From Spirochaetia bacterium (GTDB lineage Bacteria; Spirochaetota; Spirochaetia; DSM-2461): a DNA stretch of 64,000 bases. How positions within the stretch are numbered: position 1 is the stretch's first letter; each line of letters starts with the position of its first letter. The notes under the pieces are model-generated. The model was not told the origin of the DNA and searched no databases. It saw nothing but the letters and a program-made list of their open reading frames with translations. The DNA is taken from the NCBI GenBank assembly GCA_963668315.1, contig OY764216.1:1184001-1248000 (forward strand), written 5' to 3'. Positions 1-64,000 of this stretch are shown here, in pieces. A program made the position numbers and the translations under genes.

Positions 1-472
1 CACAGGGAGGGTAGTGGAGAAAAACGGTCGGAATAGGATGGTCCCTCAGATAATCATGGCTTTCTTTGTCCAGTCCCTCCATGAGAATGATGAATCCGTC
101 GACCTTGTTTCTGGATACCAGGCGGATGATGTTGTTGATTTTGCTGTGATTGCTGAGCTGGGTGAAGATAAGATCCATGTCCGCTTCTTCCAGCCGGCCC
201 CTCAGGCTGTTGAGGAGCATGCCGTGATAAACATTGACGTTGACCAGATGGTAATTTTCAGGCAGGACGATAGCTACCGTTCCTACCTGACTGGTTATCA
301 TGCTGCGGGCACCCGCGTTGAATTCAAAGCCCAGGTCACTGGCTATGCGGCTGATCTTCGTTCTTGTCTTCTCCGCCACCAGGGGGCTGTTGTTCAAGCT
401 CCTGGAAACGGTGGCGAAGCTGACTCCGGCGATTTCCGCGATATCCTTAATTGTAACCTGGCTGCTCATCAT
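1..472 (-). CDS. LacI-family transcriptional regulator (5' part; runs off the window start)
   Basis: Not in the ORF track. Manual minus-strand translation from ATG at 472 gives MMSSQVTIKDIAEIAGVSFATVSRSLNNSPLVAEKTRTKISRIASDLGFEFNAGARSM, a classic LacI HTH. Confidence 0.9.
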   Translation of the reverse strand, partial: MMSSQVTIKDIAEIAGVSFATVSRSLNNSPLVAEKTRTKISRIASDLGFEFNAGARSMITSQVGTVAIVLPENYHLVNVNVYHGMLLNSLRGRLEEADMDLIFTQLSNHSKINNIIRLVSRNKVDGFIILMEGLDKESHDYLRDHPIPTVFLHYPPC

Positions 473-482
473 ATTTACCGGT

Positions 483-1496
483 CTAGAATGTCAGCTGCCT
501 GCGGGATTCAAAGGATTCTTTGCACTTGTAGGCAATTTCCGAAACCCTGGTACCGTCATAGACGGAGACCCGGGGTTTCTTCCCGGTTAGAATACATGAC
601 ACGAATTCCTGAATCTCGTTGACGTAGGACGTTTCGAAACGCTCCAGGAAATTCTCGCTGCACTCCCGCCGGACTCCGCCCGAATCCAGTATCTCCACCA
701 GATTCTTCTGAGGCACCGACGCGATACGCAGGATCCCTTTGGTTCCGATGATTTCCGTCTCCACATTATAGCCGTGAGGCGCGGTTCTGCCGGCGAAAAG
801 AAAGGCCATGGCATCATTGTCGAACTGCATGAGGCAGGAGACATTGTCGCCGTCGCCGTATTCCCCGAACTCCGGATGGGCGTAGCAGCCGCCCATGGCC
901 GTTACCGACAGGGGTTCCGCCTTGAGAAACCAGCGGGCCAGATCTATATCATGGACCGCCATATCAAGAAACTGACCTCCCGAATGCCCCGCGAAAGCGA
1001 TGGCTCCGTCTATGAACTTTTCCGGGTCCTGGCTATAGGAGCGGAAGAGAATGGGTTTTCCTATCTCTCCCTTCTCCACTTTCTCGTGGGCATACATGTA
1101 GGACTCGTCGAAACGCCTCATGAACCCAAGCATAAAGACTTTATCCGGATGCGCTTCCACGGCTTTTTCCGCCTGCCGGCACTCTTCCACCGTCACGCCC
1201 AGGGGTTTTTCGGAGAAGACATGCTTCCCCGCAGCCAGGGCGGCGGCGATTTGCTTCGTGTGCAGTCCCGAGGGAGAGACAAGGCAGACGGCGTCAAGCT
1301 CATCAAGTTTCAGCATCTCTTCAAAGCTTGAGAAGCGGTGGGGAACACCCAGCCTGTCCGCCGTCTCGTTCAGAAGGCTTTCGTTAAGATCGCAGAGGGC
1401 AAAAAGCTCGGCGTTCATAATCTTTGTGGCGATGTTTTCGGCATGGGCCAGCCCAAGCCGTCCCAGACCGACAGAGCCGATTCTGATCTTATCCAT
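483..1496 (-). CDS. Gfo/Idh/MocA oxidoreductase, inositol dehydrogenase-like
   Basis: GLGRLG Rossmann motif, SEKP, GFMRRFD and DMAVHDID; next to a sugar ABC operon. Confidence 0.85.
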   Translation of the reverse strand: MDKIRIGSVGLGRLGLAHAENIATKIMNAELFALCDLNESLLNETADRLGVPHRFSSFEEMLKLDELDAVCLVSPSGLHTKQIAAALAAGKHVFSEKPLGVTVEECRQAEKAVEAHPDKVFMLGFMRRFDESYMYAHEKVEKGEIGKPILFRSYSQDPEKFIDGAIAFAGHSGGQFLDMAVHDIDLARWFLKAEPLSVTAMGGCYAHPEFGEYGDGDNVSCLMQFDNDAMAFLFAGRTAPHGYNVETEIIGTKGILRIASVPQKNLVEILDSGGVRRECSENFLERFETSYVNEIQEFVSCILTGKKPRVSVYDGTRVSEIAYKCKESFESRRQLTF

Positions 1497-1507
1497 TGCG
1501 GGCCGCC

Positions 1508-2527
1508 TTAGTCTTTCTTGGCGTTCTTGCGCATATCGATGATAACGGCCACCACAATGATCACACCTTCGGTAACCTGCTGCCAGTAGGCGTCTACCCC
1601 AAGGAGGGTTAAGCCGTTTCTCATGACCGAGAGGACCAGAGCTCCGACGAAAGCGCCCCAGATGGTTCCGATACCGCCGGAGTGGCTTGTTCCGCCGATG
1701 GTAGTAGCGGCGATGGCGGTAAGTTCATAACCCGTGGCGGCACCGGGGTGAACCGAACCGACGCGGCCGGCGAAGACAACGGCGGCCAGACCGGCTAGAA
1801 GACCGGAATAGGCATAAATGGCGATCAGGTTGCGGCTTACATTAACGCCGGATACCTCGGCTGCCTTGATATTGCCGCCGATGGCGTAGACGCTTTTCCC
1901 GAACCGCGTCATATCCAGGAGGACATAACTGACTCCAATCATCACAAAGTAGATGACGACGGGAATGGGGAGGAAGCCGAACAGTTTGCCGCCCAGGGCC
2001 GTCATGGAGGGGATGAGCGTACTGACCGGTTTCCCGTCGGAGTAGATCAGGGCAAGACCGCGGGCCACGGTCATCATACCCAGGGTGGATATGAACGCGG
2101 GGATGTGTGTCTTGGCTATCAGGGCGCCGGATACGGCTCCGCAGAGGGCTCCTACCGCCAGGGCGGCCAGAATCGGTACGATCACGGGCATCTCCGCCAG
2201 GTTGGGGAAATATTTGCCCGTTGCATCGGCCGTCTGGGCCAGAGAGGCCGCGATAACGCCGGAAAAGGCCAGGACCGAACCGACGGAGAGGTCGATTCCC
2301 TTGGAAATGATGACGAAAGTCAGTCCCAGGGCCATAATCCCGAAAATAGACGACTGGGTCAGTACATTGAAAATGTTGGAACGGCTCAGAAAGGCCGGCT
2401 CCATGATGCTTATGCCGATTATCATTATCAGCAGGACGAATACGATTCCGTATTTCTGAAGGATCATTTTCGCCTTCCGGTTCTTATCCGCAAGGGCTTC
2501 CTTGTTATTAATGGCAGCTGTAGACAT
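1508..2527 (-). CDS. Sugar (inositol/ribose-type) ABC transporter permease
   Basis: Hydrophobic; GIDLSVGS, TRFGKSVYAIGGN and YELTAIAATTIGGTS motifs of the RbsC family. Confidence 0.92.
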   Translation of the reverse strand: MSTAAINNKEALADKNRKAKMILQKYGIVFVLLIMIIGISIMEPAFLSRSNIFNVLTQSSIFGIMALGLTFVIISKGIDLSVGSVLAFSGVIAASLAQTADATGKYFPNLAEMPVIVPILAALAVGALCGAVSGALIAKTHIPAFISTLGMMTVARGLALIYSDGKPVSTLIPSMTALGGKLFGFLPIPVVIYFVMIGVSYVLLDMTRFGKSVYAIGGNIKAAEVSGVNVSRNLIAIYAYSGLLAGLAAVVFAGRVGSVHPGAATGYELTAIAATTIGGTSHSGGIGTIWGAFVGALVLSVMRNGLTLLGVDAYWQQVTEGVIIVVAVIIDMRKNAKKD

Positions 2528-2530
2528 CTC

Positions 2531-4048
2531 TTAGTTCTCCTTTTCTACGGATTTACCAGTGGCGTAGGACATTAATTCTTCCTGGGTGAGATCGGGTCTG
2601 TTCTCTACGATACCCGTTACCCGGCCTTCGTGCATAATCATGATTCTGTCGCTCATTCCCATGACTTCCGGCAGTTCCGAGGAGATCATCACAATGGATT
2701 TTCCCTCTCCGGCGAGTCTGGTGATAAGCCGGTGGATTTCCGATTTGGCTCCCACATCGATTCCTCTGGTCGGCTCGTCAAGAAACAGAATATCCGGATT
2801 GGTCAGAAGCCACCGGGCGACCAGTACTTTCTGCTGGTTTCCGCCGGAAAGATTCTGGACTTTCTGCATCAGACTGGGGGTCTTCACCTGAATCTTGGTC
2901 ACGTAATCGTCGCAGTCCTTTTTGAGTATTTTGCTCTTGATCAGTCCCACCTTGTTCAGGTATTTGGGGATATTGGTAATAGCCATATTGAGCCTTACGG
3001 AAAGCATGGGGAAAATGCCCGACTGGCGCCTGTCTTCCGTCAGAAGGGCCATGTGCCTGGATATGGCGTCCCGGGGGCTCTTTATCTGCACTTCCTTACC
3101 GTCGATCAGGATCTCTCCGGAAACCTTGGGGCGGATACCGAAAATCGTTTCGATGACCTCCGTTCTCCCCGATCCGATAAGTCCTGCCACGCCGAGGATT
3201 TCTCCCTTTCTCACAGAGAAGGATACGTCCCTGAACAGGCGCTGATGGGTCAGATTCCGGACCTCCAGCTTGACTTCCCCGATCTCGCAGGGGACCTTGG
3301 GAAACATCTCATTTACATCCCTGCCCACCATCATGTTGATCAATTTGTCAACGCTCAGCTTATCCGTATCTTCCGAACCGATATAAGTTCCATCCCGGTA
3401 TACGGTGATCCGATCGGTGATCTCATAAACCTCATCGAGCTTATGGGAGATGTATATGATGCTTTTTCCCTGTTCCTTGAGCTTCCGCATGATGTTGAAA
3501 AGCTGTTTTACTTCTTTATCGGTCAATGCCGATGTAGGCTCGTCCATGATGATAAGTTTGGAATCATAGGACACGGCCTTGGCGATTTCTATCATCTGCA
3601 TCTTAGCCACAGTCAGGTCGGCCATTTCCGTTCTGGGGTCTTCGTTAAGATCGATTTCCTTGAGCACTTCGACGCTCATATCATACATTTTTTTATGATC
3701 GACAAATCCGAATTTGTTTACCGGTTCTCTTCCCAGCCATATGTTTTCCATGATGGGGCGATGAAGAACGGGGCTTAACTCCTGGTGTATCATGGAGATA
3801 CCCATGTTCAGGGCCTGGGAAGTATCATAACCCTCTCTAATTTCTCCATCATAGATTATCGTTCCCGATGTCTGACTGTGGACGCCGGCAAGACAGTTCA
3901 TCAGGGTTGACTTCCCTGCACCGTTCTCTCCCATTAGGGCGTGTATTTCTCCCGGGCGGACTTTAAGCTCAACCCCTTTGAGAGCCTTGACGCCTGGAAA
4001 ATTCTTTACGATGTCCTGCATCTGCAGGATATAGTTTTCCTCTGCCAT
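2531..4048 (-). CDS. Sugar ABC transporter ATP-binding protein (RbsA/MglA-type, two ATPase domains)
   Basis: GENGAGKST, DEPT, LSGGNQQK, DEPTRGIDVGAK. Confidence 0.95.
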   Translation of the reverse strand: MAEENYILQMQDIVKNFPGVKALKGVELKVRPGEIHALMGENGAGKSTLMNCLAGVHSQTSGTIIYDGEIREGYDTSQALNMGISMIHQELSPVLHRPIMENIWLGREPVNKFGFVDHKKMYDMSVEVLKEIDLNEDPRTEMADLTVAKMQMIEIAKAVSYDSKLIIMDEPTSALTDKEVKQLFNIMRKLKEQGKSIIYISHKLDEVYEITDRITVYRDGTYIGSEDTDKLSVDKLINMMVGRDVNEMFPKVPCEIGEVKLEVRNLTHQRLFRDVSFSVRKGEILGVAGLIGSGRTEVIETIFGIRPKVSGEILIDGKEVQIKSPRDAISRHMALLTEDRRQSGIFPMLSVRLNMAITNIPKYLNKVGLIKSKILKKDCDDYVTKIQVKTPSLMQKVQNLSGGNQQKVLVARWLLTNPDILFLDEPTRGIDVGAKSEIHRLITRLAGEGKSIVMISSELPEVMGMSDRIMIMHEGRVTGIVENRPDLTQEELMSYATGKSVEKEN

Positions 4049-4151
4049 ATTTACTCCGATTGGAGGGAAGGAGAGATTTCCCCTTCCCTGTACGAACTCC
4101 GCCCAGGATATTCCCGCCCTTTTCAGGCAGGGCAGGGCGGATGGTTATTGA

Positions 4152-5099
4152 TTACATGAAGTCTGCGAGATTTTCAGGTGTGATAAGAACGAAGGGAACC
4201 CATACGAGGGGAACAACTTCCTGACCCTGAAGAACCTTGTGGATAAGTTCGGCTGAACCTTTTCCCTGTCCCACAGCATCCTGCAGAACGGTGGCGGCAA
4301 GGGAACCGTTACCTACGGCTTCCTTGGCATCGGGAATGGCATCGACACCCATGACGGGAACGTCTTCACGACCGGCGGCTTTCAGGGCTTCTACGGCACC
4401 AAGGGCCATTTCGTCATTGTTGGCGCAGATACCTTTCAGATCATCGCCGTAAGCGGTAATCCAGTTTTCAGTGATGGTCATACCCTGGTCTCTCTGCCAG
4501 TTAGCTGTCTCTTTGGCGAGGATTTTAATTCCGGGGAACTTGGCTTTGGCGGTAACTTCGTTTCCTTCGGTTCTCTTCAGAGCGCCTTCGTTATCGAGTT
4601 TTCCCATGAGGATTCCCACTCCGCCTTTTCCGCCGAGCAGTTCGCCCATGTACTCCATCTGCTGCGTACCGGCAATAATTTCCTGGGAACCGACATAGTA
4701 GACATTTTTGGGAAGATCTTTTTCGGCATAGGGATTTCTATTGACGAAACAGAGGGGAACGCCGGCTTCATCGGCCGCTCTGACAATGGGGCCCATGGCG
4801 CTGGTGTCAACGGGGACGACGATGAGAGCGTCCACTCTCTGAGCCAGAAGGGTATTTACCAGATCCTGCTGGCGGATAACGTCTTCCAGAGCATCCTGCA
4901 GTACGATTTCCACATTGTCCACGGTAGAGAAATACTCTTCCGCCGCATCCATTACGTAAGTCTGAAATGTATCGTTGAAATTATTACATACATAACCGAC
5001 TTTAAAGCTGTCCTTTGCTCCGTCACCATCTCCTGATCCGTTGGCGAAGAGTGCCGCTGCTGCTAGCAGTGAGAATAGAACGAGCCATACCTTTTTCAT
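4152..5099 (-). CDS. Sugar ABC transporter substrate-binding protein (probably inositol)
   Basis: Signal peptide, periplasmic-binding-protein motifs (ANNDEMALGA, ATVLQD); first gene of the ABC operon. Confidence 0.88.
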   Translation of the reverse strand: MKKVWLVLFSLLAAAALFANGSGDGDGAKDSFKVGYVCNNFNDTFQTYVMDAAEEYFSTVDNVEIVLQDALEDVIRQQDLVNTLLAQRVDALIVVPVDTSAMGPIVRAADEAGVPLCFVNRNPYAEKDLPKNVYYVGSQEIIAGTQQMEYMGELLGGKGGVGILMGKLDNEGALKRTEGNEVTAKAKFPGIKILAKETANWQRDQGMTITENWITAYGDDLKGICANNDEMALGAVEALKAAGREDVPVMGVDAIPDAKEAVGNGSLAATVLQDAVGQGKGSAELIHKVLQGQEVVPLVWVPFVLITPENLADFM

Positions 5100-5136
5100 A
5101 AATTAACCTCCAATGATTCGTTTGCTCCTTGAATTA

Positions 5137-5152
5137 TTGCAAACGTTTTCAA
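5137..5152. promoter_or_regulatory. LacI-type operator palindrome just downstream of the ABC operon promoter
   Basis: TTGCAAACGTTTTCAA has the central CG typical of LacI sites. A second copy, TTACAAACGTTTACAT, lies at 5339-5354. Confidence 0.7.
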
Positions 5153-5159
5153 TAAAATT

Positions 5160-5189
5160 ATTATCATCCCAGTTTTGTGATACTGTCAA
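5160..5189 (-). promoter_or_regulatory. Sigma70-like promoter of the sugar ABC operon
   Basis: Minus strand TTGACA-N18-GATAAT. Confidence 0.55.
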
Positions 5190-5375
5190 TGAGAAAGTTT
5201 ATAAAAAAGAAGCATAGTGGAATATAATGTTATATAGTAATGAAATGCGTAATTCTCAGTCTATCAGACAATAAGACAGAAAACGGCCTATTGTGTAAAA
5301 AAGACAATTGTTTAATATAGATAAAAAAAGATCGATTATTACAAACGTTTACATGCAATAATACTGTTTTAATTA

Positions 5376-5423
5376 TAAAAAAGAAACCGCACCGGAAAGT
5401 TGGATAAGGTCCGGTGCGGTTTC
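5376..5423 (-). terminator. Rho-independent terminator of the transaldolase/ALDH/carboxyltransferase operon
   Basis: 14-bp stem GAAACCGCACCGGA / TCCGGTGCGGTTTC followed by a U-run on the minus strand. Confidence 0.8.
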
Positions 5424-5455
5424 GGTGCGATTGAATTGTATCTGAATACCTTGAG

Positions 5456-5602
5456 CTACTTCTTCCTGCTGATCCAGAGAGAAGCATCGGCATAAATACC
5501 GGGAGTTTTGTCTACGGATGCATCGCGTGACTCGATTTCTCTTTTAAGGCGACTGCTTTTTCTGACCAGTCTTCGTTCTCTGCTTTTTCTCAAATTCATC
5601 AT
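5456..5602 (-). CDS. Small basic protein (48 aa) coupled to the carboxyltransferase; possible epsilon-like accessory subunit
   Basis: Manual translation MMNLRKSRERRLVRKSSRLKREIESRDASVDKTPGIYADASLWISRKK. Its ATG overlaps the upstream stop (ATGA), and it ends just before the terminator. Confidence 0.45.
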   Translation of the reverse strand: MMNLRKSRERRLVRKSSRLKREIESRDASVDKTPGIYADASLWISRKK

Positions 5603-7194
5603 AATGGTATGTTCCCGTGTTTTTTGGCAGGTCTCTCCTCCTGCTTTTCCGCGATCATTTCCAGGGATCTGATCAATTCCTTCCGTGCCGCCTCCGGGGC
5701 GATCACATCATCCACGATGCCAAGGGAGGCTGAAGAGAAGGGATTCATGAATTTTCTCTGGTATTCATGCATCTTGATCTCTTTAATCAGGTTTGAGTCC
5801 TTGGCCGACTGTATTTCATTCCTGAATATGATATTCGCCGCTCCCGAAGCGCCCATTACGGCAATCTCCGCAATCGGCAGGGTCAGCACTCTGTCATAGC
5901 CCAGCGCCCTTGAAGCCATCCCAATATAGGCGCCTCCATAGGCTTTCCTCAGGACCAGGGCGATTTTGGGAACCGTGGCTTCCGCTATGGCGTAGAGGAG
6001 TTTGGCCCCGTGGCGAATAATGCCCCCGTGCTCCTGTTCCGTGCCCGGCATATATCCGGGTACATCCACAAGGGATATGACCGGAATGGAAAAGGCGTCG
6101 CAAAAGCGGATAAACCGGGCCGCCTTGTCGGAAGAGTCCTTATCCAGCGCTCCGGCGTATACCTTCGGCTGATTTCCAATGATGCCCACCGATCGACCCG
6201 CGAGCCGGGCAAATCCGACCACCATGCTGCGGGCGAAATCCCTGTGGACTTCCAGAAAGCTTTCCCTGTCAAAAAGGAGTGAAATGATCTCCCTTATGTC
6301 ATAGGATTTCGTGGACTCCCCGGGTATGATATTCAGAATATCTCCCGTTTCCCTGTTGGGATCGTCGGTGCATTCCACCCGGGGCGGCGCTTCCCTGTTG
6401 GAAGAGGGAAGATAGGAGAGCAGCCTGGTTACCGTGGCGAAGCACTCCTCCTCGCTGGCGCAGTGGAAATGAACGTTGCCGCTCAGGCTGCTGTGAGCCA
6501 TGGCTCCGCCCAGGTCCTCGTGGCTGACTTCTTCTCCCGTTACGGCCTTGATAACGTCCGGACCGGTAATGTACATATGGCTCGTTTTATCCACCATGAA
6601 GACAAAATCGGTCAGAGCAGGCGAATAAGCCGCTCCCCCGGCGCAGGGCCCCATAATCAGGCTGATCTGGGGAATGACACCGGAGGCAAGAATATTCCCC
6701 CGGAATATGTTCCCGTAACCTTCCAGGGACATGACTCCTTCCTGGATACGGGCCCCTCCCGAATCGTTTATCTGAATGAAGGGCCTGCCCGTTTTCAGCG
6801 CCATTTTCTGGGTGGACGCGATCTTGGAGGCATGCTGTTCGCCCAGGGACCCGCCCAGAACGGTAAAGTCCTGGGAGGAGAGCCAGATCTGGCGTCCGCC
6901 GAGTAGGGCACTGCCCGTGATTACCCCGTCTCCGGAAATCTTTTTGCTGTCCATTCCGAAGTCGTCGATACGGCTCATCTCGTAGGGATGATTTTCCACG
7001 AAACTGCCTTCGTCGGTGAGGAGCTGAATCCTCTCCCGGGCTGTGTGCTTTCCCTTTGAACGCTGTCTGGCCTGACGGTCCTCGCCGCCCCCGGCCAGCA
7101 TGGAAGAGCGCATCTTATCCAGAAGCTTAAGGCTCTCCCTGTGGCTATAGGGCAGTTCGGGCGTACTATCAGTTGCCTTTTCTAACTTGCTCAT
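5599..7194 (-). CDS. Acyl-CoA carboxyltransferase subunit (PccB/MmdA family)
   Basis: DFTVLGGSLGE, DSGGARIQEG, GPCAGGAAY, DVPGYMPG, RKAYGGAY, KKHGNIPL. Start placed at ATG 7194, which has a GAGGA RBS. Confidence 0.93.
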   Translation of the reverse strand: MSKLEKATDSTPELPYSHRESLKLLDKMRSSMLAGGGEDRQARQRSKGKHTARERIQLLTDEGSFVENHPYEMSRIDDFGMDSKKISGDGVITGSALLGGRQIWLSSQDFTVLGGSLGEQHASKIASTQKMALKTGRPFIQINDSGGARIQEGVMSLEGYGNIFRGNILASGVIPQISLIMGPCAGGAAYSPALTDFVFMVDKTSHMYITGPDVIKAVTGEEVSHEDLGGAMAHSSLSGNVHFHCASEEECFATVTRLLSYLPSSNREAPPRVECTDDPNRETGDILNIIPGESTKSYDIREIISLLFDRESFLEVHRDFARSMVVGFARLAGRSVGIIGNQPKVYAGALDKDSSDKAARFIRFCDAFSIPVISLVDVPGYMPGTEQEHGGIIRHGAKLLYAIAEATVPKIALVLRKAYGGAYIGMASRALGYDRVLTLPIAEIAVMGASGAANIIFRNEIQSAKDSNLIKEIKMHEYQRKFMNPFSSASLGIVDDVIAPEAARKELIRSLEMIAEKQEERPAKKHGNIPL

Positions 7195-8551
7195 CGAATA
7201 ATTCCTCATCTGAGGGCTGCCGGCTGGCAATCGGGGAGGAGACCCAGGTCGTATTGAGCAGATGTTTCCAAGTAATATTTTCGCTGGCTATGTTACCGCC
7301 CCAGGTTCCGCAACCCAGAGTCAGAGTGGTGGGCATTCCGTTTGTCCAGGCACCGCTGTTAGCAAGGCACTGGGGCTGGTTGACCATGACCCGGGATACC
7401 TTGACCTGTTCTGCGACGGCCAGAATCCTTTCTTGCTTGCTGGTGTGGATACCGCAGGAGTGACCGGCTCCGGAATAAGCCGTAATATCGTTCACCAACT
7501 GAATGGCATCCTCGAATTTATTCCACTTGTAAAGCGTTGTCACCACGGAAAGCTTTTCTCCGGAGAAGGGATAGTCGGCGCCGGTTCCCGTCTCTTCCAC
7601 TGCCAGGAAACAGCAGCCTTCGGGGATCTCGATCCCGGCGATTCCGGCAATTTTGGCGGCAGGCTGGGCTACCACGTTTCTATTGAGAGTATGGCCGTCG
7701 GGCCACAGAGCCTTCTGGAGTTTTGCTTTCTCTTCGCTGCTGCAGACATAGCCGCCTTCCGCCGTGATAGCTTTGATGAAGTCGTCATAGATCACATCCT
7801 GGACAACGCAGGCGTTCTCAGCGGAACAGCTCGTCGCCTGGTCAAAGGTCTTGGATCTTCTGATTTTATCGGCTACCACAGCCATGTCCTGGGTGTCGTC
7901 CACGATGGTGACGGCATTTCCCGCTCCTACGCCGTAGGCAGGGGTACCGCTGGAGTAGGCCGCCTTAACGAGACCGCCGCCTCCCGTCGCCAGGATCAGA
8001 TCGCACTGCTCCATGACCGCCTGGGAGTTTTCCATGGAAACTTCGTCCACGCTGATAACGAGATCGGCGGGGAAACCGGCTTTTTCAATCACCCCGCGGA
8101 TCTTATCCACGACGAGCTTGTTGGTCTTTTTGGTGCGGGGATGGGGGCACATGATAATCGCGTTTCTGGTTTTCAGGGCATTCATGGCCTTGAGAACGGG
8201 AGTCGCTTCGCAGTTGGTACAGGGAATAAGGGCTCCGATGACGCCGATGGGCTTGGCTATTTTGATAAGGCCGAGGGCTTCGTTTTCTTCGATAATACCC
8301 ACGGATTTCTGTCCTTTCATATCAAACCAGCCGCCTCTGACTTTATTCATCATTTTGGCGTATTTGCTGGGAACATCACCCATGTTGGATTCCTCTACGG
8401 CAAACTCGGCCAGGCTCTGGGCAAAATCTTCCTGAATGGCGGCCCAGGCAATCCTCTGGCAGAGATCGTCCACCTGTTCCTGGGTGGCAAACTCAATTTT
8501 CTTCTGAGCCTCTTTGGCTCTTTTCATTAATCCGCTAACATAATCTGACAT
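7169..8551 (-). CDS. CoA-acylating aldehyde dehydrogenase (SauS/AdhE-ALDH-like)
   Basis: KPIGVIGALIPCTN, ATGGGGLVKAAYSSG, GVGAGN, catalytic Cys in ATSCSAEN, GEKLS, GAGHSCGIHT, TLGCGTWGGN. Confidence 0.88.
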   Translation of the reverse strand: MSDYVSGLMKRAKEAQKKIEFATQEQVDDLCQRIAWAAIQEDFAQSLAEFAVEESNMGDVPSKYAKMMNKVRGGWFDMKGQKSVGIIEENEALGLIKIAKPIGVIGALIPCTNCEATPVLKAMNALKTRNAIIMCPHPRTKKTNKLVVDKIRGVIEKAGFPADLVISVDEVSMENSQAVMEQCDLILATGGGGLVKAAYSSGTPAYGVGAGNAVTIVDDTQDMAVVADKIRRSKTFDQATSCSAENACVVQDVIYDDFIKAITAEGGYVCSSEEKAKLQKALWPDGHTLNRNVVAQPAAKIAGIAGIEIPEGCCFLAVEETGTGADYPFSGEKLSVVTTLYKWNKFEDAIQLVNDITAYSGAGHSCGIHTSKQERILAVAEQVKVSRVMVNQPQCLANSGAWTNGMPTTLTLGCGTWGGNIASENITWKHLLNTTWVSSPIASRQPSDEELFDEQVRKGN

Positions 8552-8571
8552 AGCTTCAATCTCCTCTTATC

Positions 8572-9648
8572 TTATTTGTCAGGATTGGGGATCATCAGAT
8601 CCCGTACGATGCCCACGAGCTCATGGTATCCGGCGATAAATCCCCGCAGGGTCCGGGCTGTGGCTCCGTATTGTTCGAACTCTTCGGGCTTCATGCCGTC
8701 CGGTTCATAGGCTCTTGTGAAGTCGGGGAACTTTTTATGGAGTTCCTCCAGGATGGCGGGATCGACGGGGTCGTCGATGGTGACTTTTACATCCACATCG
8801 CTTCCGTTGTATCTTTTCTGCCACTTGTAGGGAATGGTCTGTACGATATCGTCGCCGACGAGCTGGGACCAGTGAAGGTGATTTCTGTAGGCGGCTACGA
8901 GAAGACGGGTGCGGTATCCCTTTTCTTTATAAAGTCTGTAGGCGTTCTTGAAGGCGGCGACTCCGGCCCAATCCAGAGTGCCGGGATTGGTTATGATGTT
9001 TTCCTTCTCGGCGATAACCCTGAGCCAGTCGTCGAGGCGTCCCACCATGATCGTACATACGGGAATCATGTTGGACGTATCCTTGCCCTCCGCTTCCCTT
9101 CTTTTCAGACCGTTTTCAACGGCTTCGGCCACGGCCATAGCCTGGGGAACGGTAAAACAAACGGTAGCATTGATATTCACGCCCCGGTAGGTTGCCTCTT
9201 CGAAGGCTTTGATACCGGCGGCGGTGGTGGGCATTTTCACCATCATGTTGGGAGCCAGGGTGCTGAACTGTTCCGCCTGGTCGGCCATGGCGGCGGCGTT
9301 GCGGTAAAGCTGGGCGTTCGTCTGAATGGAAATCCGGCCCTTGAGGCCTTTTTCTTTATCGAAAACGGGTTTGAGAACTCCCGCTCCCTTTACAGCCATC
9401 TCTTCGATAAGCTTCCAGGCAATCTCTTCTTCTCCCGCTTCGGGCATCTCCTTGATGATTTCCTTGATGCGTCCTTCCCACTGGGGCATTTCCTTTTTAA
9501 GAACATTAAGAACGATAACGGGATTTGTCGTGGCGCCCGTGGCTCCATGGCTAATAGCGTATTCCAGCTCTTCCACAGAACAGGAATCATTCCACACTTC
9601 CATATCGCATATGGAAACAGATTTTTTTATTGGACTCATATCACCCAT
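8572..9648 (-). CDS. Transaldolase-family protein
   Basis: WND, GATTNP, Schiff-base Lys in VKMP, NATVCF, VGRLDDW. Confidence 0.85.
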   Translation of the reverse strand: MGDMSPIKKSVSICDMEVWNDSCSVEELEYAISHGATGATTNPVIVLNVLKKEMPQWEGRIKEIIKEMPEAGEEEIAWKLIEEMAVKGAGVLKPVFDKEKGLKGRISIQTNAQLYRNAAAMADQAEQFSTLAPNMMVKMPTTAAGIKAFEEATYRGVNINATVCFTVPQAMAVAEAVENGLKRREAEGKDTSNMIPVCTIMVGRLDDWLRVIAEKENIITNPGTLDWAGVAAFKNAYRLYKEKGYRTRLLVAAYRNHLHWSQLVGDDIVQTIPYKWQKRYNGSDVDVKVTIDDPVDPAILEELHKKFPDFTRAYEPDGMKPEEFEQYGATARTLRGFIAGYHELVGIVRDLMIPNPDK

Positions 9649-9698
9649 GATTAACTCCTCGTAAATATATTAAAGTCTTGGACCGATTGTCTAATTGT

Positions 9699-9727
9699 AT
9701 GATAATAGGAAAAAATGATTTTGTAAA
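9699..9727 (-). promoter_or_regulatory. Sigma70-like promoter of the transaldolase operon, overlapped by an operator-like motif (9687-9704)
   Basis: Minus strand TTTACA-N17-TATCAT. The motif TTGTCTAATTGTATGATA overlaps the -10 element. Confidence 0.5.
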
Positions 9728-9766
9728 GAGAAAAAAACATTTATTATCATAATATCAGACAAAGGT

Positions 9767-9802
9767 AAAAAAAGAGGGCCCGGGAGAATGAATCCCCTGG
9801 CC
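9767..9802 (-). terminator. Probable terminator after ridA
   Basis: GC-rich imperfect hairpin followed by a U-run on the minus strand. Confidence 0.55.
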
Positions 9803-9809
9803 CCGGTTT

Positions 9810-10190
9810 TTATTTTTTTCTGGCTATGACTTCAATTTCCACGAGAACATCTTTGGGGAGCCGGGCCACTTCCACGGCGGCTCTGGCGGGGTAGGGGGCT
9901 TCAAAAAAAGCACCGTAAACCTCATTCATCGCGGCGAAGGTATTCATATCCTTGAGAAATACCGTCGCTTTGAGAACGTCGGCCATGGTGCATCCCGCTT
10001 CTTCGAGAACGGCTCTGACATTTTTCAGGGAGCGTTCCGTCTGAACGGCTATATCTTCGCCGGCCAGGGCTCCCGTTTCGGGATCAAAGGGAATCTGTCC
10101 TGAGACAAAAACCAGGTCTCCCGATACGGTTCCCTGGGAATAGGGTCCGATGGCTCCGGGGGCGTTCTTTGTGGTAATAGCTTCTTTCAT
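9810..10190 (-). CDS. ridA: RidA (YjgF/YER057c/UK114) enamine/imine deaminase
   Basis: APGAIGPYSQG, SGQIP, PARAAVEVARLPKDVLVEIE. Start at 10190 behind a GGAGGA RBS. Confidence 0.9.
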   Translation of the reverse strand: MKEAITTKNAPGAIGPYSQGTVSGDLVFVSGQIPFDPETGALAGEDIAVQTERSLKNVRAVLEEAGCTMADVLKATVFLKDMNTFAAMNEVYGAFFEAPYPARAAVEVARLPKDVLVEIEVIARKK

Positions 10191-10360
10191 TCTGTTATCC
10201 TCCATTGATATCTTGTTGTGAACATTTTACTGCCCTTTTGGCGGCAGCGGGTATTAAATACATAATACTAACATATTTCCCTGTTTTTTAACCATATCAT
10301 AATGGTCCTGTATTAGGGTGGGCACAAGAGCGTCATAGACTGACGGCTCCGGGAGGTCCT

Positions 10361-11440
10361 ATGAAAAAGAGACTGGCCTTTTCCTGTGCGGGCGAAGGGT
10401 TCGGGCATATAGCCCGGATTGTGGCTCTGAGCGAGCAGCTGAGGAATCGGTTTGAATTGGTTTATTTTGTCCCCCAGTCGGTTCAGCCCTTTCTTTTTCG
10501 TCACCTGGGGGAGGTCCCCGTCATTACGATTCCCTCTTTTCAGTTTGTCCTCAGGAATCACGGCGTCGACTATTTCGAGACGGGCAAGGTGAATGCGGGG
10601 CATTTTCTGCATTTCAGAGAGATCACCGGCCGGATTCGGACGCAACTCAAGGAGTGGCAGATCGATGCTCTGGTCTGTGATTTCGAGCCCTTTGTCTCCC
10701 GGGCCGCTTCGGGAATGGGGCTGCCTCTTCTCAACCTGAACCATCCGGGAATCGTTCTGAAAACCCTTCCCCTGAGTCTAAACGGCATCGTCAGCAGGAG
10801 TGTGGCCCGATTTATGACCCCCCGGGCGCAGGATACCCTCTTCTGCTCTTTTTTCAACGGGGAAGTCGGGCCGATTATCCGCAGGGAAATACGGGAGAAG
10901 AGTCCCCGCCGTGAGGATTTTTTCCTCGTCTATACAAAAAAGGACTCCCGGGGAAAAGTCATCCATGCCCTGTCGGCATTTCCTGAATATACCTTTGAGA
11001 TCTTTCCCCGGGAGGGAGGGGATTTCGCCGACGCCCTGAGCCGCTGCAAGGGAATCATCGCCCCTGCCGGGCATCAGCTTCTTTCCGAAGCCCTGTATCT
11101 GGGTAAACCGGTTCTGGCCTTTCCCCAGAAAAACCAGTACGAACAGAAAATCAATGCCCGCATGCTGGAAAAGTCCGGCTACGGGATCCATGGGCGGTTC
11201 CATCGGATGAAAAAAGACATGGCAAGATTCTTCGGAAAAATCGAAGAACTGCCCGCCAGGCAGGATCGTTTTGAGAGATTCCAATTTACCGATGATACCG
11301 ATTATGTGGTGGACTATATCACCCGATTTGTCGAGACGCAGACCGCGGGCGAACCGTCAAAACTCTACCGCTACACCTACCTTGATACCCTTCAGGAGAA
11401 GTTTGAGGTTATCTCGCGGGAATTGAGAATTGAGAATTGA
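10361..11440 (+). CDS. Glycosyltransferase (GT-B, MJ1255/GT28-like)
   Basis: GEGFGHIAR, CDFEP, AGHQLLSEALYLGKP, QYEQKINA. Confidence 0.85.
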   Translation: MKKRLAFSCAGEGFGHIARIVALSEQLRNRFELVYFVPQSVQPFLFRHLGEVPVITIPSFQFVLRNHGVDYFETGKVNAGHFLHFREITGRIRTQLKEWQIDALVCDFEPFVSRAASGMGLPLLNLNHPGIVLKTLPLSLNGIVSRSVARFMTPRAQDTLFCSFFNGEVGPIIRREIREKSPRREDFFLVYTKKDSRGKVIHALSAFPEYTFEIFPREGGDFADALSRCKGIIAPAGHQLLSEALYLGKPVLAFPQKNQYEQKINARMLEKSGYGIHGRFHRMKKDMARFFGKIEELPARQDRFERFQFTDDTDYVVDYITRFVETQTAGEPSKLYRYTYLDTLQEKFEVISRELRIEN

Positions 11441-11447
11441 GAATTGA
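11420..11447 (+). repeat. Heptamer tandem repeat (GAATTGA)x4
   Basis: Read directly. It contains the stop codon of the glycosyltransferase. Confidence 0.95.
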
Positions 11448-11489
11448 GGCGGCCGGGATATTTCATTAGCCCTTTGTTTCAAGGGGGCT

Positions 11490-11846
11490 TTGATGAATAC
11501 TTGGAATATCAGGGAAAGGTGTCTGGAGTTTTCTGTTAGGATTGTCAAATTGGGATTTGCTCTGCAGAAAAAAGGCGGCATCTGCTTTATTTTTGCTGAT
11601 CAGATTGTAAAATCTGGAACATCTGTTGGAGCGAATCTCGAAGAGGCTCAGGGAGGTCAGAGTCGAAGAGATTTCATTGCCAAAATGTCCATTTCTCATA
11701 AAGAATCCCTGGAAACGGTCTATTGGCTGAAATTATTAATCAAAGCTGAGATCATGAAATCTGAAGAAATCTTCCCTCTTCTAAAAGAAGCCAATGAAAT
11801 TACCTCAATCTTAACAGCTATACTCAGGTCAACAAAAAAACATTAA
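11490..11846 (+). CDS. Four helix bundle protein (23S rRNA IVS protein / TIGR02436-like)
   Basis: QIVKSGTSVGANLEEAQGGQSRRDFIAKMSISHKESLETVYWL is the family signature. Low GC. Confidence 0.92.
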   Translation: MMNTWNIRERCLEFSVRIVKLGFALQKKGGICFIFADQIVKSGTSVGANLEEAQGGQSRRDFIAKMSISHKESLETVYWLKLLIKAEIMKSEEIFPLLKEANEITSILTAILRSTKKH

Positions 11847-11851
11847 TCCCA

Positions 11852-11882
11852 ATTCTTCATTCTTCATTCTTCATTCTTCATT
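11852..11882 (+). repeat. Heptamer tandem repeat (ATTCTTC)x4+
   Basis: Read directly. It is approximately complementary to the upstream heptamer array. Confidence 0.95.
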
Positions 11883-12800
11883 TAGATAAAGCGTGAGATC
11901 AGAAAAGCTGCCCTTAGCCCAATTTCTCTCTGCGGAACACCAGAGAAGTAAACTCCATCTCCGCAATCGCCTCGGGGGGATTTTCTCGATATGGCCCATC
12001 ATCTCCTCAAACGTCCGGTAACCGAACCGGCGGGTCACTTCTTCGAAGCCTTCCACATACATGAGGGCTTTTCCCGCGAATCCGCTGTCAAAGGGGCGGC
12101 TCTTCTCTAAGGTGAGGTTCTCGGCTGTATGGCGGATCTTCTCCAGAAGGGTCGGCCGGAACAGGGCCAGGGAGTGGGAAGAGAGAATGCCGGAGATTTC
12201 CTCCCGGCGGCGCAAAACCTTCTCTACGGTGTCCCGGTAAACCGGTAAAGAGGCCGATTCCCTGAGGAAGAGCCAGACGTGGCTGGAAAAGGAGTCGCCG
12301 CTGAGGAGTATTCCCGTTTTTCTATCCAGAAGACAGATGCCTCCCTGCGTATGTCCCGGTGTATGGATAATTTCCACATCCCGATTCCCCAGGGCAATCA
12401 CATCTCCGTCTCTGACGAGAGAAACCGGAGTCCCGCTCTTGCGGAAAAAGTCCGACCGGTGCTTTCTCTCTTTTCCGCTCAGGTTCTTTCGGCTTGCGAG
12501 GTAAATAAGAGTTTTGGTCCGGAGTGAAGAGTGCTGTTTCATGAGAGGAACATCTTTTTCGTGTATCATAGCCCCGTCGAAATACCGGTTTCCCATCATA
12601 TGGTCTATATGGCCATGGGTGTTGATCACCTGCAGGGGAAGATCGGTGACTTTGCGAACCAGGGCGGGCAGTTCTCCGAAGCCGAACCCCGTATCAATGA
12701 GGAGAGCCTTCGCGTCTCCCGCAATCAGCGTACAGAATACTCCCAGAGATTCATATATATGGTAAAGCCCGTCGTCGATTTCCGTAATTCGTCCGCTCAT
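11871..12800 (-). CDS. MBL-fold metallo-hydrolase (likely 1-nt frameshift near the 3' end; native stop probably 11914)
   Basis: LLIDTG, THGHIDHMMGN, HTPGHT, SGD. Confidence 0.85.
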   Translation of the reverse strand: MSGRITEIDDGLYHIYESLGVFCTLIAGDAKALLIDTGFGFGELPALVRKVTDLPLQVINTHGHIDHMMGNRYFDGAMIHEKDVPLMKQHSSLRTKTLIYLASRKNLSGKERKHRSDFFRKSGTPVSLVRDGDVIALGNRDVEIIHTPGHTQGGICLLDRKTGILLSGDSFSSHVWLFLRESASLPVYRDTVEKVLRRREEISGILSSHSLALFRPTLLEKIRHTAENLTLEKSRPFDSGFAGKALMYVEGFEEVTRRFGYRTFEEMMGHIEKIPPRRLRRWSLLLWCSAERNWAKGSFSDLTLYLNEE

Positions 12801-12810
12801 CCCGTTTCTC

Positions 12811-14664
12811 TCAGCCTTCCCGCTCCGCCAGCTCGGCCCAGCGCTCTTCCTTCGCCGGAATCAGCTCTTCGATCTCCTTGTACCGCTTCGTCGCTTCGGC
12901 CAGCTTTTCCGGATCGGTCTCGTTAACGAAAAGCACCTCGAGCCCGGCCTTCTCCTCTTCGAGGACCATAATCTCCTCGGTCAGGCTCTCCAGCTCCCGC
13001 TTCTCCTTGAAGTTCAGGCCCTTTTTCTCCCGGTTCACCTGTTTGCCCGCGGGGGGCTCCACTTTCCGGGCGGACAATTCCGCTTCCCGTTCCTCCTCCT
13101 TCCGGGCCTCCCGGTAGTCGGAGTAGTTCCCCGAGAATCCCAGAATCGCCCCGTCCCCTTTGAAGACGAAAAGGTAGTCGGTGGTGCGGTCCAGGAAAGC
13201 TCTGTCGTGGGAGACGATCAGCAGGCAGCCGTCGAACTTGTCCACGTAGTCTTCCAGAAGATCCAGCGTGTCCATATCCAGGTCGTTGGTGGGCTCGTCC
13301 AGAATCAGGAAATTGGGATTATCCATGAGAACCCGGGCCAGATAGAGGCGCCGCCGTTCCCCGCCGGAGAGACGCTTGATCTTCTGCCGGTGAATGGAAG
13401 AGGAGAAGAGGAACCGCTCCAGGTATCCCGAAGCGCTCACCTGGGAGCCGTCGGGCAGGGAAATGCGGTCGGAAACCTCACGGATGTAGTCGAGCAGGGT
13501 CACCTCGGGATTCATGGGACGGCTCATCTGGTCAAAGTAGCCGAAGTGGGTATTCACGCCCTTCTCGATCCGGCCCCCGTCGATGGGCAGACGCTCGGTG
13601 ATCAGGTCCAGAAAAGTCGTTTTCCCCGATCCGTTCGGACCGATAATGCCGATGCGCTCTCCCTTCTTGAACCGGTAGGTAAAGGGGGTTATTATCTGTC
13701 TCTCCCCGTAGCTCTTCTCCGCCTTGATCAGGTCGATGATCCGTTTGCCCAGCCGCCGGTTCCCCGAGGTGAACTCCGCCATCTGCTGCTGGACCTCCAC
13801 CCGGCTGTCCATCAGGTTCTCGATGTTCATCTTCCGTTTCTTGTCCTTGGTGGAACGGGCCTTGGGGCCCTGGGCCAGCCAGGCCAGCTCCATCTTGAGA
13901 ATCGCCTCGATCCGGTTCTGCTCCCGGGCCTCCCGGTCCAGCCGCTCCCGCTTCTTCTTCAGGGAGACGGAGAAATTCCCGGTGTACTTGTAAATCTTCT
14001 GCCGGTCCAGCTCCATAATCGTATTGCATACCGAGTCCAGGAAGTACCGGTCGTGGGTGACCATGACAAAGGCCGCCCGGGTCTTCCGCAGCCAGGTTTC
14101 CAGCCACTCGATCGTGTCGATGTCCAGGTGGTTGGTAGGCTCGTCCAGGAAGAGCAGGTTGGCCCCGCTCGCCATCATCCGGGCCATGGCCACCTTCTTC
14201 ACCATTCCGCCGGACAAAGTGCCCCCCTTCTGATCCGGATCGGTTATACCCAGCTCGGTCAGGTAGGAGAGGTACTCCTTCTCCAGGGTCCAGCACCCCT
14301 CGTGCTCCACCCGGTGGGTCAGCTCTTCCAGGTCGGGAGATCCGTCCGCCGCCGCCCGGTGATACTCCTTCAGAAGCTGAATCCGCGGATCGTCCGAGAG
14401 GTACAGCTGGTCCCGGATCGACGTGTCCGGCTCCAGCTTCGGCAGCTGCTCCAGCACGCTTATGCGCAGATCGTTATTCCGGGTGATTTCCCCCTCGTCG
14501 GCCTTAAGCCTCCCCGCGAGAATGTTCATCAGGGTGGATTTCCCCGCCCCGTTCGGCCCTATAAAGCCTATCTTATCGGTATGCTCGATCCCGAAAACCA
14601 CCTCGGAGAAAAGGGTCTGGTCCCGGACATGCTTGGCAACACCGTCAATTGACATGAGATTCAT
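12811..14664 (-). CDS. ABC-F family ATP-binding protein (Uup/YfmR-like)
   Basis: Two ABC domains (GPNGAGKST, GPNGSGKTT, DEPTNHLD, DEPTNDLD), no TM segments, C-terminal coiled coil ending ERWAEL. Confidence 0.93.
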   Translation of the reverse strand: MNLMSIDGVAKHVRDQTLFSEVVFGIEHTDKIGFIGPNGAGKSTLMNILAGRLKADEGEITRNNDLRISVLEQLPKLEPDTSIRDQLYLSDDPRIQLLKEYHRAAADGSPDLEELTHRVEHEGCWTLEKEYLSYLTELGITDPDQKGGTLSGGMVKKVAMARMMASGANLLFLDEPTNHLDIDTIEWLETWLRKTRAAFVMVTHDRYFLDSVCNTIMELDRQKIYKYTGNFSVSLKKKRERLDREAREQNRIEAILKMELAWLAQGPKARSTKDKKRKMNIENLMDSRVEVQQQMAEFTSGNRRLGKRIIDLIKAEKSYGERQIITPFTYRFKKGERIGIIGPNGSGKTTFLDLITERLPIDGGRIEKGVNTHFGYFDQMSRPMNPEVTLLDYIREVSDRISLPDGSQVSASGYLERFLFSSSIHRQKIKRLSGGERRRLYLARVLMDNPNFLILDEPTNDLDMDTLDLLEDYVDKFDGCLLIVSHDRAFLDRTTDYLFVFKGDGAILGFSGNYSDYREARKEEEREAELSARKVEPPAGKQVNREKKGLNFKEKRELESLTEEIMVLEEEKAGLEVLFVNETDPEKLAEATKRYKEIEELIPAKEERWAELAEREG

Positions 14665-14854
14665 GGGCGTAGTCTACTCTATTTGGGCGGCCCCGAACAA
14701 GCCCATGGCTTGCCCGGGCCGGGCTGTCCGGCGGTCCGCTGCCGCTTCCGTCCCCGGCTCCGCCGGCGACCCCTGCCGGGCGCCTCCCATCCCTGCCGCG
14801 CCGGCGGCAGTATAATTATACCGCTAATCCGGTACAAACATACTGGCCTGCCGA

Positions 14855-17920
<3,066 letters not shown>

Positions 17921-18005
17921 TTATTTCTCCTGAAGTGTTCTTATCTCAGTATTGGGTAATAAATGCTAATTGACAAGGGTTAGAATGTGGTTTATCAGGT
18001 AATAT

Positions 18006-18926
18006 ATGATGATTCGGAATAATGAAGAACGGCGTATCTTCCGCTCCTTTTCCTCGGGGGAGAGAGATGGATTGCTCTGTGCCGGGGAGATTTTCAAGCA
18101 AGGTGTCACCGATGATACGGTCAGGGCGAAATACCCCTTTTTCTGCCTGGTCCTGGTGCTGGAGGGCAGGGGAAGCTACAGTGATGACAGGGGGTATAAG
18201 TCAGATCTGCACAGGGGGATGGTTCTTCAGCGGCTTCCCGACAGAAAACATACCGTTCGGATTGACCCGGAGAGCATGTGGCATGAAGTCTTTATCGGGT
18301 TCGGGCAGATGGAGTATGGGGAGAAGGAATATTCCGGGGAAGAGAGGCCGGGGGATTTCTGGAAAGCCGATCTTCTTGCGCCCCGCTTCAACAAGACCTC
18401 GGATATCCTTCGGGCCCTCTCCCTGATGGATGTCACAAATCCCTGCTTCACCCTGTCCGGTGAGGATGCCCGTCTTGCGGGTGCGGTCAGATCCTTTGCC
18501 GAAAAACTGGAGCGGGCGGAGTCCGATCTGCTGCCGTTGCTGACCGGCGAAGCCATGGGGCTGTTCTCCCGGATCTGGCTGGCGGGGGAAAAGGGGGCGG
18601 GAAAACCCTTGGATCCCGTGTCCGAGGCAAGGAGGCTTCTGGAGGAACAGGCGGGGACGCGGTGCCCCGTGGAAAAGATCCTCAGCCCCCTCCCTCTGGG
18701 CTACGCCAGGCTGAGGGAACGGTTCCGGGAGGAGACCGGGATCAGTCCCGGAAGGTATCGTCTTCTCAAACGGATTGAGCTTGCCTGCTCCCTCCTTTCG
18801 GCCGACGGCAAGTCGTCCGGAGAGACGGCCCGGGTACTCGGGTATGATGATACTTCGTCTTTTTCCAAACAGTTCAGGGCCGTCATGGGACTGAGTCCCG
18901 GAGAGTATAAAAGGAGGCAGGAATAA
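18006..18926 (+). CDS. AraC-family transcriptional regulator, divergent from lacZ
   Basis: N-terminal cupin-like region; C-terminal GYDDTSSFSKQFRAVMGLSPGEYK. Confidence 0.9.
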   Translation: MMIRNNEERRIFRSFSSGERDGLLCAGEIFKQGVTDDTVRAKYPFFCLVLVLEGRGSYSDDRGYKSDLHRGMVLQRLPDRKHTVRIDPESMWHEVFIGFGQMEYGEKEYSGEERPGDFWKADLLAPRFNKTSDILRALSLMDVTNPCFTLSGEDARLAGAVRSFAEKLERAESDLLPLLTGEAMGLFSRIWLAGEKGAGKPLDPVSEARRLLEEQAGTRCPVEKILSPLPLGYARLRERFREETGISPGRYRLLKRIELACSLLSADGKSSGETARVLGYDDTSSFSKQFRAVMGLSPGEYKRRQE

Positions 18927-19138
18927 AGTCGAGAAATACCGATCTTTTTTAGCAAAACGGACTCTCCGGGGATTGATGAAACCTGATTAATACTGGATTA
19001 TGGACAAATGTCAAAATAGAGATACCCTGTGTGTCTCGTAAAAATTACCTATTATATAGCAAAAATGAGGGTTAAACCTCTTTTTTTATGCATTTATGAA
19101 AAACATATAATTATATAAATGTAAATGTGAGGAATTGC

Positions 19139-21232
19139 ATGAAAGAGAAAAAAAGTCGAAAAATCAGTATTATCTTTTCTGTATATCTGATGATAGGATT
19201 GCTCCTGGGATTTACGGTTCTTGCCTTAGTCAGCTCAAGGATTGTGGAGCATCGTATTTTCCTTGATAAGATGGAAGAGATGGGCATTGATGTCCAGGAT
19301 GTCATAAATGACATTGAGAGTACCATCGACCTGGAAAAGACCCGGGTTGAACTCCTGACGGACAGTTATACCTTCCTTCAGGCCTATTCCAGTGGGGATA
19401 TGAACAGGGTAAATGCGTTTTTTGCCGAGCAAGTCAGGAACAACCGGTATGTGGAAAGCATTTTTATCATGAATGGGGAAGGGACTATCGTTGCCAGTAA
19501 TGTCGATGAGGCTCTGGGAAAGAGCTTGAAGGGAGCGCCCGTTGTTTCCGGTATTCTCAATAACAGAGGGAAAGCCTATGTCGATCTTTCTCTGGCCATT
19601 TCTCCTCAGTCCGGGCATATGATGCTGAGTATAGGCAAAACGGTTGATCTCAACGGCTCGGTTGCCGGCCTTCTTGTCAGCAGTATCGATCTGACCAAGT
19701 TCTCCGAGAGTCGTGTTATAAGCAAACGGTACGGCGAAGAGGGATACCCCTTTGTCTTCTCCGAAAAGGGCATAATGATCATGCATCCCGACAAGGATCG
19801 GATCCTCAAGGACTACTCCCATGACGACAACAGCAGCATCAAGGCCACCCTTGCCTCCGGGCTGGACAAGGGCTCGCTGGAGTATGTTTACAACGGGAGG
19901 TCCAAGCTGTCGGTCTATTCCAAAATGGACAGCCTTCCCTGGTATGTATCAACGACCATCTACGAGAAGGATCTCCACAGGACATCGCAGATTCTCATCA
20001 AGTACATACGCATCTTCAGTCTCATTATCTGTGCTCTGCTGGTCTTTTTTATCATCTTTCTGTTCAACCGCCTGGTGATTGGACGAATCCGCAAGCTGGA
20101 AGACGGTCTGTCTATCATCTCTTCCGGGGATCTGCGCATTCAGCTGTCCCCTACCAGGAATGATGAGATCACATCCATCTTCCGGCAGTTCAACGGCATG
20201 GTGGAGAGCTTTGTCGATTTTATGGGAAACGTAAAAAGGGGCGTTATCGTTGTCGGCCGGTCCAGTGAGGAAGTGGATAACAATGTAAAAGAGACCGTCG
20301 CCGCTATTAACGAAATAGACGGCAACATTCAGAGCGTTCAGAAGCAGATAGAGAACCAGAGTGCCAGCACCGAGCAGACTGCGGCTTCCGTGGAGGAGAT
20401 GACCCGCAATATCAGCGCTCTGGGAGTTTCCATCCACGAACAAGCGGCCAGCGTCGTACAGTCTTCCTCTGCCATCGAGCAGATGACGGCCAATATCGGC
20501 TCCATCTCACAAGTTGTGAGAAGCGCCCAGGGACAGGTTTCCCATATGAGCCAGGCCACGGAGAAGGGTAACGAGAAACTGAACCGCGTTCTCGGCCTTA
20601 TGAACGAGATCGTCAAGGAGTCGGATCAGCTGATGTCGGCCAATGAGGTTATCGCCAACATGGCGTCCCAGACAAACCTCCTGTCCATGAATGCCGCGAT
20701 CGAGGCAGCCCATGCGGGTGAAGCAGGAAGGGGATTCGCCGTTGTGGCCGAGGAGATCAGAAAGCTGGCAGAGCTTTCCTCGGAACAGTCTTCCGTCGTC
20801 AACAGCAACCTTTCTACTATCAAGGCTTCCATTGATACGGTTACCCAGGCGTCGAAGGAAACGAGCGAGGAGTTTTCCGGTATCAGAAAAGCCGTGGATC
20901 AGGTGAATACGATCTTCAGCGAAATAGAAAATTCCACCGAGGAGCTGAGCGCGGGAAGCGCGCAGATTCTGGAAGGACTGGGACGGATGAGGGAGATCAC
21001 CAGCGAAGTGCAGGTGGGATCCGACGAGATGACCGAGGGCAACAGACAGATCATAGAGGCGGTGGAGCATCTCAGGGATATTACCCTGGAGATAAATCAT
21101 GCCATTAAGGAGATCGGCCTGGGAATGGGGGAGATCAACTCTTCCATCGGCAAGATTGAGAATATGAGCAAGGATAATGTAAACGCCGTGGATGATATTA
21201 CCGTTGCCGCCAAGGCTTTCACCATAGAGTAG
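19139..21232 (+). CDS. Methyl-accepting chemotaxis protein with Cache sensor domain
   Basis: Two TM helices, Cache, HAMP and the signalling motif [35 protein letters not shown]. Start is ATG 19139 or GTG 19127. Confidence 0.95.
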
Positions 21233-21258
21233 ATTCTGTTCCGGATTCCCTATGAGTT

Positions 21259-22290
21259 TTAAGAACCGCAGCTCTCTCTTATCACTAAAGTCGGCTGGAG
21301 TTTTACATCCTTCGTTATGCCGCTTTTCCCGGAATTTATCCTATCCAGCAAATGCCGGCAGGCCAGCTGGGTCATCTGCTCGAGCGGCTGATGTACGGTC
21401 GTGAGACGAGGTTTGAAATAGGTGCTGAGTTCTATATCGTCAAATCCGACCAGGGCGATATCCTGGGGGATGCGGATGGATAATTCCATGAAAGCCTCCC
21501 TGGCACCCAGGGCAACCATGTCGTTCTGGGCGAACAGGGCCGTGGCTTTTCGGAAAATTTCTCTGTGGTTCATCACCCCGTCATAACCGGACTGAAAATA
21601 ACACCCCCCTTCCCGGATTATCAGTGATTCATCAATCTCCCTATCGTAGAAATGGTGGGCCGTCCTGTAGCCTTCCGTCCTCAGTTTATACTCCTGCCCT
21701 TCGTATTCTTCCGTGGTTATGGTGGCTATTTTTCTGTGGCCCCTTTTCAAAAGATGCTCCGTTGCCAGATAGCCACCGCGAAGATGGTCGGTATAGACTT
21801 TGTCCACCCCTTCGAAGTCGGGATCGTCGGGATAATGATGGAGAAAGACATAGGGGATTCGGGAGGATTTCAAAAACAGCTTCGTATCGGAGGAGAGGGT
21901 CGTACAGGCGATAAGCAATCCATCAACTTTCTTCCCGATAATGAGTTTTTTGATATTACTGGCATCGGAAAAGCGGTTGTTGGCAAACGCGACAATCAGG
22001 TCCATATTCTCCTTTTCAAGGCTTTTCTGCAGCTGGCCGTGAAAGGTACTGAAATAGAGGTTGGAGCTGTAATCCATAAAGTCATTGGGATAGATTATGC
22101 CGATGGTGTTGGAGCGGTTGGTGATCAGGCTCCTGGCGCTGGCGTTGAATTCAAAACCCTGTTCTCCGGCGATTTTTAAAATCCTGTCCTTGGTGGATTG
22201 AGAGATCAGGGGACTGTCATTCAGGCTACGGGAAACGGTAGACTGGCTTACCCCGGCCAGCAGGGCCAGGTCTTTTGTCGTTATGGACAA
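21259..22290 (-). CDS. LacI-family transcriptional regulator
   Basis: TTKDLALLAGVSQSTVSRSLN HTH; IALVGFDD, LTTVHQP. TTG start. Confidence 0.93.
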   Translation of the reverse strand: MSITTKDLALLAGVSQSTVSRSLNDSPLISQSTKDRILKIAGEQGFEFNASARSLITNRSNTIGIIYPNDFMDYSSNLYFSTFHGQLQKSLEKENMDLIVAFANNRFSDASNIKKLIIGKKVDGLLIACTTLSSDTKLFLKSSRIPYVFLHHYPDDPDFEGVDKVYTDHLRGGYLATEHLLKRGHRKIATITTEEYEGQEYKLRTEGYRTAHHFYDREIDESLIIREGGCYFQSGYDGVMNHREIFRKATALFAQNDMVALGAREAFMELSIRIPQDIALVGFDDIELSTYFKPRLTTVHQPLEQMTQLACRHLLDRINSGKSGITKDVKLQPTLVIRESCGS

Positions 22291-22360
22291 TTTGAAGGAC
22301 TCCGGTTCTTTTTGTATTTACGATAGCATCTTTATTCATAATAATCCATCATATAAAGAA

Positions 22361-22376
22361 ATGCAACCGTATGCAT
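22361..22376. promoter_or_regulatory. LacI-type operator
   Basis: ATGCAACCGTATGCAT, matching the site at 22506-22521 at 15/16. Confidence 0.7.
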
Positions 22377-22503
22377 AGTCTCGTATTTGCGACGGGATAG
22401 TCAAAATATCCCGGAATATTTCAGATGATTGCTTTCTTTGGATGAAATAACAGCTGGAAAAAGCTTTACAGTTTAAAAAAAACGGCTTATGATGCAAAAA
22501 GTG

Positions 22504-22523
22504 CAATGCAAGCGTATGCATTG
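22504..22523. promoter_or_regulatory. LacI-type operator upstream of the iol operon
   Basis: CAATGCAAGCGTATGCATTG palindrome between the divergent LacI and iol genes. Confidence 0.75.
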
Positions 22524-22552
22524 AGAAAGTTTACGATTGTAAGGAGTCCGGG

Positions 22553-23380
22553 ATGAGGGAGGAAAGAGTAAAGTTCGCCTTGAATCATATGGTTTGTCCC
22601 CGTTTTTCATTCAAAGAGTTCTGTCATGTCGCCGTTGCCCTGGGATTAGAGGCTGTCGAATATCGTAATGATGTGGGATTTCACAGCATTGATAGTCATG
22701 AAAAGGCAAGGGAAGCGGGCACAGCCGCAAAAGATGCCGGTCTTAAGGTTCTGACGATAAATGCCCTCTCTCGTTTTAACCTCTGGGACGAAATCCGGGC
22801 GGAAGAGGCGGAAAAACTTGCCCTCCTGGCCAAAGAAGCCGGGGCTCATGCTCTGGTTCTGTGTCCCCATGTCGATGTGGAGGATGAGTCAGAGTCGAGT
22901 GAGGACGAGAGAGCTGCCGGTCTGGAGAGGGCCCTGTCCGGTCTGTCCCCCATCCTTGGGGCCCACGGGCTGAAGGGCTTCATTGAAGTGCTCGGCTTTC
23001 CTGTCTCAACCTTACGTTTTAAAAAAGATGCGGCGGCGGCAATAAGGAATGGGGGATATGAGGGCCGATTTTCTCTGCTCCATGACACCTTCCATCATAA
23101 AGGTTCGGGAGAGAAGGAATTTTATCCCGATTTGACGGGGTTGGTTCATATCTCTGGAGTGGAAGAACCGGCAGTTGGGTTTGAAGAGATGCAGGACTCC
23201 CACAGAATCCTTATCGGACCAAAGGACAGGCTGGATAACATCGGACAGATGAGGGAGTTATGCGAAAAGGGATATCAGGGATATTTCTCCTTTGAGCCCT
23301 TTTCCGAACCTGTCTGGAAATTGAAAGATCACGCCGAGGCTGTCAGGGAGAGTATACAGTATATTCTCGGGCGGCTTTAA
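22553..23380 (+). CDS. Xylose-isomerase-like TIM barrel protein (IolI-like inosose isomerase)
   Basis: VEYRND, TINAL, ALVLCP, HDTFHH, LVHISGV, SFEPFS; iol context. Confidence 0.75.
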   Translation: MREERVKFALNHMVCPRFSFKEFCHVAVALGLEAVEYRNDVGFHSIDSHEKAREAGTAAKDAGLKVLTINALSRFNLWDEIRAEEAEKLALLAKEAGAHALVLCPHVDVEDESESSEDERAAGLERALSGLSPILGAHGLKGFIEVLGFPVSTLRFKKDAAAAIRNGGYEGRFSLLHDTFHHKGSGEKEFYPDLTGLVHISGVEEPAVGFEEMQDSHRILIGPKDRLDNIGQMRELCEKGYQGYFSFEPFSEPVWKLKDHAEAVRESIQYILGRL

Positions 23381-23404
23381 TCCCAAAAAAGAGGAGAAGG
23401 ACTA

Positions 23405-24418
23405 ATGGAAAAGGAATTGAGAGTCGGACTTATCGGCACTGGTGCCATAGGGAAAACCCATATAGAGAGAATCAACAATAAATTGCAGGGCGCCAGGGTT
23501 GTCGCCGCAGCCGATGTCCATGGGGAGTACGGAAAGAAGGTCGCCGCCGATTACGGGCTTATGCCTTTTGACTCTCCCGAGGAACTGATCAATTCGGCCG
23601 ATGTGGATGCGGTCGTCGTCTGCACGGCCGATGAGCATCATGAACGGCTGGCTGTCGCTGCTATTAAAGCGGGAAAGTATGTTTTCTGTGAAAAGCCCCT
23701 GGCCCCTACCGCCGCCGGAGCGAAGAATGTGGTTGATGCGGAGATCGCCGGGGGAAAACAGCTTGTTCAGGTCGGATTCATGAGGCGCTATGATCCCGGT
23801 TACGTCCAGCTGAAAGAGATCATCGACAGCGGTCAGATCGGCGATCCCCTTATGCTGCACTGCGCCCACAGAAATCCCGATATCCCCGAGTCGATTAGCT
23901 GGGATGATTCCATGGCGGTGGAAAACTCCATGATTCACGAAATCGATGTGCTCCGCTGGCTACTCGGAGAGGATTATGAGACGGCGGAAGTCGTATTTCC
24001 CAGAAAAACGAAGAACGCCGGGGAATATCACGATCCCCAGATTATGATACTGACGACAAAATCGGGAGTACGCATTGATGTGGAATCCTTCGTAAACTGC
24101 CGTTATGCCTACGATATCCAGTGCGAAGTCGTCTGCGAGGAGGGCGTCGTTCGCTTACCCGAACCCAATAATGCCTCCATCCGCACCAACGCTTCCGTTG
24201 TGAACCCCATCTGCAAAAGCTGGTCCGAGCGGTTTGTCGACGCTTACAACCTGGAATTCCAGGCATGGATTAATGCCTGTAAAGAAGGGATCGTGGACGG
24301 GCCGACGGCCTGGGACGGGTATGTCGCCGCCATAACGGCCACTGCCGCTTCCAGAGCCCGTGTCGCTCAGAAAAAGGTTACGATTGATATGGAACAGAAG
24401 CCGGGATTTTACAAGTAG
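23405..24418 (+). CDS. iolG: myo-inositol 2-dehydrogenase (Bacillus IolG type)
   Basis: GLIGTGAIGKTHIERINNKLQGA, CEKPL, QVGFMRRYD, HCAHRNP, HEID, GPTAWDGY. Confidence 0.88.
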   Translation: MEKELRVGLIGTGAIGKTHIERINNKLQGARVVAAADVHGEYGKKVAADYGLMPFDSPEELINSADVDAVVVCTADEHHERLAVAAIKAGKYVFCEKPLAPTAAGAKNVVDAEIAGGKQLVQVGFMRRYDPGYVQLKEIIDSGQIGDPLMLHCAHRNPDIPESISWDDSMAVENSMIHEIDVLRWLLGEDYETAEVVFPRKTKNAGEYHDPQIMILTTKSGVRIDVESFVNCRYAYDIQCEVVCEEGVVRLPEPNNASIRTNASVVNPICKSWSERFVDAYNLEFQAWINACKEGIVDGPTAWDGYVAAITATAASRARVAQKKVTIDMEQKPGFYK

Positions 24419-24430
24419 GAGTATCAGGTA

Positions 24431-25372
24431 ATGGTATTGGCAACATGCACAGATGTTTTCGGCGATCTCTCCTATCCGGCTATGCTGGATAAGGTGAAAT
24501 CTTACGGCATAGATTATGTGGAAATGACTGCCGGGGGGTGGTCTCCCTGTCCCCATGTGAAAACGGCGGAGCTTCTGAATGATGAAGATAAGCTCAAGGC
24601 CTTCAAGGCGGAACTGGAAAAGAGGGATATGAAAATCGCCGCGCTGAATTGCTCGGGAAATCCCCTTATCGATACGGATATGGGAAAACATCACGCCGAG
24701 ACGGCCCGACAGACGATAGCACTGGCCGAGAAACTGGGCGTGGAAAAAATTGTGATGATGTCCGGTCTTCCCGGCGGCGCTCCGGGGGATATAACGCCCA
24801 ACTGGATTACCACGACCGTTTCCTGGCCGGATTATATGGCGGAAACCGTCCGATACCAGTGGGAAGACGTGGCTATCCCCTGGTGGAAGGAGTTCGTAAA
24901 GTATGCCGATGACCACGGGGTAAGGCAGATCGCCCTGGAGGAGTTTCCCCTGCAGCTTGTCTATAACACGGAGACCCTTATGAGGCTAAGAGACGCGGTC
25001 GGTCCTAAAATCGGCATGAATCTGGATCCCTCCCACCTTATAGCCATGGGAGCCGATCCTATCGCCGCCGCCCGGGCGACGGGAGACGCCATCTACCATA
25101 TTCACGGCAAGGACGCCCGTATCGAAAGGGGCCTGTGCGATGTAAACGGGCTTATGGAGACCAAACCGGTAACCGATAGGGCCAGCAGAACCTGGAACTA
25201 CGTGGCCGTGGGATGCGGGCAGGGGCTTCAGTGGTGGAAAGAGTTTTTCTCCGTGGTAAGGATGTGCGGATACAACGGGGTTGTCTCCCTGGAGATGGAG
25301 GATCTTACCATGAGCGTGGAAGCGGGCATGCGGACTTCCGTGGACGCCCTCCGGCAGACAATCAGTTTATAA
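24431..25372 (+). CDS. Sugar phosphate isomerase/epimerase (AP endonuclease 2 TIM barrel), iol cluster
   Basis: ALNCSGNPL, MMSGLPGG, NLDPSHL, HIHGKD, SLEMED. Confidence 0.82.
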   Translation: MVLATCTDVFGDLSYPAMLDKVKSYGIDYVEMTAGGWSPCPHVKTAELLNDEDKLKAFKAELEKRDMKIAALNCSGNPLIDTDMGKHHAETARQTIALAEKLGVEKIVMMSGLPGGAPGDITPNWITTTVSWPDYMAETVRYQWEDVAIPWWKEFVKYADDHGVRQIALEEFPLQLVYNTETLMRLRDAVGPKIGMNLDPSHLIAMGADPIAAARATGDAIYHIHGKDARIERGLCDVNGLMETKPVTDRASRTWNYVAVGCGQGLQWWKEFFSVVRMCGYNGVVSLEMEDLTMSVEAGMRTSVDALRQTISL

Positions 25373-25427
25373 TTGACGCCCTTCCCGGAATATTAACCGG
25401 AGAAGGATATATCTTGGGAGGTATAAT

Positions 25428-26324
25428 ATGAAGATAGCCTTTGATGTGGATGTTCTCGCCAGAGCCATGAATATTAACGATATGGTCCATCAGGTGGCCG
25501 ACTGGGGATACAAATACATCGAACAATCTCCCCATCCGCGGATTAATCCCTTTTACAAGCATCCTCTCTTTTCCCGGGAGACGGAGGCGGAATACAGGAA
25601 AGCCCTGAAGGATACCGGAGTGGAACTCTCCTCCTTTATTGTGGTTTACCGGTGGTCGGGGCCTACGGAACTTCAGAGGGAACATGCCGTGGCCAACTGG
25701 AAGAGAATCCTGGAGATAGCCGATTCCATGGGCGTGCGGGTCATTAATACGGAGCTGTCCGGCGATCCCCATCAGCAGGAGATCTGCAACGGTATGTGGT
25801 TCCGTTCCATGGAGGAGCTCCTCCCCCTGTTTGAGAAGTACGATATCCGGGTGGAGATTCAGTCCCATCCTTACGATTTCTGCGAACTGAACAACGAGAC
25901 CTGCGATATGGTCAAATCTTTCCGGTCCGACTATGTGAAATATGTCTATTCCGCTTCCCATGGATTTTTCTATGACGAAGGGTTAGGGGATGTGAAGAGT
26001 ATGCTCAAATATGCCGGGGACGATCTCTCCCACGTGCTTATTGCGGACACCTACAATCAAACACCCAAAGCCGGTGCCGGATTGAGGTATATCCTGAATC
26101 CTCCCGGAGTGGATGCCACTATTCATCAGCATACGCCCATGGGATTCGGGGACGTGGATTTCGAGGGGATTTTTGAAACCCTGCGCGACATGGATTTCGC
26201 CAACAGACAGTTCAAGGCTGGAGGGGATGCCATTGTCTGCGTTTCCTATTTCGGGTATCCCGAACTAATGGCCAAGGAGGCTCCGGCCGCCAGGGAGCGG
26301 ATCGAGAGGGAGTTGCTGGGGTAG
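25428..26324 (+). CDS. iolH: IolH-like sugar isomerase/epimerase
   Basis: ADWGYKYIEQSPH, PFYKHP, HPYDF, RYILNPPG, HQH; last gene of the iol operon. Confidence 0.75.
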   Translation: MKIAFDVDVLARAMNINDMVHQVADWGYKYIEQSPHPRINPFYKHPLFSRETEAEYRKALKDTGVELSSFIVVYRWSGPTELQREHAVANWKRILEIADSMGVRVINTELSGDPHQQEICNGMWFRSMEELLPLFEKYDIRVEIQSHPYDFCELNNETCDMVKSFRSDYVKYVYSASHGFFYDEGLGDVKSMLKYAGDDLSHVLIADTYNQTPKAGAGLRYILNPPGVDATIHQHTPMGFGDVDFEGIFETLRDMDFANRQFKAGGDAIVCVSYFGYPELMAKEAPAARERIERELLG

Positions 26325-26343
26325 GTTTATTTTCGTTATTTTC

Positions 26344-26469
26344 AACCACGAATTGCGCGAGGAACATGAATTTTGCGACCGTTCTGCATTCTGAATGTAA
26401 GCTGCGGTACCTTTTTTATAAACTCCAATGATTAAAAAAACTTTTGTGAAAATCGTGTGGTTCGTGGTT
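26344..26469. repeat. Short element with terminal inverted repeats of 9-bp periodicity
   Basis: AACCACGAA (26344-26352) / TTCGTGGTT (26461-26469), with degenerate internal units. Confidence 0.65.
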
Positions 26470-26471
26470 TT

Positions 26472-27446
26472 TTATTTGCCCAGACACTTCTCGGATACTT
26501 CCCTGGAAACCCTCTCTGAGTAGTCATCCCGGCTCCATCGCCCCGGTGTCCATCCCTTGAGAAAGCGGTGAAAGTCGGCCCAGGCATAGGGGAACAGTTC
26601 CCGCCAGTTCTCTTCGACACGGTCGGGATCCTGTTTTTTTCCGTAGAGCCGCAGGGCGGAACGGAAATGGGCGAAGTAGGTATCCAGCAGGGCGGGCACG
26701 TTCTCCTCGCAGCGGTCGTAAAAGAAGCAATCTCCCGCCAGATAGGCCAGATCCTTCATGCCGCATCCGCCTCCGGCGTATTGAAAATCCACCGCCGCCA
26801 CGGCGGTCCTGTCCGGTCGGAAGCAGAAATTAGCCAGTTTGGCGTCACCGTGAACGATGGTCGGGTAAGGCGTCTCTTTGAGCTTGAGGTCGATAAGGGG
26901 AGCCGCGGCCCTCAGTTTTTCGTCATTCAGTAATGCCAGCTCTTCCGGGCGGGTCTCCAGATGCCAGTAGGTGCCCGTTTTCCAGAGCCCCTCCGGCTTC
27001 TCGCCGAGAAACAGGGCGTGAAAGTGGGCCAGCCAGCCAAGGCTGAGTTCCGTTTCCGCCGGTCCGGCGTTGCGTACCCTGCCGGGATAACCGGAAGCAT
27101 CCATATCTTCCAGAACCATAACCATCTCGTCATCGCTGCCTTCGCCGCCGAAACAGCGGGGCACGGGGCACTCGGGGCGGCACAATCCGGCCCAGCTCCG
27201 GTACCAGGCGGTCTCCACGTGATAGGACCGCCGCTTCCTTTGGTCGGAGAGCGCCTCATGCGCTTCTGTACGGGGGTACTTCACATGTTTGACCACGACG
27301 CTATTTTCTCCGCATCCGGTCAGGTCGTAGCGCATTATATGGCCGTATCCGCTCCAGAGGGTCTGGATGGTCTCTCTTTTCCGGGCTTTCGAGGCGCCGG
27401 TGGAGCGGCAGATCAGAGTTTCGATATTAAGGGGAGCTCTCTTCAT
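26472..27446 (-). CDS. Phosphotransferase, APH/choline/ecdysteroid-kinase-like (DUF1679-type)
   Basis: QTLWSGYG, VVKHV, HGDAKLANF (catalytic loop), VDFQY. Confidence 0.82.
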   Translation of the reverse strand: MKRAPLNIETLICRSTGASKARKRETIQTLWSGYGHIMRYDLTGCGENSVVVKHVKYPRTEAHEALSDQRKRRSYHVETAWYRSWAGLCRPECPVPRCFGGEGSDDEMVMVLEDMDASGYPGRVRNAGPAETELSLGWLAHFHALFLGEKPEGLWKTGTYWHLETRPEELALLNDEKLRAAAPLIDLKLKETPYPTIVHGDAKLANFCFRPDRTAVAAVDFQYAGGGCGMKDLAYLAGDCFFYDRCEENVPALLDTYFAHFRSALRLYGKKQDPDRVEENWRELFPYAWADFHRFLKGWTPGRWSRDDYSERVSREVSEKCLGK

Positions 27447-28286
27447 CTAGAAGGGATACCAGAACATGCCGTCCAGGCTGAACCTGAGGCAGAGGTAAAG
27501 AACAAGGAAAAGGGCCATGAAAACAAAGGTCAGGTAGTCTCCCGCCGTCAGGGGCTTGAGATTGTACCAGGTTCGCCCCTTCATCCGGCCGAATCCCCGA
27601 AGCTCCATGGCGTTGGATATGGTATCGGTCTTGTCCAGGCTGCTGAGTATGAGAGGAATTAGGATAGTGGTGACATTTTTAAAGCGCCGGGCGAAGGAGA
27701 CGTTCTTGGAGAGGTCCACCCCGCGGGCCTGCTGGGAGTGCATGATATTCACGAAATCCTTGGTAACCTCAGGGAGATAGCGCAGGGCCAGGCTGACCGA
27801 ATAGGATATCTTGTAGGGGACTCCCAGCCGGGAAAGACTGGCGGCGAACTCCGTGGGATGGGTGGTCAGAATAAATACCAGGGCCATGGGGAAAATCGTC
27901 AGGTATTTGGAGGCCACCGTCAGGAGGTACCAGAGGGTTTCGCGGGTTACCGTGTATCGCTCGGTAATCACAAAAATAACGGTCCGGCCTCCGATATACA
28001 CCTCGCCCTGGTTGGGGGAGAAGACGAATATCCACAGGGCGTTGAAGACCACCACGAAGAGCATGAAAAACGCAAAGGGCCGGTATACCCGGAAAGGAAC
28101 GCGCGTCACGATGAGTAGAACTATGCCCATAATCAGCATGGAGCCGATAATGCGGTAGTCGAAGGTCAGGAGGGCCAGGGTTATCCAGTAAATGAAGAGG
28201 AGGAATTTGGTAACCCCGCTCAGGCGGTGAAGAGGAGATCCGGTTTCCACATAATTGAGTCCGGTGCGGATTTTACTCGCGTCCAA
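27447..28286 (-). CDS. ECF transporter transmembrane T component
   Basis: SPLHRLSG, ALRYLP, QQARG, AMELRGF. TTG start at 28286 behind GGAGG; alternative ATG at 28313. Confidence 0.9.
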   Translation of the reverse strand: MDASKIRTGLNYVETGSPLHRLSGVTKFLLFIYWITLALLTFDYRIIGSMLIMGIVLLIVTRVPFRVYRPFAFFMLFVVVFNALWIFVFSPNQGEVYIGGRTVIFVITERYTVTRETLWYLLTVASKYLTIFPMALVFILTTHPTEFAASLSRLGVPYKISYSVSLALRYLPEVTKDFVNIMHSQQARGVDLSKNVSFARRFKNVTTILIPLILSSLDKTDTISNAMELRGFGRMKGRTWYNLKPLTAGDYLTFVFMALFLVLYLCLRFSLDGMFWYPF

Positions 28287-30006
28287 GGGCGGCCTCCCTC
28301 TGTTTTCTGTCATGGGCGATAAAGCGGTTGATGAAGTCCTCCGGATTCTGTCCTTCCAGTCGGCCGGCCAGTTCGAAGAGGCTGGTCTCCTTCAGATTGG
28401 CCCGTTTGATGACGTCCCGGTCTGAGAAAACATGGGCGATGGAGCTGTCGCAGATCAGTTCGCCTTCGGAAAGGACTACCGCCCGGTCGGTATACTCCAG
28501 GGCCAGGTGCATGTCGTGGGTCACCATCATGATGGTGATATTCCTTTCCCGGTTCAGTTTCTCCAGAAACCCCATGATCTCCGTATAGTGGCGGAAGTCC
28601 TGTCCCGCCGTGGGCTCGTCCAGAATGAGGAGTTCCGGCTCCATGACCAGGATGGAGGCGATGGTCACCCGCTTTCTCTGGCCGTAGCTCAATGCCCGGA
28701 TGGGCCAGTTACGGAAGGGATAGAGGCCGCAGAGTTTCAGTACATCGTCTACCCGGCGGTCGATCTCTTTCTCTTCTACGCCCCGCAGCACGAGGCCGAA
28801 GGCCACTTCCTCCCGGATGAGCGAGTGGGATATCATGTGGTTCGGATTCTGCATGACGAAACCGATGGAGAGGCTGCGCTGATTGACCGGCTGGTCCAGC
28901 AGATTCTCCCCTTTGAAAACAAGCCCGCCCTTGTCGGGAGAAATCACGCCCATAATCAGCTTGGACAGGGTGGATTTTCCCGCCCCGTTTTTCCCCAGCA
29001 CCGAAAGCATCTCTCCCCGGGCAACAGAAAAGCTAATATCCTTCAATACGGACTGACTGCCGTCGTAGCTGTAGGATAAACCGTTTATCTCCAGAAGGGG
29101 ATCTCCTTTTTTCCGCGGAACCGGAACGGATTTTTCATCCATCCAGGAGGCGAGGGCGGGAGCCAGATCTTCCAGGTTAATCTCTTCCAGGGAGGAGGGA
29201 CGGCGAATCGATTCGGCCGGGCAGCCGGCGTATTTCAGAGCCGTGAGGTAGAGGGGTTCGCGGATGCCTTTTTCAATCAGGAGGGAACCGGAGAGCAGTT
29301 CGTCCGAAGGGGAGTCGGACACGATGCGGCCCTTCTCCATCAGGATGATCCGGTCCACGGGACGGTGCAGGACATCTTCCAGGCGGTGTTCGATAATGAT
29401 GACCGTTTTACCCGTTTTCTTCTGGATCTCGTCGATCAGCTCGATGGCGAGCCTTCCGGTCTGGGGATCCAGATTGGCCAGGGGCTCGTCGAAGAGGAGG
29501 CACTCCACATCATCCACCATGACGCCCGCCAGGGACACACGCTGTTTCTGTCCTCCCGAAAGTTCGAAGGGCGCCTGGGAAAGGAACGCTTCCATATCCA
29601 CCATCTCGGCGGTTCTGTTCACGGTCTCTTTCATCTCGGGCAGGGACACGCAGCTGTTCTCCAGGGCGAAGGCGATATCTTCGGCAACGCTCAGGCCCAC
29701 GAACTGGCAGTCCGTATCCTGGAGTACCGTTCCCACAATCTGGCTGATGGGAAACAGTCCGGTATGCCTCGTTTCCTTGCCCTTTATCTGAGCCGAACCG
29801 GTCATTTTCCCCTTGAAGGAGAAGGGTATCAGACCGTTCAGACAGCTGCCCAGGGTGCTTTTCCCGCTGCCGCTGGGCCCTACTATCAGGATTTTTTCGC
29901 CCCGGTGAACCGTCAGGTTGATTTCGTGGAGAGTCGGAGCGTTCTGAGACCGGTATTGAAAGGAAAAATCCTTAAACCCTATGAGAGGTTCGGCTGTCTT
30001 AATCAA
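28273..30006 (-). CDS. ECF transporter duplicated ATPase (A-A' fusion)
   Basis: GPSGSGKST, LSGGQKQR, GKNGAGKST, LSYGQRKR. Confidence 0.92.
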   Translation of the reverse strand: MIKTAEPLIGFKDFSFQYRSQNAPTLHEINLTVHRGEKILIVGPSGSGKSTLGSCLNGLIPFSFKGKMTGSAQIKGKETRHTGLFPISQIVGTVLQDTDCQFVGLSVAEDIAFALENSCVSLPEMKETVNRTAEMVDMEAFLSQAPFELSGGQKQRVSLAGVMVDDVECLLFDEPLANLDPQTGRLAIELIDEIQKKTGKTVIIIEHRLEDVLHRPVDRIILMEKGRIVSDSPSDELLSGSLLIEKGIREPLYLTALKYAGCPAESIRRPSSLEEINLEDLAPALASWMDEKSVPVPRKKGDPLLEINGLSYSYDGSQSVLKDISFSVARGEMLSVLGKNGAGKSTLSKLIMGVISPDKGGLVFKGENLLDQPVNQRSLSIGFVMQNPNHMISHSLIREEVAFGLVLRGVEEKEIDRRVDDVLKLCGLYPFRNWPIRALSYGQRKRVTIASILVMEPELLILDEPTAGQDFRHYTEIMGFLEKLNRERNITIMMVTHDMHLALEYTDRAVVLSEGELICDSSIAHVFSDRDVIKRANLKETSLFELAGRLEGQNPEDFINRFIAHDRKQREAALGRE

Positions 30007-30015
30007 AGGGTAACC

Positions 30016-30561
30016 CTAGTCTTCGGAAAGATTGCTTTCCTGCTTGTTCCTGTTCGCCACAAGCGCCAGTATGGCCGTGCCGATAACGGCGATCATGACC
30101 GTATTGGTGCTGGAGCTTATGAGCTGCTGGGCGATAACCTTATTGAGAGGTTCGGAATAGATGAAAAAGTCCAGGATGGCGGAGACGCTGTACCCGATAA
30201 AGTTACCCGCCAGGCCCAGTATGATAAAGAGAACGATATCCTTGGTGGGAAAGGTTCCCTCATCCAGCCTGTTCGAAGTGGCTTTTCCGAAAAAACCGAC
30301 GATAAGTCCGGCAATGCCCGATCCGAGAATCCAGGACGGCCAGAATCCCCATCCGCCGAAAAGGTCGGTCAGCGCATGGCCGAGAATCCCCACGAAGAAA
30401 CCGACGATCGGTCCGAAGAGGGCGGCGAAGATAGCCAGAACCGCCGTGGCGGGCCTGAGTGTGGTGTTGGCGAATACGGGGATGCTCAAAAGGCCTCCCA
30501 CGCCGTAAAGTGCGGCTCCGATGGCGATAACGACAACGGTTTTTGCGGTAAATTTTTTCAT
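30016..30561 (-). CDS. ECF transporter S component (UPF0397/MtsT-like)
   Basis: [40 protein letters not shown]. Confidence 0.85.
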
Positions 30562-30634
30562 CTCTTACCCCTTTAATGAAAATATGCCCAATCTTAGCAC
30601 ACTTGTAGTGTTTGTTAAATCTTTTACAGGGCTC

Positions 30635-31531
30635 TCAGGGCAGTTTATTTCCCGCAGAGAGGTAAATCTCGTACCACTCCTTGCGCGTCAGGGTAAATCC
30701 CGTCGCCATACTTACCTGAGCCACCCTCTCGGGGTTGGTCGTGCCGATGACGGCCTGAATCCCGGCGGGATGGCGGAGAATCCAGGCAATGGCTACAGCC
30801 GAATTGGTGACGCCGTACTTTTCCGCCAGGTTGTCGATGGTCCAGTTGAGCTTGGGGAACTTGTCGTTGTTAAGGAAAACCCCTTCGAAGAAGCCGTACT
30901 GAAAGGGAGACCAGGCCTGTATGGTGATGTCGTTGATGCGGCAGTAATCCAGAATCCCCCCGTCGTGGTCCACCGAATTTTCCACTTTCATGTTCACGTT
31001 CAGCCCCGCGTCGATCATACCCGTGTGCATGATGCTGAACTGGAGCTGGTTGAAGAGAATGTCTTCCTTCACGTACTTCTTCAGAAGTTCTATCTGGTAG
31101 TGGTTGTGATTGCTCACGCCGAAGTGGAGAACCTTTCCCTGTTTGTGAAGTTTCTGAAAGGCCTCGGCCACCTCCTCCGGTTCAACCAGGGCGTCCGGCC
31201 TGTGAAGGAGCAGAACGTCAAGGTAATCGGTTTTCAGCCTGTCCAGTGTCTTGTCCACCGCTTCCAGGATATAATCTCTGGAAAAGTCGAACATCCCTTC
31301 CCGTATCCCGCATTTGGACTGGAGAATGATGTCGTCCCTCTTGATGGGGAGATTGGCCAGAGCCGAGGCAAAAACTTCCTCCGAGACTCCTCCTCCGTAA
31401 ATATCGGCGTGATCGAAAAAGTTGATTCCCCTGTCAAAGGCGGTGGCGATAAGCCTTTCCCTTTCCCCGGGTTCCATTCCCGAAATCCTCATGCACCCCA
31501 TGATGATCCTTGATCCGCCCTTTATCTTCAT
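30635..31531 (-). CDS. Aldo/keto reductase (YdhF/YcsN-like)
   Basis: GCMRI, FDHADIYG, QSKCGI, LLLHRPD, QAWSP. Confidence 0.92.
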   Translation of the reverse strand: MKIKGGSRIIMGCMRISGMEPGERERLIATAFDRGINFFDHADIYGGGVSEEVFASALANLPIKRDDIILQSKCGIREGMFDFSRDYILEAVDKTLDRLKTDYLDVLLLHRPDALVEPEEVAEAFQKLHKQGKVLHFGVSNHNHYQIELLKKYVKEDILFNQLQFSIMHTGMIDAGLNVNMKVENSVDHDGGILDYCRINDITIQAWSPFQYGFFEGVFLNNDKFPKLNWTIDNLAEKYGVTNSAVAIAWILRHPAGIQAVIGTTNPERVAQVSMATGFTLTRKEWYEIYLSAGNKLP

Positions 31532-31644
31532 AACTAGATCCTCCCTTGACCGGTCTTTTATTAATTATAGGTTTTCCGAAGAAAAGACGCAAATGGTAGC
31601 GCAATATATGTAATAATGATAAGGTGGGACCCAGGGGGAGTATC

Positions 31645-32292
31645 ATGACCGACGACCATAAGATCATACTGTTTCAGGGGGATTCCATCACCGATTGCGG
31701 GCGCAGGCGGGATTTCGAGGTGACCGAGTATAACACCGGCATGGGGGACGGCTACGCCCGTATGATTACCGCCGATCTGAGGGCGGCCCGGCCTACGGAG
31801 GGACTGAACTTTCTCAACCGGGGAATCAGCGGCAACCGGGTGGTGGATCTTTACGCCCGCTGGAAGTCCGATGCGCTGAACCTGAAGCCCGATCTGATCA
31901 GCATTCTTGTCGGGGTGAACGATCCCTGGCATCATTTCAATTACGACAACGGTGTGGAACCGGAGCGTTATGAGCAGATCTACCGGATGCTTCTGGAGTG
32001 GACAAAGGCTGTTCTGCCCGATACCCGTCTGGTGCTGATGGAGCCTTTCGTTCTTCCCTGCGGAGCCGTCGGGGCCGACTGGCATGACGAAATGGATGAA
32101 CGGAGGGAAATCGTACGGAAGCTGAGCCGGGAGTTCGATACGGTGTTTGTTCCCCTGCAGAATCTTCTGACCGAGAAAGCGTCCCTGACCGAACCGGAAT
32201 ACTGGCTCGCCGACGGAGTTCATCCCACAGCTGCCGGACATCGCCTTATCGCCGACCGGTGGATGGAAGCCGTCAAGGGGCTGTTTTTCTGA
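31645..32292 (+). CDS. SGNH/GDSL hydrolase (carbohydrate acetylesterase-like)
   Basis: FQGDSITD, NRGISG, GVND, DGVHP. ATG 31645 behind GGGAG. Confidence 0.92.
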   Translation: MTDDHKIILFQGDSITDCGRRRDFEVTEYNTGMGDGYARMITADLRAARPTEGLNFLNRGISGNRVVDLYARWKSDALNLKPDLISILVGVNDPWHHFNYDNGVEPERYEQIYRMLLEWTKAVLPDTRLVLMEPFVLPCGAVGADWHDEMDERREIVRKLSREFDTVFVPLQNLLTEKASLTEPEYWLADGVHPTAAGHRLIADRWMEAVKGLFF

Positions 32293-33715
32293 TCTCTCCG
32301 TTATATATTCCTGCCATCTTCTCAAGCTCCTTATCGCCGTAACAGCGGATTTTCAGTGAGAGGCTGTTCCCATGGGGCGCGGCCAGCAGGCGGATCTCTC
32401 CCATGGCCTCCCCGATGATCTTCACCGTCAGGCAGACCAGGCCGTCCTCCTTGAGGGAAACATAGCCGTAACAGGGCTGATTTCCCCCCGTTTCCTCCAC
32501 ATGGACCTTTCCCTCCGCCGGACGGTTAAGGCCGAAGGTTAAGGCCCCTTTTCCCAAACCGCTCAGACTGACCTGGGATCCCTCCCGGGAAAGGGTCAAG
32601 CGGTCCTTTCCTGCAGGCCGAGAGGGACCGGTGAACAGCCACTCTCCCCCAAGGGAATCGAGAACATCCATCCGGTCTTCGGGGAATGAGGGGATAGGCA
32701 CGGTCAGTCCGGCCGTTTTTGTCTGAAGTATGCCGTAGGCTTCGTCGTCGGGAGGCAGGCCCCTTTCGCGGCAGGCGGGGACGATAATATCCCAGAAGGC
32801 TCTGTGGATAGCCTCCGTTCCGTAGTTGTCCTCCTGGGTATCGGCGACGGTGGTCAGCATCAAGGCCGATTCGGGAAGGGCGAGGACCAGCTGGCCTCCC
32901 AGGCCGTAAAGGGCGAAACCGTCTCGGCGGGTTTTCCAGAACTGGTAGCCGTAGCCCCACCTCTGGTCATAGCTGTCCAGGAAGGAGGTATCCGCCTGGA
33001 AGGAGAGGGCCCGTTTCAGATAACCGGCGGGTATCAGCTGTTCTCCCTCCCACTTCCCCCCGTTCAGGCAGAGGAGGCCGATGTTCCGCAGATCCTCCAT
33101 GGAAGCGATAAATCCCGATCCTCCCTGGGATATGCCCCGGGGATCGGGAAGAATCCGCGCCTTGTCGGAGAGTCCTATCTTCCCGAGAAAACGTTCCCTC
33201 AGGAAATCCAGCAGTTTCATTCCGGTCAGTTTTTCCACCAGGGCGGTCAGAACATGGCTGGATGATGTGTCGTAGGAGAAAAAGCTTCCCGGCCGATTCG
33301 TCGGGGCCACATGGAAGAAGGACTCCACCCAGTCGCCCTGATAGGATTTATAGGATGTCTGGGAATGGGCCGATCTCATGGTGAGCATATCTTCAATCGT
33401 GACAGCGGCGATAAAGGGAGGGAGCGGATCGGGGAGCATCTCGGGGAAGTAGGAGCATATCCTGTCTCCCAGTTTCAGACGTCCCTCCGATTCGAGGAGC
33501 CCCACCGCCAGGGAGACCAGACTCTTCCCCACCGAGTACATGCGGTGCTGACCGCCCTCTTGGAAGGGTGCCCAGTATCCTTCGGCCAGAATCTTCCCCC
33601 TTCTGACAAGGGAAAAACCATGCATGTTGACCCGGTACTTCTCAAGCCAGTCCAGGAAGTCGATAATGGCCTGGGAAGGGAGCCCTCCCTCTTCGGGACG
33701 TATCGTTTCGAGCAT
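32273..33715 (-). CDS. Serine hydrolase, beta-lactamase/esterase family
   Basis: YSVGKS (SxxK), LTMRS, FSY, YGYQFW. Start at 33715 behind GGAGG. Confidence 0.88.
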   Translation of the reverse strand: MLETIRPEEGGLPSQAIIDFLDWLEKYRVNMHGFSLVRRGKILAEGYWAPFQEGGQHRMYSVGKSLVSLAVGLLESEGRLKLGDRICSYFPEMLPDPLPPFIAAVTIEDMLTMRSAHSQTSYKSYQGDWVESFFHVAPTNRPGSFFSYDTSSSHVLTALVEKLTGMKLLDFLRERFLGKIGLSDKARILPDPRGISQGGSGFIASMEDLRNIGLLCLNGGKWEGEQLIPAGYLKRALSFQADTSFLDSYDQRWGYGYQFWKTRRDGFALYGLGGQLVLALPESALMLTTVADTQEDNYGTEAIHRAFWDIIVPACRERGLPPDDEAYGILQTKTAGLTVPIPSFPEDRMDVLDSLGGEWLFTGPSRPAGKDRLTLSREGSQVSLSGLGKGALTFGLNRPAEGKVHVEETGGNQPCYGYVSLKEDGLVCLTVKIIGEAMGEIRLLAAPHGNSLSLKIRCYGDKELEKMAGIYNGEIRKTAP

Positions 33716-33909
33716 GGAACCTCCAGGGGCGTCTCCGGCTTCATACTCCGGCCGGCCCGGAATCACTTTACCCCCTATCGGCCAGGAAGGCAAGGGACGC
33801 GGGACAGGCCCATGGGGATATTAATATTGGACAATTTCAGAAAACCGCCTGATAATGACAATAAGGGGGCGGTAGTTTCTCTTGTCCGCCGATTCACCCG
33901 AAGGAGAGA

Positions 33910-35076
33910 ATGATGTCTGATAGAAATACCGGTTACGCCTATCTGCCGTGGATCGACGGAATCCGGGCTGTCTCCGTCCTGGCGGTGATTATATACGGGC
34001 TCGGTTTTTTCCCCCCCATGAAAGGGGGCTTTTCCGCGGCCGATATCCTTTTCGTTATATCCGGATATGTCATAAGCCATTCCCAGAGCCGGGCGGTGAT
34101 GTCTTCGGGAAGGGATCTGAGTTTTATCTCCTTTGTCCTCGGTTTTTACGGACGCCGGATCCTGCGCTTGGTCCCCGCCCTGGCCGCGTGCCTCTTTATC
34201 ACGTTTCTCCTCTTCGGCTCCTCCCTGTCTCCCGAGGCAGGATACACGGGACTGAGCGCTTATCTGGGATTAAGCCCGGTCTATCTGGCTGGGCAGGGAG
34301 AAACCATGGAAGCCGCTATGGGAGGAATGAATCCCTTTTTTTCTACCTGGTTTCTGGGGGCGCTGATCCCCTTCTATCTGATCTTTCCCCTGCTTTTTTA
34401 TTTCTGGCTCGCCGGAGGAAGAAGGGGAGGCGTCCTCCGGGTTCTCTCCCGCCTCATCGTGCCCCTGCTTTTCGGCCTCTCCCTGGTCTATGCGGCTCTG
34501 AGCCGCAACAGCCTTTCCCTTTTCTATCTCTTTCCGGGCCGTCTTTGGGAGATAGCCGCCGGTTCCCTCCTTTTCTTCCTCCAGACAAGATGGCAGTTTC
34601 TTTCAGGCGGAAGGGCCGTGGGGGCCAATCTGCTCCTTCCCTTCGGATTTTTTATGGTTATGGCCGGTTTCTTTCTGATTACGCCGGGTTATTATCCCGT
34701 CCCCTGGGCCTTTCTCCCTGTGGGCGGTACGCTTCTCATGCTGTGGGGAATGGGGGAGGGAGCGGACCGGCTGACACCCGTGCATACTTTTCTGGGATCG
34801 GTGCCCCTGGTTTTCTGGGGGAAACGGGCCTATTCCCTTTATCTCTGGCACTGGCCGGTGATCATATTTCTGAGGAAGACGGGGCTCATGGAAAATCTGC
34901 TGGAGAAGATTCTGGCTGTCCTTGTCATATTTATCGTCGGAGCCTTGTCCTATCGCCTGGTCGAACGGCCCTTCCGCTTCGGGAAAAACGTCAGGAAGGG
35001 AAAAGGGCCTCTTGTCATACTTCTGGGACTTTTCATCCTCGGGGGAGTAAGCCTGCTGTTTTTTTCTCCGGCCTGA
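33910..35076 (+). CDS. Acyltransferase family 3 (OafA/YrhL-like) membrane protein with degenerate motifs and no SGNH domain
   Basis: IDGIRAVSV, FVISGYVI, FYGRRILRLVPAL, RLWE, YSLYLWHWP, SYRLVERPFR. Confidence 0.8.
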   Translation: MMSDRNTGYAYLPWIDGIRAVSVLAVIIYGLGFFPPMKGGFSAADILFVISGYVISHSQSRAVMSSGRDLSFISFVLGFYGRRILRLVPALAACLFITFLLFGSSLSPEAGYTGLSAYLGLSPVYLAGQGETMEAAMGGMNPFFSTWFLGALIPFYLIFPLLFYFWLAGGRRGGVLRVLSRLIVPLLFGLSLVYAALSRNSLSLFYLFPGRLWEIAAGSLLFFLQTRWQFLSGGRAVGANLLLPFGFFMVMAGFFLITPGYYPVPWAFLPVGGTLLMLWGMGEGADRLTPVHTFLGSVPLVFWGKRAYSLYLWHWPVIIFLRKTGLMENLLEKILAVLVIFIVGALSYRLVERPFRFGKNVRKGKGPLVILLGLFILGGVSLLFFSPA

Positions 35077-35161
35077 GTCCCTTTGTGAGAGGGAGCAGTG
35101 GAAAAGTTCTCTTCTTGGGGCTATCCTATGGATGTGCCGTTTATTTGGGGAGGGTGATAAT

Positions 35162-36145
35162 ATGAGAAAACTGATTGCACTGCTGGGCGCGGCTCTGCTT
35201 TTTGCCGGATGCGCTACCATGGGGCAGCTCTTGGGAGAACCGGAGATACGTCTTAAGGGAATGGCCATTGAGTCTCTGGATCTGGAGGGAATCACTTTCC
35301 GCTGTGACTATACCGTCAAAAATCCCTATCCCGTGGGTATTAAGGTAAGCCGGGTTAAAACGGATGTCAGTTATGGGGATACACTGTTTGTCTCCCTTGT
35401 CACCGACGAAGGCCTGAATCTGGCGGCGGCCGCCACGAATGACAACAGCATCCTGTTTACGGTGCCCTACGAAAGCCTTTGGGATCTGGCCGAGGAGGGA
35501 CGGGACAGGGAATCCCTTCCCTTTGCCCTGGACGGCACGGCTTCCTTCGATCTCTCATCGGTCCCCATGCTGGAGAATCAGTCCCTTACGGTTCCCTATC
35601 ATCTGGACTTCGAAGTCCCCCTATTCAAGCCTGAGTTCCGTGTATCCGGAGGACGGATTGTCATGCCCTCTCTGCAGGAGATTACCAAAGCCCTGGCGGC
35701 GGGGGGAATGAACGTTATTAAAGCCGGTATCAATGCGGGGAGGATGATCGTCGGCGAACCGGTGGAGGCGGAAGTCTTCGAAGAGATTGATCTGGACTTT
35801 ACCGTCCTCTTCGACCTGTCGGTGAGAAACCGCGGGGGAGCTCCCTGGCTCTTTGATCTGAAACAGTGCCGCGTGGATACGGGCATGGGCTCCCTTGTGG
35901 ATATGGAGGTCCGTTCCGGTTCCGGGACAATCAACGGGGCGGGGGACGAACTGCAGATGGCCGCCGTTCTCAATACCCGGGAGTGGGGATCTTTCCTCGC
36001 CGGGCTGGCGGCGGGCCGCGTTTCCGGTTCCGCTCTGGTTCTTGAAAGCTCGCTTACCTTCCCCGGACTTCCCTATGAGGCGGAGCTGCCTCTGAACATC
36101 CATCAGGACCTTTCCCTGGGAGCCTTCCGTTTTGGCTCGGAGTAG
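35162..36145 (+). CDS. Lipoprotein with LEA type 2 (WHy) domain(s)
   Basis: Lipobox FAGC; 'V-KNPYPVGI' LEA_2 motif. Confidence 0.75.
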   Translation: MRKLIALLGAALLFAGCATMGQLLGEPEIRLKGMAIESLDLEGITFRCDYTVKNPYPVGIKVSRVKTDVSYGDTLFVSLVTDEGLNLAAAATNDNSILFTVPYESLWDLAEEGRDRESLPFALDGTASFDLSSVPMLENQSLTVPYHLDFEVPLFKPEFRVSGGRIVMPSLQEITKALAAGGMNVIKAGINAGRMIVGEPVEAEVFEEIDLDFTVLFDLSVRNRGGAPWLFDLKQCRVDTGMGSLVDMEVRSGSGTINGAGDELQMAAVLNTREWGSFLAGLAAGRVSGSALVLESSLTFPGLPYEAELPLNIHQDLSLGAFRFGSE

Positions 36146-36896
36146 ATACGCCCTTGCGGGATTCCCGGGCCTCCTGATCTTTTTTGCGGGAATACTCTTA
36201 GGCTGTTCAGACCCCCTTCCCCGGCTGGAGGACTATCTGGGGACTTACCGTATCATAAAGATTGATGACAAGGGGGAGTCCCTGGAAACCCCCACACTGA
36301 ATAATATTGAGCTGACCTCGGAGTCCTATATCTACCGGTTCGACAGAAACGGAGACAACCGCTTCTCCGCCGAAGAGGTTCTGACACAGCCGCTGGATTT
36401 TTCCGTGGACAGCGGCAATCAGCCCTGGCTTCTTCTTTCCGACGGAGAGCGGAAAATCAGTCTGCTCCCCCATGATTATTATGACGTTCTCTTCAGGGAA
36501 GAGGCGTCGGGGACGACCCTATATGCACGCAAGGTGATTCCTCCCCGGGATAATCTGAATTATATAAAGAAACGGGAGAGGCTCTACGGCTCCTATGAAA
36601 TCATCAAGTTCCGGGAGAATGAGACCATCCTGAATATTGGCGCCTCCGGCTTTATCACCATAAGTGAGAGCGAGTATATTTCCGGGATCGACAGGGATTC
36701 CGACGGTGCCATCGGGGAAGAGGAGAGGCTTGTCTCTCCCTATGAGTTCCACCGGGATGACGGGGGCGAATCCTTCCTGCTGATTAATCGGGATAACATC
36801 CCGGTCCTGGCTTACCGGGAGGATAACTTCGATCTTCTGCTGCGGAGAATAGACAGCCTCGGCAACGATGTCATTATGTATCTGAAGAGGAGGTAA
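36132..36896 (+). CDS. Hypothetical lipoprotein with two internal repeats
   Basis: Lipobox LLGC. Repeated units GTYRIIK...ESYIYRFDRNGDNRFSAEE and GSYEIIK...SEYISGIDRDSDGAIGEEE. Confidence 0.7.
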   Translation: MARSRYALAGFPGLLIFFAGILLGCSDPLPRLEDYLGTYRIIKIDDKGESLETPTLNNIELTSESYIYRFDRNGDNRFSAEEVLTQPLDFSVDSGNQPWLLLSDGERKISLLPHDYYDVLFREEASGTTLYARKVIPPRDNLNYIKKRERLYGSYEIIKFRENETILNIGASGFITISESEYISGIDRDSDGAIGEEERLVSPYEFHRDDGGESFLLINRDNIPVLAYREDNFDLLLRRIDSLGNDVIMYLKRR

Positions 36897-38235
36897 GGGG
36901 CTCATCCCTTCTTTTCAGCCATAACACCGAGGTGCAGACTATCATGGCCGCGGTCAGGACCAGACAGAGCAGAACCGCCGGATTATAACTGCCCGTAAAC
37001 TGTTCGGCCAGGCTGAAGAGGTAGGGCCCCACGGCGGAACCCACCACCATCCAGCTCATCCCGAAACCGGAGATCGCTCCCAGATGGGCATTGCCGTACA
37101 GCCGGACCCAGGTGATGCTGGTCAGAGTGCCGAATACGCCTCCCGAAATCCCCATGCCGATGATGAGCAGGAGTATGGGCAGGCCGGTACCCAGGAAAAG
37201 TATCGCGACCATCCCCAGGACCAGACCGGCCAGATAGATCAGATACAGAATTTCCAGGCGGACTCTGTCGCTCAGGGCGCTGATAAGGAACTGGGAAGAG
37301 ACGGAGACCAGGGAGATGGGGAGGAATATCCCTATGGCCTGACTTCTGTCCAGGCCTATCTTGCCGAAAATGGATACCACATGAAAGGTATAAGCCGTGT
37401 TGTAAAGGCTGAGTATGGCCAGGGAGACGGCGAAGATCCATAGGGCGGGCCTTCTCTTCGCCTCTTTGAGTGTCAGCTCTTCGGTCCTATGGAGAAGCGC
37501 GGTTTTGGGGTTCTCTTTCACTTCCTTCCTGCCGTCCTGCTTAAGGCGGCAGATACGGGGATTGTCACGGAAGAAGATAAACCCGAAGAGGGCCATGGCG
37601 AATCCGCAGACCAGGGCCAGGACCTGCCAGGCTTCCCGCCAGGTATGATTCTGTATCAGGCTGTCCAGCAGGCGGGGGGCATAGGAAAAGCCGAAGGAGG
37701 TGACAACCCCCAGAATGGCGGCGGCAAGGCCTCTTCGTTTGTTGAACCACTTCATGACCATACTTCGGGATATCATGGTCATCACGCCCTGTCCGGAGAA
37801 GCGGAGCAGGAAAAATCCCAGAATCATCAGGGTGAAACCCCATACATAGGGACTCAGGGGGGTGACTTGCGCGGCCGCCCCGGCGATCCTGTCCACCTGG
37901 CTCAGGAAAAGAAGGATAAGTCCCATGATAGACCCGGAGAGCAGAACGGTCAGGCGAACTCCGAAACGGTCGTAGAATTTGCCCGCCCGGGACAGAACGA
38001 GACTGGACAGGGTGGTGCCTATCATGTATGTCAGACTCAGATTGAGACGGCTTATGCCCAGGGCGTCTATCAGGTAATCGGTGAAAACCGAGACGCCCAT
38101 GGTCTGCCCGGGGATGCTCATCAGAATACCCACCGCTCCCAGTGCCAGGATGAACCATCCGTAGTAGAGGGGGGATTTTTCCGGATTGAAGGGCATGTTG
38201 ACGAGGCGTTCTTCTATATTGGGACGTTTTTCCAT
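36874..38235 (-). CDS. MFS transporter
   Basis: About 12 TM segments; GKFYDRFGVR loop motif, KWFNKRRGLA. Confidence 0.9.
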   Translation of the reverse strand: MEKRPNIEERLVNMPFNPEKSPLYYGWFILALGAVGILMSIPGQTMGVSVFTDYLIDALGISRLNLSLTYMIGTTLSSLVLSRAGKFYDRFGVRLTVLLSGSIMGLILLFLSQVDRIAGAAAQVTPLSPYVWGFTLMILGFFLLRFSGQGVMTMISRSMVMKWFNKRRGLAAAILGVVTSFGFSYAPRLLDSLIQNHTWREAWQVLALVCGFAMALFGFIFFRDNPRICRLKQDGRKEVKENPKTALLHRTEELTLKEAKRRPALWIFAVSLAILSLYNTAYTFHVVSIFGKIGLDRSQAIGIFLPISLVSVSSQFLISALSDRVRLEILYLIYLAGLVLGMVAILFLGTGLPILLLIIGMGISGGVFGTLTSITWVRLYGNAHLGAISGFGMSWMVVGSAVGPYLFSLAEQFTGSYNPAVLLCLVLTAAMIVCTSVLWLKRRDEPLTSSSDT

Positions 38236-38336
38236 AATTTTCTGAGCCTATCACATCGCCATGGCATGAACAAGAGTTTCGAGAAAAGCTTTTCCCCCGG
38301 TTTGACACCGGCCTGCGGGTTGACTAAAATTGGGGT

Positions 38337-38897
38337 GTGATGAAAAAAAGCGCCTATGCCCTCATCCTCTTCCTTTTCCTACTCGTTCCCCTTGCCTCCC
38401 AGTCAAGAATCGTGGAAGAGGCTCCCTGGGCAGAGGAAGAACCGGTGAAAGAGTCCCGGCTCCTGGAAATCTACCTCCCCCTGGAGTTCTTCGGGGGAAA
38501 TATCATGAATTACGGCGTGGGCGCCGCCTTCCTGGAAAAAAAGCTTGATGTTCAGTTCCAGGGGGGAGTTTCCTCCTATAAATGGGAGGATGCTTCCTAC
38601 TATACCGATGATTACAAAACATGGGGATTCAGTCTCGGATGGGATATTACTCACCATTTTCTGTTCCGCGAAGAGAGGCTGGGTGCTTATTACGGACTCA
38701 TCTACCGTTATAATCATATGGACAATATGAAATACACCGCGTTGCCCGACATTCACTGGACCGGTCTCTCCCTGGGGGGAGAGCTGCATGGAAAGAGGCT
38801 TACTTTCTACGGGGAGAGCCTCTGGTATCTGGAGAATTTTTATCTGGATCTTCCCCATGTCACCCTGGCGGGAGGAGTGAAATTCTGGCTGTTCTGA
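38337..38897 (+). CDS. Hypothetical exported protein, probable small outer-membrane beta-barrel
   Basis: Signal peptide, aromatic/Gly-rich amphipathic strands, C-terminal GGVKFWLF. Confidence 0.6.
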   Translation: MMKKSAYALILFLFLLVPLASQSRIVEEAPWAEEEPVKESRLLEIYLPLEFFGGNIMNYGVGAAFLEKKLDVQFQGGVSSYKWEDASYYTDDYKTWGFSLGWDITHHFLFREERLGAYYGLIYRYNHMDNMKYTALPDIHWTGLSLGGELHGKRLTFYGESLWYLENFYLDLPHVTLAGGVKFWLF

Positions 38898-38914
38898 GAT
38901 TACGATCCATTGCT

Positions 38915-39643
38915 GTGTTCATCCTTCTCCTGTGGCTGACGTCGTGCCATGATCTGCTTATGACCTCTCCCTATACCGTGGGAGGGGGGATCGAGATGTT
39001 CCTCGACGGGAAGCTGGTCGCCGCGGCGGACTTCGACAGGGCCTTCGATGCCGATATGAGTAAGTATGTCTACAGGATAGAGTCGGGAAGCAATCCCGTG
39101 AACGGCCTGGGAGAACTGGTCGTTTTCCAGAGGGACATAGGGCTCGGGGAAATTGACTATCTGTGGTCCAACAGCTTCGGGACAACCCCTGTTGATACCA
39201 ACGGTCTCAGCGGTTATTATCGATTTGCCGGAGATTTATCCTGCGATTCCCTGGCTAATGTGGATTACACGATTAATGAAGCCGCCGTTATACGGGGAAC
39301 CGACCCGCCTCCCTATCTTACCGATGGCGGGGCGCCCATGGCACTGGCTCCGGAACGGGACAGCATCATTCAGCTGGGGGCCGATGTTCTCCCCTCCCGT
39401 TTGAAGACTCTGACCGTCGGCTTCTGGTTTCAGGAGGAGATGGACAACGATTCGCCGGTAAACCTTATGAATATCGTCAATCCGGGCAGCCGCAGCGCGC
39501 CCCCCCTGGACCTGACGATAGAACCGGGGGGAAGACTCGTCCTTACTGTGGGTACGAACTGGAATAAGATCTGGTACCGGCCGGGGAATGACTTTGACGA
39601 CGGGGAAGGGCATATGATTACCCTGAGATTCCGGAACTGGTAA
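38915..39643 (+). CDS. Hypothetical lipoprotein ending in a partial LamG/ConA-like domain
   Basis: LTSC lipobox; LSGYYRF, LTVGFWF and DDGEGHMITL are LamG-like, and the ORF ends at that point. Confidence 0.55.
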   Translation: MFILLLWLTSCHDLLMTSPYTVGGGIEMFLDGKLVAAADFDRAFDADMSKYVYRIESGSNPVNGLGELVVFQRDIGLGEIDYLWSNSFGTTPVDTNGLSGYYRFAGDLSCDSLANVDYTINEAAVIRGTDPPPYLTDGGAPMALAPERDSIIQLGADVLPSRLKTLTVGFWFQEEMDNDSPVNLMNIVNPGSRSAPPLDLTIEPGGRLVLTVGTNWNKIWYRPGNDFDDGEGHMITLRFRNW

Positions 39644-39682
39644 TTCCGCGGCCTCTCCGGGGTAATCCCCTCATTCCGCAGA

Positions 39683-40663
39683 CTAGCGCTCTTCTCTGAA
39701 GTAGGCCAGGCCAAGGCTTTCGGGAGGCTGATCCTCCCGTTTTTTTCTCATGCTGGTTCCCACAAGAATTACTATGGTGACAATGTACTGCAGCATCTTA
39801 AAGAGCTCCTGGGCGCTCCGCCCGAGGCCGGGAAGATACATGTAAAGGATGGAGAGCACGCCGAAGAGAAGGGCTCCCAGAACGGCCTTGCGCGTATCCC
39901 ACAGGGCGAAGATAACGACCGCGATAGCCAGCCATCCCCTCTCTCCGAAACCGTTGTTGGTCCAGGTCCCCCCGAGGTATTCCATGACGAAGTACAGCCC
40001 GCCGAGCCCTGCAACCGCCCCGCCGATAACGGTGGCGAAGTATTTGTAGCGGGCCACATTGATACCGGCCGCGTCGGCGGTGGCCGGGTTCTCTCCCACG
40101 GCGCGGAGGTTCAGCCCCAGACGTGTCCTGTTTAGTACGAAGGACGTGGAAAAAACAAGGACAAGGGAGAGGTAGGTAAGGAAGCCGTAGGAGAAGAACA
40201 GTTCTCCCACCACGGGTATTCTGTTCAGCCCGGGAATGGACTGCTGGAAGGCGCTGGCCGTAACGGCGACGGATACCTGGCCGACGCCTCCTGCCATTTT
40301 GGAGATGGAACCGCCGAAGAAGTTTCCGAAACCGATGCCGAAGGTGGTCAGGGCCAGCCCGACGACATTCTGGTTAACCCGCAGGGTGATGGTCAGGAAA
40401 CTGAAGAGCAGGGCGGCCAGGGAGGCACAGAGTAGGGAACAGACAAGGGCGATCACAAAACCGACGAAGGGAACGGGTACGGGAACGGCGTTTTCATAGA
40501 AAAACGCTCCGATAAGTCCGGCGATGCCGCCCATGTACATGATGCCGGGAATCCCGAGATTCAGGTTCCCCGATTTCTCCGTTATGATTTCACCGTTGGC
40601 GCCCAGAAGGATGCTGATGCCCTGGGCAATGGCTTTCTGGATAAATATCAGGAACATACTCAT
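39683..40663 (-). CDS. Nucleoside ABC transporter permease (NupC-like)
   Basis: EKSGNLNLG, LRAVGENPATADAAGINV, GWLAIAVVIF. Confidence 0.88.
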   Translation of the reverse strand: MSMFLIFIQKAIAQGISILLGANGEIITEKSGNLNLGIPGIMYMGGIAGLIGAFFYENAVPVPVPFVGFVIALVCSLLCASLAALLFSFLTITLRVNQNVVGLALTTFGIGFGNFFGGSISKMAGGVGQVSVAVTASAFQQSIPGLNRIPVVGELFFSYGFLTYLSLVLVFSTSFVLNRTRLGLNLRAVGENPATADAAGINVARYKYFATVIGGAVAGLGGLYFVMEYLGGTWTNNGFGERGWLAIAVVIFALWDTRKAVLGALLFGVLSILYMYLPGLGRSAQELFKMLQYIVTIVILVGTSMRKKREDQPPESLGLAYFREER

Positions 40664-41748
40664 TTTTCTTCGTCCTCCGGTTTTCCAAGTACGACTTCAT
40701 AATTATTAAAGAATTCCGAACCTATCAGGAAGAACAGGATAATACCGGTAATGATGGCGGAAACATTGTGGTTCAGTCCGAACTGAGAGGCAATCTGGGT
40801 GGCTCCCTTCTCCATAAAGACGAGCAGGGCGGATACGGCGGCCATGGCGAAGGAGTTGAAGTGGGCCATCCAGGCCACGATGATGGCGGTAAATCCCCGT
40901 CCCCCCGCCAGGCTGGTGGAGATGGTGTGGCTGGCTCCGGAGACAATCAGGCTTCCGGCAAATCCGCAGATGGCGCCGGAAAGGGCCATGGTTCTGATAA
41001 TGACTTTCTGAACGCTGATGCCCGCATACCGGGCTGTATCGGGGCTTTCTCCGACGACGGAGAGCTCATAGCCGTGTTTCGTTCTCTTCAGATAGAGGGA
41101 GAGAATCACCGTAACGAGAATCCCCAGGATCAGGTTCAGCCCGTATTTCTGTCCGAAGACCGGGGGAAACCAGCCGGCCGAGGAGGCGGAATTGATAATT
41201 CCCACCGTGTTGGAGCCTTTGGGCTTTTCCCAGAAAACGATGCAGAAGGTGGTAAGCTGCATGGCCACATAGTTCATCATGAGGGTGAAGAGGGTTTCGT
41301 TGGTATTGTATCGGGCCTTGAAAAAAGCCGGAATCACCCCCCATACCATTCCGGCGATACAGCTGGCGATGATGATGAGGACAAGGAGAAGGGCGTTGGG
41401 AAGGGTATCGCCGATGTAGATCATGAGCGCGGCCGCCGCCAGTCCTCCCATGAGCATCTGTCCCTCCCCTCCGATATTCCAGAACTTCATTTTGAAGGCG
41501 GGAACGAGGCCCACGGTTACGACAAGAAGAACGATGATATCACGGATCGTGACCCAGACCCGCCGTGAAGTTCCCAGAGCTCCGTCGATAATTCCGGCGT
41601 AAACCTGGAGGGGATTCAGCTTCGTGATGGCCACGATGACAAATCCGCAGACCACCAGAGCGAGCACAATGGCGATAAGCCGGATGGAGAGGGCCTGTCC
41701 CCGACCGACATGGCTGCGTTTACGTATGCGTATATTACTTAATTTCAT
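40660..41748 (-). CDS. Nucleoside ABC transporter permease (NupB-like)
   Basis: WNIGGEGQ, NETLFTLMMNY, ARYAGI, GFTAIIVA. Confidence 0.88.
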   Translation of the reverse strand: MKLSNIRIRKRSHVGRGQALSIRLIAIVLALVVCGFVIVAITKLNPLQVYAGIIDGALGTSRRVWVTIRDIIVLLVVTVGLVPAFKMKFWNIGGEGQMLMGGLAAAALMIYIGDTLPNALLLVLIIIASCIAGMVWGVIPAFFKARYNTNETLFTLMMNYVAMQLTTFCIVFWEKPKGSNTVGIINSASSAGWFPPVFGQKYGLNLILGILVTVILSLYLKRTKHGYELSVVGESPDTARYAGISVQKVIIRTMALSGAICGFAGSLIVSGASHTISTSLAGGRGFTAIIVAWMAHFNSFAMAAVSALLVFMEKGATQIASQFGLNHNVSAIITGIILFFLIGSEFFNNYEVVLGKPEDEEK

Positions 41749-43295
41749 GAGTTCTTTCCTGTGCTTTCTATGGATTCTTCACCGGAGGACGTCATGAGCC
41801 TTCCCACTTCATCCTTCGTTGCCTTCCGGGCATCCAGCCTGCCGGTAATGCGGCCGTTGTTCATCACGATGATTTTGTCGCAGAGCTCCAGCAGAACATC
41901 GAGATCTTCGATGACGCAGATGACGGCCACACCCTTTTTCTTCTCCTCATTCAGAAGATTATAGATGTTGTAGGATGAGTGAATATCCAGACCCCTCACG
42001 GGATAGGCGACAAGAAGAACCTCCGGCTTGGCGGAAATCTCCCGTCCGACCAGTACTTTCTGAACGTTGCCTCCCGAGAGGTGGCGCACGGGCGTTTCTG
42101 TTCCGGGAGTGGAAATTTCCAGCAGCTCGATAAGCTCCTCGGCTCTTTTCCGGGGGGCCGTTCTTTCCACGAAGGGGGAGTTGCCGTCCTGGTAACTTCT
42201 GAGCATCACATTATCGGTCATGCCCATGGAGCCTACCAGCCCCATTCCCAGCCTGTCCTCGGGAACGAACGAGACGGCCACGCCCAGCTTGCGGATCTGC
42301 GAGGGATCCATGCCGTTGAGGAGGTACTCCTGCCCGTCCTCCCGGTAGTAGTGGACGCTGCCCGATTTAATTTCCTGTATTCCGGCGATCGCCTCGAGGA
42401 GCTCTTTCATACCGCTTCCCGAAATCCCGGCGATACCGAGCATTTCCCCGCTTCTCGCCTCGAAGGAGACATGGTCCAGCTTCTTCTGGCCGTCGATCGT
42501 CTTATAGAGCAGATCGTCGACTTTGAGCTTCAGTTCCTGGCCGACAGGTTCGTCACGCTGTATGTCCAGGCTTAGCTTCTCCCCGACCATGCTTTCGGCC
42601 AGATTCTGCACGGTACACTCCTCGGTGAGGAGGGTGCCCGCATTCTGTCCCTTCCTCAGGATGGCGACCCGGTCGGAGATAGCCAGAACTTCCTGCAGCT
42701 TATGGGTTATGATAATTATCGATTTTCCCGCCTTCTTCATATTCCGAAGCACGGTGAAGAGCTTATCCGTCTCCTGGGGAGTCAGAACCGCCGTGGGTTC
42801 ATCCAGAATAAGAACATCGGCTCCTCGATAGAGAGCCTTGACTATTTCAACGGTCTGTTTCTGTGAAACGGACATTTCGTATATTTTCTGATTCAGATCC
42901 AGTTCAAATCCATAGGAGTCTATGATTTTCCGGATATTTTCGATGATATGCGGCATATCAAGGAGACGTTTTCCCTTGAGGCCTAAAACGATGTTTTCCG
43001 CCGCGGTAAAAATATTCACCAGCGTGTAGTGCTGATGGACCATGCCGATATTCAAGGCCAGAGCGTCCTTGGGGGAACGGATATCGACAGGATTTCCCTT
43101 CACGTAGATCTCCCCTTCGTCGGGGCGGTAGATTCCGGAAAGGATATTCATGAGAGTCGTCTTCCCGCTTCCGTTTTCACCGAGAATCGACAGTATCTGG
43201 TGCTTTTTTACAGTCAGATCGACATTTTCGTTAGCAGTAACAGCTCCAAAGCGTTTGGTGATACCGCGTAACTCTATAACATTATCATTATCCAA
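41745..43295 (-). CDS. Nucleoside ABC transporter ATP-binding protein (NupA-like)
   Basis: GENGSGKTT, DEPTAVLTPQE, LSGGNVQK. Confidence 0.92.
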   Translation of the reverse strand: MDNDNVIELRGITKRFGAVTANENVDLTVKKHQILSILGENGSGKTTLMNILSGIYRPDEGEIYVKGNPVDIRSPKDALALNIGMVHQHYTLVNIFTAAENIVLGLKGKRLLDMPHIIENIRKIIDSYGFELDLNQKIYEMSVSQKQTVEIVKALYRGADVLILDEPTAVLTPQETDKLFTVLRNMKKAGKSIIIITHKLQEVLAISDRVAILRKGQNAGTLLTEECTVQNLAESMVGEKLSLDIQRDEPVGQELKLKVDDLLYKTIDGQKKLDHVSFEARSGEMLGIAGISGSGMKELLEAIAGIQEIKSGSVHYYREDGQEYLLNGMDPSQIRKLGVAVSFVPEDRLGMGLVGSMGMTDNVMLRSYQDGNSPFVERTAPRKRAEELIELLEISTPGTETPVRHLSGGNVQKVLVGREISAKPEVLLVAYPVRGLDIHSSYNIYNLLNEEKKKGVAVICVIEDLDVLLELCDKIIVMNNGRITGRLDARKATKDEVGRLMTSSGEESIESTGKNS

Positions 43296-43339
43296 GAGAC
43301 TGCTCCGTTCTTCATATTTTTCTTTATTTTAAATGGGAA

Positions 43340-43371
43340 CACCCCGGGCCGTCCAGAGACGGTCCGGGGTG
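43340..43371. terminator. Strong intercistronic hairpin after the BMP gene (mRNA stabiliser/attenuator)
   Basis: CACCCCGGGCCGTC-CAGA-GACGGTCCGGGGTG. Confidence 0.65.
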
Positions 43372-43402
43372 AAGAATCATTAATATTTCTGTTTAATGAT
43401 TA

Positions 43403-44596
43403 TTAGTTCGTCAGCTCTTTAATACCGTCGATTCTCAGATCGAAGGCGGGAGCGGAAGCCAGTTCCTGCTCATGGAAATAGCCGTCGGAAACATAGTCGG
43501 CGTATTTGGCGAAATCTCCGCCGGCCGCAATCAGATCTTCCAGGGACTTTCCGCCTACGGTGAAGGAGGAGGTGGCGAATACATGAACATCACCGGACTT
43601 GATGCCGGCGATGACGGCATCAACCTTTTCCTGGGTTCCGGCAGCGGCTACATTGGCGTTGATGGGAGTGATAAAAACGGCGTCCTCTGCATATCCTCTG
43701 GACCACTCGACGGGGATCGTATCGCCGTTTTTCACAGCGGTGGCAGCCATGGTGTAGTAGGGACCGTAGTTGAGGGCCGCGGAAGTGATGGCGGCATTGG
43801 GAGCTACGGCGGTCATGTCGACATTGTAGCCGACAATGGGAATGTCGTTCGCTTCACAGGCCGTGGGAGCACCGGTGGTATCGGCGTGCTGGCTGATCAG
43901 TACGCAGCCTTCGGCGATGAGTGCGTCGGCGGTCTCTTTCTCGAGGGTCATGTCGGCCCAGCTGTTGGTGTAGCGGACAACCATGGTGGCGCTGGGGCAT
44001 ACGCTCCTTACGCCGAGGAAGAAGGACGTGTAACCGCTGACAACCTCTGCATAGGGATAGGCGCCTACGTAACCGAGTTTAACGGCGTCGGCGGAAAATT
44101 TGCCTTCGGCGATCAGCTCGTTCAGCTTCAGACCGGCGGCAACACCGGAGACGAATCTGGACTGGTATACGGAGGGCATGAAGTTATGCATGTTGGCAAG
44201 TCCGCTCATGGCAGCCTGATAGCCGGTGGCATGGCAGAACTGTACTTCGGGGAACTCTTTGGCTGCCTGGATCATGTAGTCCTCGTGGCCGAAGCTGTTG
44301 GCAATGATCAGGGTACAACCCTGGGAAGCGAGATCCACAGCGGCATCGTAACAGGTCTCATCTTCGGGAATATTGGTTTTCTCGATAACCTGAGAATCGG
44401 AGAGGCCCAGAGCTGCTTTCATCTCTGCGATGCCCTTCATGTGGGCTTCGGTATAGCCTTCGTTTTCATCGCCGACATAAATAGCGCCTACCTTCAGGCC
44501 GCCTTTTTTGTCCGAATCGCTTGATCCGTTGGCAAAAATCATGCCCATTGCGAAAAATGTTGCCACAGCAACGACAAGAAGTTTTTTTCGACTCAT
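43403..44596 (-). CDS. BMP-family ABC substrate-binding protein (purine nucleoside type)
   Basis: GYTEAH, NSFGH, FCHATG, GYVGAYPYAEV, SQHAD, GYN. Confidence 0.9.
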   Translation of the reverse strand: MSRKKLLVVAVATFFAMGMIFANGSSDSDKKGGLKVGAIYVGDENEGYTEAHMKGIAEMKAALGLSDSQVIEKTNIPEDETCYDAAVDLASQGCTLIIANSFGHEDYMIQAAKEFPEVQFCHATGYQAAMSGLANMHNFMPSVYQSRFVSGVAAGLKLNELIAEGKFSADAVKLGYVGAYPYAEVVSGYTSFFLGVRSVCPSATMVVRYTNSWADMTLEKETADALIAEGCVLISQHADTTGAPTACEANDIPIVGYNVDMTAVAPNAAITSAALNYGPYYTMAATAVKNGDTIPVEWSRGYAEDAVFITPINANVAAAGTQEKVDAVIAGIKSGDVHVFATSSFTVGGKSLEDLIAAGGDFAKYADYVSDGYFHEQELASAPAFDLRIDGIKELTN

Positions 44597-44798
44597 AATC
44601 TTTCCATCCTTTCTTCAATAAATAGTGAATATTTATACAGAGTATCTCTCTCCCTGTAAAAAATAACAAGAGGATTATGCCATAATCTCACGCATTATAT
44701 AAGTGTGACATTCAATTTTTTTTGAGAAAAACACCCTGTCATCAATAAATATTCACTTTCGGAAGTGACGGACGCGGTATAGGGACGCCCCCCGGCCG

Positions 44799-45485
44799 CT
44801 AGTCGTTCTTTTTCTTCTCCACCCTCCGGAAGGCATCGGCCCATGTCACGAAAGCCGGGGCGAGCCGGGTCTGAATCCAGATTTTTCCTTCGCCGGAGAA
44901 GCGGCAGACCAGTCCCTCCTTGGAAAAGAAGAGGCTTTTCAGGCCTCCCACGGGGCGGACATCGTAGCTCAGGCCTCCGGTGAATCCGACGATGTAGCCC
45001 GTATCCACCACATAATTGTTTTTCACGTCGATTTCTATGATTCCCCCGAAGGAGTTGAACCAGAGGTCTCCCGTGCCGGAGCACTTGACCATAAAGAGCT
45101 TCTCCCCGGAGAAAAAGCCCTTGAACCCCTGGAAATCTATGGACACGTCAAGCTCCGGGGAGGAGGCCAGGTAGGCGGAGTTCTGGACGCAGACGGTTTC
45201 GTTCTCCAGATAGACGTGCTGAATGTCTCCCGGCGTTCCCGGAGCTATTCCTATGTCGGCGGGCGTATCGGCTGCGGTGAATTCGTTGACGAAAAGATTC
45301 TCCCCGGAGAGCATTCTCTTGAATCCCCCGCCCATTCTGGTTTTCATCTTGAGGGAGGAGTCCATATAAGCCATGGAGGAGGCTTCGGCCTTGAGGGTTT
45401 TGCCCGGGGGAATGGTCACATTGACCATGGCGTAATCGGGCGCACCCGCCACGGTAAAGGTATAATCGCTTTTATCGTTTGTCAT
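44799..45485 (-). CDS. AIM24/TIGR00266 family protein
   Basis: AEASSM, SGENLFVNEF, FFSGE, VDTGYIV, GEGKIWIQTR. Confidence 0.9.
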   Translation of the reverse strand: MTNDKSDYTFTVAGAPDYAMVNVTIPPGKTLKAEASSMAYMDSSLKMKTRMGGGFKRMLSGENLFVNEFTAADTPADIGIAPGTPGDIQHVYLENETVCVQNSAYLASSPELDVSIDFQGFKGFFSGEKLFMVKCSGTGDLWFNSFGGIIEIDVKNNYVVDTGYIVGFTGGLSYDVRPVGGLKSLFFSKEGLVCRFSGEGKIWIQTRLAPAFVTWADAFRRVEKKKND

Positions 45486-45495
45486 GTGGGACTCC

Positions 45496-46194
45496 TTACT
45501 GTTTTTTGGGGGTCAGGTGGGGGGTGAGAAGGGTTCCGAAAGAACGGTCCGCATGGGTCTGGCACCAGACGGTTCCCTTTCCTTTAAAACGGCAGACGAG
45601 GCCTTCCCCTCCCAGAAAGGAGGAGAACCAGCTTTTTCCCGCCTTGCCGATGGAGAAGTCCAGGGTCTCTTCGAAGGCGGCGATATTGCCGGTATCCACG
45701 ATATACTCCCCGTCCACTTCCACGGGGTAGATCATCCCGAAGGCGTTGATTACCACCTGCCCTGTACCGGACATGGCCAGCCAGATCATGTTTTCCCCGG
45801 AGAAGGCGTTCTTGAAGCCTTCCCAGGAGATATTCATATCGATGCCGGCGCTGTGGGCGACAAAGGAGCCGTTCTGCACTTTGATCCGACGGGAGCCGTC
45901 CAGGGCTATCACTTCCATGTCTCCGGGAAGAGGAGGGGCGAGGAACACGTCTCCTCCGTTCGGTCCGGCGGTAAAATGGTTCATGAAGAGCCCCTCTCCG
46001 GCCAGTTTCCGGGCGAGACCCTTCAGCATCTTGCCGAAACCGCCGCCCCCGTCTTTCTTGCTTACCGAAGTTTCCACGTTCACGTCGCCGGACATGGCGA
46101 TCATGGCGCCCCCTTCGGCTGTGAAATGCTCGCCCCCTTCCAGGGAGACTTTGGCCGCCGTGTTGGAGGGCCGTTCCATTATTTCTACTTTCAT
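45496..46194 (-). CDS. AIM24/TIGR00266 family protein
   Basis: AEGGAMIAM, GEGLFMNHF, VDTGNIAAF, GEGLVCRFKGKGTVWCQT. Confidence 0.9.
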   Translation of the reverse strand: MKVEIMERPSNTAAKVSLEGGEHFTAEGGAMIAMSGDVNVETSVSKKDGGGGFGKMLKGLARKLAGEGLFMNHFTAGPNGGDVFLAPPLPGDMEVIALDGSRRIKVQNGSFVAHSAGIDMNISWEGFKNAFSGENMIWLAMSGTGQVVINAFGMIYPVEVDGEYIVDTGNIAAFEETLDFSIGKAGKSWFSSFLGGEGLVCRFKGKGTVWCQTHADRSFGTLLTPHLTPKKQ

Positions 46195-46207
46195 CGAATC
46201 GCTCCTT

Positions 46208-46879
46208 TTAACGGAATTTGGGATTAAGCCAGGAGGCCAGGCCCTTGATGCTGCGGGTCTGTATATAGACTTTTCCTGTTCCGACGACCCTCGTGACGAA
46301 ACCTTCCCCTCCGAAGAGGCTGGAGAAGAGCCCGCCCGCCAGGGCCACTTTGAGTTTAAGCGCCGGATCGAAGGCCACCAGGTGACCGTCGTCCACTTTC
46401 AATTCACCCGTGATCTGCCTCTCTATGATGGCTCCGTAGGCGCCGAAGAAGAGGGAGCCCGGGCCGTGGGCCGCGACTTTGAGCTTGATTAATCCCTCGC
46501 CGGAGAACCAGGAGACGAATCCGGCCCATACCGTGTTGAGCTTCAGGTCTCCCGTGTGGGCCAGATAGGCCCCTTTCTGCAGGCTGAGAATATCGCCTTC
46601 CGCCATCACGTGCTCCCGTATCTCGCCGGGGACGTCCTGGGAAAGGGTGACTCTCATGGTGCCGCTTCCGTTGTTGGTAAAGCGGTTGACGATGAACGAT
46701 TCCCCTCCGAACCATTTCTTTCCCAGGCCGGAGAAAAAACCGCCGTTGGTGACGGCTTTCATGTCCATTTCGGCGGACATGGACTGCATGGCTCCGCTTT
46801 CTGCGGTAACCGTTTCCCCCGGTTCGAGGTCCACATGGACGTGGCTGAATGAGGGACTGCCGTTGATTTGAGCTTTCAT
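46208..46879 (-). CDS. AIM24/TIGR00266 family protein
   Basis: AESGAM, GGESFIVNRF, VDDGHLVAF, GEGFVTRVVGTGKVYIQTR. Confidence 0.9.
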   Translation of the reverse strand: MKAQINGSPSFSHVHVDLEPGETVTAESGAMQSMSAEMDMKAVTNGGFFSGLGKKWFGGESFIVNRFTNNGSGTMRVTLSQDVPGEIREHVMAEGDILSLQKGAYLAHTGDLKLNTVWAGFVSWFSGEGLIKLKVAAHGPGSLFFGAYGAIIERQITGELKVDDGHLVAFDPALKLKVALAGGLFSSLFGGEGFVTRVVGTGKVYIQTRSIKGLASWLNPKFR

Positions 46880-47120
46880 TCTTTGACTCCTGAATGGGGT
46901 TCCCGTTCCGAAGGACGGAGCGTTCCCCTTGGATAAATTGGTATATCTCCTTTTACTATTGTTATACAGCGGGGAGAATAATGCAAATTAAAAGCCTATG
47001 AGCCAGGGATTGTACCGGAAATGAGCCCGGACTTCCCGGCGGGAGCCGGAAAGGAAGGCCGGATCGGCGAATTGGAGGGGAAAGCCCGCCCCGCTCAGGC
47101 GGGGGGCTCCCCTGTGAAAA

Positions 47121-48146
47121 TTATCGGCGGGCGGTTCGGGCGAGTCTCTCTTTGAGGACCCACGCGAGGAAGGCGGTGTGGATTTCCCAGGAGGTTCGTC
47201 CGTAGCCGCCGGCGGCCACCCAGGCGGAGGGGAGGGAGCGGTCCTGAACGAAGCGGTAGAGGGCCTGGTCCCGTTCGAGCATCTGGGCGCGGGTCAGGTT
47301 GATGGGGTCGGAAGAGGCCAGTTCGTCCCCTTCGAAGGGATCCACGCCGGCCACGACGAATACCAGGTCGGGGAGGCCCTTTTCCTTTTCCAGCTGTTCC
47401 ATGGCCGCTATGAGGCGGGGGGTGTACTCGGCCTCTTCTCCCGATTCGATGGGAATGTCGATATCGCCGGGGAACCAGCCGGGGTTTCTGCTGCCGTCGG
47501 CGCTGAATTCGGGGACGTCCAGGGGCCAGCCGGAGGCCATGTGGATGCTCAGGGCTGTTATGTTCTCATTCTTTGACATGATTTCGGCGGTGCCGTCTCC
47601 CCGGTGGGCGTCCACGTCTATGATCCAGGCGGTTCGGATGAGGCCTTCGGCCTGCGCCTTGAGAAGGGCGACCGAGACGTCGTTCAGCACGCAGAACCCG
47701 TGGCCGAAGCCGGGATGGGCGTGGTGCATGCCGCCGCTCATGGCATAGCAGAAGTTCCCGGCAAGGGCCGTTTCTATGCAGCGGTAGGTGCCGCTTATCA
47801 CATGGAGCACATCGTCAAGCAGATCGGTGAGGGGAGCCTTGGCGTTGGCGGGATTGTAGCGGTGGTAGCTGCCGTCCTCGCCGATCAGTTCATAGGCGGC
47901 CATGAGCAGCTCTTCCAGGCGGCCGCTGTAGAGGCCGTTCACGTACTCTTCGGTGTGCGCCCGGAGAAGGTCGGAGCGGTCTATGACTTGGGGAATCTCC
48001 TCCAGAAGCCATTCGGAGGCGCGGGGCCCCAGTTCCGGATCGTTCTTCAGAGCGTTGAGCGTATTGATGCCCCGGGTCGGCAGGGAGGGAATCTCTATGC
48101 CGTAATGGGGAAAGTCTACGTGGACATTTTCGTTAAAGAGTACCAT
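47121..48146 (-). CDS. Histone deacetylase-family (Zn-dependent amidohydrolase) protein
   Basis: GGMHHA, GFC, DVDAHRGDGT, GVDP, GGY. Confidence 0.9.
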   Translation of the reverse strand: MVLFNENVHVDFPHYGIEIPSLPTRGINTLNALKNDPELGPRASEWLLEEIPQVIDRSDLLRAHTEEYVNGLYSGRLEELLMAAYELIGEDGSYHRYNPANAKAPLTDLLDDVLHVISGTYRCIETALAGNFCYAMSGGMHHAHPGFGHGFCVLNDVSVALLKAQAEGLIRTAWIIDVDAHRGDGTAEIMSKNENITALSIHMASGWPLDVPEFSADGSRNPGWFPGDIDIPIESGEEAEYTPRLIAAMEQLEKEKGLPDLVFVVAGVDPFEGDELASSDPINLTRAQMLERDQALYRFVQDRSLPSAWVAAGGYGRTSWEIHTAFLAWVLKERLARTARR

Positions 48147-49011
48147 AGGGGTGTTCCTCCTGCCTTTTTGCCCACTGGGCGGGATCGGCTGTGTAGGCGT
48201 TGAATTTTTCGATCAGGGCGAATGTCTGTTCTCCGGGAATGCCTCTCCCGACAGGCGTATCGTCAATTTTTATAATGGGAATGATCTCCTTGGTGGAGGA
48301 TGTCATGAAGGCCTCCTCCGTCTGCGGCAGATCGCTCAGGTTCAGAGGGCCTTCGGCCAGCTCCGCTTCGGGGATGAGGCCCATGATAACCGAGCGGGTG
48401 ATGCCCACCAGGATATTGTCCTTGGGGGTGATCCATTTGCCTCCGATTCTAAAGAATACATTGGCCCGGGTCGTTTCGTATATCTCGCCGTTGGAGCCGG
48501 TGTAGAGCGCGTCGAAGGCGTCCCGTGATTCGGCTTCGCGCAGGGCGTCCATGGCGGGGATGTAGTTGTTTGTCTTGACTTCGGCCCGGTAGCGCAGATG
48601 GGGAAAGGTGATGAGGGAGATGCCCTCGCACTGTTTCTTCTCCAGATCCTTTCGGTCCCCTTTGTAGGGTTCCACCAGAAGGTAGAGGGTGTTCTTGTCG
48701 GTGGGCATCATGGAGGAGGGGCTTTCCCCGCCCAGGCAGACCATACGGATGGAGGACTCTTCGTATCCGTTGCGTTTTACCAGCTCGCGGATAATGCTTT
48801 CCACCTCTTCCAGGGGATAGGCTATGTTCAGATGCATCTTCCCGGCGGATATGTAAAAACGGCGCAGATGGTCTTTCAGATGGAACGGTTTGTTCCCGTA
48901 GGTCCGTAAAAAGTCGAAGACGCCGTATCCCCGTAAAATGCCCACATCCCGGGCGGAAATATTCAATTCTTTCTCGTCGCAGAATCTTCCGTTAATCCAA
49001 GCTTCAGCCAT
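48133..49011 (-). CDS. Class IV PLP aminotransferase (D-amino acid/branched-chain type)
   Basis: GYGVFDFLR, HLRR, KTNNY, ETTRANVF, LVGITR, EAFMTSS. Confidence 0.9.
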   Translation of the reverse strand: MAEAWINGRFCDEKELNISARDVGILRGYGVFDFLRTYGNKPFHLKDHLRRFYISAGKMHLNIAYPLEEVESIIRELVKRNGYEESSIRMVCLGGESPSSMMPTDKNTLYLLVEPYKGDRKDLEKKQCEGISLITFPHLRYRAEVKTNNYIPAMDALREAESRDAFDALYTGSNGEIYETTRANVFFRIGGKWITPKDNILVGITRSVIMGLIPEAELAEGPLNLSDLPQTEEAFMTSSTKEIIPIIKIDDTPVGRGIPGEQTFALIEKFNAYTADPAQWAKRQEEHPYGTL

Positions 49012-49075
49012 GATGGGATCCTCCTTTTCTCATTGTAATCCCAAAGGCTGGGGAGGGACAAGTTGGGGCGGCTTT

Positions 49076-49585
49076 CTAAGGGGCTCTCCTGATCTTTTTT
49101 TCATAACAGTAGTAATCCTGGCTGGTGCCGGTCAGTCTCATTATCCCCGACTTAATGTAACCGCTTCTTGTAAAGAGAGTATTCATGGCGACGTTACGGC
49201 TGCACGTATCGGATCTGATATAATTAAGATTCAACCCGGCGGCCCTTTCTTCGGCGAATTGAAAGAGTTCCTTCGCCAGACCCCTGCCATGAAAGAGAGG
49301 ATTCACCGCCATTCTATGGATAACGAGAGCCGGCTCATCCCCACTCCATTGAATCTCGGCGTACTCATCCGGCTCATGCTGATTGAGACAGACTACGGAT
49401 TTTATGATTCCGCCGCTCTGCGAATCGACAAACAAATTCTCCGCAAGAATATCATCGTAAAAATCTTTATGGACCGGATAACTGCTGTTCCATTGTTCAT
49501 TTCCGTCGTTCTGCATAAGCACTATCGCTTCACTTACGATACCGAGGATCGCTTCCATATCTTCCATTTTCGCATGGCGAATCAT
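49076..49585 (-). CDS. GNAT N-acetyltransferase
   Basis: QWNSSYP, IHRMAVNPLFHGRGLA, IRSDT. ATG overlaps the MarR stop. Confidence 0.9.
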   Translation of the reverse strand: MIRHAKMEDMEAILGIVSEAIVLMQNDGNEQWNSSYPVHKDFYDDILAENLFVDSQSGGIIKSVVCLNQHEPDEYAEIQWSGDEPALVIHRMAVNPLFHGRGLAKELFQFAEERAAGLNLNYIRSDTCSRNVAMNTLFTRSGYIKSGIMRLTGTSQDYYCYEKKIRRAP

Positions 49586-50040
49586 ATCACCCCTCCTTTC
49601 TTTCCCTTCATCCACTCATCTTCAATATTGGCGCGCATTTTTTTTACCAGCCCAGTTACCTGTTTCTGTTCTTCCTTTGAAAAATTGCAAAAAGTTCCGG
49701 AAATGAAATGCTCTTCCTTCTCGATAAGTTTCTCATATATCTTTTTTGCCGCCTCTGTCGGATAGAGCCTCAGCATCCGATTATCCAAGCCGTCCTGTCT
49801 CTTTTCGATATAGCCTGATCTGATCAGTTTTTGTACAGCCTTGGTCGTGGTACCCTTATCTATATGCAATAATTGGGTTAACTGGGCATGATTCAACCCT
49901 GGGTTTTCACATATTCTTGTGATGAACATGAATTGCCCTTTCTGGAGATTGACGGTTTTGAATGAAATATCACTCATGGTTTGAATCATGCGGGACAGAG
50001 CGCCGATCTCACGATATATATCACTGCTTAGTTCTGCCAT
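49582..50040 (-). CDS. MarR-family transcriptional regulator
   Basis: REIGALSR, LQKGQF, ICENPG, IDKGTTTKAVQKL, RLYPT. GGAGG RBS. Confidence 0.92.
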   Translation of the reverse strand: MAELSSDIYREIGALSRMIQTMSDISFKTVNLQKGQFMFITRICENPGLNHAQLTQLLHIDKGTTTKAVQKLIRSGYIEKRQDGLDNRMLRLYPTEAAKKIYEKLIEKEEHFISGTFCNFSKEEQKQVTGLVKKMRANIEDEWMKGKKGGVI

Positions 50041-50054
50041 ATCCCCTCCATGAA

Positions 50055-50072
50055 TAGTTGAATGTTCAACTA
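50055..50072. promoter_or_regulatory. Probable MarR operator
   Basis: Perfect inverted repeat TAGTTGAA-TG-TTCAACTA immediately upstream of the marR RBS. Confidence 0.75.
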
Positions 50073-50202
50073 AAATACAGGAAAAAGGTTGAAAGGTCAA
50101 TTCATTCTTCCGGGATTTCCGTTTTTCCCTCGGCATTGACTATTTTGATTATTTCCATAAATTTGTGGCTTTAACCTATTATGAAAAGGCAGGGGGACAG
50201 GA

Positions 50203-50739
50203 ATGGAAATCATGGCAAAAAGAAGGAGTATCAGAAAATATAAAGATATTCCCGTGGATGAACCGCTCTTATTCAAAATGATAGAAAGTGCCTCCCTTGC
50301 TCCTTCCGGCAGCAATACACAGCCCTGGCACTTTATTATTGTCAATGATTCGGAAGTAAAAAACAGGGTAGTCCGGGTCTCCCATAAGCAGAAGTGGATG
50401 CTTTCCGCCCCTGTTTTTATTGTCTGCGTTGCTGATATTCAGTCAAGAATCGAGGATACGGAAGGAATATGCCTGGATGAGGAGACTTCTCTTTTTGAAC
50501 TGAAGCAGATTATCCGGGACACGTCCATAGCGGCTCAGCATATAGTTCTGGAGGCTGAAGAACTGGGTCTGGGAACATGCTGGGTGGCCTGGTATAGTCA
50601 AAAGGAAATCAGAAAGGTCTTGAATATCCCGCAGGACAAATATGTCGTGGGAATCATAACGGCAGGCTATGCCGACGAGAGCCCAAAACCCCGCCCCCGG
50701 AAGGATTACATGGGGTTAATACACAGAAATCAATGGTAA
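50203..50739 (+). CDS. Nitroreductase-family protein
   Basis: RRSIRKY, APSGSNTQPWHF, LGLGTCWV. Confidence 0.93.
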   Translation: MEIMAKRRSIRKYKDIPVDEPLLFKMIESASLAPSGSNTQPWHFIIVNDSEVKNRVVRVSHKQKWMLSAPVFIVCVADIQSRIEDTEGICLDEETSLFELKQIIRDTSIAAQHIVLEAEELGLGTCWVAWYSQKEIRKVLNIPQDKYVVGIITAGYADESPKPRPRKDYMGLIHRNQW

Positions 50740-50865
50740 CATTGTATTTAGTGTTCCCATTCTTTGACATGGATCTTCTATCGTAGTTTAATTCCCGAAA
50801 TCATATGACTATGCTCTGATCATTCCCCCAGAAAATAATATATACTCACCTGTACGGAGGTTCAT

Positions 50866-51420
50866 ATGAGAAAAATACTTGTGACGGTTATCATGCTTGC
50901 TCTCTGCTTTCCTGTTTTTTCCAAATCTCTGTATTTTGGATATCTTGCCATTGGTACTTCACTGGAGGATTGGAGCAGTTTTCATGGCGATCCAAAATCA
51001 AGCGATACAGACGGAGAATATACATTTCTCACTTATGCTGACAAATCTGTGGCTGATTATATAGCTGATATTACAGCCATCTTTACTAAAGGAAGGCTAA
51101 CAGACGGCTGGTATGATTTTACACAACTGGGAGATATGGCCTACCCGGAAAGCGCCTGCTTTCTTGATTTACGGGAAAAGATATCTCTCCTGTATGGGGT
51201 AGAACCTGTTTTTGACAGCCTCAGGTTGAAAGCATCTATCGATGAGACAATCACTTTTCCCTTAAAGGACCCGCCCTATGTTGTCAGGTGGGAAGTCCCG
51301 GAAGGAATAATCGTTCTCATATGGAGTACTCGTGGAATCGGCCTGGCCTATTCAACGACAGATGAGATAATTAAGGATTTCACCGGGAGTTATATTGATG
51401 GGGGAACACTTGGTCTGTAA
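50866..51420 (+). CDS. Hypothetical exported protein
   Basis: GGAGG RBS and an N-terminal signal peptide; no recognisable domain. Confidence 0.65.
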   Translation: MRKILVTVIMLALCFPVFSKSLYFGYLAIGTSLEDWSSFHGDPKSSDTDGEYTFLTYADKSVADYIADITAIFTKGRLTDGWYDFTQLGDMAYPESACFLDLREKISLLYGVEPVFDSLRLKASIDETITFPLKDPPYVVRWEVPEGIIVLIWSTRGIGLAYSTTDEIIKDFTGSYIDGGTLGL

Positions 51421-51457
51421 AGGTCATTATAACCAGGGGTTCTGGAATGAGCAGGGA

Positions 51458-51486
51458 TTGACTAGGAGATGTAATTTATCTATATT
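51458..51486 (+). promoter_or_regulatory. Sigma70 promoter of tRNA-Gly
   Basis: TTGACT-N17-TATATT followed by an AT-rich spacer. Confidence 0.7.
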
Positions 51487-51514
51487 TCTTTTTATTAAGA
51501 ATTAAGGTATATAT

Positions 51515-51585
51515 GCGTCCGTCGTATAATGGTAATACCCCAGCTTCCCAAGCTGGAGCCGTGGGTTCGATTCCCATCGGACGCT
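51515..51585 (+). tRNA. tRNA-Gly (anticodon CCC); CCA not encoded
   Basis: Acceptor GCGTCCG/CGGACGC, anticodon arm CCAGC-TTCCCAA-GCTGG, T arm GTGGG-TTCGATT-CCCAT. Confidence 0.96.
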
Positions 51586-51707
51586 TAAGAAAAACTTAAA
51601 GGGTTGCGAAAGCAGCCCTTATACATTTATAACCCTATCCGATGGGGATCGAACCATCCAGCACGAGAATCACCGTGCTGAAGAGCGCCGACCCGGGGGA
51701 GGAAAAG
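51571..51707 (+). repeat. Repeat copy 1: tRNA 3' end, terminator-like hairpin, inverted tRNA fragment and trailer
   Basis: Shares ordered blocks with 62108-62241: TCGGACG, hairpin, TTTATAACC, ATGGGGATCGAACCAT, GCTGAAGA. Confidence 0.85.
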
Positions 51708-51832
51708 CCCGCAGGACGCGGGCGGCAGCGAAGGAGGCGGCTGGTAGGTTGAGGCAGGAAGACGGCGACGGAGTGGGATACTATTCTATTGAGGCATAAT
51801 TTCCAGCCGGAGGTCATTTCTGAATTATATTG

Positions 51833-53776
51833 CTAAATATTCTCTAGAGTAACTGATCCGCATTCGTTTTCATGAAGTAACTTTCCAGAAGGTAGTACAT
51901 AGGTAAAACTATCTGAATCGGAATTAATACGTGTGGGAAGTATAGCCCCTTCAATACTGAAAAGGGCCGTGACTCTCATCTCCCTGCCCTGATTGGTTAC
52001 TATGAGGCATTCCCGTCTTTTCTCCGATGGTAAGCCTGGTGTTATTGCGCATCCTATGTTTCCATTCTCACCTTGAAACTCCAAATCAACGTAAAAATGG
52101 AAGGTATCCATCTCCCAGAAACCGTTCCATCCATGACGGGAGATAATTTTCTGCTCCTCCATAAAATCGTTTGCCACCAGTTCCGCCTCTTTTCCGCTGG
52201 ATGTATCTCCTTTACTGTTTTTTAGGGCCCCATCTCCATAGAAAAACCACTGAATCTTTCTGCTCATCTGAGCTTTAATCTCTGTGATATCAATAATCCA
52301 GCCATCACCTGCAATTGTTTTCCGTTCAATTCCGACATTGTCATATGCCCCGTTATTTTCAATTAAGTGAACGTAGGCAACTTCGTCAAGATCAAGAACT
52401 CTCCTGATTCTTGCTCCACATCTTCTTTGGTCTTTTCCATCAATCATGATCGTGTTGTGGGCGCAGGTCTTTCTGAAGAATCCTTCATGATAGGGGCTTC
52501 CATAACCGGGATTTCCAGCTTCAGCAGCTCTGAAATTACTATTATCCGGATAGATGTTGAGAGACAATCTATCCGGATGGTCATGACCTCCTCCATCGGG
52601 AGAAGCTTTAATAACCGAAGTCAACCCAAGGCGGCGAATAGTAATCAATCCATCGGTTACAGTTAAAGGCGAATGGGAAAATGATGAATCGGTTATTTCA
52701 TCTTTGCCAGACAGAAATGCGTCCCGATTGTCTCTTATATAATGATGGTTCCGGACAAAGTATGCTAATGTCTGATCCATATTGCCGAATAATGCCTGTG
52801 CTCTTTCATAATGGCCTGACTTTTCTAATATCCTGTTTTCCGGCCAACCGTCGTTTATCAGAGGGAATTGGCCTGAAGGAAGAGCAAGGTCCAAGGGAGC
52901 CTTAAGCATAAGGGGGATGATATCTCCGGCAACTCCCTTCCGGCCTGATTCGAGACAGGCTGTTTCGTAGCAGAGCAGGGCATCCAGCGTGTAGTAGTGG
53001 TATAGGATGGATATTTCATACCACATCCCTCCCGGCTGAACACCATATTCCATTCCCCTGGATATTATGCGCTCGGCAAAGTGAAGAGATATTTCATCAC
53101 CGCAGGCTATGGCCGCAGCTGCGATGGCTGAAGCGTGCCAAATATGGATATTATGAACTTCCCAGGTTTGCCTCTTCAGTAACTTGATAGCTGGCGAAAA
53201 AAGCTTTTCACAGATAAGGTCGGACTCAATGGGGGTCATATGGCCTGAATATTTGAGAATGCGCCAAGTATGACATATATTAATCAGCCAGACCGCTTCG
53301 TCAAGAGACTGGGACTGGACTCGGCCCGTACCAGCTGCGATACCGTGCTCAACCTGAGCCCCGTAAACTAACGCATATCCTGATATTACTTTTAGGGCAT
53401 AATCCATCGCTTCCTTGTTGTCATCGATAACCCCGAGGAGGGCTGCAGATAAAGCGCTCTTCCCCTGATAGGTATGGCAGAAAGTATTCCAGCAGCGGTC
53501 AAAAATCACCCCTCGCTCCACATTTCCACAGGAGGGACAGACATGGCTGTGAGGTGAATCCCGGTTGAATGCAAGCTTGGTCTGGCAACGGGAACAGAGG
53601 TAGAGGTGCCCCCACTCACTGGGATTATCCGGATGGGGAAGCAAAATCTCCCGGGCAAGGAAATCCTTCACCTCACTCCTCCAGGAACTCATTGTTTCCT
53701 GCCATTTTTCCTCGGCTGCTCTTGCCCTCAATGCTTCTGCACTCTGCCCGATATAGACGGGATTGGATATGTTCAT
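51833..53776 (-). CDS. Heparinase II/III-family / oligo-alginate-lyase-like polysaccharide lyase
   Basis: N-terminal WGHLYLC..C...C..C, QSLDEAVW, HNIHIW, YHYY, PLINDG, GGHDHPDRLS, AHNTIMIDG. Confidence 0.8.
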   Translation of the reverse strand: MNISNPVYIGQSAEALRARAAEEKWQETMSSWRSEVKDFLAREILLPHPDNPSEWGHLYLCSRCQTKLAFNRDSPHSHVCPSCGNVERGVIFDRCWNTFCHTYQGKSALSAALLGVIDDNKEAMDYALKVISGYALVYGAQVEHGIAAGTGRVQSQSLDEAVWLINICHTWRILKYSGHMTPIESDLICEKLFSPAIKLLKRQTWEVHNIHIWHASAIAAAAIACGDEISLHFAERIISRGMEYGVQPGGMWYEISILYHYYTLDALLCYETACLESGRKGVAGDIIPLMLKAPLDLALPSGQFPLINDGWPENRILEKSGHYERAQALFGNMDQTLAYFVRNHHYIRDNRDAFLSGKDEITDSSFSHSPLTVTDGLITIRRLGLTSVIKASPDGGGHDHPDRLSLNIYPDNSNFRAAEAGNPGYGSPYHEGFFRKTCAHNTIMIDGKDQRRCGARIRRVLDLDEVAYVHLIENNGAYDNVGIERKTIAGDGWIIDITEIKAQMSRKIQWFFYGDGALKNSKGDTSSGKEAELVANDFMEEQKIISRHGWNGFWEMDTFHFYVDLEFQGENGNIGCAITPGLPSEKRRECLIVTNQGREMRVTALFSIEGAILPTRINSDSDSFTYVLPSGKLLHENECGSVTLENI

Positions 53777-53961
53777 GGGAAGAGCTTAAGCCCGATCTTG
53801 CCCGGTGTCTTTCAGAATAATGTCCATTCCCATGCTAAATTTGAAGACAGAAGTCGTGAGTATGCATTTTTATTATTTCCGGGTACGGAGTCTCCATTTG
53901 TGACAGGCCGGAAGGGTGTGATTTTGTTGACCGTTAATTGGGCATGGCCTATACTTCTCCC

Positions 53962-56064
53962 ATGCTAAACGTGCCCACCCTGACCCGCCGCAGAGAGATC
54001 CTTTCCCGTATCAGATCTCTCCTCATCCTCACCGTGCTTTCCGTTTTCATCTTTAACGGCGGTGTTTTTCTCATCTCCTTTAAACGGTTTTATATTAACC
54101 AGGTACTGCAGTCCAGACAGCAGATTGCCAAGCAGGTTTCCACCATGTTTGAGTTGATAATTAAGGATATGAAGGGGGCTTTGGGGCAGATTGGTCAAGA
54201 TAAGGCCTTTCTGGATTTGATTGAGAATTATGAGGACTCCTTTGACTGTAAAATGGATCTGGACAGCAAGGTAAACGAAATTGTTGTTTTTAATAAGTAT
54301 ATCGATTCGGTCTACCTCTATATGCGGGAGACGGGACAGATTTTTACCACCAGTCGGGGGCTTTATCAGTCGGACGAGCCATTTACCGACAGGGATATTA
54401 TAGAGCGCAAAGGGATCAGGGATATTTTTCACAGCGAGCCGAGGGAAGTCACCATTTCAGGGCAGAAGTCAGTTGTTTTTTCCATCGGGGCCCATCTGCC
54501 CCTTTATAAGGAAGAGAAGGACGCTCTGCTCCTTATTAATCTGGATATGCCCAAGATGGCCCAGGATCTTCTGGAGCGCTCCGAGGAGTTCCCCCGGACC
54601 GATCTTTCCATCATCACCTCCCGGGGACATAAACTCTCCACCGAGGATTTCAGGCAATTTGAAGTGGATTCCATTCCCCCCGGGGAGATCGCCCGCCTGG
54701 AGAACCGGATAATCGACGGGAAAAAGGCCAAGGTCATTCAGGTCACCTGGCATTCGGAGGAGCTGGACTGGTACTTTACCCTGGAATCTCATATCTCCCC
54801 TTACGCCTATCTTTTGAGCCATATCCATGTCTATCTTATCGTCTCCCTTCTTTTCCTGGCCGTTTTTCTCTCTCTTGTGGTCATTTTTTACGGAAAGTAC
54901 GCAGCCACTCTGGCCAAGGCGCTTAAGACCATCAACAACAGCGTATTCCGTGATTATGTGGCCGACCATCTTATTACCAGCCGGGATTTTGGAATTTTGA
55001 GAAAGAGCGGCTTTATCATAAACAGCCGGGGAAATTATATGTTTGCCCTGTTTTCCCTGAATGGGGAGATTCCCGAATTGAGGGAGAAAACCGCCGCCCT
55101 GGCCATTCCCAATATTCAAATTGAACTTATCTCCCTCAAGGACTCCTCCTTCTCCGTGCTTTTCTATCAAAAGAGGAGACTGCCCGAGGAGATCTTCAAG
55201 GAGAAAATTACTACCGCTCTCATGTCCCTGGTTCCTGCCGTCCGGGGGAAGGGGTTTATTGGCATGGGTGACGTGAGAAATCATTTTGATGAGATGCCCG
55301 ATTCCTTTAAGGAGGCCGTCAAGATGACCGGTTACAGACTGGCCCTGGGAAGAGAAACACTCATTCCCCATCGAACCATTGATACGGATCAGCCCTTTTC
55401 CTATCCCCGGACCCTTGAGGCCGGAATCATGAAGGCCATGACCGAAGGGGAGAGTGAGGAGCTTAGCCGTTGTCTGGAGGAGTTCTGGGATACCCTCATG
55501 AGGGACGATTCCCCCCTTAGTGACGAAAGTATTGTCTCCCAGATTTTCCGACTTCAAAACAGCCTGCTCAAGAGCCTGAGGGAGTCGGGGCTCTATCCGG
55601 CGGTAAGTCTGGATATCAGCCTCGAATGCCTGAAGGGTTCCGATTATCTCAAGGAGCAGCTCTTTCGGTATGCCGATCAGCTCTGTCATGAATGCTGCAG
55701 CATAAACCGGTCCTCCTCGGACAAACTTATAGAGAAGTTTCTCACCGCCATAAACCGGCGCTACATGGATCAGGACTTCAATCTGAATGCCCTTTCGGCG
55801 GAAACGGATTTTTCCCGCTCCTATATTGGGCGTATTCTCAGGGAACAGACGGGAAAGAACTTCAACCAGATTCTTAACGGCAAGAGAATTGAAAAGGCCA
55901 AGGCACTCCTGGAGGAGGGGAGGCTCATAGACGAAGCAGCTTCCCTGTCCGGCTTCAGCTATACCTCCTACTTTATAAGAATTTTCAAGGAGCTTGAGGG
56001 GGAAACCCCCGGACAGTACCAGGGACGCTTTGTCACAAATGGAGACAATAGGGCAGGGAAATAA
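53962..56064 (+). CDS. Membrane-anchored AraC-family regulator with extracytoplasmic (Cache-like) sensor
   Basis: Two TM helices flanking a sensor region; C-terminal GFSYTSYFIRIFKELEGETPGQY. Start uncertain (53938-53962). Confidence 0.88.
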   Translation: MLNVPTLTRRREILSRIRSLLILTVLSVFIFNGGVFLISFKRFYINQVLQSRQQIAKQVSTMFELIIKDMKGALGQIGQDKAFLDLIENYEDSFDCKMDLDSKVNEIVVFNKYIDSVYLYMRETGQIFTTSRGLYQSDEPFTDRDIIERKGIRDIFHSEPREVTISGQKSVVFSIGAHLPLYKEEKDALLLINLDMPKMAQDLLERSEEFPRTDLSIITSRGHKLSTEDFRQFEVDSIPPGEIARLENRIIDGKKAKVIQVTWHSEELDWYFTLESHISPYAYLLSHIHVYLIVSLLFLAVFLSLVVIFYGKYAATLAKALKTINNSVFRDYVADHLITSRDFGILRKSGFIINSRGNYMFALFSLNGEIPELREKTAALAIPNIQIELISLKDSSFSVLFYQKRRLPEEIFKEKITTALMSLVPAVRGKGFIGMGDVRNHFDEMPDSFKEAVKMTGYRLALGRETLIPHRTIDTDQPFSYPRTLEAGIMKAMTEGESEELSRCLEEFWDTLMRDDSPLSDESIVSQIFRLQNSLLKSLRESGLYPAVSLDISLECLKGSDYLKEQLFRYADQLCHECCSINRSSSDKLIEKFLTAINRRYMDQDFNLNALSAETDFSRSYIGRILREQTGKNFNQILNGKRIEKAKALLEEGRLIDEAASLSGFSYTSYFIRIFKELEGETPGQYQGRFVTNGDNRAGK

Positions 56065-56289
56065 TAAAATTGGAGAGGATTCGTCCTGGACTCCATTATT
56101 ATTATTTTCCGCTACATTTTTCTTAAAGACAGATCCCCAAATTCGGATTTAGTCTAAGCCCATGAACGAAAACAATCAAATCTGCATCACAGAGGAGGCC
56201 GATGTTCCCGGGATTAGTCCTGTGGTCCGGCGCTCCATGGAGGGGTCTCCCGATCCTTCGAATTATCCCGGTCTTCGGGGGACGGCAAG

Positions 56290-57207
56290 ATGAAAAAAAA
56301 CGAGTGCGATCTTGCCAAATATCTGAAGAGAAACAGATATAACTATCTGTTGCTCCTGCCCTGTGTCATCTATTTTATCGTCTTCAAGTATGTGCCCATG
56401 TACGGTGTCATCATCGCTTTCAAGGATTTCTCCTTTAGGAAGGGAATCATGGGAAGCGACTGGATAGGCTTTGAACATTTCCGTTACATGTTCGGTCTGG
56501 ACGATTTTTTTCAGGTATTCAAGAACTCCCTGACCCTGAGCGGATTGAAGATTCTCTTCGGATTCCCCGCGCCGATAATCCTGGCCCTGTTTCTGAATGA
56601 GATCAGGCATCCCGGGTTCAAGCGGAGCCTCCAGACTCTGATTTATCTTCCCCACTTCATCTCCTGGGTCGTACTGGGGGGAATCCTGCTCAATTTTCTC
56701 TCTCCCAGCTGGGGTATTATCAACGCCTTTATCAAGAATCTGGGGGGAGATCCCATCTTCTTCATGGCCGAGGAGAGATTCTTCAGACCCATAGTGGTTA
56801 TCTCCTCTATCTGGAAGGAGGCCGGCTGGGGCACCATCATCTACTTGGCGGCTATTACCGGAATCAGTCCCGAGCTTTACGAGGCAGCCTATGTGGATGG
56901 GGCCAATCGGATTAAGCAGACCTGGCACATAACCCTCCCGGGTATCAAGACCACAGTGATCATCCTGTTTATCCTGCAGATAGGAAAGATGATGAGTAAC
57001 GGGTTCGAGCAGATTTTTGTCCTGCAGAACAGCATGAACCTGTCCGTTTCCGAAGTCTTCGAAACCTATGTCTACCGAATCGGGCTTCTGGGGGGGCGCT
57101 TCTCCTTTGCAACAGCCGTGGGACTGTTCACCTCTGCCATTGGAATGATCATGCTCATAGCTACGAATCAGCTCGCCAAAGCCATGGGCGAGGAAGGACT
57201 ATACTGA
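56290..57207 (+). CDS. Carbohydrate ABC transporter permease (LplB/YteP-like)
   Basis: YVPMYG, YLPHFISWV, YLAAITGISPELYEAA. Confidence 0.93.
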   Translation: MKKNECDLAKYLKRNRYNYLLLLPCVIYFIVFKYVPMYGVIIAFKDFSFRKGIMGSDWIGFEHFRYMFGLDDFFQVFKNSLTLSGLKILFGFPAPIILALFLNEIRHPGFKRSLQTLIYLPHFISWVVLGGILLNFLSPSWGIINAFIKNLGGDPIFFMAEERFFRPIVVISSIWKEAGWGTIIYLAAITGISPELYEAAYVDGANRIKQTWHITLPGIKTTVIILFILQIGKMMSNGFEQIFVLQNSMNLSVSEVFETYVYRIGLLGGRFSFATAVGLFTSAIGMIMLIATNQLAKAMGEEGLY

Positions 57208-57208
57208 T

Positions 57209-58108
57209 ATGACGGTTACCGGAATTAAAAGTAGAACGGCCCTGGCCGAATCGGCGGGAAGAACGGGAATAGGACTGTTCCTTACCCTCTTTGCCCTTTT
57301 ATGTATCTTCCCCTTCTTTTATGTGCTGACCTTTTCCATAACTCCCTACAGCGAGTATCTGAAGAATCCGACGAGCTTCATTCCCCATTCGCCCAATTTG
57401 GATGCCTACAGGGAGCTGCTGAATTTCCCCCTTATCTACAGCGGTTACAGAAACACCATCGTGGTTACCCTGGCGGGAACTCTACTGAACCTCTTTCTGC
57501 TGCTTATATCGGGCTATCCCCTCTCCAAGAGAGATCTGAAGGGGCGGAATTTTATTCTGGGGTTAATCACGTTTACCATGTTTTTCAACGGTGGACTGAT
57601 TCCCAATTACTACCTTATCAGGTCTCTTCATATGCTCAATTCCCTGTGGTCCCTCTTCATTCCCACGGCCATAAGCGCCTGGAATCTGATACTGATGAAG
57701 AATTTTATCGCCACTATTCCCAAGAGCCTGGAGGAAGCGGCCATTATAGACGGGGCCAATGAGATAGGAATCCTCTTTCGAGTCATCATTCCCCTCTCCA
57801 AACCGGCCATAGCCACTTTTACTCTGTTCCACGCGGTGGAGCACTGGAATACCTTCTTCTATGCCATTATCTACATATCCAAGAGGAGTCTCTGGCCCAT
57901 GATGCTCATTCTCAGGGAGATGGTTGTGGAAGATTCGGCGGGTATGGCCTCCGCGGCCAACGATGTGGGTATGGATGACATGTTTATCTCCCCCTTCACT
58001 TTGAAAATGGCCATTATCATCATCACCATAATCCCCATCCTCTGCGTGTATCCCTTTCTTCAGAAATTCTTTATGAAAGGAATGCTCGTGGGCGGGATCA
58101 AGGGATAA
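57209..58108 (+). CDS. Carbohydrate ABC transporter permease (LplC/YtcP-like)
   Basis: FNGGLIPNY, SLEEAAIIDGA, YPFLQKFFMKG. Confidence 0.93.
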   Translation: MTVTGIKSRTALAESAGRTGIGLFLTLFALLCIFPFFYVLTFSITPYSEYLKNPTSFIPHSPNLDAYRELLNFPLIYSGYRNTIVVTLAGTLLNLFLLLISGYPLSKRDLKGRNFILGLITFTMFFNGGLIPNYYLIRSLHMLNSLWSLFIPTAISAWNLILMKNFIATIPKSLEEAAIIDGANEIGILFRVIIPLSKPAIATFTLFHAVEHWNTFFYAIIYISKRSLWPMMLILREMVVEDSAGMASAANDVGMDDMFISPFTLKMAIIIITIIPILCVYPFLQKFFMKGMLVGGIKG

Positions 58109-58163
58109 AAGTACGGTTCAAACCGGAGTATTTCGGTTAATATATTACTATCAGGAGTTTTTT

Positions 58164-59687
58164 ATGAGAAAAGAGAAAATCCTTCTCTGCTTATCGGCCT
58201 TTCTGGCCCTGCTATCCACTTCTTTGATTGCCAACGGGACTCAGGAGAGGGGAGCCAAGGGGGAAGGTCCCTTTGTGATTTCCATTGTCAATCGGGTCAA
58301 TGCGGACGTGGTTATCGAGAACAATCCGGTACTAGAGGCGCTTGAGGAACTGACAGGCTACAGGATAAATTACGAGGCCCCTCCCATCAAGAATTACGAA
58401 GCCCGGCTGCAGCTGCTTATGGCTTCGGGAGATATTCCCCAGATTATGTACAACCGTAACGGCAATGACTATATCAGCTGGTCGGAAGAGGGCCTTCTCC
58501 TTCCCCTGGAAGATTATGATGTGGTAGGAAACAGCGAGAAGTATCCCAACATCAATAAACAGGTTATTCCCGCCTACTGGTCCTCTACCTTCATTCCCGC
58601 CACCGGTCTGCACCATGCTATACCCAAGCCCCACCATCCCAATAAATACGGCATGGTTCTGAACCGGACCTGGCTGGAAAAGATCGGATTGGATGCTCCC
58701 GATACCTATGAGGAGTTCGAGGCAGTCTGTGAAGCCTTCGCTAATAATGATCCCGATGGAAACGGGCAGGATGATACCTACGCCTTTACCACTCCCACAA
58801 ATAGTCCCCTCTATGTGGAATTCCTCTACGGTCCGGCCAATTTTTCATCCGAGCTTCCCGTTGCCGATGCGGATGGGGAGTACCGGATCATTGAAAAGAG
58901 ACAGGGATATATCGATTATCTGACTCTGATGCGCAAGGCCTACGCCAACAAGTGGCTGGATCAGGAGTTCTTCACCAACAAGGATTACGCCGATTACGAC
59001 AAGTATGGCCAGCAGAGAATCGGCATAATGCGGGAAAAGCCCATAAATGCCATTAAAGTTCCCGCCAACGCGGGTTTGGATTTTAGAGAGTCCATGTTCT
59101 ATCCCTCTCTGGAAGCTCCCGACGGCACAAGGACCAACTACAACGCTCCTCCCGTATGGGGTTCCTGGTCACTTACCCAGACCGCTACGGATAGTGCCGA
59201 CAAGGTGCTGGATTTTATTGAAAAGTGTTACTCCAAAGAAGCCACCCTTCTTCTCTTCGGGGGAATCCAAGGCGTCCACTACAACAGTTGGAACGAGGAG
59301 ACCCGAACCCTGGACCTGACAAAGGAGCAGGCCGCCCTGGCGGTAAATGTGGCCAGCCCCTACATGGACTTCACCAATACCTGGCTTGGCAATATGATCG
59401 CCCTTCCCAGTCAGATTGATACGGATGAAAAAAGGGACGCCTATATAAAATATCACAAGGTCTTTGACGACAATGTGAATCTTGTGACCTACGGCTCCTA
59501 TATCTATCCCAAAAAGGTTGCCTTTGATCAGGACAATCCTGATCTCCTTAAAAAGAAGGAGAGTAAGGAGATTGAGTACGTGGTAGGAAAAATCTCCCGC
59601 GATGAATTCCTCGCCTTTCTCAATGCCGAATGGTATCCGGCCTGTTCCGATTGGGAAGGGGAGTACTTAGAGATTATGTCCAAATAA
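58164..59687 (+). CDS. Extracellular solute-binding protein (oligosaccharide type)
   Basis: Signal peptide, LMASGDIP, WLEKIGL, DPDGNGQDDT. Confidence 0.9.
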   Translation: MRKEKILLCLSAFLALLSTSLIANGTQERGAKGEGPFVISIVNRVNADVVIENNPVLEALEELTGYRINYEAPPIKNYEARLQLLMASGDIPQIMYNRNGNDYISWSEEGLLLPLEDYDVVGNSEKYPNINKQVIPAYWSSTFIPATGLHHAIPKPHHPNKYGMVLNRTWLEKIGLDAPDTYEEFEAVCEAFANNDPDGNGQDDTYAFTTPTNSPLYVEFLYGPANFSSELPVADADGEYRIIEKRQGYIDYLTLMRKAYANKWLDQEFFTNKDYADYDKYGQQRIGIMREKPINAIKVPANAGLDFRESMFYPSLEAPDGTRTNYNAPPVWGSWSLTQTATDSADKVLDFIEKCYSKEATLLLFGGIQGVHYNSWNEETRTLDLTKEQAALAVNVASPYMDFTNTWLGNMIALPSQIDTDEKRDAYIKYHKVFDDNVNLVTYGSYIYPKKVAFDQDNPDLLKKKESKEIEYVVGKISRDEFLAFLNAEWYPACSDWEGEYLEIMSK

Positions 59688-59714
59688 TTTCTCATTATTA
59701 AAAAATCATTTTAC

Positions 59715-59740
59715 GGCTGTTTCCGAGGAGGCAGCCTTTT
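59715..59740 (+). terminator. Hairpin/terminator after the SBP gene
   Basis: GGCTGTTTCC-GA-GGAGGCAGCC-TTTT. Confidence 0.6.
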
Positions 59741-59767
59741 CTCAATTTACCGAAACAGGAGAGTTTC

Positions 59768-60802
59768 ATGTCAGACAAGATGGCCCTGTCAGAAGCGGGC
59801 TTTATTATGAGGTATGCGGGGAATCCTATCCTTTCCCGGGAGGATATTCCCTACGAGGCGGATCTTGTGTTTAACGCGGGAATCGCAAAGTTCAATGGAA
59901 AATATATCATGGTATTCAGGAATGACTATCATATGAAGGATGAAGCGCTCCCTATGCCCTCTACCAATCTGGGGCTTGCGGTGAGCGATGACGGATTAAA
60001 CTGGGTTCCCGATGCGGAGCCCATGGTTACCCTGGAACGGGCACGGGAACTGGGGGGCAGCCTCTACTCCAACCGGGATGCCCGGGAGATAAGTAGATTT
60101 TACGATCCCCGTCTCACCGTCATAGACGGGAGGTGTTACCTCTGTTTTGCCGTGGATACACCCCACGGAGTTCGGGGAGGCATTGCCGTGACAGATGACC
60201 TTAAGGAGTTCGAGATACTAACCCTGACTGTCCCGGATAACAGAAATATGGTTCTTTTCCCCGAGAAAATCGGCGGCTATTACTACCGCCTTGAGCGTCC
60301 CTTTCCCATCTACGGGCGCAGCGAGCCGGAAGCTTTTGACGTTTGGATATCCCGGAGTCCCGATATGGTTCACTGGGGTGCTTCGGACCTTGTGCTGGGG
60401 GTGGAGGATGTTCCCTTCTCCGACCGGAAAATTGGCCCGGGGGCTCCCCCTGTGAAGACGGAAAAGGGGTGGTTAACCGCTTTTCATGCGGTGGACTACG
60501 ACGAGGACCGGGGTAAGAAGGGTTGGGAGAAAGCCTGGAAGAAGCGGTATACAATCGGACTGATGCTGCTGGATCTTGAAGATCCGTCCAGAGTGCTCAA
60601 GGTTGCGAAAACTCCTCTTATGATTCCCCGGGCCGATTATGAAGTGAGCGGGGGATTCAGGAATGACGTTCTCTTTCCCGGCGGACTGATCCTGGAAGAT
60701 TCGGGGGAGGTGAAGCTCTACTATGGAGCCGCCGACACAGTAGAGTGCCTGGCTACGGCCACTCTAAATGAACTACTGACTTTCTTGGATAATGAAGGAT
60801 AA
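59768..60802 (+). CDS. Glycoside hydrolase family 130 (beta-mannoside phosphorylase type)
   Basis: NPIL, VFNAG, YDPR, NRNMVLFPEKIGG, KIGPGAPP, FHAV, YYGAADT. Confidence 0.88.
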   Translation: MSDKMALSEAGFIMRYAGNPILSREDIPYEADLVFNAGIAKFNGKYIMVFRNDYHMKDEALPMPSTNLGLAVSDDGLNWVPDAEPMVTLERARELGGSLYSNRDAREISRFYDPRLTVIDGRCYLCFAVDTPHGVRGGIAVTDDLKEFEILTLTVPDNRNMVLFPEKIGGYYYRLERPFPIYGRSEPEAFDVWISRSPDMVHWGASDLVLGVEDVPFSDRKIGPGAPPVKTEKGWLTAFHAVDYDEDRGKKGWEKAWKKRYTIGLMLLDLEDPSRVLKVAKTPLMIPRADYEVSGGFRNDVLFPGGLILEDSGEVKLYYGAADTVECLATATLNELLTFLDNEG

Positions 60803-62102
60803 TTCCCCTATGAAAAATACTGAAGACGTAATCGTGGCCGGAGCTGGTCCGGCCGGAATAGCCGCCGCCCTGGCGGCAGCGAGAAAGGGGGCCGATGTGC
60901 TCCTGGTCGAATCATACGGCTTTGCCGGAGGAATGGCCACCCAAGCCGTAGTACCCGCCCTGTCCCCCTATTCGGACGGAGACACGGTACTTGTAAGGGG
61001 AATCGCCCTGGAAATCAGGAATGCCATGGTGGAACTCTGCCCGGAGCTGGAGGAGAATCTGAAAAACTGGCAGCCCGTTGATCCGGAAATCTTCAAAATC
61101 GTACTGGACCGCAAGCTGAAGGAGAGCGGCGTCAGAACTCTTTTTCACAGTCATATCACCGGTGTGGAGAGGGAGGGAGCCGAGATCCTGAACCTGAGAG
61201 TCTCCTCCCGGCTGGGGGAAAGAAAAATCACCGCCCGCCGCTATATTGACTGTACGGGAGATGCGTCCCTGGTTGCCTGGAGCGGAGGTGAATTTCTGCT
61301 TGGCGACGGGGAGAACCGGGTTCAGGCTCTGACACTCTGCTTCCGTCTGGCCAATGTGGACTTAGAAGCCTTCAGGGCTTACAAAGAGGAGAGCGGTGAT
61401 GGGGGAAATTTGCTCAAAGCGGTTGAAAGAGCCCGGGGTAAGGGGGATTTCCCCTTTTCCGAAAGCAAGGTCTGTGCCGCTATCATCCAGCGGGATGGAA
61501 CGGTCGGTATGAACTTCGGCCATTCCTACAATGTGAATCCCCTGGATCCGGAACAGCTTACCCGTGCCGAAATGGAATCGCGCCGACAGATCTATCCTCT
61601 TACGGAATTCATGAGAAGGTACGTTCCCGGATTTTCACGTGCCATTGTCATCTCATCCGGGCCAGTCATAGGAATACGTGAAACCCGGCGGATCGTGGGG
61701 GAATCCTGTATAACCGCGGAGGATTATCAGAACAGGGCCTATCCCTCCGATTCCATTGGAATCAGTAACTATCCTCTGGATGTTCACAGTTCCAATCCGG
61801 CACAGAGGGAGAAACAGGAGAACGCCTATCAGGCATCCCGGTACGGAAAGGGGGAGTTCTACGGGATCCCCTACAGGACCCTTTTGCCCAAGGGGTACGA
61901 CAACCTCATTGTGGCGGGTCGATCCCTTTCCTCGGACCGGTTGATTAATGGTTCCTGTCGGCTTATGAATACCTGCATGGCCATGGGACAAGCCGCTGGT
62001 ACGGCTGCCGTTTTGAGCTTGAAGGAAGATTGTGCTATGAGAGTTCTGGACCGAGGACTATTAGTTGCTACGCTCAGAGTGGACGGACAGTATCTACCGT
62101 GA
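60792..62102 (+). CDS. FAD-dependent oxidoreductase (FAD_oxidored family)
   Basis: VAGAGPAGIAAA, IDCTGDA, GIRETRRIVG, IPYRTL, NLIVAGR, MGQAAGTAA. Confidence 0.9.
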   Translation: MKDNSPMKNTEDVIVAGAGPAGIAAALAAARKGADVLLVESYGFAGGMATQAVVPALSPYSDGDTVLVRGIALEIRNAMVELCPELEENLKNWQPVDPEIFKIVLDRKLKESGVRTLFHSHITGVEREGAEILNLRVSSRLGERKITARRYIDCTGDASLVAWSGGEFLLGDGENRVQALTLCFRLANVDLEAFRAYKEESGDGGNLLKAVERARGKGDFPFSESKVCAAIIQRDGTVGMNFGHSYNVNPLDPEQLTRAEMESRRQIYPLTEFMRRYVPGFSRAIVISSGPVIGIRETRRIVGESCITAEDYQNRAYPSDSIGISNYPLDVHSSNPAQREKQENAYQASRYGKGEFYGIPYRTLLPKGYDNLIVAGRSLSSDRLINGSCRLMNTCMAMGQAAGTAAVLSLKEDCAMRVLDRGLLVATLRVDGQYLP

Positions 62103-62107
62103 AGGCG

Positions 62108-62241
62108 TTCCGGTCGGACGTTTAGTTAATGAGGGCTGCCGGAAGGCGGCCTTTTTTGTTTATAACCTGTCCTATGGGGATCGAACCATACTGTACTAGA
62201 TGCGCAGCGCTGAAGAACATCGGCCCCTGTCTGGAAACAGC
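62108..62241 (+). repeat. Repeat copy 2: degenerate tRNA-Gly 3' end, terminator and inverted tRNA fragment
   Basis: TTCCGGTCGGACGTTTA versus tRNA TTCCCATCGGACGCTTA; hairpin GGGCTGCC-GGAA-GGCGGCC-T6; ATGGGGATCGAACCAT identical to copy 1. Confidence 0.85.
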
Positions 62242-62371
62242 ATTCAGACGTCCTCGGGTTCTCGCCCTGGCCGCCGTTGGAATAAAACATCAGATTTGTC
62301 TCCATAAAAGGGGAAAATTGAGGTTTTTTGCGGAAAATTGAATATTTACAGGCACTTTTGGTGGAGGGATA

Positions 62372-63337
62372 ATGGATTATCAATTCCCAAGGAGCCCAAA
62401 AAAGGTGTCACAGAAGCATCATATTTCACTGTTGTCCCCAGGGACTGCTAAGAAGATAAGGAAGAGCCGATACCTCTATGCCATTCTTCTTCTTCCCTTT
62501 ATCTACTACATACTTTTTCACTATTTGCCCATTTACGGGGTTATCGTCGCCTTTAAGGATTACAATATCGTAAAGGGGATTCTCAAGAGCCCCTGGGTCG
62601 GCTTGAAATGGTTCGAAAAATTCGTAGCCGAACCCTACTTCTGGAAGGTGCTCAGGAATACTTTTCTCATGAGCATCTACAATATCCTGTGGGGGTTTCC
62701 CATCCCCATCCTTTTAGCGGTTCTCCTCAATGAGGTAAGGGAAGAGAAGTTCAAGAGGATTATTCAGTCCATCACCTATCTTCCCCATTTCATCTCCACC
62801 GTAGTCGTGTGCGGTATGCTGGTGAATCTCCTCTCTACGGAGGGGCTGTTCAATCAGGTGCGGGGCTTTTTCGGAGCCGATCCGGAACAGTTCCTCATGT
62901 ATCCCCAATATTTCCGGACTATTTACGTCTCCTCCGGAGTCTGGCAGACCGCCGGGTGGACGTCCATCATTTATCTGGCGGCCCTGACCGGCATAGACCA
63001 GGAGATTCTCGACGCGGCCACCATAGACGGGGCCAACCGGGTCCAGCGGATACGGCACGTGACTATCCCCGCCATCACCCCGGTCATCTCCACCATGCTC
63101 ATCATGAACCTGGGAAAGATGCTGAATCTGGGATACGAGAAGGTGCTGCTCCTCTATAACGGCTCCACTTACGAGACCGCCGATATCATATCGACCTATG
63201 TGTATCGCCGGGGAATCCTGGGGAACAGCTTCAGCTACGCCACGGCGGTGGGGCTTTTCCAGTCGGTCATCGGGGTGATCATACTGGTCATAGCCAACAA
63301 GGTTTCCAAGCGGATCAGCGAAACCGGTCTCTGGTAG
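62372..63337 (+). CDS. Carbohydrate ABC transporter permease (LplB/YteP-like)
   Basis: YLPIYG, YLPHFIS, YLAALTGIDQE. Confidence 0.93.
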   Translation: MDYQFPRSPKKVSQKHHISLLSPGTAKKIRKSRYLYAILLLPFIYYILFHYLPIYGVIVAFKDYNIVKGILKSPWVGLKWFEKFVAEPYFWKVLRNTFLMSIYNILWGFPIPILLAVLLNEVREEKFKRIIQSITYLPHFISTVVVCGMLVNLLSTEGLFNQVRGFFGADPEQFLMYPQYFRTIYVSSGVWQTAGWTSIIYLAALTGIDQEILDAATIDGANRVQRIRHVTIPAITPVISTMLIMNLGKMLNLGYEKVLLLYNGSTYETADIISTYVYRRGILGNSFSYATAVGLFQSVIGVIILVIANKVSKRISETGLW

Positions 63338-63350
63338 GAAGGATTTAAAC

Positions 63351-64000
63351 ATGAAAATTAAAACCAATACATTCGATCTGATTAATACGCTGGTGCTCGT
63401 TTTCTTCGGTTTTCTGACCCTGTACCCCATGTGGTACATCCTGGTTGTTTCCCTGAGCAGCGCCGAACACATTAACATGGGAAATGTTTCATTCTGGCCC
63501 CGGGGTTTCAATATCGATGCCTACAAGATCGTCTTTTCCAATGAGAAGATCTGGCGTTCCTACTTCAATACGGTCCTCTATACCACGGTGGGAACTTTCA
63601 TCAACGTGATCATGACCGCCCTGTGCGCCTATCCCCTTTCCCGGGACGATATGTACGGCAACAAGGGAATTACCATTTTTTTCACCCTTACCATGTTTGT
63701 TTCCGGCGGCATGATTCCCCTCTATCTGGTCATCATGAAACTGCACCTGATCAACACCATGTGGGCTATCGTCCTGCCCCCGGCCATAAGTACCTACAAC
63801 ATGATCGTCATGAGGGCCTCTTTTTACGGGATCCCCAAATCGCTCACCGAATCGGCCTATCTCGACGGGGCCAACGACATACGGATTCTCAGGCAGATCA
63901 TCATGCCCCTGTCCAAACCCATTCTGGCCACCATGACCCTTTTTTACGCCGTTTCCCACTGGAACAGCTTCTTTCCCCCCATGCTCTATCTTAATGAACA
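63351..64000 (+). CDS. Carbohydrate ABC transporter permease (LplC/YtcP-like), runs off the window end
   Basis: Manual translation MKIKTNTFDLINTLVLVFFGFLTLYPMWYILVVSLS...AYPLSR...FVSGGMIPLY...SLTESAYLDGA. Confidence 0.9.
   Translation, partial: MKIKTNTFDLINTLVLVFFGFLTLYPMWYILVVSLSSAEHINMGNVSFWPRGFNIDAYKIVFSNEKIWRSYFNTVLYTTVGTFINVIMTALCAYPLSRDDMYGNKGITIFFTLTMFVSGGMIPLYLVIMKLHLINTMWAIVLPPAISTYNMIVMRASFYGIPKSLTESAYLDGANDIRILRQIIMPLSKPILATMTLFYAVSHWNSFFPPMLYLNE

Follow-up and report, generated by a model that had tools for sequence, protein, structure and literature searches.

Here we describe a four-gene operon of a Spirochaetia bacterium (GCA_963668315.1) which, with a probability of about 0.6, encodes the lower part of a pathway for inositol: a cleavage, a CoA acylation and then a decarboxylation to acetyl-CoA. 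From gene content, linkage, a shared upstream motif and a residue pattern we infer the three activities, none of which was found in the open-access literature searched. The window, that is the whole stretch of DNA analysed, comprises 64,000 nt (contig OY764216.1, forward strand, positions 1,184,001-1,248,000) of a 5.6 Mb genome that is 97% complete. Its relevant features are:

1..472, minus strand: start of a lacI-family regulator gene; the cluster runs on left of the window
483..1496, minus strand: IolG inositol 2-dehydrogenase (TIGR04380, 368 bits vs cut-off 355)
1508..5099, minus strand: sugar ABC importer (binding protein, ATPase, permease; profile matches), likely for inositol
5136..5354, minus strand: two LacI-type palindromes (5136-5153 and 5337-5354) together with a promoter-like site, ahead of the ABC/iolG unit
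5377..5423, minus strand: terminator-like hairpin closing the operon (14-bp stem, 13-nt loop, T-run; read from the sequence)
5456..5602, minus strand: small basic ORF, 48 aa, with a conserved C-terminal PGxYxDAxxW motif
5599..7194, minus strand: acyl-CoA carboxyltransferase of PccB/MmdA/12S type, about 531 aa (PF01039; best match mmdA, 724 bits)
7169..8551, minus strand: CoA-acylating aldehyde dehydrogenase of SauS/SucD/AdhE-ALDH type, 460 aa (PF00171; best NCBIfam match SauS, 523 bits)
8572..9648, minus strand: transaldolase-fold class I enzyme, 358 aa (PF00923; below every NCBIfam transaldolase cut-off)
9694..9727, minus strand: promoter-like site TTTACA-17-TATCAT; the 14-base motif TATTATCATACAAT, a predicted, likely FadR/GntR operator, overlaps it
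21259..26324: second cluster with lacI, three AP_endonuc_2 barrels and an IolG-like dehydrogenase (profile matches)

The tight operon claimed by an earlier note on this DNA was found in place: transaldolase-fold enzyme, dehydrogenase, carboxyltransferase and small ORF follow each other on the minus strand, and the hairpin stands after them (it was missed by the hairpin scan, whose maximum loop was 8). The carboxyltransferase ORF spans 5599-7230 with the ATG at 7194 as the likely start (531 aa), and its stop overlaps the start of the small ORF (ATGA). With a promoter-like site and a terminator of its own, the operon is a transcription unit separate from the ABC/iol genes. Its claimed position upstream of an inositol-type cluster also holds, with the sugar ABC transporter, IolG and lacI downstream; directly after lacI, left of the window, come iolB, iolD, iolE and a convergent FadR-type gntR (G000:C1:1178448-1183370). 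IolG, IolE and IolD, all over their cut-offs, and IolB, identified by PF04962 and position, thus share one cluster with the operon. The second iolG/iolH-type cluster claimed earlier is real (22553-26324 for the three barrels and the IolG-like protein, the latter below cut-off); orthologues of its members (51-83%) sit within an iolB/D/E cluster in locus L072, and it likely serves other inositol isomers.

The absence of iolC, iolJ and iolA, first claimed for the window, extends to the whole genome: profile searches gave best scores of 116 for IolC (cut-off 300) and 166 for IolA (cut-off 448), and neither a DUF2090 aldolase nor an IolJ-like gene was found, the single class II aldolase being of the glycolytic type. 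A PPi-dependent phosphofructokinase is present, over cut-off, and a complete AccBCDA set lies elsewhere in the genome.

The upstream regions connect the operon with the upper pathway. The motif TATTATCATACAAT occurs twice in the 5.6 Mb genome, before the operon and before the gntR of the cluster, and a variant, TTATCAGACAAT, precedes iolB in the same cluster. In relatives a related motif was found upstream of the transaldolase gene, gntR and iolB; it stands upstream of iolB in six of the seven close trio-bearing clusters, and 47 loci gave 63 matches against 1.6 for shuffled sequence, for a motif of the common FadR type that was derived from transaldolase promoters and overlaps a -10 hexamer. 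The ABC/iolG unit has the promoter-like site TTGACA-18-GATAAT, and its two LacI-type palindromes are the sole sites of their pattern in the genome.

The product of IolB, 5-deoxy-D-fructuronate, is an analogue of fructose 6-phosphate with a free C1 hydroxyl and 3S,4R centres of the transaldolase type. In the proposed first step Lys138 of the transaldolase-fold enzyme would take the dihydroxyacetone unit from unphosphorylated 5-dehydro-2-deoxy-D-gluconate, releasing malonate semialdehyde, and would most likely pass it to glyceraldehyde 3-phosphate to give fructose 6-phosphate; this step, transfer included, is probable. Fructose 6-phosphate would then be phosphorylated by the PPi-dependent phosphofructokinase, sparing the ATP of the IolC step. 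The earlier claim that no ATP is spent stands only if that enzyme acts on this fructose 6-phosphate, and fails otherwise. In the second step, a non-decarboxylating CoA acylation that we likewise regard as probable, the dehydrogenase would oxidise malonate semialdehyde to malonyl-CoA. The third, in which the carboxyltransferase would turn malonyl-CoA into acetyl-CoA, is a probable net decarboxylation.

The carboxyltransferase, the only one of PccB/MmdA/12S type in the genome, is likely, by prediction, the malonyl-CoA decarboxylating subunit; its mmdA score lies below the model cut-off of 999 bits. In an ungapped alignment it has Ile at the PccB-422 position, as do all 44 carboxyltransferase rows; the accessible part of PMC7835884 links this Ile to acetyl-CoA use and describes Ile-422 enzymes as promiscuous. 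The small ORF, with no Pfam or Atlas match, likely encodes an accessory (epsilon-like) peptide of putative role and follows the carboxyltransferase gene in five of the seven closest related loci (L019, L110, L111, L112 and L114; not L113 and L115). For the claimed hand-over of the carboxyl group to the biotin carrier of a Na+ pump no dedicated partner emerged: delta, biotin carrier and beta subunits were found neither in the operon nor as a dedicated set elsewhere in the genome, where OadG/A/B and AccB are the only candidates. At a little under even odds, we tentatively favour the biotin domain of the OadG/A/B complex as acceptor over AccB or biotin-free decarboxylation; if it accepts the carboxyl, Na+ pumping is possible. 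Biotin carrier and beta adjoin the trio in two relatives (G047 and G167), and all 21 family genomes searched have the oxaloacetate decarboxylase beta subunit, whether they carry the trio or not. The carboxyl acceptor is the weakest link of the proposal in this genome.

It is possible, though clearly below an even chance, that steps 1 and 2 hold and the carboxyltransferase serves as an overflow decarboxylase without coupling, working either free of biotin or via AccB, which would build no ion gradient while malonyl-CoA goes partly into fatty acids; this estimate covers the last step only, most of the content being common to the preferred reading. Such a role is consistent with the lack of delta, biotin carrier and beta in the operon both here and in the genus g2 loci, with clostridial-class iol operons that hold the dehydrogenase and no carboxyltransferase nearby, and with a weak resemblance to subunits of biotin-independent malonate decarboxylases. 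However, every one of the closest structures is a biotin-dependent carboxyltransferase, the two GG motifs of the oxyanion holes are retained, and relatives at 61-64% identity form part of complete Na+ pumps.

The earlier designation of the first enzyme as a transaldolase was right for the fold and the Schiff-base lysine, not for the acid-base pair, and sequence does not fix whether it performs transfer or aldol cleavage. The predicted structure (pLDDT 96.9) has a TM score of 0.83 to 3r5e at 19-23% identity to solved structures. With TalB, the Corynebacterium transaldolase 3R5E and fructose-6-phosphate aldolase (FSA) it shares the barrel, the Schiff-base Lys, Asp, Asn, Thr and two anion-binding Arg: equivalents of Asp17, Asn35, Thr156 and Arg181 (TalB numbering, taken in part from PDB titles) are all present, and Lys138 is the counterpart of Lys132, which we take to be the Schiff-base lysine of TalB. 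The positions that align with Glu and Phe of solved transaldolases are Gln109 and Met201 in 162/162 aligned sequences. A TalB-type transaldolase was rejected because Gln/Met stand in place of Glu96/Phe178; FSA was rejected because, with Gln present, Tyr is replaced by Met and the protein has 358 aa versus about 220 residues (FSA model TIGR00875: 46 bits, cut-off 246). According to the accessible part of PMC13259622, FSA has Gln59 and Tyr131, Gln at the Glu96 position being an FSA trait and Tyr driving Schiff-base hydrolysis. Judged by its acid-base residues, the enzyme is neither a transaldolase (Glu/Phe) nor an FSA (Gln/Tyr), and its lack of both known acid-base residues counts against the proposal. 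Its likely predicted substrate is 5-dehydro-2-deoxy-D-gluconate.

The same pathway could also run with an aldolase that frees dihydroxyacetone, which the FSA-type enzyme of the genome would join with glyceraldehyde 3-phosphate. We consider this improbable: the Gln at the Glu96 position agrees with it, and so does the second PF00923 gene of the genome, with its Gln/Tyr pattern and best score as fructose-6-phosphate aldolase, but the Tyr for Schiff-base hydrolysis is Met throughout the alignment, Dak1 was not found in the genome, and no triose kinase occurs among the labelled ORFs beside the gene in the annotated loci.

The distribution of the genes was surveyed in 331 Spirochaetia genomes, which are related and hence not independent: 72 have a close transaldolase-fold enzyme and 259 do not. 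iolD is present in 38/72 and 35/259 of them, respectively, and in family f1 in all 13 genomes with the enzyme. Among the 38 genomes with both, 24 have the acylating dehydrogenase alone, 11 IolA alone, two both and one neither; the dehydrogenase replaces IolA almost one-for-one. The transaldolase gene lies within 15 kb of iolD in 24/38 genomes and less than 1 kb from IolA in 9/38 or from the acylating dehydrogenase in 15/38, never from both. It adjoins an IolA/MmsA gene that is over cut-off even in the five iolD-negative genomes scanned (L081, L083, L086, L087, L088). Of the claimed co-occurrence with iol genes and exclusion of iolC, the linkage stood and the exclusion did not: IolC is present in 15/38 iolD-positive genomes with the enzyme versus 7/35 without, and some loci (L033, L117) hold the transaldolase gene, iolC and an iolJ-like gene in one cluster. 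Because of this coexistence and of the 34/72 genomes that have the enzyme without iolD, the family has other substrates. Furthermore, 28 of the 35 iolD-positive genomes without the enzyme also lack IolC and DUF2090; therefore unrecognised routes exist, which could act here too.

In line with this, the enzyme might cleave another ketose acid (fructuronate, or 5-ketogluconate to tartronate semialdehyde), an unrecognised kinase or transketolase handling 5-dehydro-2-deoxy-gluconate. Homologues from iolD-free loci and from Thermotoga-type clusters whose IolN exceeds its cut-off (L022, L143), the coexistence with IolC, and a split transketolase adjoining iol genes in L070 point in this direction; however, the genome has no close homologue of IolN or IolM (best matches 27-29%) and no match to IolO, its PfkB kinases are located elsewhere and are KDG kinase or ribokinase-like by score, and the shared motif connects the operon with iolB, which makes this quite unlikely.

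The dehydrogenase, closest in structure to the succinate-semialdehyde dehydrogenase 8CEI, has by alignment both the catalytic Cys and the repurposed His of AlDH20 CoA-acylating enzymes, the latter as described for 8CEK in the accessible part of PMC12041015. Its predicted, likely reaction is that of malonate semialdehyde to malonyl-CoA. A true SauS was rejected: the score is under the cut-off of model NF047625 (600 bits), and the neighbours are the transaldolase-fold enzyme and the carboxyltransferase, not the sulfoacetate-CoA ligase with which SauS genes are partnered in the portion of PMC10413351 available. That the operon has nothing to do with inositol, and instead supplies a housekeeping transaldolase of the pentose-phosphate pathway or forms a sulfonate module built on a true SauS, is very improbable, since the lack of a canonical Glu/Phe transaldolase in the genome and SauS as top family match of the dehydrogenase are outweighed by the missed cut-off and missing adjoining ligase, by a carboxyltransferase with no role for sulfoacetyl-CoA, by 15/28 other family f1 genomes without any match to the transaldolase-fold enzyme, and by a linkage to iol genes conserved in two phyla.

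Pyrimidine reduction is a second source of malonate semialdehyde for the dehydrogenase-carboxyltransferase pair. In five loci (L090-L093, L097) both genes stand with delta, biotin carrier and beta near a class III aminotransferase and an NCS2 permease, and two of the five, L090 and L097, also have PreA above its cut-off; in the clostridial class of G331 the dehydrogenase occurs in iol operons (L152, L154, L156) and in a pyrimidine operon (L157).

The proposed route is likely a variant ending of known inositol breakdown, predicted to be kinase-free and to proceed via malonyl-CoA. It shares the upper part and the predicted end products (triose phosphate, acetyl-CoA, CO2) with the canonical Bacillus subtilis pathway (IolG, E, D, B, C, J, A), of which an IolC-DUF2090 variant is known (PMC9007349), but has no kinase, phosphorylated intermediate, class II/DUF2090 aldolase or decarboxylating IolA. 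The anaerobes Anaerostipes rhamnosivorans (PMC8355322) and Dysosmobacter welbionis (PMC13311982) also handle 3-oxopropionate without IolA; they use the 6-phosphate and an FBA-type aldolase and send 3-oxopropionate to a CoA transferase or, as proposed, to an oxoacid dehydrogenase complex, and the words "malonyl" and "transaldolase" are absent from the main texts of both papers. The sulfoglycolytic transaldolase (SF-TAL) pathway likewise has a transaldolase fold acting on an unphosphorylated anionic ketose, although SF-TAL has 226 residues and the enzyme here matches its structure, PDB 8BC3, only at E 6e-8; no sulfoquinovose genes are among the flanking genes of the operon (iol, RidA, glycosyltransferase). 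SauS is also an acylating dehydrogenase for a small anionic aldehyde, as far as the accessible part of PMC10413351 goes, paired with a CoA ligase rather than a carboxyltransferase. Na+-translocating methylmalonyl-CoA/malonate decarboxylases (MmdA-D-C-B, Mad) and the transcarboxylase 12S subunit are of the same carboxyltransferase family, and relatives carry the full delta/biotin carrier/beta set; those pumps are fed by succinate or malonate activation, whereas here the predicted feed is the aldehyde dehydrogenase and the operon holds only carboxyltransferase and small peptide. Malonyl-CoA reductases (archaeal GapDH-superfamily and Chloroflexus types) interconvert the same compounds but belong to other protein families and are used reductively in CO2 fixation; the accessible part of PMC12041015 names no AlDH20-family enzyme for this reaction.

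The operon thus likely does the job of the three textbook final enzymes in another way, possibly saving energy. The full reading, an undescribed energy-saving pathway with three new activities and a module common to pyrimidine breakdown and IolN clusters, is unlikely to hold in its entirety. If it did, Gln/Met would mark a third class of catalysis within the transaldolase family, transferring dihydroxyacetone from a ketose acid; the dehydrogenase would be an AlDH20-type malonate semialdehyde dehydrogenase forming malonyl-CoA; a malonyl-CoA carboxyltransferase would drive Na+ export, which some relatives would do with a dedicated pump and this genome with a borrowed oxaloacetate decarboxylase; and the IolN clusters may run a natural route from tartronyl-CoA to glycolyl-CoA.

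The four open reading frames of the proposed operon were found at the claimed place, with the families and order described in the earlier note. Three of them form the trio of transaldolase-fold enzyme, CoA-acylating aldehyde dehydrogenase and carboxyltransferase, and the features are the following.

9699-9727, minus strand: promoter-like site of the operon (sequence scan)
8572-9648, minus strand: transaldolase-family protein, 358 aa
7169-8551, minus strand: CoA-acylating aldehyde dehydrogenase, 460 aa
5599-7230 (longest ORF), minus strand: carboxyltransferase; the likelier start is ATG 7194, which has a ribosome-binding site and is the start also in locus L019
minus strand, coupled to the carboxyltransferase gene via an ATGA overlap: small ORF, 48 aa
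5377-5423, minus strand: terminator-like hairpin of the operon (read from sequence)

A RidA-family deaminase gene with its own terminator-like hairpin (9810-10205) stands just upstream, and a gene of the four-helix '23S rRNA IVP' family is located at 11490-11846; neither was seen adjoining the trio in relatives.

To judge from homologues, the organism belongs to the spirochaetes. The genome is a single contig, 97% complete, in which the iol cluster runs on beyond the left end of the window; it comprises an ABC importer, iolG, lacI, iolB, iolD and iolE, on which a GntR/FCD regulator gene converges. The lack of iolC, iolJ and iolA, previously noticed in the window, was confirmed by searches of the whole genome, iolB, iolD and iolE being clustered with the operon. 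The top profile scores were 116 bits for IolC (cut-off 300) and 166 bits for IolA (cut-off 448), DUF2090 gave zero matches, and the best candidates for IolC and IolA (a KDG kinase, a ribokinase-like protein and a succinic-semialdehyde-type dehydrogenase) are all away from the cluster. The class II aldolase is a single copy of glycolytic type, and the IolC, IolJ-like and IolA proteins of relatives brought 23-32% matches only. Since none of IolC, IolA, DUF2090 or an IolJ-like gene was found, the IolB product is without a known outlet in this genome. The trio is a real, conserved and co-regulated module which would most likely replace IolC/IolJ/IolA; in this outline the earlier reading stands.

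Co-regulation is indicated by promoter motifs. TATTATCATACAAT occurs twice in the 5.6 Mb genome, once over the -10 box of the operon and once 5' of the gntR of the cluster, and TTATCAGACAAT was found 5' of iolB. Three of the eight genome-wide matches to a relaxed 12-mer are at the starts of the operon, gntR and iolB; since the pattern was derived from transaldolase promoters, independent evidence comes from the sites at iolB and gntR alone. The relaxed motif stands 5' of iolB in 6/7 close trio-bearing clusters and has 63 matches in 47 chosen loci against a shuffle mean of 1.6, palindromes being counted twice and two loci overlapping. A LacI operator common to the trio and the ABC unit was rejected, both LacI-type palindromes being only 5' of the ABC unit. 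We infer that uptake and oxidation are under LacI and that GntR ties iolBDE to the trio. The FadR-type motif was also detected 5' of the dehydrogenase or the carboxyltransferase gene in pyrimidine clusters (L090:8653 and 11549, L091:12029, L092:9465).

Among 331 Spirochaetia genomes searched, 82 matched the transaldolase-fold enzyme at E 1e-40 or better, of which the 72 at E 1e-70 or better were kept as having a close transaldolase and 10 weaker ones were dropped. iolD is present in 73 of the 331 and accompanied by the close transaldolase in 38, its distance from the transaldolase gene being at most 15 kb in 24 of the 38; many of the remaining assemblies are fragmented. Related genomes are non-independent, so these counts serve as evidence and not as P values. 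With the acylating dehydrogenase called at E 1e-105 or better and IolA at 400 bits or more, 24 of the 38 genomes have the former alone, 11 IolA alone, two both and one neither; within 1 kb of the transaldolase gene IolA stands in nine, the acylating dehydrogenase in 15 and both in none. In iolD-negative genomes the dehydrogenase adjoining the transaldolase was MMSDH over cut-off in 5/5 scanned. The transaldolase-fold enzyme therefore very likely releases malonate semialdehyde or a close analogue.

The exclusion of IolC by this enzyme, as proposed earlier, was tested and not found: IolC (280 bits or more) is present in 15/38 iolD-positive genomes with the enzyme and in 7/35 without it. Neither a close transaldolase nor IolC nor DUF2090 occurs in 28 iolD-positive spirochaete genomes. 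DUF2090 as hidden aldolase was rejected (0/51 IolC-lacking iolD-positive genomes), and so were distant transaldolase homologues in the 35 genomes without a close one, where weaker matches were obtained in 14 genomes, none near the listed iolD positions. The transaldolase family is wider than inositol breakdown: iolB, iolD or iolE adjoin in five of 17 full-length homologue loci, the complete trio occurs without such genes in two, and homologues are also found in IolN-type clusters.

The best family of the dehydrogenase is SauS, with a score under cut-off, and its best structure is 8CEI, in which Cys and His are aligned. Its gene was also seen directly 3' of iolBDEG where the genome has no transaldolase of this kind (L073, L074, L079). 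Of 20 spirochaete loci chosen around dehydrogenase or carboxyltransferase genes, five (L090-L093, L097) combine it with a class III aminotransferase, an NCS2 permease and a complete carboxyltransferase-delta-biotin carrier-beta set. In the class of comparison genome G331 it occurs in 8/349 scored genomes at 10 loci. Three of these loci are iol operons, of which two contain the transaldolase and lack iolC and the third has both iolC and an iolJ-like gene; another is a pyrimidine operon that includes aminotransferase, dihydropyrimidinase and PreA genes, and the other six have neither context. Inositol- and pyrimidine-linked members are intermixed in a quick dehydrogenase tree with duplicated rows and no SauS outgroup. 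Malonate semialdehyde is the aldehyde common to inositol and pyrimidine breakdown, which is the strongest argument for it as the predicted substrate. In L094, L095 and L096 the neighbours of dehydrogenase-carboxyltransferase pairs are a DeoR regulator gene and a gene for a long PLP enzyme resembling CysK. A second copy of the pair in genome G166 (L104:4093-11680) is preceded by genes for two GlcD-like FAD oxidoreductases and for an Fe-S subunit, and may belong to a route of 3-hydroxypropionate oxidation.

The predicted structure of the first enzyme is a transaldolase barrel (pLDDT 96.9, TM 0.83 to 3R5E), and Asp21, Asn42, Lys138, Thr162, Arg204, Arg255, Gln109 and Met201 are all invariant across 162 sequences. 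Gln109 and Met201 align with Glu and Phe of solved transaldolases, whereas FSA has Gln59 with Tyr131, and exchanging such residues converts transaldolase and FSA activities into each other (PMC13259622, in the portion available). The Gln/Met pair matches neither pattern, so the enzyme is classed as neither transaldolase nor FSA. The TalB E96Q variant scores above wild type in both of the searches behind this alignment. The other PF00923 gene of the genome (L037:1492-2157; G000:C1:43233-43898) has the FSA-type Gln/Tyr pattern, and a canonical Glu/Phe transaldolase was not found there.

5-Dehydro-2-deoxy-D-gluconate is 5-deoxy-D-fructuronate. Like a transaldolase donor, it has a free C1 hydroxyl and 3S,4R centres, and it carries its carboxylate at the position of the phosphate of fructose 6-phosphate. 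Dak1 was not found in the genome, which favours transfer to glyceraldehyde 3-phosphate; less probably, in view of the FSA-type gene elsewhere in the genome, the enzyme is an aldolase and not a dihydroxyacetone transferase. By a transfer of this kind the dihydroxyacetone unit would yield fructose 6-phosphate, which would still require phosphorylation, and a PPi-dependent phosphofructokinase could do so. Both a PPi-dependent type (over cut-off) and ATP types are present, so the ATP saving claimed earlier is possible but not automatic.

The carboxyltransferase is the sole copy of its type in the genome; its assignment as a fatty-acid ACC subunit was rejected, accB-accC-accD-accA being complete in the fab cluster. 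The PccB-422 position is Ile in 44/44 rows examined, and Ile there allows acetyl-CoA use in enzymes described as promiscuous (PMC7835884, in the portion available). In genomes G047 and G167 the trio stands all together with a biotin carrier and beta, which appears to be the complete pump version of the module. In the genome under study the search for biotin-carrier/decarboxylase components found OadG/A/B and AccB only, and beta occurs in 21/21 family genomes searched regardless of trio status; thus Na+ coupling is only a possibility here and its earlier assertion was too strong. Our best guess is that the carboxyltransferase borrows the OadA biotin domain. The small ORF has no match in Pfam or ESM Atlas, its C-terminus is conserved in 5/7 close loci, which argues for a real peptide, and its position suggests an epsilon-like subunit. 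A delta-subunit remnant was rejected (hhalign probability 0.5%, no detectable homology to delta subunits).

Other iol clusters differ in their composition. The trio stands in different gene order inside Thermotoga-type inositol clusters (L143:2708-12342, L139:520-7045) with IolO- and IolM-like genes, IolN being over cut-off in L143; speculatively, a hydroxylated donor might lead there through tartronate semialdehyde and tartronyl-CoA to glycolyl-CoA. A split transketolase directly 5' of an iol operon (L070:15283-17099), in a genome without IolC and the transaldolase, is a candidate for another kinase-free ending. Type II (archaeal-like) GAPDH, PGK and a LarA-family racemase stand beside iolG/D/E in two genomes without IolC, IolA and the transaldolase (L075:12459-16062, L078:2270-5883); GAPDH is over cut-off, families being scanned in L075 only. 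The second iol cluster of G271 (L107:4390-10021) has iolC, an acylating dehydrogenase (51%), succinate-CoA-transferase-like and HMG-CoA-lyase-like genes and a split transketolase.

Inositol is an abundant, plant-derived substrate. IolC is missing from 51/73 iolD-positive spirochaete genomes of our sample, so genome-based predictions miss or misjudge such genomes; in surveys IolC counts among the core genes (PMC9430895, as excerpted). As far as the excerpts extend, known variants retain the kinase, with IolJ, DUF2090 or an FBA-like aldolase (PMC9007349, PMC8355322, PMC13311982), and 3-oxopropionate is consumed by IolA or, in anaerobes, by a CoA transferase or a dehydrogenase complex that was proposed for this step (PMC8355322, PMC13311982). 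Searches of the open-access literature (CC-licensed PMC, bioRxiv) found no paper in which inositol is broken down by way of a transaldolase or of malonyl-CoA. The module is a variant of the known inositol pathway with up to three predicted activities. The locus would allow a function to be predicted for a transaldolase subfamily that is large (at least 8000 scored candidates) and unannotated, and a dehydrogenase yielding malonyl-CoA without ATP would interest metabolic engineers. It supplies candidates for the missing lower inositol steps and suggests a route by which fermenters may recover energy from the decarboxylation that IolA dissipates.
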